A stretch of DNA of 64,000 nt from an uncultured virus (IMG/VR IMGVR_UViG_3300041964_000150) (IMGVR_UViG_3300041964_000150), one strand, 5' to 3'; counted from the first letter of the stretch, positions 1 to 64,000 are shown. Numbers and translations are program-made. Notes: generated by a model from the letters alone, not told the origin.

Positions 1-46
1 CAGCGCGATCGAGTCGATCGCGCTGGCTCTGTTTTGCAGCAGCAGG

Positions 47-328
47 CTAGCTCGCTGCTGACACTTTTTCTTTGAATATCTTGCCCGCTGAGAATGCAGG
101 CACGATCGTTTCTGGGATGCTCATCGCCTCGCCAGTCTTGGGGTTGCGCCCTTCGCGAGCGCTCCGCTTGCGTGGCTCAAACGAACCAAACCCCACCAGC
201 GTTACTCTGTCGTTTGCGGCCACCGCTTCAACGATCGCATCGAGTACCGCTGTCAGCACGGCATCAGCTTCTTTTTTCGTTACTTGGGCTGCAACTGCTG
301 CCTGATCAACCAAATCGCCCTTATTCAT
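47..328 (-). CDS. hup: HU family DNA-binding protein
   Basis: MNKGDLVD...VTLVGFGSFEPRKRSAREGRNPKTGEAMSIP...PAFSAGK is the canonical HU/IHF signature; start placed at the MNK ATG. Confidence 0.95.
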   Translation of the reverse strand: MNKGDLVDQAAVAAQVTKKEADAVLTAVLDAIVEAVAANDRVTLVGFGSFEPRKRSAREGRNPKTGEAMSIPETIVPAFSAGKIFKEKVSAAS

Positions 329-387
329 CGCTGTATCCTCCAAATAGCAAGGATTATAGCTGTAATGGGCAGGGGCGATCGCCTGCA

Positions 388-714
388 TCACTTGCGATTC
401 TTCCGAGGGGATGCGGCGTCATGTTCTAGGGGCAGAGCGCGATCGTCCTCAGCAGCATCTAGCAAGCCAGCTTCACGTAGGGCATTTTCGATCGCCTGCC
501 GTAGAAAATTCGGTCGATGTTCCTTATCTATTTTTTTCAGTGCGGCGAGTACATCTTCATGCAGTTTGACCGCAACGGGAGTCGGCACCAGCGGGCGATC
601 GCCCACTCTCGGCTTAGGTGGAATGTTATGCGAGTTTGGGTTTGACCCCTTGCCCCGTGTTTTTGGTGGGTTCAGCTTCGCAGAATCCGCGTTTGATTTT
701 TTAACTCTTGGCAT
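388..714 (-). CDS. Ribbon-helix-helix (CopG-like) DNA-binding protein, candidate repressor of the cassette array
   Basis: PVAVKLHEDVLAALKK..RPNFLRQAIENAL has the strand-helix-helix pattern; divergent from the first repeated promoter. Confidence 0.6.
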   Translation of the reverse strand: MPRVKKSNADSAKLNPPKTRGKGSNPNSHNIPPKPRVGDRPLVPTPVAVKLHEDVLAALKKIDKEHRPNFLRQAIENALREAGLLDAAEDDRALPLEHDAASPRKNRK

Positions 715-748
715 GACAGACGCCTCAAACAACTTCCCCTACACTAGC

Positions 749-870
749 TTACTAACGGTTTACCATTAGTAATCTTCACACATTCTTTATACAACTTCAT
801 CCTAAATATACGGCTTATTAGTGGTAAACCATTAATAATGGACTCACAACCGAAAAACACAAGGGAGTTC
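749..870 (+). promoter_or_regulatory. Repeated promoter unit, copy 1 (two 24-bp near-palindromic operators 66 bp apart, then RBS)
   Basis: TTACTAACGGTTTACCATTAGTAA (749-772) and TTATTAGTGGTAAACCATTAATAA (815-838), then AAGGGAG. Confidence 0.85.
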
Positions 871-875
871 AAACC

Positions 876-1283
876 GTGTCTAAATTGCTCTACTCGATCG
901 CCGCAATTCGCCGCCTATTAAAGCTGCCGCAAACTGCGAAGATTCACGTTCAGAACTGGTTTAAGGTCTTGTGGGTATGGGTCGAAGGACAGCGGCCAAC
1001 ATTGATCAGCAAATTTGCTCTTAAGTGCCATTTTGTCGAACATCGTCAAGTGGCCGCGCGATCGCTATTTGTAGAGCAGTTCCACAGCAATATTTATTTT
1101 GTCAGCCATCCCAACGAAGATAAATCGCGTCGGCGCGTCCAGCTCTTTACAGGTGGTTTAACCTGCCAGTGCGAAGACTTCCAAGCGCAGGCGCAGGTAA
1201 TTGGCCGCGCGTGCTGTAAACACGCTTATGCGGTGCTGAATCATTTAGGTTTTGATTCACTTTCCGCCTATATCGGCACCTAA
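876..1283 (+). CDS. SWIM zinc-finger protein
   Basis: CQCEDF...CCKH motif at the C-terminus; RBS upstream. Confidence 0.75.
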   Translation: MSKLLYSIAAIRRLLKLPQTAKIHVQNWFKVLWVWVEGQRPTLISKFALKCHFVEHRQVAARSLFVEQFHSNIYFVSHPNEDKSRRRVQLFTGGLTCQCEDFQAQAQVIGRACCKHAYAVLNHLGFDSLSAYIGT

Positions 1284-1334
1284 TGCAGCGCGATCGAATA
1301 TCTCAGTCAATCCCTAATCTTGGAGAGTTACCCA

Positions 1335-1580
1335 ATGTCAACAGCAACTTTAACCGCTGATCAGATCGCCTCAATCCTGGCAGATACAGAATCACGCTAT
1401 CGCTTCACAAATCCAGCGTTGATCATGCCTCTGAAGGGAAGTATCAGCGACATTGAGAAAACTTTTGGCAGCAGAAAATTTTTGATCGCTGCCTTGCAGG
1501 GGCAAACCTGCTGGACCGTCTATCAGAATGATTCGCTGCTAGTGGCTGGGCTATCTCCAGACAAATTGCTGAATAGCTAG
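1335..1580 (+). CDS. Hypothetical protein
   Basis: ORF with GGAGAG RBS in cassette 1. Confidence 0.6.
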   Translation: MSTATLTADQIASILADTESRYRFTNPALIMPLKGSISDIEKTFGSRKFLIAALQGQTCWTVYQNDSLLVAGLSPDKLLNS

Positions 1581-1617
1581 CGCGATCGGAATTGTAATTA
1601 AACGCGAGGAAATCGAT

Positions 1618-1890
1618 ATGTTTGCCATTACAAAGCAAGAACTAAAATCGCTCAAAATGCGCCAAGAGATCAACCGCTTGACCGCTGGCGTAATGAAGCT
1701 TGATCCGATCGCAATTACAGATGAAGTTTCAATCTGTCGTGATGACGGCTGCATTCTCTGGGCAACGTATGAAGATCAGAGTTACCAGATCGATCCGAAT
1801 AAGGTCTATCAGGGATATTGGGTCTTGCTGGGCAATCCTGGACAGACAGCAGCTACCAGAATTTTGGACGCGCTAAACACGATCGCATAG
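1618..1890 (+). CDS. Hypothetical protein
   Basis: ORF with GAGG RBS, followed by a terminator. Confidence 0.65.
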   Translation: MFAITKQELKSLKMRQEINRLTAGVMKLDPIAITDEVSICRDDGCILWATYEDQSYQIDPNKVYQGYWVLLGNPGQTAATRILDALNTIA

Positions 1891-1905
1891 GCAGATTTAA
1901 CCATC

Positions 1906-1937
1906 AGTAGGGGTGATCGGATCACCCCTACTTTTTT
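1906..1937 (+). terminator. Intrinsic terminator
   Basis: AGTAGGGGTGAT-CGG-ATCACCCCTACT followed by a T-run. Confidence 0.85.
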
Positions 1938-1947
1938 ATGTCAATCT

Positions 1948-2185
1948 CCTCAAAATCGCCCCTAGAACGGCTCTACGGGTTTCTAGGTCATATCCTACCT
2001 AATCAGAACTAACCGACCTTACAGGCGATTTTAAGGCCATCTCAGGACGTTCTTAAAATCCCTCTTACTAATGGTTTACCACTAAAAACCTTCATACAGT
2101 CTTTATATAACTTCATCCTAAATATACGGTTTATTAGTGGTAAACCATTAATAATAGATTCACAACCGAAAAACACAAGGGAGTT
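1948..2185 (+). repeat. Repeated unit, copy 2 (hairpin element, double operator, RBS)
   Basis: AAAATCGCC...GGCGATTTT element at 1952-2032; operators at 2065-2088 and 2131-2154. Confidence 0.9.
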
Positions 2186-2188
2186 TAA

Positions 2189-2380
2189 GTGTATCCATTC
2201 ACACCAGAGCAGCAAAAATTCATCGACTCAGATCAAGGTAAGCGGCGATTGGCTGGCTATCAATTGATCGATGTAACAGCTCTTAAGGTTGCACTATTCC
2301 AGCAGTGCGATTCAGAGGGAAAGATCTACATTTTGGCACTCTCTGACGATGGCTCGCCTGGAGAAATGCGAGTCAAATAA
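2189..2380 (+). CDS. Hypothetical protein
   Basis: GTG start directly after the RBS of the repeat unit. Confidence 0.55.
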   Translation: MYPFTPEQQKFIDSDQGKRRLAGYQLIDVTALKVALFQQCDSEGKIYILALSDDGSPGEMRVK

Positions 2381-2418
2381 ACCCCTAGAAAACTTCGATC
2401 GACATCCTAAAAAAAATC

Positions 2419-2733
2419 ATGAATGCACAGCAAGTAGCTCAAACGATTCTGCGGCAGCTTGGCGGATCAGGCAGACTCGCATCAATGATCGGTGCTTACA
2501 ATTTTGCTCACTCAACAGATCCGGACGGTTTCAGCGTGCAATTTAGGTTCAAGGGTTCACGGGTTGCAAATTTTGTAAAAATCACTCTCTCACCTGACGA
2601 TTGCTATGCGATCGAGTTTGGAATGATTCGCAAAACTGCCTATGAACAGGGCAAATGTCTGCAAATGATTTATGCGGATCAGCTCATCGAAATTTTTGAG
2701 AATCATACAAACTTGCGGCTGAGATTGTTCTAG
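2419..2733 (+). CDS. Conserved phage/plasmid early protein (QLGG motif)
   Basis: AQTILRQLGG...MIGA...V.ITL..DD.Y pattern recalled from small phage early proteins. Confidence 0.6.
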   Translation: MNAQQVAQTILRQLGGSGRLASMIGAYNFAHSTDPDGFSVQFRFKGSRVANFVKITLSPDDCYAIEFGMIRKTAYEQGKCLQMIYADQLIEIFENHTNLRLRLF

Positions 2734-2757
2734 TCATCAACTATCACGAATCCACAA

Positions 2758-3104
2758 ATGAAGACTCAAACATTGCGCGAATTTACACAGCTTCCTGAAG
2801 ATGCGTTTTCCTATGCTGAGATTGCTTTTTGCTTCCTAGCGCAGTAGATGAGTGCTTATGGAGGTTGGGATACAGCAGGGGATATAACGACTTTTGGCGC
2901 GATCGTAATGATGACAGCAAATTTGTTTCTAGAGACACGCGCGACGGCTATTACTTTGGCTGGCAAGCCGCACTAGAAGCTTCGCAGCAATTCGATCCAC
3001 GATGGCATGAACTGCCAGCGGTCGATATCGAGATATTAAAAAATTCTCCTCATTTTGACTGGCAAGCTTTCCAGACTTGGGAGAATCGGCATATTACGGT
3101 CTAA
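2758..3104 (+). CDS. Hypothetical protein (one probable frameshift near 2830)
   Basis: ATG 2758 (MKTQTLREF) joins the 2829-3104 frame across a T-run. Confidence 0.45.
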
Positions 3105-3126
3105 TCGATCGAGCAATAGTCAGCAG

Positions 3127-3156
3127 TAGGGGCGATACCAATCGCCCCTATTTTTT
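3127..3156 (+). terminator. Intrinsic terminator
   Basis: TAGGGGCGAT-ACCA-ATCGCCCCTA followed by TTTTTT. Confidence 0.85.
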
Positions 3157-3167
3157 ATGTCAACCTC

Positions 3168-3400
3168 TCTCAAAATCGCCCCTAGAACGGCTCTACAGGT
3201 TTCTAGGGGCGATATTACCAGGACATCTCAGATCGACCTTACAGGCGATTTTAGGGCCATCTCAGGACGTTCTTAAAATCTCCTTACTAATGGTTTACCA
3301 CTAAAAACCTTCATACAGTCTTTATATAACTTCATCCTAAATATACGGTTTATTAGTGGTAAACCATTAATAATAGGTTTAAGACCACACAAAAGGGATT
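3168..3400 (+). repeat. Repeated unit, copy 3
   Basis: Hairpin element at 3172-3252; operators at 3284-3307 and 3350-3373. Confidence 0.9.
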
Positions 3401-3476
3401 CAAACAGATGACCGCACCGCATCGCGGATCTGGCCGTTAGTTCCTATCAGTTCTCTATCCACAATTTCAGCGAATC

Positions 3477-4395
3477 ATGAGCAGCAAAACCAGCAAAAAG
3501 CAAGCGATCGATAAGAATCAACTGCTGACAGACAAGATCATTAAATTGATGGAGGATGGCGTTAAACCCTGGGTAAAGCCTTGGTACTCGATCGGGTATC
3601 AAAATCTGATATCAGGTCATCAATATCGCGGCGTCAACCCAATGTTATGCGCGTTCGATTCAATGGTCTATGACTACAATTCGCCCTACTTCGTAGGGCT
3701 ATCAGCAGCTAAAGAGCGCGGCTGGATTGTGAAGAAAGGGATCTAAGTCTACTTGGTTGCGTTGGGGCGGCACTTTCGCTAAAGAGACTGAAGCAGAGGA
3801 CGGCTCAACTTCGAAGAATTTTTCTCTTGCGCCAAGTGGCTGCAAGTGTTCAATTCCGATTGCCTTGACGATTCTGAGGCACGCAACAAGATCGCGGATC
3901 ACGTTAAAACGCTGCCAGCACCTAACAAGGCGCCTCGAATTATGACCGCTGACAAGTTCGTTGAAGCGCAGCGGGCAACGATCAAACATATCGGCAGCAC
4001 GGCTTGCTATTCACCGCTGAGTGATTCGATCGCGATGCCAGCTTACGAAGACTTCATCAGTGCTGAGGGTACTATGCCACATTGATTCATGAGCTAACCC
4101 ATTGGACAGGGCACAGCAGCAGATGCGATCGCGATCTGTCCGGTCGGTTTGGTACGCAGAAATACGCCTATGAGGAGCTGATCGCAGAACTGGGCGCCGC
4201 ATTCACTTGCAATACTCTGGGCATCTCTAGCGCGATCGAGAATCATGCCAGCTATCTCGATAACTGGCTAGCAGTTCTGAAGGGCGATAACAAGGCATTC
4301 CTTAGAGCATCCTCAGCAGCAACGAAAGCATCGATGTTCTGCTAGCGAATGCTGGCTTGATTGAGGAAGAAAGCGATCAATCTCAATCGGCGTAA
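3477..4395 (+). CDS. ardC: ArdC-like ssDNA-binding/zincin anti-restriction protein (four apparent frameshifts)
   Basis: KPWVKPW, YRGVN, VKKG, VFN, ACYSPLSDSI.MP, IHELTHWTGH, YAYEELIAELGA and HASYL..WL motifs are spread over successive frames. Confidence 0.9.
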
Positions 4396-4402
4396 GGGCA
4401 GA

Positions 4403-4434
4403 AGGTTAGGCCATCCGATCGGATGGCCTAACCT
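4403..4434. terminator. Perfect 32-bp palindrome, likely terminator
   Basis: AGGTTAGGCCATCCGATCGGATGGCCTAACCT. Confidence 0.7.
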
Positions 4435-4670
4435 CCTCAAAATCGCCCCTAGAACGGCTCTACAGGGTTTCTAGGTCTATCCATACCTGATCAGGACTAA
4501 CCAACCTTACAGGCGATTTTAAGGGCATTTCAGGCAATCCTTGAAATCTCTCTTACTAGTGGTTTACTACTAATAATCTTCATACAATCTTTATACAACT
4601 TCATCCTAAATATATGGCTTATTAGTGGTAAACCATTAATAATAGGTTTAAGACCACACAAAAGGAGTTT
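4435..4670 (+). repeat. Repeated unit, copy 4
   Basis: Hairpin element at 4439-4520; operators at 4553-4576 and 4619-4642. Confidence 0.9.
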
Positions 4671-4676
4671 CGACCG

Positions 4677-4937
4677 ATGGCAACCACACTTGAGCAAGAC
4701 TTCGCGCTTCAGTCCGTACTCATGCAACACGATGTTGAGCTACAGCAGATCAAACCGATTCGCGGCGTTCAGTGTTATCGCATTGTGAACACTGATCCAT
4801 CAGGCAGGACTGAGCAGGACGATCGCTTTGCTTGGGGTATCGCTGAACTGGTTGCACCTGAGCGCTGGGAAGTGCTTAAGAATGGCTGGCATTCCTTCCT
4901 CACTCTGCAAGCGGCGATCGAGTTCATTATGGGCTAA
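4677..4937 (+). CDS. Hypothetical protein
   Basis: ATG after the AAGGAG RBS of the repeat unit. Confidence 0.7.
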   Translation: MATTLEQDFALQSVLMQHDVELQQIKPIRGVQCYRIVNTDPSGRTEQDDRFAWGIAELVAPERWEVLKNGWHSFLTLQAAIEFIMG

Positions 4938-5011
4938 CTCTCAACCCATTGCGCTAGGGCGATCGCTCGATCGCCCCTAGAACACTCATCAACCTATCAG
5001 GAATTAAATCA

Positions 5012-5305
5012 ATGTCTGACAATATGCCGATCGTAAAAGTTACTACTGCATCAGGTCACTCTTGGACTACCAATGTCGCCGCACAGGTCACTGAGGCAGA
5101 AGCAAAACGGTATTTTATGGGCGCACGGGTTGACATCAGCAGCGATCCATATACCGAAAAGATGGATGTTGTAGTCAAGGTTGAATTCACTCCAGCACCA
5201 CAACCGATCGCCGTTGCCGTGACTTACGGCTGTGATAACTGTGGCGGCGAAGTTGATACAGACGAAGTGCTTTGCAAACCCTGTAAAGAGAAGTTCAGAA
5301 GATAA
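5012..5305 (+). CDS. Hypothetical protein with C-terminal CxxC...CxxC
   Basis: CDNC...CKPC motif; AGGA RBS. Confidence 0.65.
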   Translation: MSDNMPIVKVTTASGHSWTTNVAAQVTEAEAKRYFMGARVDISSDPYTEKMDVVVKVEFTPAPQPIAVAVTYGCDNCGGEVDTDEVLCKPCKEKFRR

Positions 5306-5342
5306 CCCATCTGAACAACCCGATCGATCGGCTAACCAATCC

Positions 5343-5462
5343 CCTCAAAATCCCCTCTATACGGGCGATCGGGTTGTTCAGATGGGTATCAGGTCGATCG
5401 GGTTTCTAGAGGCACCCTACAGGCGATTTTCAGGGCATTTACTAACGGTAAACCATTAAAAC
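5343..5462 (+). repeat. Partial, divergent repeat unit with a single operator
   Basis: AAAATC...TACAGGCGATTTT at 5347-5430; operator TTACTAACGGTAAACCATTAAAAC at 5439-5462. Confidence 0.75.
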
Positions 5463-5474
5463 TGAGGCTGTATC

Positions 5475-5912
5475 ATGACTACTCTGGAATTACTGACGGC
5501 TACTGATATCGAAAATTTTGCGAATCAACATCGACATCTATCGGCGGAATATCGCAATTTGGCCGCGATCGCCCAGCAGGTTAGATGTCAGATTGACGCC
5601 ATCTATAACCCAATTTTCGATCGCTATCAGTTTGTTGACGATGAAGGCAGCCCGATCGCAACTCATCAAGAGCTGTATCTATGCCCTGACGATGCAGCAT
5701 TCGAGCGCTATGTTACAGAATGCCATGCGGCGATCAAGGCTGCTGGTTTTGATGTGGAATTTGGGATCTGTCCGGCATTAACTGCCGAGCATAACGCACG
5801 CATGAAGCGGCAAGAAATCATCGGCAAGATGTGCGAGCTAATGGGTATGGAAGTCTATCGCGATGATCTGCAAGAAAAGCTTTTTCAGTTGTTTCTCAGC
5901 ATGACCCGCTAA
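5475..5912 (+). CDS. Hypothetical protein
   Basis: ORF with GAGG RBS. Confidence 0.7.
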   Translation: MTTLELLTATDIENFANQHRHLSAEYRNLAAIAQQVRCQIDAIYNPIFDRYQFVDDEGSPIATHQELYLCPDDAAFERYVTECHAAIKAAGFDVEFGICPALTAEHNARMKRQEIIGKMCELMGMEVYRDDLQEKLFQLFLSMTR

Positions 5913-5926
5913 TAGGAGTTTAACCA

Positions 5927-6322
5927 ATGTCGCTCACTCTAAAATTTTCCTCCAGTTCAGATGCTCAAGCCGCTTATGATGTTTTCTTCGCTAACAGTCG
6001 CGGCGGCGAACTGTGTTCGATCGCTCTGGACTATTCCAACGGCACGATCGAGATCGGTGATTGGCTCGCAGGATTGCGGCTGGAGATGCCCGATCCTGCT
6101 CCGATGGCATTAAATCTTGTGTGCCGCTGGCAAGAAATGCAGCTTAAATTTGCCTCAGTAGAAGCTGCTGAGACGGCATTCGAGGATTATTTTGAAGGCG
6201 ATAAAAGCGCTGAGCTGTATTGCTCGGAACTGAAGCGCAGAGATGCTGCGATCGAGCTTACTGGCTGGGCAGATGATCTCGATCTAGATATCCCGATCGG
6301 CTGTATCGAAATTTATATCTAA
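5927..6322 (+). CDS. Hypothetical protein with an internal duplication
   Basis: LKFSS.SDAQAAYDVFF...IEIGDW is echoed by LKFASVEAAETAFEDYF...IELTGW. Confidence 0.7.
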   Translation: MSLTLKFSSSSDAQAAYDVFFANSRGGELCSIALDYSNGTIEIGDWLAGLRLEMPDPAPMALNLVCRWQEMQLKFASVEAAETAFEDYFEGDKSAELYCSELKRRDAAIELTGWADDLDLDIPIGCIEIYI

Positions 6323-6339
6323 CTTCTCTCTAATCCCTC

Positions 6340-6572
6340 TCTAAAATCCCCTACAACGGGCGATCGGTCCGTTCTAGGGGATTCCCTCTATTCACTCTCA
6401 AACCGTCCTTAAACTGGCTTAAAAGGGCATTTCAGGCAATCCTTAAAATCTCTCTTACTAGTAGTTTACTACTAAAAACCTTCACACAATCTTTATACAA
6501 CTTCACTCTAAATATATAGTTTATTAGTGGTAAACCATTAATAATAGGTTTAAGACCACACAAAAGGAGTTC
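6340..6572 (+). repeat. Repeated unit, copy 5
   Basis: Degenerate hairpin element; operators at 6455-6478 and 6521-6544. Confidence 0.9.
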
Positions 6573-6577
6573 TTCAG

Positions 6578-6952
6578 ATGTCCGCATTCATCGTTTCCTA
6601 TAACCACATCAACACTATTTGCAATTACATCAACCGTCATCAGATTTTGCACAAGTTTGTGACTCAGGATGAAGCGGAAGCGATCGGGCGGCTGTGGATG
6701 GCTGAGAACGTTAAGAGCGTAAACAATCGCTATAGCGAAGACGATATTGAACCGCTGTACTGTTTCAGTCGAATCGATGTGAGCCACATCACACCAATTC
6801 AATTCATTAAGCTGCTGGACTGCTTGGAGTATCAAAGCTGTGAGCATGACGACTATCGAGAATCGGAAGCTTACATCATGCTTTCCCGCTATCGATACGG
6901 AGCGATCGGCATGATCGAGGGCTACCAATCGGCAGCGTGGGCGATCGGGTAA
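6578..6952 (+). CDS. Conserved hypothetical plasmid/phage protein
   Basis: MSAFIV...HI...ENVKSVNNRY...YQSCEH; RBS from the repeat unit. Confidence 0.7.
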   Translation: MSAFIVSYNHINTICNYINRHQILHKFVTQDEAEAIGRLWMAENVKSVNNRYSEDDIEPLYCFSRIDVSHITPIQFIKLLDCLEYQSCEHDDYRESEAYIMLSRYRYGAIGMIEGYQSAAWAIG

Positions 6953-7021
6953 CTTGCAGTAAAAAAAGCCGATCGCGAATCGCGATCGGCTTCCCTAAAT
7001 TTCAGCTATCCAAACAGTATC

Positions 7022-8946
7022 ATGCTAGCCACAAAACTACTCGCCGCTTTAGAACAGGTTAAGGCGACCGTTCTCAAGCCATCAACTAAAACGCGATCGC
7101 TTCTGAAGGATCACCCTGAATTGCTTTGCGTTCATCTAGAGGCGAACGGCGAAAGACTGACGATCACTGCAACCGACCTTAAAAAGTTTTCTCAAGCAGA
7201 TGCGAGCAACGATCGCTACTGGCATCAGGAGATCGGATCGTTTGCTTGCCTAGTGCCCTTCGAGCTGTTTTATCGCCTGATTCAAGCGATGAAGCAGCTC
7301 GATATCGGCTTAGATTTTATTGCCGAAAAGCTGGTGATCACTGCGTCATCTCCAAAGCTCGAATACAACATCAACTGTCTGCCCCTAGAACATTCGATCT
7401 TTAAGTCGATCGACAGCGGGCAAAAAACTATCGACTATGAGTTTCCTTTCGCGCCCGTTCTCAAAGCGCTGCAAATTGTCTCTAAGGGTTGCTACAAAGA
7501 GGACGGCTGCCAGAATCTACAGGGCATTCACCTGAAGATTAAAGATAGCCTGCTAACGATCGAGGCTAGCGACGGCGATCACATCATTAGATACTGGCAG
7601 CAGCTCGAAGACGCGCCGAACTGTGACGAAGTGATCGATCGCGGCATCGTTGCCCAACTTGCCAAGGCCAAAGCTGACACACTACGGCTTGAGTTGAGTG
7701 CAGCAATGGCAACGTTTATTGCTGGCGATTGTAGGGTCACTACGGTTATCGGGGATCTAGAGTATCCCAACACTGACAAGGCGATCGCCAAAGCGATACC
7801 AGACAGCGAGCCTATCGCCGTTGATAGGCGCCTGCTGAAGGATGCGATCGATCGGGTTGCTACTAAAGCTGAACCGATCATCCTGATAGAAGCTGATCCG
7901 GTCGATTGCTGCCTGCGGCTGAGCGGCTGCAATGGTGAGGAAACAATTCCCGTAAATGTGTCGCAGTGGGCTGCAACCCATATCGATCGCACGATGCTCG
8001 ATGTGCTTGGCAAGCTGGGCAGCTCTGAAGTAATGCTCTGTTTGGGTCGGACAACAGAAGGTGATCCACGCATGACCACGATCGAGACATTAGGCGGCGA
8101 TCGGTTTTTCGTTGGGGCGATGGGTGTCAAGTGTTCAGATCGGACCCTACCGACCCCTAAAATCGCCCCTACAACGGCTACAACGGGCGATAGTGGGGAA
8201 GTGGCGATCGAACCACTGGAAACCCCTACAGAAACCCCTACAACGGCCACTACAGGCGATAGTCAGGCAATAGGACAACCGGATCATCCTGAATCGGGAA
8301 CACTTGAACCGGACAGCTCAGAGGCATTCGATCGCCTGCGAGAACAACTTAAAGGAACGGTTAAAACTCCTATGCCAGATTATGTGATCTCTGTTGAGGA
8401 GATGAAACAAACGGTAGTGATCAGCTTGCGCCCTGATTCTGCTGCTGAAATTGTGGGCGGCATGATGCAAGTCATTCTGCAAGAAGATCTTGACATGAGC
8501 AAGCCACTACAAGGCCGCTTCTGCCTGATCCATTGCGCCTATGTCGAAGGGGATGAACTGAAGGAAAGCGATCGCGGCTTGATCGATATCGGTCTGCTGC
8601 CTGACAGTGCGCCCAGTGGCGCGATTCTTGGTTATGTCAAGATCAAGGCAACCAAAGTCTATAAATCCGAAACAGATTGGCGATCGGATTTTGAGAAGGG
8701 GGTTCACGACTACGACTGCTCGCTGAAGGAATTCAGCAGGATCACAGGGTCAAGGGTAAGGTTTGCGGGGTTGTTGTCGAGCAACCCATAATGCTACGTG
8801 ATCCGGTCTTCGGAGTTGAGGGAGGCGTTAGCGCAGGCTTCTGGCTACCTAATTCGCCTCAAGACACATCGGCAGTGCGGGCAGTATTCGAGGCAACGCG
8901 CGGCGTTGTGGATGTCGATCGACTGATACCAGTTGACTCTGAATAG
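7022..8946 (+). CDS. Divergent DNA polymerase III beta-clamp-like protein fused to an ASCH-like domain (frameshift near 8768)
   Basis: VHLEANGERLTITATDL, LQGIHL...LTIEASDGDH and EYPNTD match DnaN landmarks; C-terminal ISLRP..A..IV.G...IHCA...GAILGYV...P..L..P...G...GFW. Confidence 0.7.
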
Positions 8947-8964
8947 AGGGCATCAACCCCAAAT

Positions 8965-8994
8965 AAAAGCCCCCTTCGATCGAAGGGGGCTTTT
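8965..8994. terminator. Bidirectional intrinsic terminator
   Basis: AAAAGCCCCCTTCGATCGAAGGGGGCTTTT between convergent genes. Confidence 0.9.
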
Positions 8995-9016
8995 CGTTTA
9001 GGCAGTCAGCGATCGC

Positions 9017-9448
9017 TTACTTGGCGGTCGCTTTCTTGGTGCGGCTACGCTTAGGCGCAGTTGTACCAGCTTCAGCAGCAGCTTTGCTGGCTCGCGTGGT
9101 CTTAGGCTTGGCGGTCTTTGCCTTGGTGGTCTTTGCCTTGGCTGTGGGTGCAGGCAGCGTCTTGCCTTTGGCCGCAGTGGTGCGCTTACCCTTGGCTGCG
9201 GGTGCGGCAGCGGGTGCGGCAGGTGCGGCAGCGGGTGCGCCTTTCGATGTGCGCTTCGCGCGTCCGGCAGCACTGGCCGAGATTGTCCGGGCTGTGGCCG
9301 CTTCCATGCGGGCTTCAGCTTCTTTGATTGCCTTCTTGTCGCCACTGGCGCGAGCCTTTTTGAGGTTTGCGTTTGCGGTGGACTGGCCGCCGTTGCCCTG
9401 CTGCATTACAACGATCGTTTGCTCAGGATCATTAACGTTGATGTTCAT
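9017..9448 (-). CDS. Lys/Ala-rich histone H1-like protein with a short non-basic N-terminal peptide
   Basis: K/A/P/T-rich composition; GGAG RBS. Confidence 0.7.
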   Translation of the reverse strand: MNINVNDPEQTIVVMQQGNGGQSTANANLKKARASGDKKAIKEAEARMEAATARTISASAAGRAKRTSKGAPAAAPAAPAAAPAAKGKRTTAAKGKTLPAPTAKAKTTKAKTAKPKTTRASKAAAEAGTTAPKRSRTKKATAK

Positions 9449-9736
9449 TACATTGCTCCAAGTGATAAGGACTGTAGCGAACCTCTCGAACCTCTAGGGA
9501 TCTCACTTGGGTTGCTGGCATTAGTGTACCCAAAATTTATATCTAGGGCTGCGTACTTTAATTCAAACTTGCGAATTAAAATATTCGGTCTGAAATTTTA
9601 TCGGTTCTCTACACTCTGTACAAGGCTCTATAAGGCTCGATCGAGAATTTGGCTACATCCCCACACAAAAATAGAAACACCCCTACAACGGCCACTACAG
9701 GCGATTCTAGGGGATGTTTTTAGGGTGGGGAGGTTT

Positions 9737-10969
9737 CTACCACATATCCCACTGAACGGCACGATCGGGGCATCCATCAGGACGGAATAACAGGATATAT
9801 CGCCCGTTGCTATCGAGAATCGGATCGTATTGTTTGGCTTCGTTGTCCCAGTTGCCTGCGATCGCGAAGCAGTTGATATGGCAGGGGTGAAACGCCATAT
9901 CGTCATCTTCCCAAATCAGGGTAAGCAGCGTTTCGTAGCTCATGTTCTGAGGGATCTTCTGGGTTCGCTCACCCTTCCAGAAGTGCTGATATTGCACAGC
10001 AGCGATATGGTTGCGCAGGGCAAATGTGCCCGCTGGCAGGTTGGCGTAAAGTAGTCGCGCCATGTTTCAAAGTAGATCGGGTCGTTCTCACCCAAGCGCG
10101 TGTCATAGCACCAGTTCACGAAGTCCTGAGCGACTGGGAAAGTGTTTTCGTAGACCTGTTTATAGGGGCGAAAGTAGTCGGTGCGCTCGCGCTGTCCAGG
10201 CGTCGTAAACCTCCATACCGTGAGACTCTGCGGCGTAGCGCGTCTTCAAGTATGCTTCCCGCATCGTTGGATCTTTACGAAAGCGGCGAGCTTTGTTCAA
10301 GACCGCTTCACCGATCGCCGCTTTCTCGCGATCGCTCATTGCAGCGATCTGACGGTTGGACAGGTGCAACGGCTGCACCCAAACCCCTTCGACGCCAATG
10401 GTTTCCAGCGTCTTACAGAGTTCGGTCGGATCGCCAACCCACTCATCAACGCAGGGATTGATCCCAACACAGACCCGATGGCCGAGCGATCGCGCGTGTT
10501 CGATGAACCGGAAGCGCTCTTGTGCTGAGGGTGCGCCTGGTTCAACCCGCTGCAACACTTCTTCGTTCATGGTTGCGATCGAAATATAGAAGACGATCGG
10601 CGGCATGAACTTCATTGCTTCATAGCCCGCTTTGCCGCACTTGGTTTGAATCGAGTAGGGCAAGCCTAATTCAGTCATTGCTTCGAGAATTGGCAGGGCG
10701 ATCGCCTCGTTGCTCGATGCAAACGGGTCAACGTGATTACTAATTACGGTCGGATAGCCAGCGTGCAGCAGTCGCGCTGCATAGGTCGATTTTTCCTGAT
10801 GGTGTGCCAGCATCCCCATGATTTGAGGAGTGTTCGCCGCGCGGTTGGGGCTGTTCAGGTTGGCAAAACAGTAACTACAGCCCATGCTGCACCAGTTCAT
10901 CGACATTTCGAGGGGAAGGCAGCCGTTACCAAATAGGCCACCCCAATAAACGCTTAAACTCTCGCTCAT
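9737..10969 (-). CDS. Radical SAM protein (two apparent frameshifts near 10198 and 10050)
   Basis: CSMGCSYC (CxxxCxxC), DPF, IQTK, EPGAPS..ERF, spore-photoproduct-lyase-like; continues via GQRERTDYF...FVNWC into the 9737-10063 frame. Confidence 0.9.
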
Positions 10970-10980
10970 GATCTGTACTC

Positions 10981-11859
10981 CTATGGTTTTGGCTTCGATC
11001 GGGTGGTCGCTGCTTTTCTGAGCTGCGCCATCGACGGACGTTTGTAAGTTGGCGCTGCTGCCGCGCGATCGAGAATGCTGCCAGCCGATCGAACTCTGCC
11101 CGGATTAGGTTCAGCAGGGGCGGCAGGGGCGGCAGGTGGTGCTTTCTGCTTTGGTGCAGGCTGACGATAGGGCGGATGATTCGCTCGCGAGTCGAGTTCA
11201 AGCCGCAGGTTCTCGCGAAATTCTTCTAAGCCGAATTGGACATTAGCGCGAGGGATTTTGCCCGCTGCCAGTGCATTGCTGAGCTTGTCCGGTTCATCCC
11301 ATTTCGACTGAACATTAGCAGGCGATCGTCGGTTGATGTGGAAGTGAACTACATCAGCCAGTGAATAGCCCTCATTCAGACCAATGCCCACAGGCGTATC
11401 GCCGTTGCTCCATCGATAGGGGCTTGGCTTGGTATAAGACGGAGCTTTTTGCTGGCGTCCCTGCACGGCCAGGGCGAGCAGATCATCGTCGCTAGCCTTG
11501 AGCAGTTTTTCGATTCCAGCGATCGATCGCTCTTTTGCGTTGTCAGCGGGTCTACCGTGATCGGTGCCTTCTGCCAGCTTGCCCCACCCCTTCGGATGCG
11601 CCAATCGCTCGGTATAAGCTGCGGCAGTTGTTTTTGATTTTGAGGTTGATTTTGCCTTTGTCTGCTTACCTTTCGATTTAGCGGGCTGCGGTGTGGCGAT
11701 CGGGGTTTCGGGTTGCTTCGCTGCAACCTGCTGATCTTTGGGCATGAACTGCCCTGCTTTCCCCGGTGGTCCAACGTGACCTTTGGGATAGCGTGGATGT
11801 GCCTCAGCTTCAAATTTGCGTGAAGAAGCCAGCTTTTTAAGCGCTTTGGATTTGCTCAC
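10981..11859 (-). CDS. Basic phage protein with N-terminal HPR...G.F motif
   Basis: FEAEAHPRYPKGH..GKAGQF; GTG start overlaps the upstream stop. Confidence 0.65.
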   Translation of the reverse strand: MSKSKALKKLASSRKFEAEAHPRYPKGHVGPPGKAGQFMPKDQQVAAKQPETPIATPQPAKSKGKQTKAKSTSKSKTTAAAYTERLAHPKGWGKLAEGTDHGRPADNAKERSIAGIEKLLKASDDDLLALAVQGRQQKAPSYTKPSPYRWSNGDTPVGIGLNEGYSLADVVHFHINRRSPANVQSKWDEPDKLSNALAAGKIPRANVQFGLEEFRENLRLELDSRANHPPYRQPAPKQKAPPAAPAAPAEPNPGRVRSAGSILDRAAAAPTYKRPSMAQLRKAATTRSKPKP

Positions 11860-12755
11860 GATTCTGCCTCATCCTGAAACGCTGCATGATGCTTCAAAGT
11901 GGCCTGATCGCTGGTAATGCCGATTTTCTGCTTCCATGCCTCAAGTTGCTCCCAGCGTCGGTGACTCAAGATCACGCAGATAGGAAACTGAGTCTGTTGC
12001 TTTCTGTCGGGCGCGTCGGCATTGAACTGCGCCCCACCTTCAGTAACTTCTGGTTCAGGATCATCGTCGATCGCGTCGTCGTCCTCATCCTCTGCCCCTA
12101 GAACATCTTCATCCTCATCTTCTTCGTCGCGTGCCTCGAAACTCATCATCACTGCTTCAACCTGCTCGATCGCTTCCTGATGTTCAGCAGCAGCGGCCTG
12201 AGCTTCGGGAGTTGCAGCAGCAGCACTCACCCGCTCAGTGAATCGGCTCAAGAATGCGGCTCGCTGTTCTGGGTCCGGCATCGCCACTTCTTGAGCAGCG
12301 GGCTTGAGTCTGCTGAGAATCGCTGCCTTCATGCCTTCGTTGATGACGCCGCGAGCCTCTGTATTGTTGAGGCGCACCATTGCCGCCTTGTGTAGGGGTT
12401 CATCCAGTTCTGAGGGCATAACCGGAACCTTCAGCCAGTAGCCAGAGGTGAAACGCTCTTTAACCGCTGGTTTAGGGTTCGGCTCGATCGCCTGATACGC
12501 AGCCCATTCAGCCGCAAACCAACCTTTATTCTGCTGCATCAGCCATTCAGCCGCTAAAACGCGCCCATGACCCCCGATCAGCTTGCCGTTGCTGGTGTTG
12601 TAGCTGGGCAGCTCGCACCATCCGGCATAGAGAATCGATCGCGCCGTCTTGATCACATCGCCATCCGGCTCAAGCGAGTGAATGCGGGCATTTTCCGCAT
12701 GGAACGAGGTCAACAGTTCAGCCGTTGACTTGACCAGAATTTCTGTTTTAGGCAT
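11856..12755 (-). CDS. ParB/Srx N-terminal-domain-like protein with acidic linker
   Basis: ENARIH...SILYAGW...KLIGGHGRVLAA. Confidence 0.75.
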   Translation of the reverse strand: MPKTEILVKSTAELLTSFHAENARIHSLEPDGDVIKTARSILYAGWCELPSYNTSNGKLIGGHGRVLAAEWLMQQNKGWFAAEWAAYQAIEPNPKPAVKERFTSGYWLKVPVMPSELDEPLHKAAMVRLNNTEARGVINEGMKAAILSRLKPAAQEVAMPDPEQRAAFLSRFTERVSAAAATPEAQAAAAEHQEAIEQVEAVMMSFEARDEEDEDEDVLGAEDEDDDAIDDDPEPEVTEGGAQFNADAPDRKQQTQFPICVILSHRRWEQLEAWKQKIGITSDQATLKHHAAFQDEAES

Positions 12756-13620
12756 CGATCGCCTCCTCTGCAAAGGCCGGATGTCCGGTTACATACGCAT
12801 CAGTATCTTTGGTGATGTCGCGGCCACGCTTCCATTTATTCCAACGCTTCCACTCTGACCAGGGCACAGCGAGCGCGAGCGAATGCACGGGTGGGGGAGC
12901 TTTGGGCGCAGCAGGTGCCCGTTCCTCTTCCTCCTCATATTCATCCTCATCCTCTGGCTGCCAGGTCGCCTCGTCGTCGTCCTGATATTCGCGAACATCG
13001 CCGCTGGCATAGTCGGCAGTATCGGGGTCGGGTGCGTCCTGCACTCGATAATCGATCGCGTCCGATCGCTCAAACCGCTGTTTGTCTTGAAACTCGGTTT
13101 CTGGCTCGCTGGCAGCAGTAGGGGCAGTTGGTTGAGGTTTCGCCGCTTCTTTGCCAGTTGCCAGCGCTCGCAGTCGATCGCCCAGTCCGGCCAGCAGCGA
13201 TCGCAGTTTTTCGGGGTCGTCTTTGCCCTGTGCCTCTGTATCGTTGAGGCGCAACAGCATCGCGTTGTGTTCTTCGTCGTTGAGGTCTACTCGCAGCGTC
13301 AGGCACTCGCCCCAATATTCGGGAGTAAACCGGACCAGGGCGGCAGCATCGTCGCCATGCACCGATCGCCACAGTGAGGCACGATGCTCGAACCAGGCGA
13401 TCGCCTGATTGCCCAGCCATTCAGCCGCGAGAACACGATGATGCCCTCCTACTAGAAGGTTGTTGCGCAGGTTCAGGGTAATGGGTTCAATCCAGCCGCA
13501 CTCAAGCAGCGAGATAGCGAGGCTGGGAACGTCAGGGTGAACGTTGGGGTTGAGGGGATGGAAGGCCGCTTTTAGTCCAGCGGTGGGCATCCAACCGACA
13601 TCGGCTTTAGAGATAGCCAT
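12748..13620 (-). CDS. ParB/Srx N-terminal-domain-like protein (paralogue)
   Basis: HPLNPNVH...SLLECGWIEPI...LVGGHHRVLAA; start placed at MAISK. Confidence 0.75.
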   Translation of the reverse strand: MAISKADVGWMPTAGLKAAFHPLNPNVHPDVPSLAISLLECGWIEPITLNLRNNLLVGGHHRVLAAEWLGNQAIAWFEHRASLWRSVHGDDAAALVRFTPEYWGECLTLRVDLNDEEHNAMLLRLNDTEAQGKDDPEKLRSLLAGLGDRLRALATGKEAAKPQPTAPTAASEPETEFQDKQRFERSDAIDYRVQDAPDPDTADYASGDVREYQDDDEATWQPEDEDEYEEEEERAPAAPKAPPPVHSLALAVPWSEWKRWNKWKRGRDITKDTDAYVTGHPAFAEEAIDA

Positions 13621-13700
13621 GCGATCGATCGGGAAAATGGGGGACGCGCTTAGAATGCCCAGCAAACCCTTTATAGTCGAGAATTCTGGCAGTTTGCGCC

Positions 13701-13976
13701 CTAATTGGTTTGAAGCCCGATCGCCCCTACGTCCTGCATTGCAAGTGATGCGCAGGTTAGGCGAAGTCTCTCCGCCTCGTCAGCCCAAATCTTCCAAACT
13801 TCAGACACGGTAATCAGGCGATCGATTCTCCGCTCGATCGCCTCAATCTCCCCAAATAATCGCTGAATTGCGCTTTCCCTCTTATCGTTATCAAGTTGCC
13901 GCCTTAGCCAGAGGTATTCACCACCGCTTATATACCACTGCGCCAACTCTTGTTTAAGCCGATCGTCATCCTGCAT
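13701..13976 (-). CDS. Hypothetical protein
   Basis: ORF with GAGGA RBS. Confidence 0.55.
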   Translation of the reverse strand: MQDDDRLKQELAQWYISGGEYLWLRRQLDNDKRESAIQRLFGEIEAIERRIDRLITVSEVWKIWADEAERLRLTCASLAMQDVGAIGLQTN

Positions 13977-14035
13977 TAATCATCCTCAGAAAATTCATCA
14001 CGATCGCGAAGTCGCCTGAGAATACTTCGATCGAT

Positions 14036-14077
14036 AAAACAAATCCCTCAAGCCAAGCGGTTTGAGGGATTTGTTTT
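14036..14077. terminator. Intrinsic terminator hairpin
   Basis: AAAACAAATCCCTCAAGCC-AAGC-GGTTTGAGGGATTTGTTTT. Confidence 0.8.
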
Positions 14078-14212
14078 GAACCCTTAGATTGTCCATCCGC
14101 AGAGTAACGACCCAAAGCCTGAGAAACTTACCGTTACACTGCGTAGCAGATATTCGATCGAACAACTTTCTAGATTATGCCTGACAAACATCCCTTTGGC
14201 TGCACTACTTTA

Positions 14213-14920
14213 TCAATCATCCTCATCGGCCATTAACTCAGCCATTGGCCGCACAGCTTGCAGCAGGGCATTAATTTCTTCAACGGGCAAGCCCGCTTCA
14301 AGCTTCAATTCCTGAATCGCAGCGATGCCCAGCTCGCGCACAGTGCGATCGCCCGTGACTCTCAGCGCCATTCGTAGAAAATTCATCACGATCGCGAGCT
14401 GCCGCTGAATGTCGCCCATGCGATCGAGGTGCATCGCAGCATTGGCAAGGTTCACTGTGCTATTGAAGCAGGCAGCGAGGCGACCAATATCAAAGCCAGC
14501 TAGCCGCAGCTTCAGATCTTCAACAAACTCAGGGCTGAGCTGTCCTTCTTCCGCCAGCATCTCAGCCGCCTGCATCAGCGTATCCGATTCTTTGTCAAGC
14601 CTGATATCGCCTTCGATAATGCCCAGCAGCTTCGCCTGCACCAGCGCGAAGTTAGCACGAAGGATGTCGCCTGGTGCGTGCTGCTCGATCGCCTGATAGC
14701 GGGCAAGAGATGCGCCCGTGAGAACCTTGCCATACAGACCATGCTTCATTGCGGCCTGATTGCCAGGGCGAGCCTTTTCAACCTGTTTTGGTGGGGTCAG
14801 GTGCGCGTGCGATCGACAGTAACCCGATCCAAGGTGATCGGTGCCTGCGCCCTTCGCCTGACAGCAGGGCTTTTTGTTCTTGGTGGCTGCACCGCAATGC
14901 TTTTTCTTGTCGAACTTCAC
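14213..14920 (-). CDS. Terminase small subunit-like protein
   Basis: CGA.TK..KPC...GTDHLGSGYCRSH and PGNQAAMKHGLY motifs typical of phage TerS. Confidence 0.7.
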   Translation of the reverse strand: MKFDKKKHCGAATKNKKPCCQAKGAGTDHLGSGYCRSHAHLTPPKQVEKARPGNQAAMKHGLYGKVLTGASLARYQAIEQHAPGDILRANFALVQAKLLGIIEGDIRLDKESDTLMQAAEMLAEEGQLSPEFVEDLKLRLAGFDIGRLAACFNSTVNLANAAMHLDRMGDIQRQLAIVMNFLRMALRVTGDRTVRELGIAAIQELKLEAGLPVEEINALLQAVRPMAELMADEDD

Positions 14921-14941
14921 GGGGGGTTCAGCACAGTGTTT

Positions 14942-15562
14942 TCACAGAGGCGATCGCCCGTTTCGCTTGCCTGGTGGCAATTTCAGGCGATCGATGCCCA
15001 ATGCCGTGCGTTTCGGCTGACCGGGGGGGTGTTCCTCCTCTATATCATTCCCTCCCTTGGCGAGATCGACGTATTTCCGCTCGATCGCCCGCAGCCAGAA
15101 CAGTTGCGCTGACAAGCCTTTGAACAAAAACCAGCGATTCGTTACTTCTTGCAATTGGTACTGCAAGAAAGCTCCGAGGCGTTTTGCAACCGTCGAAGCG
15201 CTGTAAAGAGTGCCGGAGAGGTTGAGACTAACCGACAGAATGCTGCGATATTCCCCTTCGGAGAGTCGATAGCTAAGACAAACTCTATGGGTAAACGGGG
15301 GGGAGAGCAGCGATCGCCATGCTTCAACCCGTTCTCGATCGTCTGCTGACCACGTTGCATAGGGCTTCGTGGGCACAAGGTATCGCTGTACGGTGCCAAC
15401 TGCATCGCAATCGCTTCCCGGATCGCTTCCACATCCACCGCAAATAATGCGGTAATGCGATCGCTCGATGAGGACGTGGCCGCCGCTCCATTCGTAGTCA
15501 GGTTCGATTCGTGGACTGATCGGGCGGCGTAAGTGCCTGGTAATTCGCTCATAGAGGTTCAC
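14942..15562 (-). CDS. Hypothetical protein
   Basis: 206-aa ORF coupled to the upstream gene (ATGA overlap). Confidence 0.6.
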   Translation of the reverse strand: MNLYERITRHLRRPISPRIEPDYEWSGGHVLIERSHYRIICGGCGSDPGSDCDAVGTVQRYLVPTKPYATWSADDRERVEAWRSLLSPPFTHRVCLSYRLSEGEYRSILSVSLNLSGTLYSASTVAKRLGAFLQYQLQEVTNRWFLFKGLSAQLFWLRAIERKYVDLAKGGNDIEEEHPPGQPKRTALGIDRLKLPPGKRNGRSPL

Positions 15563-15861
15563 TGGCTCGGTGGCTTTAGTAGCGTAGCGTATGCGTTTAG
15601 TCTTGCTGTTGGTGACATACGAACGATCGCGCTACCGAAACCCATCGCACCCATCCAGGCTAGTGCCTCGATCGGTTTGAAATCAGCCTGAACCGATCGG
15701 CGTGTGGCCGGAACCAGGACCACAACCGCGACCAGGCAGTGCAGCGCAATTTCGATCGGATCGATTTTGTGGCCGAACAGTTTGAGCGGATGTGATGCAG
15801 GCTGGCTGCGATTCGGGCAGTCAGCAGGGCAAGAATGGGGCGGCAGGGGGGTGGGGGTCAT
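15559..15861 (-). CDS. Small membrane protein (possible holin)
   Basis: Two hydrophobic segments; located after tail genes. Confidence 0.45.
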   Translation of the reverse strand: MTPTPLPPHSCPADCPNRSQPASHPLKLFGHKIDPIEIALHCLVAVVVLVPATRRSVQADFKPIEALAWMGAMGFGSAIVRMSPTARLNAYATLLKPPSQ

Positions 15862-15916
15862 CTGTAGGTACTACAGCGCAATAACCTCAGATTGCCCAAA
15901 ACCCAGGAATACAGGG

Positions 15917-17242
15917 CTAACTACGGCTTTTCAGCGACATAATTCGCAGTCGCGGATAGGCGCGAGTGGGATGCAGTAGCAAGTCGGTTGAAGAGTAAAC
16001 AACCCCTTCAGCCGACCCAGAGATCTGCTGCTCGATCGCCGCTGTTGCGTCTGGACTGGTTAGCTCCAATTCTGCGGCGTTGATCCGAAATGGCGATCGC
16101 GCAATCGGCGTAGTCGTCAGGGTGATGTTGTCTTGCCAGTTGCCTTGAAATGTGGCGCGAAAAGTTTCGTATTGGCCGCCCAGCAAAGCCAGTAACGGCT
16201 GCTCGAAGTTGGCGTAACGGGTCGAGGTGGGAAAGCGCAGGTAGGTGTTACCAAAGAAGGTGAAGGGCGATCGAGCGATCGGCAGAACGCCGACTAAAAC
16301 ACCTCTCTGTGGTGCGATGAACTGCATCAACCGCTGAATGGTCTTACCGCGATTCAGTTCATCGCCTGCTGGCTGCTCCAGGTTGGGAATGCCGCTAGGA
16401 AGACTGCCGTAGCTGGCGGGTGGATCAAAGTAGGGTTTACCCGTAATAGCGCTTCCACCCACAAACCGCAGGCGCGGCGGCAGTTGACTGGCATAGGCTT
16501 GGAAGCTGGCCGGATAGGAGATATCAAGAATTGGCGATCGCGCAGGTGGACTCTGCCAATACTCGCCAAACTCCGACTCTTGATAGAGCAGTAGATTTTC
16601 ACTCGCGATCAGCTGATCGCGAGCATCAAGCAGCAAGCACTGCATCTTGATTCTTGCCTGCACCCCTACATTGTTGCCAGCTCCATCGACATTAGGGAAC
16701 ACTTCGGCAATCGCTTCGAGGTAGGGGAATAGCACAACCTTGAGCCGACCGACCGGAAACAAATAGCCGTCATAATCCGATAGATACTCAGGCGGCGAGT
16801 GAGTCATCGAAAAGATTTCTCGCGCGGCATAGCGATCGGTTTTTGCCCACAGCACGATCGTCGTTTTAGCTCTCGGAGTCTCAGGGGTTGAGCCTGGTAA
16901 TGGCTCTATACTCCAGTTCAGAAACAGCGCTGAATAGGTTGTCTGATCTGGTTCTTGCAGTCGTTGCCGTCTGTTCTGAGTCACGGTTTGACGGGTTGGG
17001 GTGGCTTCATTGCCGATCGCATACCACTCACCCGCATCACTCCGCAATACAGCCAGATTATTGCGGCCAGGGGCGACCGTGTTGAGCAGTTCCGCCTGAA
17101 CACTGAAACGATTACCCAGCGGCTCAGAGAGTTGCACAAACACAGACTGACCTACGCGCCCATGCCCACTGCCGATCGCCACTGTGCGATAGCCGTCGAT
17201 CGTGCGTTCCTGTAATGCCTGAAGCTGCCGATGCGTGGTCAT
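15917..17242 (-). CDS. Putative virion/tail protein
   Basis: Long ORF coupled to fibre genes. Confidence 0.55.
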   Translation of the reverse strand: MTTHRQLQALQERTIDGYRTVAIGSGHGRVGQSVFVQLSEPLGNRFSVQAELLNTVAPGRNNLAVLRSDAGEWYAIGNEATPTRQTVTQNRRQRLQEPDQTTYSALFLNWSIEPLPGSTPETPRAKTTIVLWAKTDRYAAREIFSMTHSPPEYLSDYDGYLFPVGRLKVVLFPYLEAIAEVFPNVDGAGNNVGVQARIKMQCLLLDARDQLIASENLLLYQESEFGEYWQSPPARSPILDISYPASFQAYASQLPPRLRFVGGSAITGKPYFDPPASYGSLPSGIPNLEQPAGDELNRGKTIQRLMQFIAPQRGVLVGVLPIARSPFTFFGNTYLRFPTSTRYANFEQPLLALLGGQYETFRATFQGNWQDNITLTTTPIARSPFRINAAELELTSPDATAAIEQQISGSAEGVVYSSTDLLLHPTRAYPRLRIMSLKSRS

Positions 17243-18240
17243 GCCCAGGCCCACCAAAGATAGTCTTGAGCGCTATTGATCGACGAGTGATTGCCAACTT
17301 GAAATCCGTTCGCTTGAAATTCGATCGCTAGACTTCCAGGGGTTGAAATGGTTTCCGAAAAAGTTTGATTCGCAACTAGATAGCGATTGCCACCCCGCAG
17401 CCGATTGAACCAGAACCAATCCCCCGTAGTAATCGATCGCAGCAAAACTAGATTGGGGGTCAATCCGGCGTTGACGATCGGGCCTGGGCTGAGGTTTGTG
17501 CCAGTGTAGCGGCCAGAAGCAAAAACGCCAGGAACAGGGGCAAACAGATAGGCCACATAGTTTCGACTCGATTGAGAAAAGGTTGAACCAACCGAAAATT
17601 GCGTAGTAGTTGGTTGCGTGCTATTCCAGTAAGTTGCGCTTGAAGCGGGAGCTGAAGAGTTAAAAAACAGTGCGTTAGAACTTGCGTTGTCCAGCGAAGC
17701 GCAATATGCGGCCATTGCCCCGCTTAGACTTGTATTCTTCACCCAGATTAGCGTTGGGGCAACGCCTAAATTGTGCGTTAGAACTCGCGTTGAGCCATTA
17801 CCGAGCCAGGTCACGATCGCTGTTCCAGCGCTGGGATCTAGCCTCCAGGCCAGCGAAAGATAATCGAAGTTGTTCGCTCCGTAACTCGGCGTTGAGAAAA
17901 ATGTGTACCCATTCGCATAGGCTTGCAGTTCGGGCGAATCAGTCGTGACTCGATTTATGGTGTTGGACGGATCAATGATCATCGTCCAGTTCTGCGGCTG
18001 ATTGTTGAGGCGATGCGATCGAGCGCTTGAACTAAGGCATTTTGTCCAAACGATGCCAGGGTTAAACCCGGTATTGAGCGCTAGAAAACTGCCTGCACCT
18101 CCATCTGAGGAGTTGCCGCCAAATCCGGCATAGCTGGCGATCGCCAGTGAATTCGACCGCAAGATAGTGGCCGCCGATCGATTGCGAGAATCAATTTTTC
18201 CGGTGCGACGACGCGATCGCCAAAGCAAGATGTCTGACAT
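17239..18240 (-). CDS. Tail fibre/receptor-binding-like protein
   Basis: Two beta-rich repeats (YAGFGG..GFNPGIVWTK; WLGNGSTR..HNLGVAPTLIWVK), Ser/Thr/Asn-rich. Confidence 0.7.
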   Translation of the reverse strand: MSDILLWRSRRRTGKIDSRNRSAATILRSNSLAIASYAGFGGNSSDGGAGSFLALNTGFNPGIVWTKCLSSSARSHRLNNQPQNWTMIIDPSNTINRVTTDSPELQAYANGYTFFSTPSYGANNFDYLSLAWRLDPSAGTAIVTWLGNGSTRVLTHNLGVAPTLIWVKNTSLSGAMAAYCASLDNASSNALFFNSSAPASSATYWNSTQPTTTQFSVGSTFSQSSRNYVAYLFAPVPGVFASGRYTGTNLSPGPIVNAGLTPNLVLLRSITTGDWFWFNRLRGGNRYLVANQTFSETISTPGSLAIEFQANGFQVGNHSSINSAQDYLWWAWA

Positions 18241-18590
18241 TATTCGATCCGGTTAATGTTCGCGCCAACGATCACTTCTCCAGCCACAGACGCGACTGCT
18301 CGCACCGTAATATTTTTCTGGCGTAGTCCACCTTGAAAACCTTGAAAACCTTGGCGCGACGGCAATGCAACTCGCCCTAAGCAAATCAATACATTGGCAG
18401 CGTTGTAATACTGGAAGATCAAATCGGCTTGAGCAAAGTAGTTATTAGCAGCCGATAAAAACAATTCCTCCGGCAGAGTTGGATGCAATGCACAGATCAA
18501 CGTGCCGGGTTGAGTTTCGTCGGTGTGCTGCACGATAATTGGAGCGCCATCAAGTGAACCGCTTGGAAATTGAGCCGAAAGCGTTGCCAT
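18240..18590 (-). CDS. Putative tail-associated protein
   Basis: Coupled ORF within the tail block. Confidence 0.55.
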   Translation of the reverse strand: MATLSAQFPSGSLDGAPIIVQHTDETQPGTLICALHPTLPEELFLSAANNYFAQADLIFQYYNAANVLICLGRVALPSRQGFQGFQGGLRQKNITVRAVASVAGEVIVGANINRIE

Positions 18591-18598
18591 ATCAACCT

Positions 18599-21500
18599 CT
18601 ACGAAAAAACTTGAGATTCTAATCCAGCTCCACTGCTGCCACCACCACCAGCACCAACCGGACTCGACGATCCGTTGTTAGGTAATCGCAACATCAACGT
18701 GCCGTTGTTGTTCCACAGCGCGATCTGATTCGCGCCGGTTGATGGAGGGCTGACCGTCGAGGTCAAAACAAGGCCGTTTGCATTGCCGACTGCTCCCGTC
18801 GCGCCCTGCGCCCCCTGCGCACCCCGCAAAGCGTTCACCTGCCAGTAAGCCGGATCGGGCGGCGAATTGCCCTCGCTAGGGTCGGGGTTGATGTAAACGT
18901 AACTGCCGTCATCTACCGTGCCCAAATTGAAATCAACAAAATCCAGCTTGCTGTAAGTCGCGAGCGGGTTGTAAGTTCCACGCGGGTTAAAACTCTTCCC
19001 CAGTTGCACCTTGAGAACCGTTGCGGGCGAGTCGCTGCCAGTAATTAGGGTTGGGTGGGGCGTTGCCGCTGCTGGTGATGGGATTGAGATAGAGATAGCT
19101 GCCATCGTCATCAGACCCACCATCCAGGAAAACCAGATCGTTATAGGAATAATTCGCGATCGGGTTGTACGTTCCTGCTGGCCGAATGCCGTCGAAAATA
19201 ATTTGCCAGCTTGAGCCTGCATCAGTGCTGGGGTTGACGTTGATGTTGATGTTCAGGCTTAAATAGAGCTTGCCTTCTTGCCTCACTACATCATGAACGG
19301 CATAGTTGGCGATCGCTGACCAGTTACTACGAAAGCGCAAACCTCTGGCAAGGGGCAGCCAGTTTGTACCATCGTCAAACAGTGGATCGATGTTGATGTT
19401 AGCCTGAAGCGCGAACCAGCTTGAATTCCCTGCCGTGACAACGCTGGTGGCCGCAAACGTATCGCTACTATTCCAACTGCCCTCAAGAAATAAGCCCGGA
19501 TCACCCTTATCGCCTTTGAGGTTGATGACCGAAACCCAGCCGCCAAACTGCTTGAAGTAAAGTAAGCCTGCTTGGGGGTGGGGTTCTCGAAGGAAATAGT
19601 AATCGCCTGGTTCACCGATCGAGTCGTCCGGTTCAGCAGAACCGTAGAGAATTTGCGAGCCATCATCTCGAATCCAGCGACCTGCATCCGCAGCGATGAT
19701 GTCGTTAGGCCGGATGGCGCGATCGCCGTCATCTGACTCGCGCGATTCAGGGTCAAACCGATAGGGGTTGCCCTTCTCTGCCAGATAGCGCGACTGGTAA
19801 GGGCTGCGCTCACCTGCTGTTACCTGCCGCAGTAGTACAACAGTTTTAGTCGGTTCTGCCCAGGCTTCTGCGGATCGCTCAATTCGATCGAAGCTGAGCC
19901 GCGAAGTGTAGACACAGCCATCGATCGCGCTGTGCGAAATTCTGGTGACGGTCGAATCGTCATAGACGAAGCTATAGGCAATCTGCACACCGATCGGGTA
20001 GTCACCTGCACCTGTCACCGCTGCTGCCGTCGATGTGGGAGTAAACAGGCCGAAGTCATCAGCAGGGGTGGGAAGGGTGGCCGCTGGCGCCGCAGCCCAA
20101 GACGGCAGATCGATCGCCTGGATACTGCCATCGATCAGGGCATAAGTCCCCAACAGACGAATGTCGTTGCTGAGCTTGCCATAGATGCGGACGTTGGGCG
20201 CGTTCAGCTTGGCTTTGCCTGTCAGTCCGGCGATCGCATCAGGATAGTTGGCGCGGATCTGGGCAGTTGTGCCGTCGCTGGGATAGGCGAGCGTGGCGCG
20301 AAGACTGCCCGCTGATACTGTGGCTGGACTCCAGGGGGATAGGACGGTTTCGCCTGGTTCGGTTGAGGCGATCGCCCGCTTGCCCTCGCCTGCTTGCAGC
20401 GTTCCAGCTCGCACATACATGGCACCGTTGCCGTTAATCGCGATCGTTTGGTTGGCCGTATTGGGTTGCAGCCCATAAACCTCGCTCGCAGCCTGATCGA
20501 AAAATGTGCGACTGGCAATCGAGCCGGACCGGGAGAGAGCCAGCAGACTCAGACCCGTGCGCGGCACCACGAAACCGCGATCGTTCTGAGGGAACAGGCG
20601 ATCGCCAAAAACCTCGCCCAGCTCAGAATAGCGACCCGCTTCAACGTAGAGAAATGGGGCGATCGATAAAACGCCAGCCGGAACGCGCCCGTTCAGAGCC
20701 GCAGCGGTGAAATTTGGATAGACGGCAAAGGCGAACGCCTCGCCAGGTTGCAGCGCATCGGGCAGCCGCAGATCAAATTTGCCGGGTTCAATGCCGCGAT
20801 CGGCGTCAAGCCAATCGAATGTATCACCGTCGGCGTCGATGGTGCGGCGATTGCCTGTTACTGGATTGGCGTAGCCGAGGAAGCGCACTTGCAGCAGTCC
20901 GGCGAATGCCTCAGTTTGGGGGATGCCATTGAGCAAGATGCTGATGCCGACCCGTGTCCCAGCGGCGATCGGGGTTGTGTCGTCGTTGAGCAGCCAAAAT
21001 GTTCTAGGGGCACCGTCTGATCCGTCAACACCATAGATCGGAGTGCGCAGCGGCGTGCTGCCTACCAAGTCTAGAGCGCGATCGCAGCCACCTCCAGCAG
21101 TCGTATCCGTGATTTGTGTATTGAAGTTGCCGGGACGGGTGATCCACTGGCCGCCCACTGCCCCTAGAACATCACTGCTCACAGGTCGGGCAGAACCGGG
21201 GACAAACTCAAACACCTGCGAGGCGATCGATCGCAGCATTCCGCCAACTGGGTTCGACGGCAAAGCAGCGGCACTGGCAACAGCAACAGGCAGTGCGAGC
21301 TGTGCATCGGTTTCGAGTGTGACCGTCGCGCCAACAGCAGCGCGAGCAATTTGCACAAAACTGGCCGGATCGCTGGTAGTGCTGGCGGAAATGACGATCG
21401 ATTCCCAAGATTCACCCGCCAGCTTTAAAGCAGCGGCCAGAGCAATCGAGACGCGCTGCCCTGCGGCCAGGGCGACCGGACCGACGATCGGGCTGAGCTG

Positions 21501-21656
21501 GGTAAGTCCTGCGGGGTTGGCACCAGAAATCGCAAAATAGCGGGTAAGTGCCTGTGATGTGGCTGCACCAGCGGCAGTAGTAACACTGCTACTGGCAAAA
21601 GGGAGTTGGGCACGACCTGAGCCAAATTGCGATCGCATAGGAATTCTATAGGGCAA
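18599..21656 (-). CDS. Large tail/fibre protein with carbohydrate-binding-like repeats and short collagen-like stretches (frameshift near 18995)
   Basis: Repeated G.WN...Y...D.V....SY.....S.GN.P....YWQ units; GAQGAQGATG and KGDKGDPG. Confidence 0.7.
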
Positions 21657-21880
21657 GTCTCCTCAGAATTCCCAAAACGCAGAGCAGCCAACATTTTGAA
21701 GTAAGCGCGACTTACACTTTAAGTTATGACGACCAACCAGCAGCAGGAAGTTTTAGCGAACCTCCCTCGCCTCTCCTCTTTCTACTATCCAGAGCCGGAA
21801 CCGCCCAGCAATCGATCGACCCACGATCCGGCTACATCTCCAGCCGAGCCGCCCAGCACCAAAGACGGGAATTCCCGTGA

Positions 21881-22711
21881 TTAGAAATCTAGATATTTGC
21901 TGCTGCTGTCATCGGGACAGGCTTCCAAATATACATTTGTGACGGCGATCGAGCTGTGGCCGAGCGAATCACGGACTAGATGAATGGGTGCGCCTGCTGC
22001 AAGTGAGTGTTGAGCGTGCGCGTGGCGCAACCAGTGCGGCGAAACTTTATCGCCCAGACCAGCGGCGAGCGATGCCCGCTTGATGATTGCCCAGGATTGA
22101 TAGCGATTGAGGTTGAATACCAAGGCCGCAGGATTCGGCGGCGACGGCTGCAAGGGCTGCAACTGCTGCCAAGCCGGAACGGGCACCAGAACCGTGCGAA
22201 GTTTTTCGCCTTTGCCCGTGATCGCTGCCTGCACCGCTCCATCTCCGCGCGTCCAAACATTTGCCCAGCTCAGCGAGCAAGCCTCACTGATCCGGGTGCC
22301 CGTTGCGTAGAGAAACAGAACCAGGGCGCGATCGCGACCGGGGGGAGTTGCGGCGATCAATGCCTGTACCTGAGTTTTGAGCAGAAACCTTTGCGCGAGA
22401 ATCGCTTTTGCTCTGGGCAGTCGCAGGGCAGCGGCGATATTGAAGGGCAAATAGGCAAGTTTTGCTGCGAAGGTATAGAGCGATTTCACCGCATTGATTT
22501 TGCGGCGTAAAGTGGCAGGCTTTAGCTGGCGATCGATCAGCGTATCTTGATAGTGCTGGAGGTCAGCAAGCGTGGTTGATTTTAGCGGTTTGGCAACGAT
22601 GCGCAGAAAGTGCGAAATGTCGCGCTGGTACTCGGTTCTAGTCGATGCGGGTCGGCCATGCAGCCACATCATAACCAAGCGATCATCGTCTGAAATTAGG
22701 GCAATTTCCAT
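21881..22711 (-). CDS. Tyrosine recombinase (XerC/D-like integrase/resolvase)
   Basis: YATGTRISE, GKGEKLR, SPHWLRHAHA, LGHSSIAVTNVY catalytic residues. Confidence 0.95.
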   Translation of the reverse strand: MEIALISDDDRLVMMWLHGRPASTRTEYQRDISHFLRIVAKPLKSTTLADLQHYQDTLIDRQLKPATLRRKINAVKSLYTFAAKLAYLPFNIAAALRLPRAKAILAQRFLLKTQVQALIAATPPGRDRALVLFLYATGTRISEACSLSWANVWTRGDGAVQAAITGKGEKLRTVLVPVPAWQQLQPLQPSPPNPAALVFNLNRYQSWAIIKRASLAAGLGDKVSPHWLRHAHAQHSLAAGAPIHLVRDSLGHSSIAVTNVYLEACPDDSSSKYLDF

Positions 22712-22897
22712 GAGAGAGGCTTAACAAAAGTGTTGTTTTGTTGAACCGTTCTACCTTGACTCAGCAGGGGTTGCGATCGCCTCATCAGATCCGCTCAAAC
22801 TTGGCAGGGTGCAGATGGGGATACTAAGTAATAATCGCTTCAGTTTTAAGACCGATCGCTTCAAAAATTTTTCGCCCCTTCGCTTCAAAGGTTCGCT

Positions 22898-23089
22898 ATG
22901 TCTGGTAAATCGCGCATCGATCAAGCGCTTGGAAAGGTTGAAGATCTCAAGATCGAACTGCGGGCAGCAAACACCGGGGATTTATCAGAGGACTGCTGGC
23001 ACAATCTCAGGGAGGCTCGCATTGCGATCGAGACGGCAGAGTATCATTTGGAGCGGGCTTCAGTTTCGCAACCTAAAACTGATGGATGA
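22898..23089 (+). CDS. Hypothetical small protein
   Basis: ORF overlapping the kinase start. Confidence 0.45.
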   Translation: MSGKSRIDQALGKVEDLKIELRAANTGDLSEDCWHNLREARIAIETAEYHLERASVSQPKTDG

Positions 23090-23708
23090 AGAAACACTCA
23101 GCGAAGTGGTTCACCATTTGCGATCGCCGCTCGCAAATATCAAGATCGCCGCTCAACTTCTACGGACCATCCCCGAAGCCAAATACTTAGACCTGATCGA
23201 GCAGGAATGTGCTGAGGGGTTGCAGCTTGTAGAAAACCTGCTCGCGCTGTATCGATGTGGCGATCGCCCGTTTGTTCTCCAGCCGATTCAGCTTCAATTT
23301 TGGTTAGAGCGGATGATCGCGGCGATCGCCCCTAAGCTTGAGAGTCGCTGTCTGAATGTCGAACTTGATTGCCAGGTCAGCGAAATCGTTGGGGATGCTG
23401 AGATTCTGGGGCAGGTTGTGCGCGAGCTACTGCACAACGCCTGTAAATACGCTCCGCCGAATTCCCTAATCGAGATTACAGCCAGCGCTGAGCGGATTCG
23501 CATCGCAAACGAAGGTGATTTGCCGCCTGAAGTTTTGCCGCGACTGTTCGATCGCTTCTACCGTGTGCCGGGGGGTGATCCTTGGAATCAAGGCGGATCG
23601 GGTCTGGGGTTGGCAATGGCGCAAGAAATGTTGACCCGCATGGATGCCGCGATCGTCGTCGGCAGTTTTGCGGGCTGTGTGATCTTTGAGATCCAGCTAC
23701 ATATCTAA
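23082..23708 (+). CDS. Sensorless histidine kinase (HisKA + HATPase only)
   Basis: HHLRSPL H-box, ELLHNACKY N-box, LFDRFYR F-box, GSGLGLA G2-box. Confidence 0.9.
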   Translation: MDEETLSEVVHHLRSPLANIKIAAQLLRTIPEAKYLDLIEQECAEGLQLVENLLALYRCGDRPFVLQPIQLQFWLERMIAAIAPKLESRCLNVELDCQVSEIVGDAEILGQVVRELLHNACKYAPPNSLIEITASAERIRIANEGDLPPEVLPRLFDRFYRVPGGDPWNQGGSGLGLAMAQEMLTRMDAAIVVGSFAGCVIFEIQLHI

Positions 23709-24089
23709 AGCTGCTCTAAGTCGCTCCAATCGTCTCTATGCTCAGGGCAGAGCCACAATTTTTGAAGGTTCAACGCGATGGCGTTGTACCAGGGAAAATC
23801 TTTTGTGTTGTTGCAGTCTGGATGCGAACATTTAACCTTCATCGCGATCGCCAGCGGTTCAAGCCTCGCACTTCAGCCGCAGCGCAACGGGAGTTGAGCC
23901 GATCAATTAGTTGCGATCGATGGGATGTGCCCTGGATGCGATCCATATTCCGCATCTGCCGCTCAGTTTGGTCGATCGATGTCTGCGCCCCTATGTCGTT
24001 CGCCCAGCCTGCCGCATCGAGTTGCAGCATCTCAAAATCGAAACCTTCCAGCAGAGTCAACAAAAAGTAGAGATTCATGCCATGCTTCA

Positions 24090-24500
24090 TCACGCAATGC
24101 TTTGATTCTCGCACAGCATTCTGAGTTGATAGATCGGGCGATCGCTAATTGTCAAAATCAAACCTTCTTGACTGGCTAAACCCCAGCGATGCACAACGGG
24201 GGGTTGAATCACAAAGCCAGAGTCATCGCGCAAAACTCCAGCCTGCACCAGGCCATCTAACACGAATTTCGCAGCAGCAGGGGTGTTATCGGCTGGGTCG
24301 CGTCGCAGCGTTTTGATCTGCCAGTCAAAGGCGAGCCACACTTCACCCGCAAACACTGGGCTGCCCATTGCGACGATCGCACAGTCGCGAGTGTAGTCGT
24401 GCTTCAGTCGGCTGTATTCCCGACCGTTGTTAGACTTCGCCGCCGAAATAATTTCGTTTAATGTCGGCGGCAGAAACGGAAAATACAGTCTTGTGAGCAT
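24090..24500 (-). CDS. RusA-like Holliday junction resolvase
   Basis: PPTLN...RRDPADN...KFVLDGLV.AGVL.DD. Confidence 0.85.
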   Translation of the reverse strand: MLTRLYFPFLPPTLNEIISAAKSNNGREYSRLKHDYTRDCAIVAMGSPVFAGEVWLAFDWQIKTLRRDPADNTPAAAKFVLDGLVQAGVLRDDSGFVIQPPVVHRWGLASQEGLILTISDRPIYQLRMLCENQSIA

Positions 24501-24688
24501 GAGAGAAAATCACCTCTTGATCTTCGTTGGTTGCTGTAGCCACACCCAAAAACCAACGAATAGAACGCACCAAAACAGTGCGCCACCAATGCCTAAATGA
24601 GCGATCGACAGCGCAATTAAGTGCTGTGTGCCGATCACAGTGAGGGCAACCAGTGCAGCGATCGAGGACATTCGCAGAATGGTGATCA

Positions 24689-25132
24689 TTAGCATGAGTG
24701 TTCCTTGAAGCGATAGTAAGCCCATTGCTCATTACGGTCGGTTGCCTTAGCGATCGCCTCCCAGTCCTCAAGCGTCATCTTGGTTAGATCGGCATTCTCG
24801 CACCAACGGTAGTAAGCCCACTGCCGGGGGTTGTTGAAGTCCGCAGCAATCGCGATTGCAATCCAATCTGCTAGCGTCAGCGCGGATAGGGTGATCGTTC
24901 GTTCGAGGGCTGTAACTGGTTTAAGGCAGCATTGAAAACTGCTACAGCAATCTGTGTAGTCCTCATGCTGATTTGCCTTAGAAATTTTTTCAGCATAGGG
25001 CAAAGTATCAAACCAATCCTTCCAGCGCTGATGTCGTTCTGGTTCTGCCATCGGGCAATAGCGAACTGAGTTGTACGGCTGCCCTGTGACGGCAGGGCAG
25101 TTTGCATCGCAGGGGTCAAAATTTGCCATCAT
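24689..25132 (-). CDS. Hypothetical Cys-rich protein
   Basis: Coupled ORF with repeated DW.AIA.A.D.N.QWAYYR. Confidence 0.55.
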   Translation of the reverse strand: MMANFDPCDANCPAVTGQPYNSVRYCPMAEPERHQRWKDWFDTLPYAEKISKANQHEDYTDCCSSFQCCLKPVTALERTITLSALTLADWIAIAIAADFNNPRQWAYYRWCENADLTKMTLEDWEAIAKATDRNEQWAYYRFKEHSC

Positions 25133-25376
25133 TCACCTCACTTAAAAACTTGCTCCGTACTACCATCACACCGCTGCCCCAACCAAAAGCAAGGAATCCG
25201 ATCGCCACGCTTGGCAGAATCAGACCCGATAGCCTCGCTTCTTTTTCATCGGTCAGGAATGGCGCGGTTGCATACAGCGCAACTGTGACGCCAGCGCTGG
25301 CAAAGATGGCGCCAAGCAAAAGCCAAGCTGCGGCAATCTGGGTAGTTTCCAAGGCGTTGCTGAGCATTCTTTTCAT
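25116..25376 (-). CDS. Small membrane protein
   Basis: Two hydrophobic segments. Confidence 0.55.
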   Translation of the reverse strand: MKRMLSNALETTQIAAAWLLLGAIFASAGVTVALYATAPFLTDEKEARLSGLILPSVAIGFLAFGWGSGVMVVRSKFLSEVNDGKF

Positions 25377-26974
25377 GACTGTGTTCCCTTCAACTGTTCT
25401 CGCAGATATTCGATCGCCTTCGGGTTATTGGCAAAGGCTTGAGCATTGCCCCACAGTTCTGCATACTTGGCAATCAGATCTGCATCGCTCGGTTCTTCAG
25501 GCTGCGATCGATACCATGCCTGCATCTGCACAAACATATCGCGAGCAGGGTTGCCCTGCTTGAGATCGCGCTTCTTGATTTTTTTGGGTTGCTCTGTAGG
25601 TGCTGCTGGAGTTTCGGGCTGTGATGGTTCAGCGGTTGGGGTTTCGGTTTCCTCGCTCGCTGTATCAGTGGGTGCATCCTCAACTACGGCAGTTTCTATC
25701 GTCTGCCACTCCAGGATCAGCGATCGCAAATCATCGACAGGTGCAACGGGCAGATACCCGTTTGGAATCGGCAGCGAAGTAGCGAACCCTGCGGGTAGTC
25801 CGCCCTGGTCCCGGTAGACCGACTGACCATAGGCGATCGCTTCTTCAGATATCTTGCGCGGCGAATTGCTGACCTGGATGCGGTCTTGAGTCATTTCGAC
25901 GCCCATTATTATGTGGCATTGTCTCAAGACCTTGCGATCAATGCCGACCTCATCTTTAGTTAGCGAGTGCAGCAGAAACCACAGGCAAACACCATACTTT
26001 TGCGCCTCAGTTCCGACGACTGAAAGAATGCCAGAGATACGCTCGCATTCATCCTCTGAGAGCTGGCCGAGCAGGTTTGTGAATTCGTCAATTCCTACAA
26101 GCACCTGCGGCTCATTAATTTCGTGTTTCTTGCGATAGCTGATCAGCGTTTCAACCCGACCCAAGAAGCGCTCTAAATCCTTAGCCTCTCCTTTGTATGC
26201 GCCCGTCTGCACGCCTTTGGGCATCGTTTCCAGTTTCGGAATGCCCAGCCAGTTCGATCGAAATTGTTCGTTCCGACCCATGCCTAAATGCGCGTCGAAC
26301 CAGAAAATAACCAGCATTGGATCGGCCTGCGCCCACTGATATAAGGCGTAGTGGGCTGCGGCGGTTTTGCCTTCGCCAGTGTTCCCGGTCCAGATAATGT
26401 GTTTTTTGATGGTTGCAGCATACAGGGCTGAAACAACCTCGATCGCTTCTTCTGGCGAGTCAAACTCAAACGATTGCAGGTAATGCGGTATCTCCTTAGC
26501 TTCTACGTCGATCGCCGCCTGCATCTGCTCCACCAGTCCGGTCAATCCATAGACCTCAAGCCAGTAGGGTTGCTGCTCTGGGGGTGCCTGCGAAATCTGA
26601 TGCAGCAATCGATTAACGTGCAACATCTGTTGCTGAGCTTTTCTCTGCTCGATTTCATAGGCGAGCTGATCGCCCAGCATTTCGCGCTGAGCGCTGGTTA
26701 TCACCGTCTCAACGGCTTCATTCTGTTTGACGGGTCGCGTCTGTACGGTAGCGCACACACCACCCAACACCGAACCACCCAGCAGCAGCGTTTTGACTGG
26801 GTTGGGGAGTTGGGGCAGCAGGATCGGTATTGTCAAGCCCAGCAGCCAGCCTGCGCCAAAGATGCCGAGCGTAGCGCGATCGATGGTGAGGGCTGGCCGG
26901 ATTAGCGACTGTTCAAGACTAAAAATAGGTGCGATCGATTGAGTCGATTTGCGTAGCAGGTTGAGCATTGCCAT
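25373..26974 (-). CDS. Membrane-anchored P-loop ATPase (FtsK/HerA/coupling-protein-like)
   Basis: Two N-terminal hydrophobic segments; Walker A GNTGEGKT; Walker B VLVGIDE; EAQKYG. Confidence 0.8.
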   Translation of the reverse strand: MAMLNLLRKSTQSIAPIFSLEQSLIRPALTIDRATLGIFGAGWLLGLTIPILLPQLPNPVKTLLLGGSVLGGVCATVQTRPVKQNEAVETVITSAQREMLGDQLAYEIEQRKAQQQMLHVNRLLHQISQAPPEQQPYWLEVYGLTGLVEQMQAAIDVEAKEIPHYLQSFEFDSPEEAIEVVSALYAATIKKHIIWTGNTGEGKTAAAHYALYQWAQADPMLVIFWFDAHLGMGRNEQFRSNWLGIPKLETMPKGVQTGAYKGEAKDLERFLGRVETLISYRKKHEINEPQVLVGIDEFTNLLGQLSEDECERISGILSVVGTEAQKYGVCLWFLLHSLTKDEVGIDRKVLRQCHIIMGVEMTQDRIQVSNSPRKISEEAIAYGQSVYRDQGGLPAGFATSLPIPNGYLPVAPVDDLRSLILEWQTIETAVVEDAPTDTASEETETPTAEPSQPETPAAPTEQPKKIKKRDLKQGNPARDMFVQMQAWYRSQPEEPSDADLIAKYAELWGNAQAFANNPKAIEYLREQLKGTQS

Positions 26975-27263
26975 TGCGCGGGAAGCCTGACCAGACGCCA
27001 AGCAGTACAGGAATAAGCAGTAGCAGGGCAGATAACAGGAACGGCATTGCTGCACGCCGCGCCTGTGGTCGAGCGCTGGGGATACTGTTGGGATTGCGGG
27101 CAGCAGCGGCGAGCCAGCCTAATACCAGCAGGAAAATTTCAACGGCCAAAACCAGGATGACGACGCCACCCCGAAAGATAGGGTAGGCTGCACCGATCTG
27201 CCCCAGCAGCACAACTGCGCTGAGCGCTGTGCCTGCGATCGCCACATAAAACAACGTATTCAT
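26919..27263 (-). CDS. Membrane protein
   Basis: Three hydrophobic segments. Confidence 0.6.
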   Translation of the reverse strand: MNTLFYVAIAGTALSAVVLLGQIGAAYPIFRGGVVILVLAVEIFLLVLGWLAAAARNPNSIPSARPQARRAAMPFLLSALLLLIPVLLGVWSGFPRNGNAQPATQIDSIDRTYF

Positions 27264-27703
27264 AGGCGAATACCCGATCGGGTCTGCTGAAATTGGTGCT
27301 GCCAACCCCGTGCCTCAGCTTGGTTCGATCGCATCTCTAAGTTATGAACCGATCGGGCTTTCATGTGCTTGAGATCGATTTTTTGGACCGTCTGATCAGC
27401 CTGCATCATCGCTTGCGCATACTGCGCACGGGTGCCATAGATGCCGACCTCTGATCTCACAATGCGCTGCATATTCTGCGCATATCTTTGCAGCATTAAT
27501 CTTTGACCTTCAGCGCTGCTGGCTGCTTCTGCTGAAGCAACGACATCATCCTCACCCACAGCGGCAGGCAGTTGAATAAACTCGCCCATTCGGTCTTTGA
27601 AGGACTGGTCAAATCCTCCAACCCCGTGCGGCAGTCCGAGATCGTATGAGGACTCAGAAACCCCCGATAAAGCGTTAAGAATTGCACCAAATAGAGAAGG
27701 CAT
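27260..27703 (-). CDS. Hypothetical protein
   Basis: Coupled ORF. Confidence 0.6.
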   Translation of the reverse strand: MPSLFGAILNALSGVSESSYDLGLPHGVGGFDQSFKDRMGEFIQLPAAVGEDDVVASAEAASSAEGQRLMLQRYAQNMQRIVRSEVGIYGTRAQYAQAMMQADQTVQKIDLKHMKARSVHNLEMRSNQAEARGWQHQFQQTRSGIRL

Positions 27704-27707
27704 TAGC

Positions 27708-28280
27708 TTATACTCCCTTTTCTGCTAAAACGTCCCAAAGAGCCTGACAAGATGCGTCGGTTGCACAACCTGCGCCCGTTTCTCTCATCCGCTGTAACTG
27801 CTCGGTCGATAGGTGCTGCGTTTCGTTCGCCCAAAAGTTTTTTGCGATCGTATAAGGATCGTTCAGTGGTGCCGCAGGCGCAACGGCTGTAGGTTCTGCG
27901 GCAGGTGGGCAAACGAACGAGACGCAAACATTTGGCCGCGCCTGGTGCTTTGCCTGCTCGATCGCAAATGCTGCGAACGCATTGGTTTGCCTCGCAGCGA
28001 TCGCGCCTGAGCTATTGGCTGTAATCAGATATGTGCAGACCACGACAGCACCAGAGGCGATCGCAGTGATGGCGAGCCAAGGCGGACGGGTGTTCTGAGC
28101 GACGGGAATGGGGCGAGGGGCGATCGGTTGATGATAATGTCCCAGCGCTGGCGGCAGTGGAGGGGCGATCGCTACATCATCAGGTTCATGCAGGTCGATC
28201 ACTGGGCGCGGCGACTGCTGTTGCTGCTGTCTCTCCAGAGCTGCCCCAAGCTCTAGAACTGCTCGATTTAGAGGCGGCAT
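27708..28280 (-). CDS. Single-pass membrane protein
   Basis: Pro-rich N-terminus and one hydrophobic segment. Confidence 0.6.
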   Translation of the reverse strand: MPPLNRAVLELGAALERQQQQQSPRPVIDLHEPDDVAIAPPLPPALGHYHQPIAPRPIPVAQNTRPPWLAITAIASGAVVVCTYLITANSSGAIAARQTNAFAAFAIEQAKHQARPNVCVSFVCPPAAEPTAVAPAAPLNDPYTIAKNFWANETQHLSTEQLQRMRETGAGCATDASCQALWDVLAEKGV

Positions 28281-28918
28281 AAAAAATCAGGGTGATAAGG
28301 GTTATTGCGAGCAAGCTGGACTGAATTATGAGCGCGAGCGATTGCCAGCGCTTAGGCTGAAACTGATGCGCCAGCGAAGAAAGCAGCGCGAGCGAGCTGG
28401 CGACCTCCCTCGCGAAAAAAGGCAGCATCATGCTCTGCGCCCTCCAGCAGTTCGATTGTGCGGCGAACAACTTGCACCGGGGCACTCTGCACGATCGCAG
28501 CATTCTGCTGAGCCTCATTCTCAACGAAGCGATCGCGTTCGTCGGTCAAGCCATCTCGAAACGCGCCCACTTCTTCAAGGGTGCCGCCGATCGCCGCGCC
28601 CATTGGATCGGGGACCGCATCTTTGCGCTGGCTGCCAAGGCTGCCGCCGTTTGTTTGCGCGATCGCAGAAGCCTGCTTTAGACCAGTGGCTAATGATGCA
28701 ATTGCCTCATCAGAGGCAATATCTTCTGCCCTAACCTTTGTAGCCTTAAGATAAGCAGCGAGTTCGGCTGTCGGTAGTCTGACAGCCGATCGCTGCCAGC
28801 TTTGCGATAAGTTCTTTCATGATGTTCTCTGAATGTTCTCTGAAGGTCATTGAGAGGATATTGATAGGATACTAGCATTGCTCTAAAAATAAGGATCAAC
28901 TTCGATGGTGAGATTGAT

Positions 28919-29152
28919 ATGACGCCGATAAAATTTGGGATTCAATTACCTCCCTGGTTCGATCGCCGCCTGCGCCTGTGGGCAGCGTGGAAGGGCACCA
29001 CAAGAGCAACGCTTGCGGCCAATATCCTGCAATCTCGCATCGAAGCGAATTGGCCGGAACTCAGCAAGGATTTAGATGAGCAGGCGGCAGCTCAGGGCAT
29101 CAGTCGCGCCGAGCTAGAAGAGACTTTGTTGAATGGAGGGGAGGAAGACTAA
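28919..29152 (+). CDS. Ribbon-helix-helix-like regulator
   Basis: KFGIQLP..FDRRLRLWA..KGTTRATLAANIL. Confidence 0.65.
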   Translation: MTPIKFGIQLPPWFDRRLRLWAAWKGTTRATLAANILQSRIEANWPELSKDLDEQAAAQGISRAELEETLLNGGEED

Positions 29153-29631
29153 TGCGACTGCAAGACCTCGATAATGAGCAGCGGATCTGCGATTCGCGGC
29201 AGGTGCGATTGAGCTGCGCATTAGAGCGTGGTCATGGTCGCAGCGACATAGACGATCGCACTTGGCGGCAATATCGCCAGATCTGCAATGTGCCTCGCAG
29301 TGCTAAGAAACTCACTCGCCGCGAAGTTGTTTTACTGCTGGTTTGCGCTTCCCTCTATCGCGAGGGAGCAGAAAACCTCAGCAGCTTAAAAGTTGTGGTG
29401 GAGGCAGAGAAGCGGATCAGCTCGCCCAGGTCAGTGCTGCTGATCGACCGCTTTTGCGGCGAGGAAGCATCACTCACAGGGCGCGAACTGCTGGAACACT
29501 TGAAAGCGATCGGCAAGCCGCGATCGCCCAAAACGCTCTACCGCTGGGGACAGCAAAAAGGGCTGCCCAGGTTCGGATTAAACCAGAAATATACGCCTTG
29601 GCAGGTTCGCCGCTGGCTGACAGCGGTGTGA
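29152..29631 (+). CDS. Putative DNA-binding protein
   Basis: C-terminal RSPKTLYRWG helix-turn-helix-like segment. Confidence 0.55.
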   Translation: MRLQDLDNEQRICDSRQVRLSCALERGHGRSDIDDRTWRQYRQICNVPRSAKKLTRREVVLLLVCASLYREGAENLSSLKVVVEAEKRISSPRSVLLIDRFCGEEASLTGRELLEHLKAIGKPRSPKTLYRWGQQKGLPRFGLNQKYTPWQVRRWLTAV

Positions 29632-29856
29632 GAAAAACAGCGCTGTAGTTTTTCTGCTGAGAACGCAAAAATGAGGCTTTCAGGATTCTCAACACTCAAG
29701 GAATCGCCTGAAAGCCTCATTTTTCGTTGCCGATCACTCCAGGTTTCTACTGCGGCGATCGCCTAATTTGAGAAAAAATCGCTCGATCGCTTGACCTGCT
29801 TGGACTTGACGAAACCTTGAGCGAAAAATCGCCGCCAAAATTTCGCCAAAAACCCC

Positions 29857-30426
29857 CTATTTTGGGGCAGCAGCGCTGGGCTTTTCGATCGCCCACTCCA
29901 GTCCAGTCCAGCGGCAGCGAAACCCGTGCAGATAGTAATCGCGTCTCCTCAGCCGTTGCCTGCTCAGCAGGGGCGCGAGCTGCTTGGCGTCGAGATGCCA
30001 ACCATGCAGGCAGGCACGCTCTAAGATCTGCTGAGCAGACAACGGATCAGCGGGCTGCAACCGATCGATCAGGCGCAGGGCGATCGCCTCGATAAGTCCA
30101 ATGGACGATTGCAATTGTCCACTAGACGACAGAAATTGCATCGGGTCAAGCTGTCCATCCTGCTCAGTAGACGACTGGATTTGTCCGGTCCCTTCGAGAA
30201 TCGCGATCGCTTCTTTCAGTCCCAAGCCAGTGCTTAGCGCTTGGTCTAGAGCATCCATGCGATCGAGATCATCAGCCGTTATTCTGCCGTTCGCTGGCTT
30301 GATTGTCAGCGCTTTCAGTCGGTTATAGACAGACTGACGGGAGTTGAGTCTATAGCGGTCTTGCAGGGCAGCGATCGATAGGTTATCGATGATCGCGATT
30401 GTGCTTTCCAGGGCTTGATCGTTCAT
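29857..30426 (-). CDS. Putative DNA-binding protein
   Basis: LQDRYRLNSRQSVYNRLKAL helix-turn-helix-like N-terminus. Confidence 0.6.
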   Translation of the reverse strand: MNDQALESTIAIIDNLSIAALQDRYRLNSRQSVYNRLKALTIKPANGRITADDLDRMDALDQALSTGLGLKEAIAILEGTGQIQSSTEQDGQLDPMQFLSSSGQLQSSIGLIEAIALRLIDRLQPADPLSAQQILERACLHGWHLDAKQLAPLLSRQRLRRRDYYLHGFRCRWTGLEWAIEKPSAAAPK

Positions 30427-30429
30427 TGC

Positions 30430-30498
30430 TTGTCTAATGGTTGTCTAATGGTTGTCTAGTGGGCATCCACTGAGCATCAGTGTACGCCCACTAGACAA
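30430..30498. repeat. Three tandem 11-bp repeats plus one inverted copy
   Basis: TTGTCTAATGG TTGTCTAATGG TTGTCTAGTGG (30430-30462) and CCACTAGACAA (30488-30498). Confidence 0.85.
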
Positions 30499-30504
30499 GA
30501 TTTG

Positions 30505-31116
30505 CTACTGGAATCGCGATCGATATTGCGGGCAGTAAGTTTCGACTGCGGCAACGGTCAGAACGGCGAGAAAATCGAACGGCAGACCAGAGCTTGCAAG
30601 TGTCTGATCGATCTCATCCATCGTTTGATTACTGCCCAGAGCTGCGCAATAGCTGCGGGCTGTGGTGGGCGCCTGCGGGTCGTTTATATAGTTCAGTGCG
30701 CTGCTGTATCCAGTGGTTGTAGCAACGTCTCGGTAGATGCGCCAAAAGTCTGCGGTGCTGGGTGCAGCAGGCGGCTGAGCCTGATTAACAGCATCCGCTG
30801 CTGCATCCCAATCGAACGCAGTAGAGACGGCTTGCGGCCTGCCAGCGCTGGCAGCACAGTTTGCAGGGCGATCGATCTGGGTGCCACCGGCGCGATAGCC
30901 TTCATAGCGATCGCGGCTGACTAAAAGCTGCTGCCGCTGCTGCTGTGATGTGGCATTAGAACCGATCAGCAGGCGCGTTAAAGATACTGCCTCAAACCAA
31001 TCGCCGCGACATTCAGCCGCAGTGATTTGAGGCTGATACTGAGCTACGGTTTGAGCCGCAGCAGGTGACGCTGAAGCAAGGACTAGAGCAGCGATCGCAA
31101 CACGAAATAACTTCAT
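30505..31116 (-). CDS. Exported protein
   Basis: Signal peptide MKLFRVAIAALVLASASPAAA; four Cys residues. Confidence 0.7.
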   Translation of the reverse strand: MKLFRVAIAALVLASASPAAAQTVAQYQPQITAAECRGDWFEAVSLTRLLIGSNATSQQQRQQLLVSRDRYEGYRAGGTQIDRPANCAASAGRPQAVSTAFDWDAAADAVNQAQPPAAPSTADFWRIYRDVATTTGYSSALNYINDPQAPTTARSYCAALGSNQTMDEIDQTLASSGLPFDFLAVLTVAAVETYCPQYRSRFQ

Positions 31117-31175
31117 GCGAAACATCCAAAACACTGCGATCAGTCTGCCCGTGAGAACTGCCCCTAGAACGTTGA

Positions 31176-31388
31176 TCAGGCACTCTCTGCTTCGTCCGCA
31201 CACTCAACGATGTCATTGGGCGATAGCTTGTATCGCTTAATGATGCGACTGAATACGTTGCCGCTCGGAAACTGATCGGGATTGTTTCTGAGCAGATAAA
31301 TCGTATTCAGGGTGATGCCTGTTTCCTTCGCGAACTGATAAGCCGTGATGTTCAGTTCCTCAATTAATTTGCTGATACGGTTTTTCAT
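31176..31388 (-). CDS. XRE/Cro-C1 helix-turn-helix regulator
   Basis: ITAYQFAKETGITLNTIYLL. Confidence 0.85.
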   Translation of the reverse strand: MKNRISKLIEELNITAYQFAKETGITLNTIYLLRNNPDQFPSGNVFSRIIKRYKLSPNDIVECADEAESA

Positions 31389-31448
31389 ACGCCTAAGCAG
31401 TGCATAACATTTCTATTATATATGCCAAACTGACTTACAACAAATTTG

Positions 31449-31478
31449 TTGACATATGACAAAGGGGTTTGTTATATT
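31449..31478 (+). promoter_or_regulatory. Sigma70-type promoter overlapping palindromic operators
   Basis: TTGACA-N18-TATATT; overlaps CAACAAATTTGTTG and TGACAAA..TTTGTTA. Confidence 0.65.
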
Positions 31479-31586
31479 CTTATCAGGTGGAGGACACACC
31501 ACCCAAACAGCAGAAAGGCGACCGCTCAAGCCCTGGAAAAGCAAAGCGATCGCCCGTCTGGTCAACCCACGATAGGTATCCAACTA

Positions 31587-32063
31587 ATGATTACAGCACA
31601 AACTGCACTGCTTGAGACAGTTTCGCTCGCATCGATCGATCGTTCGTTACCTGCTGACGGCAAGACCTACGCAGCTTGCAAGACTGAGCAGGATCAATGG
31701 TTCTACTTTGTTCGTGATGCAGTAGACGCTTGGGATGTCTCGATTCAATTGCCGTATCGCCGCTTTCTAGGCAAAGTTAAGCTCAGCGATCGCGGCTGGC
31801 AAATCATCAGCATTGCTCGCGAACCCTATGACGGGCAAGTGTTCTATCCTTCCTACCAAGAGGCTGCGTGCTGCCTCTTGCGGCTCTCACTTGATCCGAT
31901 GGTAGACAATCGCACCAGCGGGCGAGCGATGACGATGGCGACCGGAATCGTGTCGATCGGGCTGTTCTGCCTTTCGCTGTTGCCGCTGTCAGCGTTCGCA
32001 ACGACGCCACCCCCGCAGCAGAATACTGATGCTCCATCGCTGTATCGCGGATCGGGTCGCTAA
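31587..32063 (+). CDS. Hypothetical protein with C-terminal hydrophobic segment
   Basis: First ORF after the promoter. Confidence 0.55.
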   Translation: MITAQTALLETVSLASIDRSLPADGKTYAACKTEQDQWFYFVRDAVDAWDVSIQLPYRRFLGKVKLSDRGWQIISIAREPYDGQVFYPSYQEAACCLLRLSLDPMVDNRTSGRAMTMATGIVSIGLFCLSLLPLSAFATTPPPQQNTDAPSLYRGSGR

Positions 32064-32140
32064 CTAAATAGGCATCAGGGCGAGTGCTGCTCGCCCTGAG
32101 CGCATCGAATCAAGTCAAAATCACGGAGCAAAGTAGAGCA

Positions 32141-33274
32141 ATGAGCGAAGCCACAGACAAGCCATCAGTTGATGAATTGATCGCCCAGGCGATCGCCCGT
32201 AAAGAGTCCGCAGAAGCCGAAAAACGGCAGCAGCAACAGCAGGCCGATGAAGCCGAACAAAGGTTAGAGCTGGAAAAATTCACCAAACAAATCGAAGTCG
32301 ATATCAGTCCAGTTGTTTTGCGGGCGATCGGGGTTCGTTACGAAGTAGAGCAAAAAGATCGCGCAGGTGCAGGTCGCTATCAGGGAGTTGCCAAATTCCC
32401 GATTACAGACGAAACCGATCGGGTTTGGGATATCAGACTCACGTATGACTCATACGGTCGGCTACAGATGAGTCAACCAAAGCTCTATGTTCAGCCAAAG
32501 TATCGCAGTGATGAATGGAGATCCGTATCGCGCGAAGATGGGCAAACCGGAGACGACTTTTTACTGCTCAACATCGCCTCTTGGAAGCTGCAAGTTCAGG
32601 AGTTGAAGCAAAAAGCAGAGGCCGAGCAGCAGGAAGCAGAACGCACCATGCAGCGGCGACAGCAGGAAGCAGAACAGCGGCGGCAGCAGCGAGAACGGGA
32701 GAAGCAAGAAGAAGCCCACTACCAAGCGATCGTAGAGCAGCAAAACGCTGAGATACTTGCACAGCTTGAGCCGCATTTCTGGACGTTTGAGTTTAAGCAG
32801 CCAATCGTGATCTATAAGTGCGAATGGAGTCAGGGAGGCTACACCGACTCAGATGGGCAAACCGACTTCAATCGTGTGAGCATTTACACGCTTGCCGATC
32901 ACCTCGATCCGGATGGCTGGATTCATGCGGTCAACACCGATCGCCAAGTCAAGCTAGATATGAGGATTCATCAGCCAGTGTTTAACAGGTTGATATTCAC
33001 AAGCCTCGATTCGTTCCTTCAGAAATTTGGCGGAGATCGGCAAAAAATCAAGGTGTATGGAATTCGCCGCAGTCCCTCGCTCGATCGCCATATCTGGGCA
33101 GCAGAAGAAGAAGCTTATGCAATAGTGGCAGCCAAGGGTCTGATTCCGGCTGATTGGGCAATTCAAGCTTTTAACCTGCCTGTGCCGATTCAGACTGCTC
33201 GCCTCACCCCTCCAGCAGACGCAACATTCCTCGAAGCTGAACCCGAAGCCGAATACGACGATCTTCCGTTCTAA
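32141..33274 (+). CDS. Hypothetical coiled-coil protein with acidic DDLPF tail
   Basis: Q/E-rich helices; ends EYDDLPF like an SSB C-terminal tail. Confidence 0.65.
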   Translation: MSEATDKPSVDELIAQAIARKESAEAEKRQQQQQADEAEQRLELEKFTKQIEVDISPVVLRAIGVRYEVEQKDRAGAGRYQGVAKFPITDETDRVWDIRLTYDSYGRLQMSQPKLYVQPKYRSDEWRSVSREDGQTGDDFLLLNIASWKLQVQELKQKAEAEQQEAERTMQRRQQEAEQRRQQREREKQEEAHYQAIVEQQNAEILAQLEPHFWTFEFKQPIVIYKCEWSQGGYTDSDGQTDFNRVSIYTLADHLDPDGWIHAVNTDRQVKLDMRIHQPVFNRLIFTSLDSFLQKFGGDRQKIKVYGIRRSPSLDRHIWAAEEEAYAIVAAKGLIPADWAIQAFNLPVPIQTARLTPPADATFLEAEPEAEYDDLPF

Positions 33275-33360
33275 ATCCTTCAGCCTTCAGCCCGATCGCG
33301 CTCTGGCACTGGCGATCGGGCTTCCTAAAAACATCCCTCATTGACTGCCCCTAGAACATC

Positions 33361-34245
33361 ATGGAACTCACTGAAATCCTGCCGCAGCTTACCGACTGGT
33401 TTCCCGTTGAAGACCACAAAAAACGTCCGGTTAAAGGCGGCTCGCGCTGGTACTACCTTTCTCATCAGGCAATTCGCGATCGCTTGAACGAAATTTGCCC
33501 CGGTCACTGGTCAACTGAATACGAGGGACCAACCCTAATCGAAGGCGAACCCGTCTACCTATGCCGCTTGACGATCTGTGGTGTCACCCGCACAGGTATC
33601 GGTGACAAAAGCAATGAACCGTCAGTCTATGGCACCGCAGCGCAGCGAGCCTTTCGCAAGGCGTTTGTTGACAGTGCCGAAATGTTTGGCATTGGTGCCT
33701 ACTTGGACGAACAAACTAGCGAAAAAACAAAGCGCAACTTCATTCGCTATATGCAGCAGAACGGCAACGGCAAGGCTGCGGTGCTGGAGCAGCAGCAGCG
33801 GACTGGATCGACTGAGCAGGCGAGCGATCGCCCCAGGAAAGTCGAAAAAGGGCAGCCGTTCGGCCAACGCACAGAACAGAGAAAGTCAGGAAAAGATGAC
33901 AATTCCCACAAGCCAACCACTACCGATAACGCTGCAAAATTCAGCGCGATCGCGCAATACACAGGCTATTCATTTGATGCGATTCGGGCGATCGCCACCC
34001 GATTGAACTTGCCCAACAACAGCGCTTTGCTCGATCAAGCGCAGGCGTTGCAGTTGCGCAACGAGATCTATGCTGACTGGGGTGTACAGCAGCGGAAGTT
34101 TAACGGTCTGGTTCATGCCAGGAACTCATTACAAAAAGTTCTTGCAGATTTTGAGTACCCAGATGCGAATGATTTACTCGTTTGGGAGAAGTGGCGCCTA
34201 AAGGTGCAGGAAAAAGCAGCCGAGGTGGTGAGAATCACCGGATAG
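33361..34245 (+). CDS. Rad52/Rad22-family (Sak-like) single-strand annealing protein
   Basis: YLSHQAIRDRLNEI...W...CRLTICGVTRTGIG...AFRKA...FGIGAYL. Confidence 0.85.
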   Translation: MELTEILPQLTDWFPVEDHKKRPVKGGSRWYYLSHQAIRDRLNEICPGHWSTEYEGPTLIEGEPVYLCRLTICGVTRTGIGDKSNEPSVYGTAAQRAFRKAFVDSAEMFGIGAYLDEQTSEKTKRNFIRYMQQNGNGKAAVLEQQQRTGSTEQASDRPRKVEKGQPFGQRTEQRKSGKDDNSHKPTTTDNAAKFSAIAQYTGYSFDAIRAIATRLNLPNNSALLDQAQALQLRNEIYADWGVQQRKFNGLVHARNSLQKVLADFEYPDANDLLVWEKWRLKVQEKAAEVVRITG

Positions 34246-34355
34246 CACCAAACAATAAAATATTTGGTGAAATGCAGCAAAAACTATTCCTATGAGGTAT
34301 GGAGACGATCAAAATGAGGAGGATAACGTAAATAGGGGTCTAACCCCCTTTCCAG

Positions 34356-34673
34356 GTGCATTCTATGAATTTGTGCTGCGAACATAGAAACTGGGCGATT
34401 CTGCTTTCCAAAACCGATCAGAAATGGTCTTACATCTGCTGTCCTCCAGGTGGAGAACCCCTAATTAGCTGTCAACTCTACCTCGATCAGGAAATCGCAC
34501 TAGCTGAAGCAAAATCGTTTATCGATCGAATGGTGTGCCGCTGCGATCTTGGAAAATGGCTAGATGAATTGCTCGATAACAAGCGAATCACTAGCCAGGA
34601 ATACAACCGCTGCGATCAGCTGATCTCTCAGATGATCAACATCAAAACTTCGGACTATCTAGCGGTCGATTGA
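34356..34673 (+). CDS. Hypothetical protein
   Basis: ORF convergent with the repressor. Confidence 0.5.
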   Translation: MHSMNLCCEHRNWAILLSKTDQKWSYICCPPGGEPLISCQLYLDQEIALAEAKSFIDRMVCRCDLGKWLDELLDNKRITSQEYNRCDQLISQMINIKTSDYLAVD

Positions 34674-35033
34674 TCCGCAACCTACAGACTTTTTCATCTC
34701 TTCCAGCATTCGCGCAGCAACAACTTCGGCCACTTCATAAAACTCCGCTCTTGATAGTGCCCGAATATCTTGCTTAATTTGGTCCATCGCAGCTAGGGGC
34801 TTGACTGGAACATCGTTCAAGTAAGCTTCTAGTTCCGGTGTGGTCTTACCAATTGCCGCCGCTATCTTCGCTCTAGTTTCTGGCGTCGGGTAGCTAGTAC
34901 CGTCCGCATAGGACGTTAGCGATGTGGGGTTTATCCCAATTCTTGCGGCCAGCTTTCGCTGTGACAAATTTTGCTTTAAGCGAAAATCTCTCAGCAGATC
35001 AGCTAATTTCTGCTTCTGTTCTGCACTGCTCAT
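34659..35033 (-). CDS. CI-like XRE repressor
   Basis: LSQRKLAARIGINPTSLTSY..G.SYP. Confidence 0.9.
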   Translation of the reverse strand: MSSAEQKQKLADLLRDFRLKQNLSQRKLAARIGINPTSLTSYADGTSYPTPETRAKIAAAIGKTTPELEAYLNDVPVKPLAAMDQIKQDIRALSRAEFYEVAEVVAARMLEEMKKSVGCGSIDR

Positions 35034-35173
35034 TCTGGAATTCTCCCTACGCTATATCCGCGCATCTAAGCATAAATGTTGGTCGGGTGTAATCAGAGAG
35101 ATGGCCGTACAGGGATGGTTGACAAAACTCTGTCAGCCGATCATCAATGTTATTGAGGTCAAATGACATCACC

Positions 35174-35371
35174 ATGAAACGCTCAACACCACCGAATCAC
35201 GACCGCAAGCAAGTTTATGTCAGGTCAAAAACGGCAGATGAGTTCACGGCAATCTGCCGCGAGCTGGGTTTGGTCTGCAAGCCAACTGCGACACACATCC
35301 TGGACAAGTGGATCAAACAACAGAAACGGAAATTATCTAATTCAGCCGACTGCGAGGCGATCGCCTCGTAG
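35174..35371 (+). CDS. Small DNA-binding protein in the Cro position
   Basis: Divergent from the repressor, downstream of TTGACA (35119) and the palindrome TGACAAAACTCTGTCA. Confidence 0.55.
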   Translation: MKRSTPPNHDRKQVYVRSKTADEFTAICRELGLVCKPTATHILDKWIKQQKRKLSNSADCEAIAS

Positions 35372-35717
35372 CCAAACGCAAAAAACTCGCGCCCAACTTA
35401 CCACAGTAAACGCGAGTCTTTTGCTGCTCATCCCTTGCTCATTCACAAAGGACTTTTCTTGCAATGCAATCTTTTGTAACACACCCACCTACCCCTAGAG
35501 TAGCGGGAAACCCCGCAAACCTGGGATGCAGGCAATTCAAAATATACCTAACCGCGCACAATGGCGCAAGCTGTGATGTAACGGTGCTGGCGGAAGCGCT
35601 CTACTGCTCACTGTGCGTAGGTTTGCTCGATCTCAATACGCCGATCGCGTTGCCCGCTGGTAACTGGAATGAGGCGATCGCAGAACTGGCAAGCGCTGGT
35701 TTGGTGGAGGTGCGCCC

Positions 35718-36575
35718 GTGACTGCGATGCTCACCCCAACGATCAAAACCTACGCCGATCTGAGGCTTAACGACGAATTTGACTGTTTTCATGATGATCG
35801 CTGGAAGCGGGTCAGAGTTGCATCAATTCCCCGTATCGAAGGGGGCTGCGTTGAGTTCACAATCTGCCCAGTCACCAAAAGAGGAGCGCTCGCCCCAGAG
35901 CGCAGGCAGTTTGCGATCGGCTTCACGGTTGAGGTCTATGGCGATCGATCGGACTGCCCGATCGACACTAACCGCGAATACGAGAATCTAATCCTCAGAC
36001 TGCTAAAGCCTGGGATGTCCGCGCTTTCCGCTCGCGACATTTGCGACCTTGCCACCCGCAAAGAGAGAGTCAAGCTCTTTCAAGAAAGGGTTGCAGATGT
36101 CTGCGCCACACTCGCGAGGACTGGGGCATTAATCCGCCGAAACAATCGCTATCGCCGCCCGATTCGCAATCAGGTCGGGCTGTTTGTGGTGGAGCATCTA
36201 AACACCCGTAGCGAGCGCTATGGGTGGATCTCTGCCCGGAAATACCACAAACAGACGAAGCAGTTAGAGGCTGTAATCCGCTGGGTGGATGGCTCGGAAT
36301 CGTTTAGTAACGAAGTGTTTTTAGATCCGCTCGAAACAGCCTGGAAGCGGCAATGGTTGATGATTGCTCAGCGCATCCAGCAGGGCGATCGCCCTGCTGA
36401 TCTAAACCTCTCACTTCCTCTGATTCACGGGCTATTGAGGTTTGAGCAGTCAGCACTGCAAGAAATTGCAAATCTGGCCGGATTTAACACCAAAATTCGG
36501 GGCATGGAATTGCGCAATCAACTGGTGGAGTGGTTGGGCGACTATCGGCCAGCCTGGAAGGAGCAGCAGCAATGA
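35718..36575 (+). CDS. Hypothetical protein
   Basis: Coupled ORF in the early operon. Confidence 0.6.
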   Translation: MTAMLTPTIKTYADLRLNDEFDCFHDDRWKRVRVASIPRIEGGCVEFTICPVTKRGALAPERRQFAIGFTVEVYGDRSDCPIDTNREYENLILRLLKPGMSALSARDICDLATRKERVKLFQERVADVCATLARTGALIRRNNRYRRPIRNQVGLFVVEHLNTRSERYGWISARKYHKQTKQLEAVIRWVDGSESFSNEVFLDPLETAWKRQWLMIAQRIQQGDRPADLNLSLPLIHGLLRFEQSALQEIANLAGFNTKIRGMELRNQLVEWLGDYRPAWKEQQQ

Positions 36576-37135
36576 AGCAGCAGCTTAGCTTTTTCGATCC
36601 GGCTACACCTGTCGATGCTCCACCCGTTCGGGTTCTGTCACTGCATCAACCCTTCGCGCTGTTTGCGCGACTGGGCATTAAAAAGCTCGAAACTCGCCAC
36701 TATCACACAAAGGTGAGAGGTACGATCGCGATTCAAGCTGCCGATCGCCGCCCCAAAGCAGCAGAACTGGCAACCCTGCAACGAGCGTTTGAAGAGATCG
36801 AGGAAGCAGAGTTGTTCAGAACCGTGCTGGACCTGCTGAAAGACGATCGCTACTACAAGTCGATTCAGGCTGTTTGTCAGCTCACCGAATCCCTTTACAT
36901 GATCGATACGCGAATTCAAGATCCGCGATCGATGCCGGATAAACCTTGCATATATCTAGAGGCACAATCGCCCCTAGAACGTGCCTGCGGCAACTGGGCG
37001 CAGGGGCGATATGCCTGGAAGCTCGAAGACACGATCGCCACACCTGAGCCGATCGCGTTGTCCGCTGGGCAAGGGTTTCGATTCCTGAAAGATGAGGCAA
37101 TCCTTGCCCAGCTCGCGGAGTTGAAAGCCTCATGA
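36572..37135 (+). CDS. ASCH domain protein
   Basis: LSLHQPFA...GIKKLETR...RGTIAIQA...GRYAWKL. Confidence 0.85.
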   Translation: MKQQLSFFDPATPVDAPPVRVLSLHQPFALFARLGIKKLETRHYHTKVRGTIAIQAADRRPKAAELATLQRAFEEIEEAELFRTVLDLLKDDRYYKSIQAVCQLTESLYMIDTRIQDPRSMPDKPCIYLEAQSPLERACGNWAQGRYAWKLEDTIATPEPIALSAGQGFRFLKDEAILAQLAELKAS

Positions 37136-37331
37136 AAAAAACGATCAGCGGATGCGAGATCAGGACAGTAGCCGATCTGCCGGGAATTCCGCGCGGCAGC
37201 CTGTGCCTGGTCGAACAGGTAACGCGATTCGGCAACAGTCAAAGCCTGTATCTGATCTGTTGCTGCAACACACAGCAGACGGCTTGGGTATCTGAGACGG
37301 CCTTTGATCTGGTTGAGGAGATGGCGATCGA

Positions 37332-37646
37332 ATGAACATCGAGCCAACCTTGAACGCTCACGGGTTCTTTTCCTCACTCTGGTCTGAGGCTGCCGACAGC
37401 GACGACGCGAACGTTTATCGCGGCTGGACCATTCGCCTGCTAGCTCCCAATGGCGGCTATCTGGGCATCGAAATCAGCAAAGACGGCAGCGATGAGATTT
37501 ACTCTCGCGACTGCCAGCTAGATCCAGAACACGACTACCACGACGACGATCGCCTGCTGGATATCGCCAGAGATGCGATCGACGCCGCAGAACTTGCCTG
37601 CATCGCAATAGACGGGCAACTAAACCTATTCGAGGAAGCATCATGA
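37332..37646 (+). CDS. Hypothetical acidic protein
   Basis: Coupled ORF ending QLNLF. Confidence 0.6.
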   Translation: MNIEPTLNAHGFFSSLWSEAADSDDANVYRGWTIRLLAPNGGYLGIEISKDGSDEIYSRDCQLDPEHDYHDDDRLLDIARDAIDAAELACIAIDGQLNLFEEAS

Positions 37647-37975
37647 GCGAATTAAATTTTTTATCTTGCTGGGCAAAGCATCGTCGTGAAGCCTATGCAG
37701 ATTGGATAGCGCGATCGCAGGGAATGAACCAGCGAGCAGCGCAGGCTGAGCTGCTGCTGACACTGCTTGGAGAGATCAAAACACAAAATGCACCAATCAC
37801 GCTCAGGCCAGCCGCAAACGGTTGGATCTGCGCTCAGCATTCTCCATTCCAGGGCTGCTCAGTGGACGATCCGACGATCGCGCTGCTCAGTTCCTATACG
37901 CAGTGGTTAGAGCAGGGCAAGCCTGTATCAGGCGACATCCTTGGGATACGAAGCACAAGGGAGGCTCAATCTTAA

Positions 37976-39049
37976 ATGAGCGCACCTCTGACGATTCTCG
38001 ATCGCAGCCATCTGGAACGGCTCGATCAACTCTGTGCCGAGCGTGGCCTAAAACTCTCGCGATCGGCTCGCTTCTGTGCCGCCAAGTTAATCGGCATTTT
38101 CTATCGGCTAACGCAGTGGAAGCAGCAGCGCTACAACCTGCCCCTAGAACGTTGCTGGTTCTGGGTGCCGATCGTCCGGCAAGTCACCCCAACCGAACCA
38201 GAACTAGAAACTGATGTGCCACCCGTGCGATCGCTAAGTGAGGAGTTGCAGGGGGAGCATGGGAAAGATGCGATCCGCCGCGCCCTCGATGTTCTAGGGG
38301 CAGTCGGTCTACTCAAGTGGCAGCGCAACCCACACAGGCGGCAGGACCGGACTTATCACTATCAATTCTGCTGCGATCTCCTCCTCAAACCCGCAGCAGA
38401 TCAAGACTCTGCCACTGAGGAAAAAAAGCCGCCTTTGAAAGGCGACTCGCCGCGCATCAAGCTCGAAGTTTGGCGGATGATCTCAGAGATCTACTCTTAT
38501 CCCTCTCCTTTTAAACAGCACTGCGCTGCTGCTGAGGAAAAAAAGGGAAAGGGCGAACCAACAGCCAGCAGCACAACTCACACCGCTGCCCCAGAAGCAC
38601 GATCGTGTTCTTCTCCGCAGGAACCGAAACACGCAGGCAAGGATCAGTTTTCCGCCGCGCTGCGCGAGCTGAAAATCGAAGCAAATTCGCAGGTTAAAGC
38701 CGCGATCGAACGGTATCGCGATCGCCTCACCGACGCGATCGGCTACCTGCGGCAGGAAGTTGCGAAGGGATGGGTAGAGCGGCCAACTGGACTACTGATC
38801 AAGGCACTGCGCGAAGGTCGCAAGCCGCAGCAGTTGCCGCCTGAACCTGTCCAACTGCCGCCGCGCTTTAGCTTCGACGCAGCAGAGTCCGCCTGCGAAA
38901 TGGCGATGAGTAGGAACGATCGCGACTTCGTTCGATCGAAGCTGCAATCGCTGTGTGGGTCCGGTTTAAGGCCGGAAGCGGAGCGCTTGATCGATGCTCA
39001 TCCCGAATGGTGTTTCTGTCTTGACGGCGAAATCGTGGAGGACTTTTGA
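37976..39049 (+). CDS. Putative phage replication initiator
   Basis: Winged-helix-like N-terminus (IRRALDVL...GLL....NP....DRT.HY), low-complexity linker, P.GLL..ALR C-terminal region. Confidence 0.55.
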   Translation: MSAPLTILDRSHLERLDQLCAERGLKLSRSARFCAAKLIGIFYRLTQWKQQRYNLPLERCWFWVPIVRQVTPTEPELETDVPPVRSLSEELQGEHGKDAIRRALDVLGAVGLLKWQRNPHRRQDRTYHYQFCCDLLLKPAADQDSATEEKKPPLKGDSPRIKLEVWRMISEIYSYPSPFKQHCAAAEEKKGKGEPTASSTTHTAAPEARSCSSPQEPKHAGKDQFSAALRELKIEANSQVKAAIERYRDRLTDAIGYLRQEVAKGWVERPTGLLIKALREGRKPQQLPPEPVQLPPRFSFDAAESACEMAMSRNDRDFVRSKLQSLCGSGLRPEAERLIDAHPEWCFCLDGEIVEDF

Positions 39050-39555
39050 TGCTTTTTCAATCTGTAAAAAATCATCCGATCGGGCAACGGCCAGCGGACG
39101 GCTACATTAACGCAACGGCACTATGCAAAGCCTGCGGCAAGAAGGTGAGTCACTGGCTTTGCTTGGATACAACGACCGCATACATTGATGCGCTAGCAGC
39201 CGATGCCGGAATTCCGGCATCGGAAATCGTACAGATTCGCAAGGGTGGCAACCCCTATGAGCAGGGAACTTGGGTGCATCCCTATGCGGCGATCAATCTC
39301 GCCCAGTGGTGCAGTCCTGAATTTGCTCTGGCTGTGTCTAAGTGGGTTGTGGGGTGGATGAGTGAGGGGCGATCGCCGCAGCCGTCTCAGCCGCCGCGCG
39401 AACTGCGATCGAGTGATGATCTGCCGCCTGATGTGCGCCGACGAAACCAAGCCGAACTTTACTGGTTAGACCAACCGGGAAGCCGGACTTGGGAAGACGT
39501 TCAAACGGTTCGACGGTTGCTAAGTGCAGGGCTGTTCGATGGGGGTGAGCGATGA
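39049..39555 (+). CDS. KilA-N domain protein
   Basis: DGYINATALCKACGK...QGTWVHP..AI.LAQWCSPEF. Confidence 0.95.
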   Translation: MLFQSVKNHPIGQRPADGYINATALCKACGKKVSHWLCLDTTTAYIDALAADAGIPASEIVQIRKGGNPYEQGTWVHPYAAINLAQWCSPEFALAVSKWVVGWMSEGRSPQPSQPPRELRSSDDLPPDVRRRNQAELYWLDQPGSRTWEDVQTVRRLLSAGLFDGGER

Positions 39556-39757
39556 GGCAGCAGCTATCGATCGCATTCGAGCCGGATTTGATCGCTGAGA
39601 CGGCGATCGCTCTGCACCTGTTTGGCTACTGGGATTTGCTCGGCAAGCAGGCCAGAACCAAACTGATCTTGCAGACCAATCGCCTGCTAGAGGTCTACCC
39701 GTGCGGCACCCTGCCGATCGGTCTATGGGTTCAGCTTGCAATTTGGAGGGATGCCAA

Positions 39758-40417
39758 ATGCAACTAGAACTGATTTCGATCGCCCGTCCTCCTAAAGCCG
39801 TCGCGCCCGATGCGTGGCATCTGCCTGACTTCCTCAGCCTCATAGAGCAGCGTGAACTGCTGGAGATGGCGCGAGCCCTTTTTCTGTCCGGCCATATGAG
39901 CCAGCCAGAAACAGGACGGTACAACGCCAACGGCGAACCCGTTAAAATGCGCGTGCGCTTAGGTTGTTGGGGCTGTCGCTGGACGCTGCATCATGGCTAT
40001 CTGCCGCCCGTGCTGCCGCTGCCCGATCGACTCGCAGCGATCGCGGAAAAAGCCGTTTCAGCCAGCGTCAGCCGCTACTCAGGATTTGGACCGGATACCT
40101 GCATCGTGCAGCATTACTTTCCCGGTGATTCGCTGGGGCTGCACGTTGACGACTCCGAAGATCAAGCACTGATCGAGCAGGGCAGCCCGATCGTCTCCCT
40201 GTCGATCGGTGATTCCTGCTACTTCGACTTGCATCCGCTCAGCGGCGGCAAGATTCGCCTGCAACTGCAATCGGGTGATGCCTTTGTGTTTGGAGGTCAG
40301 GCGCGATCGCTGATTCATGGCGTGCCCAAAATCCTGCCGGGGACGGCGCCGATCGAACTGGGGATGCAGCAGGGTTCTGGCCGCTTGAATTTCACGCTCA
40401 GGAGGGCTAAAGCGTGA
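39758..40417 (+). CDS. alkB: AlkB-family 2OG-Fe(II) dioxygenase
   Basis: PDTCIV..Y..GDSLGLHVD..E, PIVSLSIGD, HGV, RLNFTLR. Confidence 0.9.
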   Translation: MQLELISIARPPKAVAPDAWHLPDFLSLIEQRELLEMARALFLSGHMSQPETGRYNANGEPVKMRVRLGCWGCRWTLHHGYLPPVLPLPDRLAAIAEKAVSASVSRYSGFGPDTCIVQHYFPGDSLGLHVDDSEDQALIEQGSPIVSLSIGDSCYFDLHPLSGGKIRLQLQSGDAFVFGGQARSLIHGVPKILPGTAPIELGMQQGSGRLNFTLRRAKA

Positions 40418-40607
40418 ACCGTCGCTATCAGGAAATCGAAGCCTTGATGACCCTAAAAGATCTAGAGCCAGTCGATCGCGTGCAGATCACGATGGCAGTC
40501 AACAAACTCTCTGAGCCGGACAAAGCTGCGATCGACAAGGCGATCGGCCTGCTGACTTCAGAGATTGAGCTAGCTAGCTATCTGGCTGCCCAGAAGGAGC
40601 AAACCCC

Positions 40608-40919
40608 ATGACGCAGCTTGATTTGCTCACCTATCAGCCGACCCCTGAAGAGATGCAGCCGCCCTTAGCTCCGGTTCAGTCTGCACCCAAGCCCAGCAGT
40701 GGAGCGATCGCGTGGCAATACGCCAAGCTCAACTACTTCACGAAGTTAATGAGCAAAGTGATCGATCGCTCGATACGCGATCGCCAGCTTGCTCAGGCTA
40801 CTGGCGACATGGCGCAGTATGAGCGCTTGCAGCTCTGCCGTCAGTGGCACCTGACAAAACTTGCAAGGCTGCGTCAGCAGTGCGCGGACAGAATCAACGC
40901 CCTGGAGGTCCAAACCTGA
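40608..40919 (+). CDS. Hypothetical protein
   Basis: Coupled ORF with AAGGAG RBS. Confidence 0.55.
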   Translation: MTQLDLLTYQPTPEEMQPPLAPVQSAPKPSSGAIAWQYAKLNYFTKLMSKVIDRSIRDRQLAQATGDMAQYERLQLCRQWHLTKLARLRQQCADRINALEVQT

Positions 40920-40934
40920 TGATCGCCGCCATTC

Positions 40935-41171
40935 ATGAGCAAGCCAAACGACCCCGCAGAAACCGAACTCGGAAAGCAAGCGCTGCTGCTGATCAAGGCC
41001 AGCGGCGGCATGAAGACGAACGATATTGTGCAGAACCTTCAGCGATCGAATACGCGAGTGCAAATGTTGTTAAACCGACTGAAGGCGGCAGGGTGGATCG
41101 TCACGACGATCGATCAGAGGCCGAAGCTGTGGATGCCGAGCGATCGCCTGAAGAACAGCGAAATGTTCTAG
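40935..41171 (+). CDS. Small winged-helix protein
   Basis: GMKTNDIVQNLQRSNTRVQMLLNRLKAAGWI. Confidence 0.55.
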   Translation: MSKPNDPAETELGKQALLLIKASGGMKTNDIVQNLQRSNTRVQMLLNRLKAAGWIVTTIDQRPKLWMPSDRLKNSEMF

Positions 41172-41185
41172 GGGCAGATGGTGCG

Positions 41186-42043
41186 ATGTATCCGATCGGG
41201 GCAAAATTTCAGCTTCAAGCTGGGCAGCTTGCAGGCCAAATTTTTGAGCTGCGCGGCGTTTCCGATGACGGTCATGTGACGCTCAACTACGAAGACGGGA
41301 AAGCAGTTTGCTCGATGCGCCTGACTTGGCCGGAAGTCGGCGCGACCTTCGCGGCCATCGTGGGCGACTTCTGCCCAACGAACACAACTCGCCCCAAGCG
41401 TGGCGATCGCGTCGTCCTGACCTTTGATGCTCAGGAATATGAGGTGTGCAAAGTTGAAGGGGCAAGCTTTACTGCTCGGTCCGAAGCAGGGCAGTCGCTC
41501 AGCCATCACATTCGCCATCTTCGCCAAATCAATGACAGACCGACCGGGGTAGAACGATCGAGTGATGTCGTGCGGCTGCCGTCAGCAATTCCAGTTGCCG
41601 CAGTCAAGCCGACTCAGTCCAATGTTCTAGGGGCACCCCTGACACCTGTTTATGCAGCGGGCGATCGCGTCTATCAAGAGCCGTCCTCAGAGCAGCGGCG
41701 TGCTGAGTCACTGCATGATCAACTCGCCGCGCTGGAACGGGAGCGCGATCGCATCAGAGCCGAAGGAGCGATCGCCCCTAATGGCTGTTGGATCGAAATT
41801 GCGCCCTGCTATCAGCGCAACGTTCGGCAGGTTTTCTATCGATCGCGAAAGGCCATTTTTGAGCCTGCCCGCAAGAAAGCAGTAGACTCCGGCGCGAAGG
41901 TCAAACGCCGATATATTGGCATGGTTGGCAGTGCCGAAGAGAAGGAAGCGCACGCCGCGATCGAACGGCGCAACCGCTTGAATGTAGTGCTAGTTCAAAT
42001 CGAAAAACTTGAGGAGACGATCGATGAATCTAACTCTATTTGA
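41186..42043 (+). CDS. Hypothetical protein
   Basis: Start placed at MYPIGAKF; C-terminal basic region. Confidence 0.55.
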   Translation: MYPIGAKFQLQAGQLAGQIFELRGVSDDGHVTLNYEDGKAVCSMRLTWPEVGATFAAIVGDFCPTNTTRPKRGDRVVLTFDAQEYEVCKVEGASFTARSEAGQSLSHHIRHLRQINDRPTGVERSSDVVRLPSAIPVAAVKPTQSNVLGAPLTPVYAAGDRVYQEPSSEQRRAESLHDQLAALERERDRIRAEGAIAPNGCWIEIAPCYQRNVRQVFYRSRKAIFEPARKKAVDSGAKVKRRYIGMVGSAEEKEAHAAIERRNRLNVVLVQIEKLEETIDESNSI

Positions 42044-43211
42044 TAGCGATCGACTCTCACTACCCAGGTCGATCGAACTTTCGATCGAGTCGCTGCGGCA
42101 TTATGGTTCACTCTACAAGCATTGGTGTGCGTCGTTTTCGGGCGGCAAGGATTCTGCTGCGACTGTCACACTGGTAGCGCATCTGATTGAAACGGGGCAA
42201 ATTCCGCGCCCGGAAAGTTTCACCATTCTCTTCGCAGATACCCGACAGGAATTACCGCCGCTTCATGCCGCAGCAATGGAAATTTTGGCGGCCTTGCGCG
42301 ATCGTGGTTTTGAGACTCGCATTGTACTGCCACAGTTAGACCATCGCTACTTCGTTTATATGCTTGGTCGTGGTGTTTCTCCACCATCAAATACTTTTCG
42401 CTGGTGTACACCCAAGCTGAAGGTGATGAGTATGGAGCGCGAACTAGAAGCGCTTAGGCAAGAGCGAGGTGAGAAATTTCTAATGCTTACCGGGGTGCGA
42501 ATCGGTGAAAGTGCAGCTCGTGATCAGCGGATCGCCGTAAGCTGCACTAAAGACGGCGGTGAATGCGGCCAAGGTTGGTTTCAGAATTCGTCTTCAAGTG
42601 CAGTTTCAGACATCTTGGCTCCGATCGTTCATTGGCGGGTGTGTCACGTCTGGGATTGGTTGATGCAGGCCGATTTAGAGCTAGGATTCCCAACCCTAGA
42701 GATTGCCAAGGTCTACGGTCAGGATGTTAGCGACGGCGAGGAACCGATCGCCGCTCGCACTGGCTGCATGGGCTGCCCTCTGGTGCAGAAAGATGCAGCA
42801 CTCGATCGTGTGGTTGCTCAGTCTGAATGGTCGTATCTCGCGCCGTTGCAAGGGCTTAGGCCGTTGTATTGGGAGGTAAAAAAGCCTCAGTATCGCCACC
42901 GCAAGCGAGGGGGTGAAACCAATAAAAACGGGAAGCTTGCCGCCAAGCAAGGCAGATTAGGACCGCTAACAATCGAAGCTCGTCAGTGGATGTTAGGAGA
43001 GATTTTAGGGATTGAAGCTGAGGTCAACCAAGCAGCGATCGCCCTAAATCGCCCCACTATCAGCCTGATTAACGCTGAGGAGTTGGCGCGGATTGATGAG
43101 CTAATCGCCGCTAAGACCTATCCCGAAAGGTGGGACGGTACTGAGCCGCTTGGCGATGCGTGGCTGCCGTTGACCCTGCCTGATGGCTCTATTCAGTATT
43201 TGCTGTGGTGA
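42024..43211 (+). CDS. PAPS-reductase-family (DndC-like) protein
   Basis: SFSGGKDS, ADTRQE, RWCTPKLK, TGVRIGESAARD, RTGCMGC. Confidence 0.9.
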   Translation: MNLTLFDSDRLSLPRSIELSIESLRHYGSLYKHWCASFSGGKDSAATVTLVAHLIETGQIPRPESFTILFADTRQELPPLHAAAMEILAALRDRGFETRIVLPQLDHRYFVYMLGRGVSPPSNTFRWCTPKLKVMSMERELEALRQERGEKFLMLTGVRIGESAARDQRIAVSCTKDGGECGQGWFQNSSSSAVSDILAPIVHWRVCHVWDWLMQADLELGFPTLEIAKVYGQDVSDGEEPIAARTGCMGCPLVQKDAALDRVVAQSEWSYLAPLQGLRPLYWEVKKPQYRHRKRGGETNKNGKLAAKQGRLGPLTIEARQWMLGEILGIEAEVNQAAIALNRPTISLINAEELARIDELIAAKTYPERWDGTEPLGDAWLPLTLPDGSIQYLLW

Positions 43212-43253
43212 AAGGCTTAATCATTTCGTATTACTTGAGGAAGCGATCGACTC

Positions 43254-45301
43254 ATGACCCAGATGGACCAAACACCCGACTTTAAGCACATCGATCGACT
43301 ACTGGAGAATGCCCAGTCGATCGGGATGAAGATCACAGCGCCCCGTGCATTTGTCTTGCTGTCGCAGCTTCAGCTTGCGCTGCGACATCCAGAAAATAAC
43401 GGCGCATCTGCTGAGATTGCGCGAGACATTGCGCAGCGGTTGAGCGATCGACTGAGCGCGATCGATCCGGCGATCGCAGCGCTGATTGCACAAGGTTGGC
43501 ATCCTGAATTTGACGCAACCAGGGAAGAGTTTGAGCAGCAGCAGAGAGGCGATCGTCGATGAGGTTTTTACCTGCTGAACCCAACAATGTGATTCACGAA
43601 TGCCGTTGCGTGTCTGAAGGGGGGATCTGGGAATTTGGCTTCCGTCAGATGATGTTTGGGGTGAGAGTTTCGCTGTCGCAGACTGGTGACTACTTCTATA
43701 CCCTGGACTACTGCGCTGCCGATCAAAAAGATTTTGCCCTGCTGCTGTTTGCAACGGTGTTAATCGCGCTCGAACCCTATCCAGAAGATGTCAAGCCCTA
43801 CCAACTGCAAAGAGATTTTCCCCGGTTTGAAATCAAGCCGATTAATCGCGATCCCTACTGCTGGAAGCGTCTTCAAGAAATGGCTAATGCTGTGATAGAG
43901 CAAAGAACTGAGGAGGTATTTAATGCCGAACTTAAATGATTTAGTAAAGGCGCGGAAACGCAGAAAAAAGGGTGTTCCTGCTCAACCGTTCGATCCAAAC
44001 AATGTCATGCCAGCACAGTGCGCGTCCTGTCCTTGGCGCGATGATGGGGGGATTTTGCACGAACAACCTGAGATGCTTGCCCACCTACAGCGGCAGGTGA
44101 TCGAGGTGCCCGCTGGCAATCAATTTTGTCACGCACCTGCTTTTGCTGGGCAGCCAGAAGATAAAATCTGTCGAGGCGCAAGAAACTTTCAACTGAAAGT
44201 TTTTTACAATATAGGCTTTTTGCCCGAACCGACTGATCAAGCGTGGCGCGAAGCAACAGAGCAAATTGCAAAAGAATCTGAGGAACGCACGCAATGACTT
44301 TTGAAGTCGATCCGGATGATCTCTACATCAACGCTACCCAATCACCTGACGGTCTTAAAATGCCGATGGTGTATTGGGCTTACAAACGTCAAGAAGGCGC
44401 GATTACGATTACCGAAGCGCGATCGCGAGCGCGAGCTATTCTGACAGCCTGCGCGATCGCAGAATCAGAGGCAGCTATCTTGCAAGGACTTCAGAAGATT
44501 AATGCGCCCAAAGGATTCGCCAAGAAACCCGAAGACCCAAGGCTAGCGGGCATCCTGCAATTAATCCGCACCTTTCGATCGCCACTGCCAGCCGGAATCG
44601 AAGCAATTTACAGGTACAACACCCAGCAACCCTTGATCGTCTTCTTGCCCGAATGGTACGGCACTCAGATACAGTTTCCGCCTCATGATGCCGCAGGTCA
44701 TGCGATGCACTTGCTAGGGGCGGCTGAGGCTGCCCAAACTGACGGGTTTCTTTATCATTTTATGCAAGATACGATTGGGGCAAATGTCGATCACGTTCAG
44801 CCACTAATCCGCGAATTTGGCTTGTTCCGCCAGCGCAACGAGCTGGAGGATCTATTCAAGACTGGCGACTAATTTCACTGCTGTTACTGACAGAGTTACT
44901 GCACATCACTGAGAGGGCAAGCCATGCGAGACAACGAAAAAATCATCCAAATTCACGCTGATTTTATCGGCCACCTTCGATTGACGATGATCAGGCTGAT
45001 CGAAGCTGAAGCCCCAGCCGAACTGCTGCGATCGTGGGTTGATTCGTATGGCGCAATTTCCTGCGCATCTTCAGCGCTGGGCGAGCAAATGCCGTTCGAC
45101 AACAGCAGAGCTATGGGAATCGCGATCGCGCATCATGGGCGCCCAGGCGAGCTAATGGAGCTGCGATCGGACCAACCTATCGAGATGCTGGCGAGGCAGG
45201 TTGTTGAAATGATGCAGCGGATTGAAGGCAATCGTGAGCAGCGGCCATCGAGAGACAGCGATCGCCCGCAGGAAGGTGCAGGCGATCGGGCTGCTGACTA
45301 G
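43254..45301 (+). CDS. Run of five coupled hypothetical ORFs (43254-43562, 43559-43939, 43923-44297, 44294-44872, 44924-45301)
   Basis: Overlapping start/stop codons and RBSs; 43923 ORF has CASCPW...CH...CRGA. Confidence 0.6.
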
Positions 45302-46257
45302 AGAGACGCTGGAACAGGCAGCATCGTTTTTGCTGCCTGAATGAAGTTTTGACGCATTACCGGGGTGGGGTTTCCTGCTTGCGTGCGCAGGATGAAAGTG
45401 ATCGCCCGCTCTGGCTCGCTTGCAGCATCCTCAATCTGTTCGGGCAGTGCGGCGAACGCTTGCAGCATCGCAGCTCTTTCCTGCTCGGAAGGATAATTCG
45501 CATTAAGGAATCGCTCAATCGCCTTGGTGCGTGAATTGGCGCGATCGAAGGCGCGAAATTTCTTCAGCCGTCGCGCAGATTTGCCGCTGCGAGATTTGGC
45601 CGCAGCCTTCTTGACTGGTGCTTTTGCCGTTTCTGCTTCTGGTGCCGCTTCTGCTTCCGGCGCGATCGGCGCGATTGACTCAGCAGGCTCGCTTGCTTCA
45701 ACCGCTGGTATTTCAACCTGTGGCATTCTGCCAGTCAGGATCGATCGGACAGCTTCGATCGTCCGCTTGACCGTTGCATCAACTCTCGCTGAGATGGCAG
45801 GACTCTCTAACTGCCTGGTTGTTTCGGCAATTGTCAACTCTTCGATCAGCTGATCGATGTTGTCTTCGACAGTCGGCGCGATCGCTGCTCGCACTTTTTC
45901 AATCTGATCATCTAAGCTGCTCTGAGCCGCACCGTTCACCGAAGGGGTTGCCGTTGCCTGCATAGTTGGTTCTCCAAAAAAATTAGAATCTAGTTCTGAT
46001 TCTATTTCTTTCGTCGTCCATATGCGTTCTCTCTGAAAATAGAGCGCGATATGTTGAACACCAACTAAGGTCGAACACTTCATTAAGTCATTGATGCGAT
46101 CGATCAGCCAATCAACCTGCATGGGGCTGAACGCATGAATAATCAGATCTTGATGTTGATCGATCGCCACTGCTGACCCCTTGAGAATCGGCAGTAGTTC
46201 ATGCAGGCGCAGCAGGCGAGCTTTGTTGAGTTGATGGCGATCGAAGTCGGTCAGCAT
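45298..46257 (-). CDS. Hypothetical protein
   Basis: 319-aa ORF with an Ala/Glu/Pro linker. Confidence 0.6.
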   Translation of the reverse strand: MLTDFDRHQLNKARLLRLHELLPILKGSAVAIDQHQDLIIHAFSPMQVDWLIDRINDLMKCSTLVGVQHIALYFQRERIWTTKEIESELDSNFFGEPTMQATATPSVNGAAQSSLDDQIEKVRAAIAPTVEDNIDQLIEELTIAETTRQLESPAISARVDATVKRTIEAVRSILTGRMPQVEIPAVEASEPAESIAPIAPEAEAAPEAETAKAPVKKAAAKSRSGKSARRLKKFRAFDRANSRTKAIERFLNANYPSEQERAAMLQAFAALPEQIEDAASEPERAITFILRTQAGNPTPVMRQNFIQAAKTMLPVPASL

Positions 46258-46316
46258 AATGTTCTAGGGGCAGGCTGGGCAAGTGGCGCGTGTGTACCAG
46301 TTTCAGCATTCCCGGT

Positions 46317-46829
46317 CTACGCCTTGCGTCTCTTGGTAATTTCCTCAAATTTGAGCGTGAACCCATCCGCATAATTGCGGTTGCCCCAGCCGATCGCGCT
46401 ACCTCGCAGCTCTGGGTAGAACAGCCGACCGAGGCGCACGGTGTACTTCTCGCCGCTGAGTAGACCGTAATCCTCATCCTCTGGCGAGGCAAAATCGAGA
46501 ATTGCGATCGGGCTGTGAGTGCGGCGATCGGGAGAGGTTTGCAGACGCGAAAGATGCTGCACCAAATCACGAATTGCCAAGTCACCATGCTCGATCTCAG
46601 CTTCAAACCCGGTCTTGGCAAGGGATATCGGCGCGATCGGTGTGGTCAGAACGTGCTGATATCCCAGATCGCGATCTTCATACCGCTCTTTGTATTTGTT
46701 GCGCCCTACCCACAGCCGCAGGTAGCGAGCAACGCCAACAAACTCATACCAGCACGCCTCAACATCCGTGTGAGCGCTGGCGATCGCGTCTCCGCAAGGG
46801 ATTAAAATCCGCTTCAGAACAACAGTCAT
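46317..46829 (-). CDS. Putative distal tail protein
   Basis: Immediately downstream of the tape measure gene. Confidence 0.5.
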   Translation of the reverse strand: MTVVLKRILIPCGDAIASAHTDVEACWYEFVGVARYLRLWVGRNKYKERYEDRDLGYQHVLTTPIAPISLAKTGFEAEIEHGDLAIRDLVQHLSRLQTSPDRRTHSPIAILDFASPEDEDYGLLSGEKYTVRLGRLFYPELRGSAIGWGNRNYADGFTLKFEEITKRRKA

Positions 46830-49800
46830 GATCTGCCTCTCCCGCTAATTTGCTCGATTTTCTGCATAACGCTGTATTGGGTATTGACGATCGCCTGCTC
46901 AAGGTCGCGCTGGAACGTGCCATCGTTGAGCGAACGCCGATCGGCCTGCACGATGGTTTGATTCTGCTGCTCGATCGTGATGCCGTTGAACTGCTGCATC
47001 GTTTCCTGAAGGCTACCAATCCGGTCGGCAATCTGCTGCTGTAGCCCGATCGCCTCAGCCGAACCGGGAACCTGTAGCTGTAGCTGCGGCGATTGCAACT
47101 GCGGTAGTCGAGCTGCGGGCAAGGCTGTGGCTCGCGAGAGCTGGGCGGCGATCGCGGCACCCGTCATATCAGGCGCAGACTGCGGACGCAGACCAAAGTT
47201 ACTCTGCACCGTTTGATCCACCAGTGCGCCAACTCCGCGCCCAAAGTCCGCCTGATTGCGGGCACCGTAGCGGCCAAAGACATCATTGCGAATCGCTTGA
47301 AATGCGGCTCGCTGCTCGCGTCCGGTCAGCGTTTGGGCAAAGGCAACCTGTGCTGATTGTCGGTCTGATCGCTGGTTGGCAAGCGTGGCCTGCTGCCGCA
47401 TGACAAGCGCTCGATCATCAAGTGCGCCCTGCTGGTTGAGTAAATCGCCTTCCATTTGCAGCGCCCCACCCCGCTGTAGCAACCCCTGTAGGTTGAGCTG
47501 GAGTGATTGGATTTGCTCAGGCGTAGCATTGGGGTCGCGCATGGCCGTTCGCAGTTGCCCTTGTGCTGCAACGATCTGCGATTGATTCTCAATCTGTCGA
47601 ATCCGCAGGGCAATTTGCTCGCGCTCACGGGCGATTCTGGCCTGCTCGCGCTGAATTTCCAGCACCCGCAATTCAGCATCTTGTTGAACGGCTAAGGTTT
47701 GCAGCTTGATCGCCGCTTCAGCCTGTGCCAGTTCCTTTTTTTCGCGCTCAGTGCGGGCGATCGCGCTCAGTGCGGCCAGGTCGCCCTGAACTGCACCGCT
47801 GATCGCCTGCTGCAAGTTGCGCTGTGCATCGAGCAGCTTCACCTGATTATCTAGCGATCGCTCCATCGCTTCACTGAGCTGGATGCGTTGCTCTAGTGCC
47901 TGCGATTCTGCCGTCAGCTTGTTCTGAATGCCCTGCACCTGCCGATCGATTTGCGATCGGAACAAATCGAATGCAGCTTTTTGGGCATCAAATTCGTTCT
48001 GCGCGAGCTGCCCAGTAATGCGGGCGGTTTCGATGCGGGCTGCCCGGATCTGCGCCTGTCGATCGCGCTCAACTCTGGGGTCACTCGATACGGGTAGGGC
48101 TTCCAGCGCTCTGCGGTGGTCCTCCTCAGCGGCGAGTTCTTCTTCGAGTGCTTCTCGCCGCAGCTCCACCCGTTCGACGTTGGCCTGTTCCTGTCGGATT
48201 GCTCCACTGTTGATCAGTTCTTGCAGTTCAGTTTCGCGCTGAGTCTGCGCTAGCTCCATCTCATCGCGAACCTTCTGCGCGGCTCGCTCCACCATCTCCA
48301 TCTGTTGACGGTAGAAAGCTTGCTGTGCCTGCGCTCTACGCTCGTAGATCTCCGCTTCCTTGGCGGCAAGCGCTTCAATTTCCTCGGTTTGGTTGGCAGT
48401 AAGCTGCGATCGCTGCTGCTGAATTGCCGACAGTTCAGCATCAAGCCGTTCCATCGTCAGATTGAGCGACTTCTGGTTATAGTCACCCTCGCTCATCAAC
48501 CCTTGAGCGATCGCCCCATCTAAAATCTGCTGCTCATTCTCGTAGTGCTGAGTCGTGAGCTGAAGCTGCTGATCAAGGAAGTCGCGTTGTGCCTGCACCC
48601 GCTGCCCCTGAATCGCGGCAAGGCGAGCATTCAGCGCTTCTTGCCCAGCCGTATCGGTGGGGTCAAGTAGCTGCTTTTGCCGCTGCAACTCCTTCGCCTC
48701 TGCATCAAGCCGCTGGATAGTCAGATTCAGCGATCGCTCATTGTAGGCTGCCTGACTGATGGCGCCCGATTCCTGCGCGGCTTCTAGCAACTGCTGCTGA
48801 TTGTCGTAGTGCGCCATCTGCGCGGCAATCCGTTGGCGCTGCCCCTCAGCCTCATTTGCCGTGAGCTGCTGCTGTAGTTCGGATTGCTGGTTTTTCAACT
48901 CCTGCATCCGCTCCGATTCAGTGGCGATCGCCGCATTCGCCGCAGTTTTCTGCTGGTTGAGGCGATCGATCTCTGCCTGCTGTCGGGTTGCTTCTGCATC
49001 GTTGCCGCTGCCCTGTGCCTGAGTCAGAGCAGTTTGCGCGGCCTTCAATCTGCTGGTTGAGGGCAGTGATCTGCTGCTCAATCCCCTGCCGTCGCGCCTC
49101 CGATTCTTTGTCGATCGCCGCCTGCACCTGCTTCAAGCTGGATCTGAAGCTGCTCTTTCTTCAGTTCCGTGATCTGCTGCTGTCCGGTTGCCTCAGATAC
49201 GGTTTGGGCATTGATCGCCGCCTGCACCTGGGCGATTTCCTGATTCACAGCGCGAACGCGATCGCTGGTGCCGTCTTCGACAATTTTGGTAATTGCAGCC
49301 TGGGCAGACTCGCGAATGCCCATCTCTAAGCGGCCATCATCTACCAGTTTTTGCAGTCGGCTCTGTGCTTCTTCGCGCGAGATGTTGCCCGCTTCAAACT
49401 GTTTTTGCGTCAACTCAAGCGCAGACTCAGCGGCGTTGTTGAGATCGCCAGAAACGCCCTGCGCCCCTTCCGCGATCGTTCTCCACGCACTGTCAGCCTT
49501 CGCAGACATCTGCTGATATAGGCTGCCCTGGTTCGTGATTGCCTGTGCCTGAATTTCAATTCCACCCCCAACCCTGCCGAGCGATTCCGCCAAGCGCTCA
49601 TTGCCGCCGATCAAAGCGGCCTGCGCGTTGCGCTGCGGTTCGGTGGCTGTCTGCAAACTCTGAATATCTGAGTTCAGTGACTTGTACGCTTCGCCAAGCT
49701 GTTGCGCCTGATTTCTCAGGGCATCGCGTTGCTTCATCTGATCAGGGCTGAGCGTGCCGCCCTTGTCGATGATGCGTTGCAGTGCCGCTAATTTTTCTTG

Positions 49801-51412
49801 AACGGCGATCGCCTCTCTGCCCATTTGTTCGGCAGTTTGGCGATAGGATTCCAGCGCTTCATTACTGTCTTTAACCTGCTGGATCTTGACAGTTAAGACC
49901 AGCAGACCCCCTGCGGCGATGATCGGCAATAAGGGCGCCATTGCCGCAGCCGCAGCCGTTGCCATTCCTCCTAATCCAGTAGTCGCAGCGGCAGCCGTTC
50001 CTGCAATCCCGGTCAGAGCAGCAGGAATGGCTGACAGTAGAGGTGCAAGCGTGACAACCGCAGCCGTAATCAGTCCGACCTGAATCGCCATTTCCCCGAA
50101 TGGCGTATTGACGATCGAAGCCAGTCCGCTGACCAATTTCGCGATCAAGGTAATTGCTGGGGCGATCGCAGTGATCAGGTTTGCGACGGCACTCACGACC
50201 ATCAGCAGCGTTTCACCTGCGCCTTTCCCTGCTCCTGAAACGATGGAGCCTAATGCCTTGGCGAGTTCGGCCATTGCGGGCGCAAGTGCCTCAGCAACCT
50301 GCTTACCCCGCTCATAGAGTTGCAGCAGGAAATTAGAAACCTGTTGCGCGACAGCAACGATTTCATCGCGATTGTCAGACAGCAGGTTATAAACCGATTC
50401 CAGCGAGGCGATCAGCGGCTCCATCAGTGGCTCCCCTGCCACTCGCCCAACCACCTCAACGATGTCCTTCATGTTCGAGGTGATGCCCGCAATCGATCGC
50501 GCTCCGAGGGCATTTGCCTGGGTGAAGGCGGCCATGCGCTCGCGCAATTTATCGACTAAAACCCCTTGCGCCTTCCAGCTTGCAACCTGAGCATTAGTGA
50601 TGTTGAGGGAACGCGCGAGCTGGGCATTAGAATCGATCGTGCCATTTAATATGGCACCGATTTCCTGCTGCGCCTGCTGGAGTCCAAGCCCCATCGTGCC
50701 GAGTGTTGCAGCAAAATCGATCGTCAGCTTTCCGGCTGCTTCGATCGGGTCAGCAAACTGTTTTGACTGATTCGCGAGAACGGATGCCTTACTGATCAGC
50801 GTCTCAAATGCTCCGGTCAGATCACCGCTGGTTACTCCCACCAGCGCGAGTGAATCTTCGTTTACCTGCTTCAGTGCGGCTCGCATTGGACCGTTCAGCG
50901 CTTCGATCGCCTTGGTCGGGTCAACGATCGGATGCCGTTTTGGAGTACCTGATTCGAGGCAACGAGTCCAGCTCGCGCCGATAGTAACTGTTGGTTGAGT
51001 CTTTCGTTTTGCCCGATCAGCAGATCGTAGGCAGGTCCGGCAGTTGCCGCAATGCCAGCGATCGCCCCATCGATGGCATTGAAGGCAAGGCCAATCTGCC
51101 CCAAGCCGACACGATACCCTTGATGCCACCGGGACTAAATAAACTATCTTTCGGCAAGCCGCGCTTTGCGGCTTCTGCCAGCTTTTTGTAAGCTTCAGCG
51201 CTGGTCCCTAACTCATCTTGCAGCAGCTTTTGAATGCGGGCTGAATCTGCATTGACCTTGTTGAGTCGCTGGATTGCCTCGATCGCCGCCTGTGCCTGTT
51301 CTGCGGTTAGTCCGAGAGATTTAGCAAATTCTTCGGCCTGCTCGAAGTTGCCACCCAAGGACAAAGCAAGCTGCGCCGTTGCGTTCGTGTCGCGAGAAAA
51401 AACCACGATCAA
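46826..51412 (-). CDS. Tail tape measure protein (several apparent frameshifts)
   Basis: About 4.6 kb of Ala/Gln-rich helical sequence, SIAGITSNMKD motif and hydrophobic central region; split near 49080-49140 and 50950-51100. Confidence 0.85.
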
Positions 51413-51485
51413 AAGGGAGGGGTGAGGGGTGCGCGTCCCAATCGATCGGGCTTTCTCCGCAGTGCAGAGGCTTTATTAAGATTCC

Positions 51486-51867
51486 CTAGCGGCGAGGTGC
51501 GCTCGCCATTTTCTTGATCCGGGCAACGGCGCGACGATGCACGCCTGCAAGCTGCTGACCGCGAGCGCTGCTCACGGTCTGTTCCACCCGCAGCACTTGC
51601 GCCCGTTCCTGTGAACTCAGTAAGCTGCGAGCGCTGGCCGATCGCCCTGCGCCTGCTCGCTGGCGAATGCCGTCCGCATCCATGCCCAGCACGCTCTTAT
51701 AAACGTAATTTGTCCAGGCGCGATAGCTGGCATCTGAGGCGCCTGACGACTTGAGGCGATCGGTGTATTGCCGCCGAACTCCAGCACTCGATCGCTCACT
51801 CTGCGCTTGGGTTCTGCCATGCTTCACGCTTCGACGCGAGCCGCTTGAGATTAGAAAATTTTCCCAT
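51486..51867 (-). CDS. Small basic protein resembling the DinD/antirepressor C-terminal region (probable frameshift near 51826)
   Basis: YRAWTNYVYKSVLGMDA.GIRQRAG...ARSLLS..E; upstream ATG gives MGKFSNLKRLASKR. Confidence 0.5.
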
Positions 51868-51909
51868 CGGGAACGCCAAGATTCTGCTTTCTTAGCGTTC
51901 CCTTTCGCC

Positions 51910-52500
51910 TCAGTCTATTGTATTCAAGGCGGCGAGCTGCTGCCGTTCCTGCTCGATCGCTGCATCAACCGTTGAACCGTCATCGACTTGAGTTGCAGCA
52001 GGTTGCCGTTTCTGCTGCTTCTGCTTTTTGCTGGTTGACTGAAATCCCTGCGGCTTGGCTGCGATCGTTTCGGCTGAATTTTTCTGCGACTCAACTAAAT
52101 GCTTCATCACAGCTAAGAGAATTTCAAGTGCCTCAGTGTTACTGAGTTTGAACCGAAAATCATGCTCACTCTTGCCGTCCGGCGACTGCACCAGGCGATA
52201 GCGAACCCATCCAGACGGCAGATCGGGAAATAGAGCCAGCAGGTTATAGGCAACTTTTGCCTTTACCGCTGGGTCCGTCAGGCGCGTAGCAAGTAGGGCT
52301 GAGGCTTGCCAGAGCTGCGACTGATCGCTGATGTCGTAGCCCAGCAGCGTCGTTTCATTTTGATATCGGATGGCTGCGAAGCGATCGACTTCACTATCTC
52401 CAGGAAGAAACAGCGATGCCAGTGCCATGATCTCGCTATCGGTGGGTTCGTCAGCGATGAAGGTTTGGCCGCGCAGTTCGATCGAAAGGGTGGGGGTCAT
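51910..52500 (-). CDS. Putative tail assembly chaperone
   Basis: Position between tail tube and tape measure. Confidence 0.45.
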   Translation of the reverse strand: MTPTLSIELRGQTFIADEPTDSEIMALASLFLPGDSEVDRFAAIRYQNETTLLGYDISDQSQLWQASALLATRLTDPAVKAKVAYNLLALFPDLPSGWVRYRLVQSPDGKSEHDFRFKLSNTEALEILLAVMKHLVESQKNSAETIAAKPQGFQSTSKKQKQQKRQPAATQVDDGSTVDAAIEQERQQLAALNTID

Positions 52501-52503
52501 GGG

Positions 52504-53113
52504 TTAGAAATCGTCGGGGACAACAATACCTTTACGCTCATAATGTGCCCGCAGCGCTGCTTTATTTTCCTCCACCTCAAAGAGGGCTTTATCTTGCTCG
52601 CGCACTGCCTGCTTCTGGACTTCTGGATCTTGACGCTGCGAAGCTTGAGCCGCCATCTTATCGAGCTGGATGAGCGATCGCCGCTGCATCAAATCGGTCG
52701 CCGCCTCTTTAAACAGCAGCAGTAAATCAACCTCTAAATCCAGCAGTGGATCACCCGTTGTACAGGCTGGCTGACGCTGCGGCGTAGCGTCGTCGCTTTC
52801 GCTGGCAGAACCAACCCTAGCAACTGTTCTAAGCCGGAACGTTCTAGGGGCACCTCTCCGCCGACAAAAAGCACCAGCGCGATCGACTGGTGAGTGCTTC
52901 TGGCTCGAAGGCTGGCTCGGTCAGCGCTGCCAGCTTGCGATAGTACATCTCCAGCAGCGGATACAAAGTCATTTCGAGTTCGAGCATCGATCGATCGATG
53001 CCCTGCAATTGCCCCTGCATCTCTTGGTAGTAGGCAAACGCGATCGCATGGCGAGCCATTGGAATGAAGACTAGATCGAAGTTGCGATCGGTGTATTCGA
53101 GCCGGAAAAACAT
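52504..53113 (-). CDS. Putative tail assembly chaperone (frameshifted)
   Basis: Three overlapping frames downstream of the tail tube gene. Confidence 0.4.
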
Positions 53114-53160
53114 ACAAAAAAGCACCTCGATTTGAGGTGCTGTAGGAGATTAGCAGAAGC

Positions 53161-53976
53161 CTAACAAACAACTTTGAGCGCGATATCTTCGATATCCCAA
53201 CCCAAGCCCGATCGCGAACCACCATACGGCAGAATCCGCAGGTTGATGGTGCGCTTGCTGTCAGCAGTGAGACTTGCGCCATAGTCAAGCGAGCATTGAT
53301 GCGCAGAGAATTCCTTTGCCAAGCCGTCGAAGGTGACGCCCGTTAGGAAAACCCCGACCAGTCCCATGATCTCGTTAGACATCACAGTTGCATTTGCTGC
53401 CACGACAGGCACGCGCCCGTAGATCGTGTAACCCGTTGCTGCCAGTTCAGGGCTGAGCGTGATCGCCAAGCCTGCACCGATGACCATTTCATCGCCAGTC
53501 GGATCGGCATCGACGATCGCGATTTCCTTAGATAGTCGGGTTGCTGGGTCGATGTAGTAAGCCGTCGCTCCAGACTCCGCTGTTTGAGCAGTCACCTGAC
53601 CGCCATGCTCGCCCGTAGCCTTGGCCGCGATCGTCGTATTGGTTGCGACCACATGAAACAGTACGTGAGTCGGTGCGTTGGCAACTGACTTCACAACGCG
53701 CCCGTGAATGAGCTGTTCCAGTTCCGGTCCAACCGTATCAAAGGTGAGCTTAAGTTTAGGTAGCGTTTCTTCAGGAAACGTGAATGCGGTTTGCAGTGGA
53801 CCTGTGCAGGTTCGCTGCTTCAGTTCTCCCAGGTTTACGCCTGGATCGAGTTCGACATCGCTGGGAGGAATCAGAATCGATAGCGGCTTGGGAGTTTGCA
53901 CCGGGGGGGTGCCTGCCAAGACGTATCGGCGGATAAAGCACTTGGTAATCGTTCTAAAGCCGTAAAATCCAGTCAT
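53161..53976 (-). CDS. Putative major tail (tube) protein
   Basis: 271 aa, beta-rich, upstream of chaperones and tape measure. Confidence 0.6.
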   Translation of the reverse strand: MTGFYGFRTITKCFIRRYVLAGTPPVQTPKPLSILIPPSDVELDPGVNLGELKQRTCTGPLQTAFTFPEETLPKLKLTFDTVGPELEQLIHGRVVKSVANAPTHVLFHVVATNTTIAAKATGEHGGQVTAQTAESGATAYYIDPATRLSKEIAIVDADPTGDEMVIGAGLAITLSPELAATGYTIYGRVPVVAANATVMSNEIMGLVGVFLTGVTFDGLAKEFSAHQCSLDYGASLTADSKRTINLRILPYGGSRSGLGWDIEDIALKVVC

Positions 53977-54232
53977 AGTGCATTAAGGGGTAGGGTTGCG
54001 TTTGCGAGCTGCACCGCTGAGTCTGCTGCGGGGCACGCCTGCGGTGATCAGAAATTGGTCAAGATCGATAGTTCCAGCGAGTTCACAGCGCTGCTGTCTG
54101 CCTCATCAAGGGCATATCGGGACAACTCCTTTAGATGGTTTGTAGCGTCTCACTCGGAGCATCCCGATCGCGCACGGGCAGCGTTGTGCTTAGGATTCCC
54201 ATGCGGGCAAGCTAAGTTAAAAACCGCTCATC

Positions 54233-54634
54233 ATGCCGAAAAACCTCAACCAGCGATTGCGCCACATCGATCGCCGTTCTGCCAGCGTCGATCGCCGCCT
54301 CGGTTTCCTGTCAATGCGCCTCTACTTTCAACCGCTCGATGGTGCCAGAGTCGAGGTCAGCATCTTTGCTGCTGCGGACCTGGGCACCAGCGCAAAGAAC
54401 CAGAAAACAGGCGAAGAAGTGACCGCACATCGCTACCGTTTCAGCGTCGATCGCGATTGGCTGGATCAATACGCTGGTGTTATTGGCGTTTGGTCGATCG
54501 CCCCTGAAGGCGAGCCGCCGCTAGAATCAACACTTGAAGATCAAACCATTGCCGACGAAGGTACAGACGGCGTGCTAGTGTTTCGCATCGATCTGCAATC
54601 GTCGTTCATCCTGCCGGAGATTCCCCCACTGTGA
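54233..54634 (+). CDS. Putative head-tail joining protein
   Basis: Small ORF in the structural region, on the opposite strand. Confidence 0.45.
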   Translation: MPKNLNQRLRHIDRRSASVDRRLGFLSMRLYFQPLDGARVEVSIFAAADLGTSAKNQKTGEEVTAHRYRFSVDRDWLDQYAGVIGVWSIAPEGEPPLESTLEDQTIADEGTDGVLVFRIDLQSSFILPEIPPL

Positions 54635-54990
54635 CCAGTCCCTACGCCAAGCCTGCTGCTGACTCTGCGATCGCCGCCTGCAAAGCTCTAACGACTGTCC
54701 TCGATCTGCCGTCTGCATGGGGCACGGGTGAGCCGATCGCTGGTGAACGAACCGGAATGCTGGCCGCGCAGGTGTTCAGCGATGGTCCCGGTGCTGAGAA
54801 GTGGATCGATTGCCTGTTTGTTGCTAAGGCCGCATTCACGATTATTGGGCAGCAATGCGCTGGAGTACAGAAACGGGATGAACCTCGATCACGAACTGCC
54901 GCGATTAACACTGCCCTTTGCAAAGGGTTTGAGCCGCTTAGAGAAGACTGGCCGGATTACGATCGGCAACCCCAGAGCGCTGCTGCCTGA
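54631..54990 (+). CDS. Putative tail completion protein (3' end uncertain)
   Basis: Coupled to the previous ORF. Confidence 0.4.
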   Translation: MTSPYAKPAADSAIAACKALTTVLDLPSAWGTGEPIAGERTGMLAAQVFSDGPGAEKWIDCLFVAKAAFTIIGQQCAGVQKRDEPRSRTAAINTALCKGFEPLREDWPDYDRQPQSAAA

Positions 54991-55182
54991 ATCGAAGCAA
55001 CAGCAGTCTAAAGCTTGGGTAACTGAGGTAGTCTGCCCCTGCCGCCTGGTGTTCGTTTTCCATCGCGACGTAATTTGCGGCCACCAATAAAAAGCGATCG
55101 CTCAGACTAGAGGCGATCGCTTTGATGCGTGTTGCTGTGATGTAGCGATGCCTTATTTTGGCTGATTTTGGCAAATTTCGCT

Positions 55183-55500
55183 TTATATCAGCGTCAGGTT
55201 GCTGTTGGGCAAAGCCCGAACAGGTAGACGAAATTCGATCGCCCAAATGTTGAGACGATCGATTTGTTCGCTGTTAAATCGGCTGCTCAAGCCCAATATC
55301 GCTTGATTCCAGTAGTTCATAAGTCGCTGAGCGTTGATGCCATCCACGATCGAGCGCTTGCCAAACTCAACAGCGAGCCAGGTTAGCACGGGCGATTGTG
55401 AACTCATGAGTTGCATGGCAATATCAGACACCTCAAACCGTGTAAAAAATCCGTTCCAGTCGGGCGGATTGGGCACTACAGGATTCAGAAACGCTTGCAT
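55183..55500 (-). CDS. Putative fibre-associated protein (may extend to 55621 via a frameshift)
   Basis: PPDWNGF...W...F.LP pattern downstream of fibre genes. Confidence 0.45.
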   Translation of the reverse strand: MQAFLNPVVPNPPDWNGFFTRFEVSDIAMQLMSSQSPVLTWLAVEFGKRSIVDGINAQRLMNYWNQAILGLSSRFNSEQIDRLNIWAIEFRLPVRALPNSNLTLI

Positions 55501-56380
55501 CTTGGATCGTCATCTGTGCGACAAATTCCCAAAGCTCCGCCTCTGCGGTCGGAGGGGCAACTTGCGCATAGCCGATCGGATTGCCAGCCGCATCATATTT
55601 TCCGAAAGGCATTAGTTCCACGCTCCTCTAGGATGGATAAACCCTTGGGTCTGATAGTTGACTGTTGTACCAGAAGCGGTCACATACAAACGCACTTGAC
55701 CACTGATATTCGTCTGCACCTCAAACGGAATTCTTGAATATCGTTAGTCGTGCTTGGATGACACACGCTAAAAGCGCGGGCTGGGGCATCGGGCGAGCCT
55801 GTAATAAGAGCCGATGTTGAGGTCGTATGCACCATATCCACGATGCCGAGGGCGATCACTCGAATTCCTGTTGGAACGGTAAGCGCTTGGAGGTTGGTGG
55901 TTGCTGTTGGGGCAGGGTTGGCAAACGTAATCAGAGATGGATCCGCTCCACCAGAAAGGTCGCCGATCTGCACAAAGCTCATGATGTTGCTGCTGACATC
56001 GTGCGGATCGATCCGATGATTCGCGCACTCCAGCCGCTCGGAGCGTTCGCGCCTGTTGCGCTGGTATCAAATCCCAAAGTCGATCGCCCCATCACTCGAT
56101 CGCCGAATGATGAAGACGTGATAGGTCGTATTAGCAGCGCGTACGCCTGAGAACAAGCCGCCGCTGCCAGCTGCCGCTCGCCCAGTTCGCGCTGATTCGC
56201 TTGGTCATGACCGATCCGCTATCGCAATATAGCGATCGCTACCTGCTGCAACGATCGCCCGACCAGGCGCAATATCAGATCCGTACTAGGCAGCGCACTG
56301 TTGCGCGATAGCGTTAGATCTTCCGGTGAGCCGATCGGGAGTGATAGTAAGCTGCGGTTGATTGCGTTTTGAAATGGCAT

Positions 56381-57460
56381 TTACACTACGTCGATATTTC
56401 CGATCGAGCCAACCACCTGCCAGATTGTACTCGCAGCGATACACAGCAGATCAACACAGTCGCGGCTATGCGTTGAATCCAACCTCCCCCCTGTACCTGC
56501 GGTACTGGAAACATCGCCAAATACAATCTGCTGGCCTGCATTCTGGGCAATCCGCCAGCCGCCTGCACCCTGACCAACAACACGGATCACGGTGTCTACT
56601 ACTGCGGTGGTAGGTAAGGTGAGCGTTACCAGTGCGGCATTATTGGCGCGATAGCCATTGTTGGGAGCGATCGCCTGAGTGGTGCCCGTCACTGCGGTAA
56701 ACGGCAACGGCACAAAAGGTATTGCTTGCCAGCTTTGATCGCCGCGCAGAAAGGTGCCACTGTTGGCCGTGCCGCTGCCTAATCGGGCAGTGGCGATCGT
56801 GCCCGAAACGATATCAGCAGCGGTGATCGTCGTGTCGCCAATGCTGATCCAGTTCGCATCTGTTGTTGCGGGCAGCGTCGATAAAATGTAGCTCAAGCCG
56901 TTATCGGTCTGCTTGGCAACGTCACCCACCTGTACATTAGACAGCGCTAGACGCGCTGCCTGATCTGCGACCACTTGAATGCTAGTGAGCGCAATTGCGG
57001 GAATAACCGAAACCGCAAGCTGTCCATTGCTGTCCAGTACAGGCACGTTTCCGGCTGCCGTGCCCGTGCTGGCCGTTGCCGCTGTGCCCAATCCCAACAG
57101 CGATCGCCCTGTTGTGGCGTCCAGCTCCTCAATTAGTCCAGCTCCGCTGCTGTTGCGTCCGAGCAATCGCCCTGACGCCGAAACGTTTTGGATTTTGGCG
57201 TAGGAAACCGCATTCGCGGCGATCGTGGGATTGGGGTAGGTTCCCGTCAGGTCGCCGCCTGCGTTGCCAGTCGGGGGAACACCTGTCACCCAGGCAGGTA
57301 TGCCGCCGCTAATCCCCAAAATGCTGCCAGCGATGCCGATTTGTAGACGCGCTAGAAAGCCGTTGCTGTCTCGATAGTAAAGGTCGCCAGTTGCATCACT
57401 GCCGATCAGCGTTTCGATCGAGCCGCGCAACTGGTTGTTGAAGGCGTTTGCAATTACCAC
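56381..57460 (-). CDS. Fibre/decoration-like virion protein
   Basis: AGGDLTGTYPNPTI, LGLGTAAT..TGTAAGNVPVLDSNG, ARLGSGTANSGTFLRGDQSW. Confidence 0.8.
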   Translation of the reverse strand: MVIANAFNNQLRGSIETLIGSDATGDLYYRDSNGFLARLQIGIAGSILGISGGIPAWVTGVPPTGNAGGDLTGTYPNPTIAANAVSYAKIQNVSASGRLLGRNSSGAGLIEELDATTGRSLLGLGTAATASTGTAAGNVPVLDSNGQLAVSVIPAIALTSIQVVADQAARLALSNVQVGDVAKQTDNGLSYILSTLPATTDANWISIGDTTITAADIVSGTIATARLGSGTANSGTFLRGDQSWQAIPFVPLPFTAVTGTTQAIAPNNGYRANNAALVTLTLPTTAVVDTVIRVVGQGAGGWRIAQNAGQQIVFGDVSSTAGTGGRLDSTHSRDCVDLLCIAASTIWQVVGSIGNIDVV

Positions 57461-57984
57461 AGGTCTAAGTGTCCGTAAATAGTAGTGGCACACCAGCGCT
57501 CAGCGCTCAGCGCCACGATTTCAACTTGTGCGCTCGGTTCGATCGAGTCGATGCGGCCAGTGATGCCGACTGACGTTGCCACGTTTCCGGCCTGAACCTG
57601 CTGATCGGCGTTCTGCGTGATTCGCCAACCACCTGCGCCCTGACCAATTAACCGAATGCGATCGCCAATTGCAGGGTTGATCGGCAGATTCAGCAGCAGC
57701 AGGATCGGGGAATCGAGAACGTAAGCGTGATTACTCTGCATCTGATGAGATGCGCTCAACGTCTGCCAGGTAAAGCTTGTACTGCTATCCTGTCCGTTGC
57801 GCCCTGGTGGTCCCTGGATGCCAACTTGCAGCGTTTGTATGGGCTGCGGCTCGACATCAACTTGCAGCAGTTGTGGGGTCGTTAGAAGCTGTACGGTCTG
57901 GGGGTCAACTTCAACCGTTGCCGACTGCTGTACAACCTGAATTTGAGTAATCTGCGGCTGAACAACAATGATCGGATCAGGCAT
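57454..57984 (-). CDS. Fibre-like protein, paralogous C-terminal domain
   Basis: GIQGPPG followed by GQGAGGWRITQNA.QQ, shared with the downstream gene. Confidence 0.7.
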   Translation of the reverse strand: MPDPIIVVQPQITQIQVVQQSATVEVDPQTVQLLTTPQLLQVDVEPQPIQTLQVGIQGPPGRNGQDSSTSFTWQTLSASHQMQSNHAYVLDSPILLLLNLPINPAIGDRIRLIGQGAGGWRITQNADQQVQAGNVATSVGITGRIDSIEPSAQVEIVALSAERWCATTIYGHLDLW

Positions 57985-58294
57985 AGATTTCGACCGTTCC
58001 CGCAGCTTTCAAGGTGCGCTGCTGCGCAACCTCCCAGAACAGTCGCCATCGGTAGGTAGCCGCTGGCAGGCTGAGGATGGCTGCGCGAGACATTAGCAGC
58101 ATAATTTTGCCGCTGGTGGGAGCTGGCACCCAAACGGTCATCGCCCCAACAACTACATCCCGTCGCAGAATTTCGACCTCAAAGCTGTAATCCGTCAGAT
58201 CGATCGGCAGTTGATTGGCCTGCTTGAACTCCAGCGGCAGCGAAAAATCAGCCCCGTGATGTAGTGCTAAATTGACCGTCGCTTGATCTGACAT
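57977..58294 (-). CDS. Virion structural protein (BppU-N-like)
   Basis: GADF...PIDLT.Y...GKI.L.MS..A...LP..TY.W. Confidence 0.6.
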   Translation of the reverse strand: MSDQATVNLALHHGADFSLPLEFKQANQLPIDLTDYSFEVEILRRDVVVGAMTVWVPAPTSGKIMLLMSRAAILSLPAATYRWRLFWEVAQQRTLKAAGTVEIYA

Positions 58295-58297
58295 AAG

Positions 58298-58666
58298 TTA
58301 GCCCAGAGGGGTGCGGTTAGAGGCAGACTGCGATCGAATCAGAACCCCAGTGAAGGGATAGAGCCGATTTTGCAGATTCTCGATGAAGCTGCGATGCCGG
58401 AAAGAGTAGCCGTTGCGATCGATGCGGCTTGAATCGAGGGCAACGCCTTCGTATTCCGCCAAAATCTCCCCAACCCGATTAACCTGACTTTCATCTCGGT
58501 TGATTGCAAGAATTGCTGCGGCCAGGTGTTCGCGTGGCGCCTGAACGAACTCACTCAGCGGGGGAGCTGAAGATAAGCCGTTTTGTCCGATCGTCAGCGT
58601 CTCCGCGCGATACGGAATGCCGTAGATCTCATGCAGCAGCGTTTCTTGCTTCTCACTCAGGGGCAT
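58298..58666 (-). CDS. Putative head completion protein
   Basis: Position downstream of the capsid gene. Confidence 0.45.
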   Translation of the reverse strand: MPLSEKQETLLHEIYGIPYRAETLTIGQNGLSSAPPLSEFVQAPREHLAAAILAINRDESQVNRVGEILAEYEGVALDSSRIDRNGYSFRHRSFIENLQNRLYPFTGVLIRSQSASNRTPLG

Positions 58667-58997
58667 CGGTGCCAAACTCCAAACGATCGACAAACTTCAT
58701 CCAGCTCGCGCCATTCGGCAAAGGTACGCGCTCGATCAAGTCTTCGATCGCAGCGTAGGGGCGATTATCTTTCAGCGTCTTGACCGTTGCCGTGCCGATG
58801 CCGTCGAGCAGTTTGGCAATGCGGCTGGGGCTGTCAGTGTTGACGTTGACTTTTTCAGGCGCAACAACGGTTGCAGTAACGATCGGGGTTGCGGCTGGAT
58901 CAGGGCGCCGATAACCCTGCGCCAGAAAACTATTAACCTCACCATTGGGGACGCGCCGAGGCTCACCACTGGGGGAATTGAGCAGAACGAAGGACAT
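58653..58997 (-). CDS. Helix-hairpin-helix protein
   Basis: VNVNTDS...LDGIGTAT...NRPY..IEDL (ComEA-like HhH). Confidence 0.75.
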   Translation of the reverse strand: MSFVLLNSPSGEPRRVPNGEVNSFLAQGYRRPDPAATPIVTATVVAPEKVNVNTDSPSRIAKLLDGIGTATVKTLKDNRPYAAIEDLIERVPLPNGASWMKFVDRLEFGTDAPE

Positions 58998-59057
58998 AAC
59001 GACAAATCCCAGATAAAGAAATTTGCCGCCCGCAGTCGGACGGCAAAGGATGAGCAG

Positions 59058-60392
59058 TTAGAGCGAGAGCATCAAGCAGGCTTTGCGGTAGTCGGTGATC
59101 TTCGCGCCCATCAGCAGCGAAGCGACACGCGACTCGCGGAAGCGAGTTACATCGAAGCTACCCGACCAAACTTGCAGCGCTACGTTTGTCCCTTCTTGTA
59201 CCTGGGTGACGGCTGTTGCACCGCTGCCTTCGCTCGGTGGCTCCATCATGCGGGTTGAGTAAACCAGCGCTTCACGATGGTGTGCGATCGAGATCGAGGG
59301 AATCATCGGAATCGAGAACTTATCAACAGCCGGATTGATTTGAGCCGCAACAAGCTGCTGACCCTTCATCGAGAACGGCACAATGTAGACGGTCTTGGTC
59401 GCCAGATTGACGCGCAAAACAATACCGTAAGCCTTGGCGTTTCCTGCGGTCGGACCAATGCGAGCAATGTCACCGACTGCAACGTTTTGCAGTGCGCCTG
59501 TCGTTCCCAGAGTCAGGACGATCGCGCCCAGTGAGGTGCGATTAGCGAAATCGCCTGCAACAAAGAAGGATTGACCACCGTTAGCCGTGTCTGAAACTGC
59601 GCTAGCGATATCAACAGCAGGTTGATTAGAAGCCGCGCCATCCAGATCGGTGCTGCCAACCTGCGATCCAATGGTGTTCGAGCCGCCGACCATGAAGCCG
59701 TAGCGAGGGAGGAACTGACCGATCGGCAAGCCTTGCTGTAGCAGCGTCGAACCACTGGCAATTGCTTCGAGGTAGCCAGCATCGACCGGGGTTGCTTCAC
59801 CCAGAAAATCGCCCTTCGCTGTCGAGCTGATTTCAGCAAAGCGATTACCAGCGGGGACGTTTTCGCGATCGAGTACCGTACCTGCATGAATCAATGCGCT
59901 GCGATCGAATGAGGAGAGTTCACCGCTGCCGTTTTCGTTGGCAACACAGGCGATCGGTGCGTTGGAGCTGAAGGCAACTTCACCCGTCGAACTGTGGGTT
60001 GCGGTGCGGAATTTGTTGTACAGGTGCCCGTCGAACTTCGTCGCGATGCTCTGTGCGATCTGATCTGAGAAGTCCCGAACGTAGGTTGAGATTTTGAAGT
60101 CGCTGCTGAAAAGTGGGAAGCCGTTCGCCAGCAGTTTCTCTAGGGTGAGGTTGCCGCTGAGGTAGCCTGGTTGCGTCAAGTTCAGACCCGATCCAGTGCG
60201 GGGGTCATACTCTTGAGCTTCCGAGATTTTCGGGCGCCGGAATTTAACAGTATCGCCAACTTCAAAACTGCCCTTTTCGTAGTCGCCCATGCTAGAGCGA
60301 GGAAACAAGGACATTAGATTGAGCTGAGTGAGTGACCGCATGGCGATCAACTCTTCAGGGATTAATGCTGCGGGTGCAAAGGTAACGGTCAT
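59058..60392 (-). CDS. Major capsid protein (P22 coat-like)
   Basis: VGDTVKFRRP, IAQSIATKFD, LDRENVP..NR, HREAL; downstream of the scaffold gene. Confidence 0.85.
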   Translation of the reverse strand: MTVTFAPAALIPEELIAMRSLTQLNLMSLFPRSSMGDYEKGSFEVGDTVKFRRPKISEAQEYDPRTGSGLNLTQPGYLSGNLTLEKLLANGFPLFSSDFKISTYVRDFSDQIAQSIATKFDGHLYNKFRTATHSSTGEVAFSSNAPIACVANENGSGELSSFDRSALIHAGTVLDRENVPAGNRFAEISSTAKGDFLGEATPVDAGYLEAIASGSTLLQQGLPIGQFLPRYGFMVGGSNTIGSQVGSTDLDGAASNQPAVDIASAVSDTANGGQSFFVAGDFANRTSLGAIVLTLGTTGALQNVAVGDIARIGPTAGNAKAYGIVLRVNLATKTVYIVPFSMKGQQLVAAQINPAVDKFSIPMIPSISIAHHREALVYSTRMMEPPSEGSGATAVTQVQEGTNVALQVWSGSFDVTRFRESRVASLLMGAKITDYRKACLMLSL

Positions 60393-60495
60393 GAGGGATG
60401 TCCATAGGTATCGGTTTGTAGTGCGTTCCGCTGGGGACATCCCTTTTAAGGCAAGGGCAGCCTTTCTCTGCTTCTAGGTTTCCCGATCGAGCAAC

Positions 60496-61314
60496 CTAAA
60501 CTACACCGTCAAGCTGTGCAAGTAGCGTGTCAAGGTTGCCTGTGCGAGCCGCTTGCTGCATGGCGTCGCGATCGAGCGTTAAACCGTCTTGACCTTGCTT
60601 CAGCAGCGGTGATGTCGTGGGGGTTCCGGCTGGGGCTGGGCTAGCTGGAGTTCCACCCGTGCCCGTGCCAGGGCGAGGCGGCAGATAGTGTGACCAGCGC
60701 TGTTCAACCAGTTGTTGCAGTCCGTCAGTTGCAGGAATCAGCGTCTTGAAGCCGAGATTATCGGTTCCTTCTAACTTGAACTGATCGCCATCTTCATGAA
60801 GAATTTTCGCTCGCTTCATGTTGTCCAGCAATTCGCGCTCAGTCCCTTGGCGCACGAACTGCCGCAGGTTATCAAGAATTGGCTCATCCAGTTTGAGTAG
60901 TCGCGCTTCTTTCGCCATATCTTCCCGACTTTTGCGCTCATTCTCTACCGTGCTGCGAGCGGTTTTAACCTCTTCCTGCATCGCTTCAAGTTGGGCACGC
61001 ATTTCAGCGATCGCTGCTTCTGACTCTGAAGGGGGTTTGCTGCCTGCTTCTTCTTCTTCTCTGGCGATTCTATCGAGCAGTGCTTCGAGTTGAGTGCTGA
61101 CTACTCCGCCCAACTTGTCAGCGTCGAAGCTGCCTAGTTTCTCCTGAAGTGGAGCGATCTGGGTCTGAATCAGTTTAGGCATTTCGGTTTGCACCAAGCG
61201 GGCAGCCAAGCCGCTCAGTCCTTCATTTTGCTGCTTGGTAACGGTTTCTACGACCGCACCGAGTTGGGACGAAATTAATTCCTTGAGCTGGGCTAGCTGT
61301 TGTTCGGTGAACAT
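60496..61314 (-). CDS. Capsid scaffolding protein
   Basis: Coiled-coil, ..YLPPRPGTGTGG.P; directly upstream of the capsid gene. Confidence 0.7.
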   Translation of the reverse strand: MFTEQQLAQLKELISSQLGAVVETVTKQQNEGLSGLAARLVQTEMPKLIQTQIAPLQEKLGSFDADKLGGVVSTQLEALLDRIAREEEEAGSKPPSESEAAIAEMRAQLEAMQEEVKTARSTVENERKSREDMAKEARLLKLDEPILDNLRQFVRQGTERELLDNMKRAKILHEDGDQFKLEGTDNLGFKTLIPATDGLQQLVEQRWSHYLPPRPGTGTGGTPASPAPAGTPTTSPLLKQGQDGLTLDRDAMQQAARTGNLDTLLAQLDGVV

Positions 61315-61379
61315 AGGGGGGGAAAGGATGCAATGCAACGCTTCTAGCGTTCCCTGGTTTGACAGGGAATGCTAAAAAC

Positions 61380-61886
61380 ATGAGTAAGCTTGCAGTTCTG
61401 CGTAAAATTGCCGTTTCCAATCAGCCGCGCGATCGCACTGGCCGCTGGGTCAAGATTGCTGTAGCTAGCACGGGTAAAGTCGTCGGATCGAAAGTCGGTA
61501 TGGTGGTAGCCGGACCAAACGGCGCACTGGTCGGCAGCCTGGTAGGGGCGATCGCCACCCGCAAAGCAATGGCCGATGCGACGGCAACCTACACCGCTCA
61601 CCAACAACTGAAGCACGATCGGGCTTATGCTAGCCTGAGTCGCTTGGAGAAGCTGAAGGCACTGCGGGAGAAGGCGATCGCTGAACTTGAAGCCAAAAAA
61701 GCGCAAACTGAAGATGAGATATTGAGCGATGTTGCAGGCTGGGCAGTCGGCAACGCCTCATCTGAAGCGATCAATGCTGCGGTGTCTGCACTTGCGCCCG
61801 TTCCCGGTAAAGGGGCGATCACAGCGTTCGCAACGGTGCCGAAACTCATGAAACTGAAAGAAAGACTAGCCAATGCTAAACGATGA
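61380..61886 (+). CDS. Phage protein with QPRD..GRW motif and glycine-zipper segment
   Basis: NQPRDRTGRW; GKVVGSKVGMVVAGPNGALVGSLVGA. Confidence 0.6.
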   Translation: MSKLAVLRKIAVSNQPRDRTGRWVKIAVASTGKVVGSKVGMVVAGPNGALVGSLVGAIATRKAMADATATYTAHQQLKHDRAYASLSRLEKLKALREKAIAELEAKKAQTEDEILSDVAGWAVGNASSEAINAAVSALAPVPGKGAITAFATVPKLMKLKERLANAKR

Positions 61887-62130
61887 ACAGATGGGACTGG
61901 ATGAGCTAAACGCTGCGATCGCCGCAGAAGAAGCCGAGATCAAGTTGCAGATGCAAGAGCTGATTGAAGAACAGTATCCGGTCAAGGTTGCCGAGTTTGT
62001 TGGCGATTTCGCGGCAGGTGACGACGAATCGATTACGGGTAGAGTGCAGATTACTAGCGATAGCCCAGACTGGCCGAGCGGCGAATATGCTTTTGTTAGC
62101 GGCGATCGCATGGTCCTCACAGCACTGTAA
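61873..62130 (+). CDS. Hypothetical acidic protein
   Basis: Coupled ORF. Confidence 0.55.
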   Translation: MLNDEQMGLDELNAAIAAEEAEIKLQMQELIEEQYPVKVAEFVGDFAAGDDESITGRVQITSDSPDWPSGEYAFVSGDRMVLTAL

Positions 62131-62148
62131 TCAACTCTTGTTGCACCT

Positions 62149-63672
62149 ATGACTAATAATTTGCGTGGTGGTATTTTCCCCGATAAAATCTTTAACCTGC
62201 TAACTCAGGAGTTTGCAACCTGGGAAGAAGCGATCGCCGCTTCAGGTCACGACAGCGTTCGAGTTAGCTGGGCAATCCTGCCGCCTGTACCGATGGGTAG
62301 GCTCAACCCTGCATCTGCATACCCAGTTCGAGTAGCAACGCCGCAGAAACACTCAGCCGTTGTTGTGTTCAATGGCGAGTGTTATTACTGGCAACCGACC
62401 GCTGAGCGCGATCGCGAGGTGTTGGCGCAACTGGTAGCAGAGAAATTAGCCGAACGCGATCGCCTGATTCGATCGAGAAATGCAGTCCATCGCAGCATTA
62501 ATGTTCTGACGGCGATAAGAGGTGATGAGTCATGGATCGAGCCTGAGCAGTGCAATCTTCACAACTTCCAGCAGGCTTATGCCGCAATGAGTGACGATGC
62601 TTTGATCGCCGCAGCCGAGCGCGATCAACTGGCGCGGCTCTCAGCAACTCCCCCAGTGCTGTTGATTGCGGGGAGAGCAGCATTCGCATCTCACTGGAAG
62701 CGGCTACATCCCGAAGTTGCCCGACACTGCCGCTATGTTTCAGATCCAAACCAGCTTCGCGGCCTGCGGCGTGATGCGATTCTTATCAGAATGAATCTGC
62801 ACGAACAGAATCCGCTTTATCAATCTGGGTTACTCCATCGGTTTATGCCGATCGAGCAGTCCCCGATCGTTGAATACGATGAGCGCATTCCGGCTGTTGA
62901 AGCATGGCTCACCAACATCCTGCGACAGCAACAGCCAGCACACGATCGCCGCATTACTCAACGGGAATGGAGGCACGATCGCCCTGCTGAGGTTACTTTT
63001 GCTTGGTGGGATGAGGCCGAAACTGATGTAATGCGCCCTTCTCCAGAACAGCTCGAAGCGTCTTTAGAAGAACTCGATCGACTGTGCAGCAGTACGATCG
63101 CGCTTATAGTAGACGGTCGAAGGACACCAGAGGGTCAAGCCTTGAACAACTTGACGCACCACCTGCGCACGTTTGGAGATCCACAAACCGCAGAATTTGC
63201 GATCGCCCTGCATGAGAAGTTTCGCAAAATCCAGATCATGACGCCTGCCGAATATCGGCAAATTAAGTGTGAAGCCTTTGCTGAGATGGAAGAATTAGCG
63301 GCAGAGATATCTGAGTTATCACCTGAGAGTGCGCGAGCTTCGCTGCCATCGCCAGGGCGAATGGTTCGATCGCAGGTTGTTGATCCGCCTGGGCTGACGA
63401 TCGAGAATGCGGTCACCTCATATCTGCCTGAGTTCTGCCGCCGCTACAAGCCGTCGATCTGCTGCAAGGCCGCTTATGTGTTTATGCGACTTGAGTATGA
63501 TTGCTATTTCACCTGCGGCGATTTCCATGCAGTTCACTACCTGCGTGAGAGCGAATTAGAGGCCGCACGTTCTAGGGGCGCACTGCTCTGGCACCTGATT
63601 GAGGTAGTCGAGCAGGCAGCACAACAGCTCGCCTCAATGCAGAATCCGCAGTCAGGGAATACTGAGGGCTAA
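62149..63672 (+). CDS. Hypothetical protein
   Basis: 507-aa ORF, no recognised motif. Confidence 0.6.
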   Translation: MTNNLRGGIFPDKIFNLLTQEFATWEEAIAASGHDSVRVSWAILPPVPMGRLNPASAYPVRVATPQKHSAVVVFNGECYYWQPTAERDREVLAQLVAEKLAERDRLIRSRNAVHRSINVLTAIRGDESWIEPEQCNLHNFQQAYAAMSDDALIAAAERDQLARLSATPPVLLIAGRAAFASHWKRLHPEVARHCRYVSDPNQLRGLRRDAILIRMNLHEQNPLYQSGLLHRFMPIEQSPIVEYDERIPAVEAWLTNILRQQQPAHDRRITQREWRHDRPAEVTFAWWDEAETDVMRPSPEQLEASLEELDRLCSSTIALIVDGRRTPEGQALNNLTHHLRTFGDPQTAEFAIALHEKFRKIQIMTPAEYRQIKCEAFAEMEELAAEISELSPESARASLPSPGRMVRSQVVDPPGLTIENAVTSYLPEFCRRYKPSICCKAAYVFMRLEYDCYFTCGDFHAVHYLRESELEAARSRGALLWHLIEVVEQAAQQLASMQNPQSGNTEG

Positions 63673-63691
63673 GCCTTTACCCCTCAGAACA

Positions 63692-64000
63692 ATGCCTACG
63701 CTCGCTCAGTTACGCAGACGCCATCCTGAACACAAAGCCGACTTAGATCACTGGCAGTTATTGACCTCGATCGTTCAGGGTGGCCGCAGTATGGACGAGG
63801 CGGCCAAGCAAAAGCTGCTGCCCAATCCAGACGGGCGACCGATGGAGGTTGTAAAAGAGCGGGTAAAGCTGGCGACCTATACCAATAAAATTGGTCCGAT
63901 CCTCACCCGCTTCAACTCGCAGCTATTCTCGCAGCCGCCGACCTTTAGCGGTTCAGACAAGCCATTTTGGGAAGTGTTTCGCAACGGTGGGGCGCTGCTG
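63692..64000 (+). CDS. Portal protein, 5' part (runs off the window)
   Basis: MPTLAQLRRRHPEH...W......QGG...LLP....E..KER...ATYTN is typical of portal N-termini; open to the window end. Confidence 0.7.
   Translation, partial: MPTLAQLRRRHPEHKADLDHWQLLTSIVQGGRSMDEAAKQKLLPNPDGRPMEVVKERVKLATYTNKIGPILTRFNSQLFSQPPTFSGSDKPFWEVFRNGGALL

Follow-up and report, generated by a model that had tools for sequence, protein, structure and literature searches.

The window, by which we mean the whole stretch of 64,000 bp analysed out of a 72,526-bp contig, comes from a temperate-phage-like cyanobacterial contig of biocrust (soil crust), and the element has been detected in sequencing runs from three studies. 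Family scans of the ORFs identified genes for major head, tail and tape-measure proteins, the terminase small subunit and an integrase, and among the ORFs scanned in these 64 kb no relaxase or type IV secretion (T4SS) family was found; the element is a phage, not a plasmid. In this element a unit is copied in front of five cassettes, a single site stands in front of a sixth, and a predicted ribbon-helix-helix (RHH) gene diverges from unit 1, with about a dozen small genes lying behind the switch. The features are as follows:

388..714, - strand: predicted RHH repressor gene, 108 aa, divergent from unit 1
749..876, + strand: unit 1 (U1), operators 749-772 and 815-838, 42-nt spacer, leader and RBS; shared with the divergent repressor gene
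876..1890, + strand: cassette 1, SWIM zinc-finger ORF 876-1283 (PF04434, E=2.9e-6), ORF 1335-1580, ORF 1618-1890
1906..2036, + strand: intrinsic-terminator-like site 1906-1932, then GC-rich imperfect hairpin (fold z -2.0 on +, -2.5 on -)
2065..2189, + strand: unit 2 (U2), operators 2065-2088 and 2131-2154, leader of unit-1 type
2189..3104, + strand: cassette 2, ORF 2189-2380, ORF 2419-2733 (phrog_9437), ORF ~2758-3104 (broken by one frame change near 2830)
3125..3256, + strand: terminator-like site 3125-3152 and GC-rich hairpin (fold z -3.4 on +)
3284..3410, + strand: unit 3 (U3), operators 3284-3307 and 3350-3373, leader of unit-4/6 type
3477..4395, + strand: cassette 3, ardC (ArdcN + MPTase-PolyVal), in four frame pieces in this assembly
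4400..4524, + strand: inverted repeat 4400-4437 and GC-rich hairpin
4553..4677, + strand: unit 4 (U4), operators 4553-4576 and 4619-4642
4677..5305, + strand: cassette 4, ORF 4677-4937 and ORF 5012-5305, family searches without match
5305..5462, + strand: partial unit, 22-bp perfect inverted repeat (5305-5326 / 5366-5387), hairpin, single operator 5439-5462, no spacer
5475..6322, + strand: cassette 5, ORF 5475-5912 and ORF 5927-6322, family searches without match
6326..6578, + strand: hairpin element and unit 6 (U6), operators 6455-6478 and 6521-6544
6578..6952, + strand: cassette 6, 124-aa ORF
7022..8791, + strand: beta-clamp-like fusion gene; the last transcript may end with it
21881-22711: tyrosine integrase, 15 kb from the sites
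25373-27055: membrane-anchored P-loop ATPase of possible translocase type
33361-34245: phage annealing protein
34659-35033: Xre-type (HTH_3) repressor, separate from the RHH gene

The operator pair and its surroundings

A sequence-only reading of this DNA had described a unit of terminator, hairpin and double operator, and the repeat itself proved real: five full units and one partial copy hold 11 copies of a 24-bp site at the positions listed above, as five pairs spaced 66 bp apart (5/5) and one single site. The consensus of that reading is matched exactly by 7 of the 11 copies, with one mismatch at 749 and 4553 and two at 5439 and 6455, while 100 dinucleotide shuffles gave no match and the rest of the 64 kb, past 6544, holds no further site. 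All five full units share an identical downstream site. Each site consists of two self-palindromic 10-mers (YYAYTARTRR), which occur 16 times in the 64 kb, every one within the sites; the symmetry is 11+2+11, the central dinucleotide being TT or AA and the two sites of a unit facing opposite ways. Aligning the units, a check that had been proposed, gave 90-bp cores that are identical at 76-90 of 90 positions, and units that are mosaic. Start codons follow the site at 34-38 nt in four full units and at 104 nt for ardC in U3. U1, U4, the single site at 5439 and U6 are also represented in independent short-read contigs, at 0-10 differences; 4509-4665 (U4) was matched with 0 differences in a run from another study, and so was 5990-6548 (into U6) in run X2. 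None of 57 genomes of the host family matches the site with up to two mismatches, and judged by sequence comparison it is not a host site.

The operator part of the described unit stood, whereas terminator and hairpin are not constant, and only the operator-spacer-operator-leader core is common to all five full units. U1 has neither hairpin nor terminator upstream, the divergent gene lying there instead; the terminator scan placed T-tailed terminators before two of the six units, U2 and U3; the inverted repeats at U4 and the partial copy lack T tails; and 8153-8263 (within an ORF) and 9667-9720 hold further copies of the GC-rich hairpin motif, unaccompanied by operators. A promoter scan found 5 sites against 11.7 expected by chance, and the sigma-70-type match on the + strand within a unit was confined to U6 (6492-6520, 9/12), between the operators.

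A predicted repressor and the switches of relatives

The ATG of gene 388-714 lies 34 bp from the first operator, an arrangement in which a small, linked repressor gene has an operator where its own promoter would lie. The protein alone has no Pfam or NCBIfam match. Its family comprises 373 proteins, and a 5-row family profile gave RHH (CopG-family) proteins as three of five PDB matches (best 6iya, E=0.017, also 7etr and 6xrw); with a 120-row profile the RHH match weakens to E=0.28, behind an unrelated hydrolase at 0.21. The Atlas lead was MetJ/RHH_1 at 0.89. A dimer model scored 0.52 against 0.00 for the best control, passing a mark attained by 20 out of 30 solved homodimers and by 1 out of 23 single chains, with at least 96% of contacts agreeing between runs and pLDDT of at least 65, a pass that may be driven by likeness to solved RHH dimers. 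The model predicts an RHH-like fold, with residues 46-50', 48-48' and 49-47' in antiparallel contact and helix 70-79 packed against its partner 70-79', the predicted helices being 53-60 and 67-82. Taken together, sequence and model suggest that the product is probably the regulator of the array, a small RHH repressor reading the switch.

In the closest retrievable relative, the 72.3-kb phage contig G681:C3 (likewise an IMG/VR entry), the corresponding position is taken by one RHH-like gene (RHH_1 E=0.033, below cut-off) and a single operon, with two other ORFs, an intact ardC of 301 aa and, directly after it, the homologue of the clamp-like gene 7022..8791. Its gap holds palindromes that differ from those of the window, one 10-mer occurring twice, inverted, and nowhere else on the contig; no repeated unit is present there and the window's sites are absent. 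Since the closest relative has one switch and one operon, the array appears specific to the window's lineage. Among homologues of the SWIM gene, by raw count, with three loci sharing one genome, 10 of 15 loci have a divergent small RHH- or HTH-type gene upstream, and at 9 of those 10 the gap holds palindromes particular to the locus and unlike those of the window. The searches retrieved no relative in which this unit precedes other cassettes.

The same promoter array could be read by another protein, either the Xre-type repressor or a gene in the 8.5 kb outside the window, in which case the cassettes would be ordinary lytic early genes under repressor control, derepressed on induction and infection. 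An HTH_3 repressor is indeed present in the window, which covers 64,000 of the 72,526 bp, and the divergent gene is of HTH type at 4 of those 10 SWIM loci (of 15 in all), one of them (L037) with palindromes containing a TACTAA half-site similar to that of the window. However, neither the site nor its 10-mer occurs near the Xre gene or beyond 6544, the first site lies 34 bp from the start of the RHH gene, and in the phage relative an RHH-like gene, accompanied by other palindromes, holds the same position; another reader is unlikely.

Cassette genes and mosaic units

Apart from the ardC pieces, NCBIfam, Pfam and PHROG searches placed no cassette ORF in a known anti-defence family: there were no NCBIfam matches, the sole Pfam match was the SWIM finger, and the sole PHROG match was one family of unknown function. 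That family, of ORF 2419-2733, has homologues in 812 plasmids and 31 phage records, with members in KVP40 (among small genes), phiM12 and Paride. On an IncI2 plasmid the homologue is the first gene behind one of 4 repeated palindrome-promoter units, in KVP40 an 18-mer recurring 3 times sits at its 5' end, in IncX4 a repeat lies ~400 bp upstream, and in a Calothrix plasmid, one of the 4 loci inspected, there is no repeat. ORF 6578 has homologues in 103 plasmids and 6 phage records; on a P. putida plasmid with 5 repeated palindrome-promoter units, the homologue comes first after one of them, in the company of DUF4942, a methyltransferase, SSB and DUF932.

In the part of its source used here, ArdC figures as a protein that binds ssDNA and functions in conjugation (PMC7213743), so that its role after dsDNA injection is hard to place. 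This property would agree with units that act as single-strand promoters or priming signals during cell-to-cell movement or rolling circle, the inverted sites forming a long ssDNA stem helped by the GC hairpin. Frpo/ssi single-strand promoters of plasmid leading regions, in the excerpt at hand (PMC11541004), also place hairpin-forming DNA ahead of small establishment-type genes. In the window, U2, U3 and U4 fold as DNA so that their two sites pair (z -4.6 for U2), and the P-loop ATPase at 25373-27055 is of possible translocase type. On the other hand, pairing is not kept across units: there is no stem in U1 (both strands) or on the template strand of U6, the upstream site, which retains palindromic half-sites of its own, has 2-5 mismatches to the downstream site's complement, the putative -10 stays largely free of pairing with no conserved -35/-10 stem, and the partial copy has a single site. 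The setting of conjugative plasmids, a regulon next to oriT and relaxase, is also not that of the window, in which no oriT was found, nor any relaxase or type IV secretion family among scanned ORFs. We consider single-strand promoters quite improbable.

The frame changes in ardC (near 3740, 3825, 4070 and 4335) and in ORF 2758-3104 might instead mark a decaying prophage region, a once-working regulon in which ardC and others are pseudogenes and the repeats are relics, and frame changes do affect at least 6 of 21 homologous genes of this indel-rich window, the tape-measure gene included. Among short-read contigs, however, those of run X1 show indels at 3695, 3707 and 3734, which sum to -1 and coincide with the first ardC break, and those of runs X1 and X2 show an indel at 8735; the downstream site is invariant in 5/5 copies, and the element is seen in runs of three studies. 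Decay is very unlikely, and the ardC frameshift is probably an assembly error, with the gene probably intact in the field.

U2 and U3 are identical over 94 nt of core, while the leaders instead group U1 and U2 against U3, U4 and U6; given the many indels in the window, the U2-U3 identity could partly reflect assembly polishing. In the unit alignment 45 of 91 informative site pairs are incompatible, and the break between core and leader falls within the invariant downstream site. In a contig of run X3, which belongs to another study, 1931 is fused to 3151, the two ends sharing only 13 letters, so that a U3-type hairpin directly follows cassette 1, and the joint corresponds to the U2-U3 spacing. 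Its right arm is ~96% like the U3 hairpin, the U2 and U3 hairpins being 84% alike; the joint ends inside the repeat at a depth of 4.5, which limits its reading as loss of cassette 2. A second X3 joint (U4 to ardC leader) spans 47 identical letters and may be an assembly chimera. As far as sequence can tell, the mosaic units and the X3 field contig fit recombination between units. That the palindromes are crossover sites of an enzyme-driven cassette array (integron-like or serine-recombinase-like, with a 2-bp centre) is most improbable despite the 11+2+11 symmetry, the TT/AA centre, the opposite orientation, the mosaic break within the downstream site and the tyrosine integrase at 21881-22711, for no serine recombinase was found among scanned ORFs, an integrase homologue is also present in the phage relative without the sites, the X3 joint falls on the terminator, with the nearest site ~130 bp further downstream, and the sites, set at a fixed distance from start codons, enclose a promoter-like spacer.

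Comparison with establishment regulons and a proposed explanation

Work by Delver and Belogurov (1997) is cited for the CUP-controlled regulons. In the excerpts on which our comparison draws, the CUP regulons of IncN plasmids and the ArdK regulon of R388 resemble the array in having conserved repeats, with a putative repressor site and promoter, 5' of co-oriented operons; the CUP regulon has undergone insertion, deletion and rearrangement, with CUP-CUP recombination proposed, and ArdK represses PardC, with a transcription overshoot after transfer (PMC5371602, PMC3937220). Those systems, however, belong to conjugative plasmids of Proteobacteria, whereas the regulator here is in a cyanobacterial RHH family, and the repeat of pKM101 exceeds 400 bp, against ~125 bp here (~250 with the hairpin). 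Reg576/EGeRS2, the establishment regulon of Bacillus plasmid p576 and clade II pLS20-family plasmids, is described in the portions used as having an autoregulated RHH repressor, several operons of variable small genes and ardC (frameshifted here) among its targets (PMC6294495, PMC8708921), with Reg576 promoters flanked by two operators of two subsites each, one upstream of -35 and one upstream of the RBS (PMC6294495). The likeness is one of arrangement, known here from sequence, since the subsites are inverted palindromic 10-mers here and direct heptamer repeats there, and the array here sits on a cyanobacterial phage that encodes capsid, tail and integrase proteins. PeSL (promoter-early stem-loop) cassettes of T4-type phages, made of strong sigma-70 promoters and terminators with no operator mentioned in the excerpts (PMC2839356, PMC4122927), likewise occupy a phage region, with small orphan genes between repeated units that recombine. 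In contrast, the core here is a palindrome pair with weak promoter consensus, inconstant terminator and linked repressor gene; one unit scored in the promoter scan and two of six have terminators, rather than each unit fusing a strong sigma-70 promoter to a terminator.

Our best reading, with a probability of roughly 0.6, is a CUP/ArdK/Reg576-type establishment regulon on a phage, with PeSL-like shuffling. A host-RNAP promoter would lie in the 42-nt spacer, two RHH dimers would bind each 24-bp site, one site upstream of -35 and the other over the start point, and the first site would also cover the repressor's own promoter, leading to negative autoregulation. The array would have grown from one ancestral repressor-operator-operon switch via duplication and gene capture, homologous recombination between units deleting, swapping and homogenising cassettes. 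These parts of the scheme we consider likely. More tentatively, at somewhat less than even odds, DNA entry into a repressor-free cell would cause a burst from all cassettes followed by joint shut-off, also in the lysogen, such entry-specific derepression being proposed by analogy; and with similar reserve, the cargo (ardC, the SWIM protein, two plasmid-establishment-region families and orphans) would serve counter-defence or host takeover. The sequence-only reading had proposed a co-regulated, recombination-expandable anti-defence array, and comparative evidence favours its co-regulation by one repressor, its recombinational expansion or shuffling and its establishment-type gene set; it had identified neither the element nor the regulator.

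The design is already known from conjugative plasmids, in the excerpts cited above; here it is found on a phage of soil-crust cyanobacteria, in an array form specific to the lineage, and the cassette genes are candidates for disarming host defences. A wider reading, which we find rather doubtful, is that plasmid establishment-island logic serves a cyanophage as a second switch independent of the immunity repressor, the duplicated RHH operator-promoter acting as a recombination hub that captures cassettes from a pool common to conjugative plasmids and large phages. A bolder addition would make the prophage also mobile from cell to cell via the membrane P-loop ATPase, which would explain an ssDNA-binding ArdC. 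If the wider reading held, the families of ORF 2419 and ORF 6578 would be unrecognised, widespread counter-defence or host-takeover proteins, and the cyanobacterial orphan ORFs would be inhibitors of cyanobacterial restriction or other defences.

Anatomy and mosaicism of the repeated unit

All 11 copies of the 24-bp near-palindromic site listed in the sequence-only reading are present with 0-2 mismatches to its consensus; the site was recovered in 0 of 100 shuffles and does not occur in the window beyond 6544. Five pairs of sites, constituting the full units U1, U2, U3, U4 and U6, share a 66-bp spacing, with 90-bp cores identical at 76-90 of 90 positions, and a single site at 5439 makes up a partial copy. 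The common unit consists of a site, a 42-nt spacer, a second site, a leader and an RBS, and the distance from the second site to the start codon is 34-38 nt in four units and 104 nt in U3. Several units are covered, with few differences, by short-read contigs from three studies, hence the array is not an artefact of assembly.

A terminator-hairpin had also been assigned to each unit, and this part has to be withdrawn, as T-tailed terminators precede only U2 and U3, and the GC-rich hairpin lies 5′ of U2, U3, U4, the partial copy and U6 and is missing at U1. Since the hairpin is also found without any site at 8153-8263 and 9667-9720, and the matching operon of a related phage ends in a stretch resembling it, we regard it as a separate element. 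The motif at 8153-8263 lies in the linker of a clamp-like ORF as an in-frame Pro/Thr-rich repeat, that at 9667-9720 between two minus-strand genes, and copies of CCCTA(C/G)AACGG are found on the plus strand with one exception. Minus-strand matches of sigma-70 type (9/12) at 2056-2028 and 3276-3248 fall in the stretch that separates the hairpin from the first site in U2 and U3 and are directed towards the end of the preceding cassette, with a weaker counterpart at U4; these are possibly counter-promoters or chance.

Alignment of the units, proposed earlier as a check, has revealed a mosaic, in which U2 equals U3 over 94 nt, the leaders group U2 with U1 against U3, U4 and U6, and informative sites are mutually incompatible in 45 of 91 pairs. 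Polishing of the assembly could have homogenised U2 and U3 in the window. Furthermore, a 246-bp contig of metagenome run X3, from another study, joins 1931 to 3151 through 13 shared letters, a jump equal to the U2-U3 spacing. Its right arm shows four differences and a gap against U3 over about 124 letters, where U3 and U2 are 84% alike, and because the contig ends inside the repeat, it fits deletion of cassette 2 as well as conversion of U2. A second contig, which may be chimeric, links U4 to the leader of ardC (cassette 3) via 47 identical letters.

The linked gene of predicted RHH type and a single-switch relative

Divergent from the array lies a predicted ribbon-helix-helix (RHH) gene:

388-714, minus strand: RHH-type gene, 108 aa, start 34 bp from the first site

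The protein alone matched no family, and single-sequence searches returned only itself. Homologues were found opposite genes related to the SWIM zinc-finger ORF (876-1283), and a profile built from five of them retrieved 373 proteins and matched CopG-family RHH proteins of the PDB in three of five rows (best E=0.017), a match that weakens to E=0.28 with a deeper profile of the family. Searches with the monomer fold were uninformative (best Z 4.5; none at E<=0.001). A dimer model of two copies of residues 20-95 scored 0.52, against 0.00 for the best control; the mark was attained for 20 of 30 solved homodimers and for 1 of 23 single chains. Contacts agreed between runs to at least 96%, and pLDDT was 65 or higher. 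An antiparallel ribbon is made by the contacts 46-50′, 48-48′ and 49-47′, and helix 70-79 packs against its mate, so that the modelled dimer has RHH topology, with a score that may stem from likeness to solved dimers. The RHH reading fits the site, since each half is a palindromic 10-mer confined to the sites (16 of 16 such 10-mers in the 64 kb). The 373 proteins constitute a large cyanobacterial RHH family, unnamed and without a Pfam model, in which an NPNP motif is conserved before the ribbon and whose members often adjoin locus-specific palindromes.

Among 15 loci with SWIM homologues, several of them related, ten are preceded by a small divergent gene of RHH or HTH type, nine of these with palindromes of their own in the gap as found by script; the other five are without such a gene. 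One SWIM homologue, 72% identical, resides on a 74.8-kb contig, the likeliest candidate for a true relative. The best relative is the 72,295-bp contig G681:C3, present in IMG/VR, which shares with the window HU, radical-SAM and ParB-like genes, terminase, capsid, tail and integrase. In the position of the array, a single divergent RHH-like gene is accompanied by another 10-mer in two inverted copies, absent from the rest of the contig, followed by two ORFs that the window does not have, an intact ardC of 301 aa (55-87% identical to the pieces in the window) and a clamp-like gene, with no repeated unit. Thus the gene content flanking ardC differs between relatives, and the five-fold unit is specific to this lineage among the relatives compared. 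We infer the ancestral state from the commonness of single switches rather than from a tree.

The unit was then sought elsewhere. Neither the exact site nor the hairpin motif matched IMG/VR (0 each), unit DNA gave no blastn match in plasmids and phages and was found in 0 of 173 genomes of one cyanobacterial order, and the relatives with other cassettes that a BLAST of the unit against cyanobacterial genomes and metagenomes had been hoped to reveal did not emerge, no relative with the unit being found. A metagenome scan returned 30 loci; all had a lone palindrome with no partner and were set aside as chance. Protein-based scans of IMG/VR (RHH, SWIM, radical-SAM, two alignments) confirmed nothing, and the ArdC scan gave the G681 contig plus two loci that are unrelated and lack repeats. 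Stretches examined of five other related elements (G810, G669, G704, G790, G745) contain no ardC, SWIM or repeated unit, their early regions perhaps lying outside. An exact 20-mer in at least three spaced copies occurs at 4 of 57 genome and plasmid loci (partly overlapping, at least 10 kb), none of the four with a double palindrome. The site is absent from 57 genomes (0/57) of the host family of the related phage, and its reading by a host factor such as LexA, FurA or NtcA was rejected as none of the genomes of this family, which may not be that of the window's host, matches.

Separately, a cyanobacterial element (L109 7945-10000 and 3550-7207, L108 5626-7341) carries a duplicated palindromic unit and, in front of small genes and ardC, a leader in three copies, which amounts to the window design on a smaller scale, as well as separate structured repeats of about 150 bp upstream in an apparently non-coding stretch. 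In the related phage (locus L102), two larger genes inserted near the early region (5875-7200 and 13209-14660), by eye Schlafen/AlbA-like and PIN-like, are possible defence cargo.

Carrier element and cargo genes

The carrier is a temperate-phage-like element of a cyanobacterium and not a plasmid. HIP1 octamers, which are linked to cyanobacteria, number 115 in the window, and the genes include major head protein, tail fibre, tape-measure, terminase small subunit, integrase, annealing protein and an Xre repressor. The source contig measures 72,526 bp, and the runs containing the element are biocrust metagenomes. The window assembly is rich in indels: ardC reads as four pieces, and of 21 proteins encoded by the related phage at least 6, the tape-measure protein among them, change frame on the window. 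As X1 contigs show indels (net -1) at the first ardC break, and contigs of X1 and X2 an indel at 8735 inside the clamp-like gene, these breaks are probably sequence errors.

Other regions of the window deserve mention. A membrane-protein gene cluster (25116-29631) around a membrane-anchored P-loop ATPase (25373-27055; Walker A and B, weak Pfam hints) could be a DNA translocase module within a phage, and by eye similar clusters lie near SWIM-ardC operons in the cyanobacterial elements L105, L107 and L136. The region 9737-13665, conserved in the related phage, holds a radical-SAM gene (split in the window, 430 aa in G681), two ParB-like genes and small basic proteins; it resembles DNA-modification loci and is a possible second anti-restriction strategy. 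An early-type region (39701-43211) encodes a 2OG-Fe(II) oxygenase (AlkB-like Pfam family) and a PAPS-reductase-family gene, and a histidine kinase gene (22809-23708; HisKA, HATPase), unusual cargo or a host remnant, adjoins the integrase.

Scanning of the 11 non-ardC ORFs of the array gave one SWIM finger in Pfam, one family of unknown function in PHROGs, nothing in NCBIfam and, as expected of a defence library, 0/11 in PADLOC. In a plasmid search covering five non-ardC ORFs plus SWIM, ORF 2419 matched 812 plasmids (708 conjugative) and 31 phage records, ORF 6578 103 plasmids and six phage records, and SWIM three plasmids, with no plasmid match for ORFs 5475, 4677 and 2829; for ORF 5475 Atlas gave only 0.76. 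Five loci of ORF 2419 and 6578 homologues were inspected. On a P. putida plasmid the ORF 6578 homologue comes first behind one of five repeated palindrome-promoter-leader units, near DUF4942, methyltransferase, SSB, DUF932 and umuCD; on an IncI2 plasmid the ORF 2419 homologue comes first behind one of four units, with the palindrome between -35- and -10-like hexamers; and in KVP40 an 18-mer with three occurrences lies at the 5′ end of the ORF 2419 homologue. These three loci indicate that the cargo families recur in like cassettes of unrelated elements, a placement that is guilt by position and assigns no function. On IncX4 a repeat lies about 400 bp upstream of the ORF 2419 homologue, and no repeat was found at the Calothrix locus. 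The plasmid units (L124 5508-13724, five copies; L123 5628-9008, four copies), each heading small-gene cassettes, are unannotated.

Proposed regulation and comparison with known systems

The array is real, and its units are in all likelihood co-regulated. The spacer of each unit would contain a promoter, the RHH protein would bind the sites and repress its own gene, the cassettes would fire in a burst after entry, and the cargo would act in counter-defence. Of the spacers, only that of U6 scored in a promoter scan, which found fewer sites than chance. Control of the sites by an Xre repressor is a rival to this RHH-based scheme. Another is that the units are single-strand promoters, for which the two sites pair in U2-U4, but in U1 they are unpaired. 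That the sites serve a recombinase, or that the array is a product of decay, are further rivals.

Comparable regulons have been described. In plasmid p576 an autoregulated RHH protein acts at promoters with two operators each, every operator binding two dimers, and ardC is among its targets (PMC6294495, PMC8708921). In R388, PardC and four further promoters are repressed by ArdK, and an overshoot follows transfer (PMC3937220), and IncN CUP regulons rearrange via their repeats (PMC5371602). Moreover, PeSLs shuffle genes of T4-type phages (PMC2839356, PMC4122927), and there are accounts of Frpo promoters (PMC11541004), ArdC (PMC7213743) and long direct repeats (PMC4290620). The window array would work like the Reg576 and CUP regulons, but its carrier is not a plasmid, and it differs from PeSLs in being without a strong promoter and terminator in every unit. 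Plasmids already provide the wiring, and T4-like phages the repeat-driven shuffling. The literature searched, most subscription papers lying outside it, yielded no description of such an array from a cyanophage and none of both features in one temperate phage infecting filamentous-type soil cyanobacteria.

The single-switch relative shows a possible origin of such arrays, namely duplication of one repressor-operator-promoter, and the RHH-operator pair could be put to use as an orthogonal repressor switch. Genetic work in cyanobacteria is hindered mainly by restriction, and for these organisms the unit singles out a small set of candidate anti-defence genes, of which the ORF 2419 and 6578 families would be testable in E. 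coli or P. putida, since their homologues lie in like cassettes on common plasmids.
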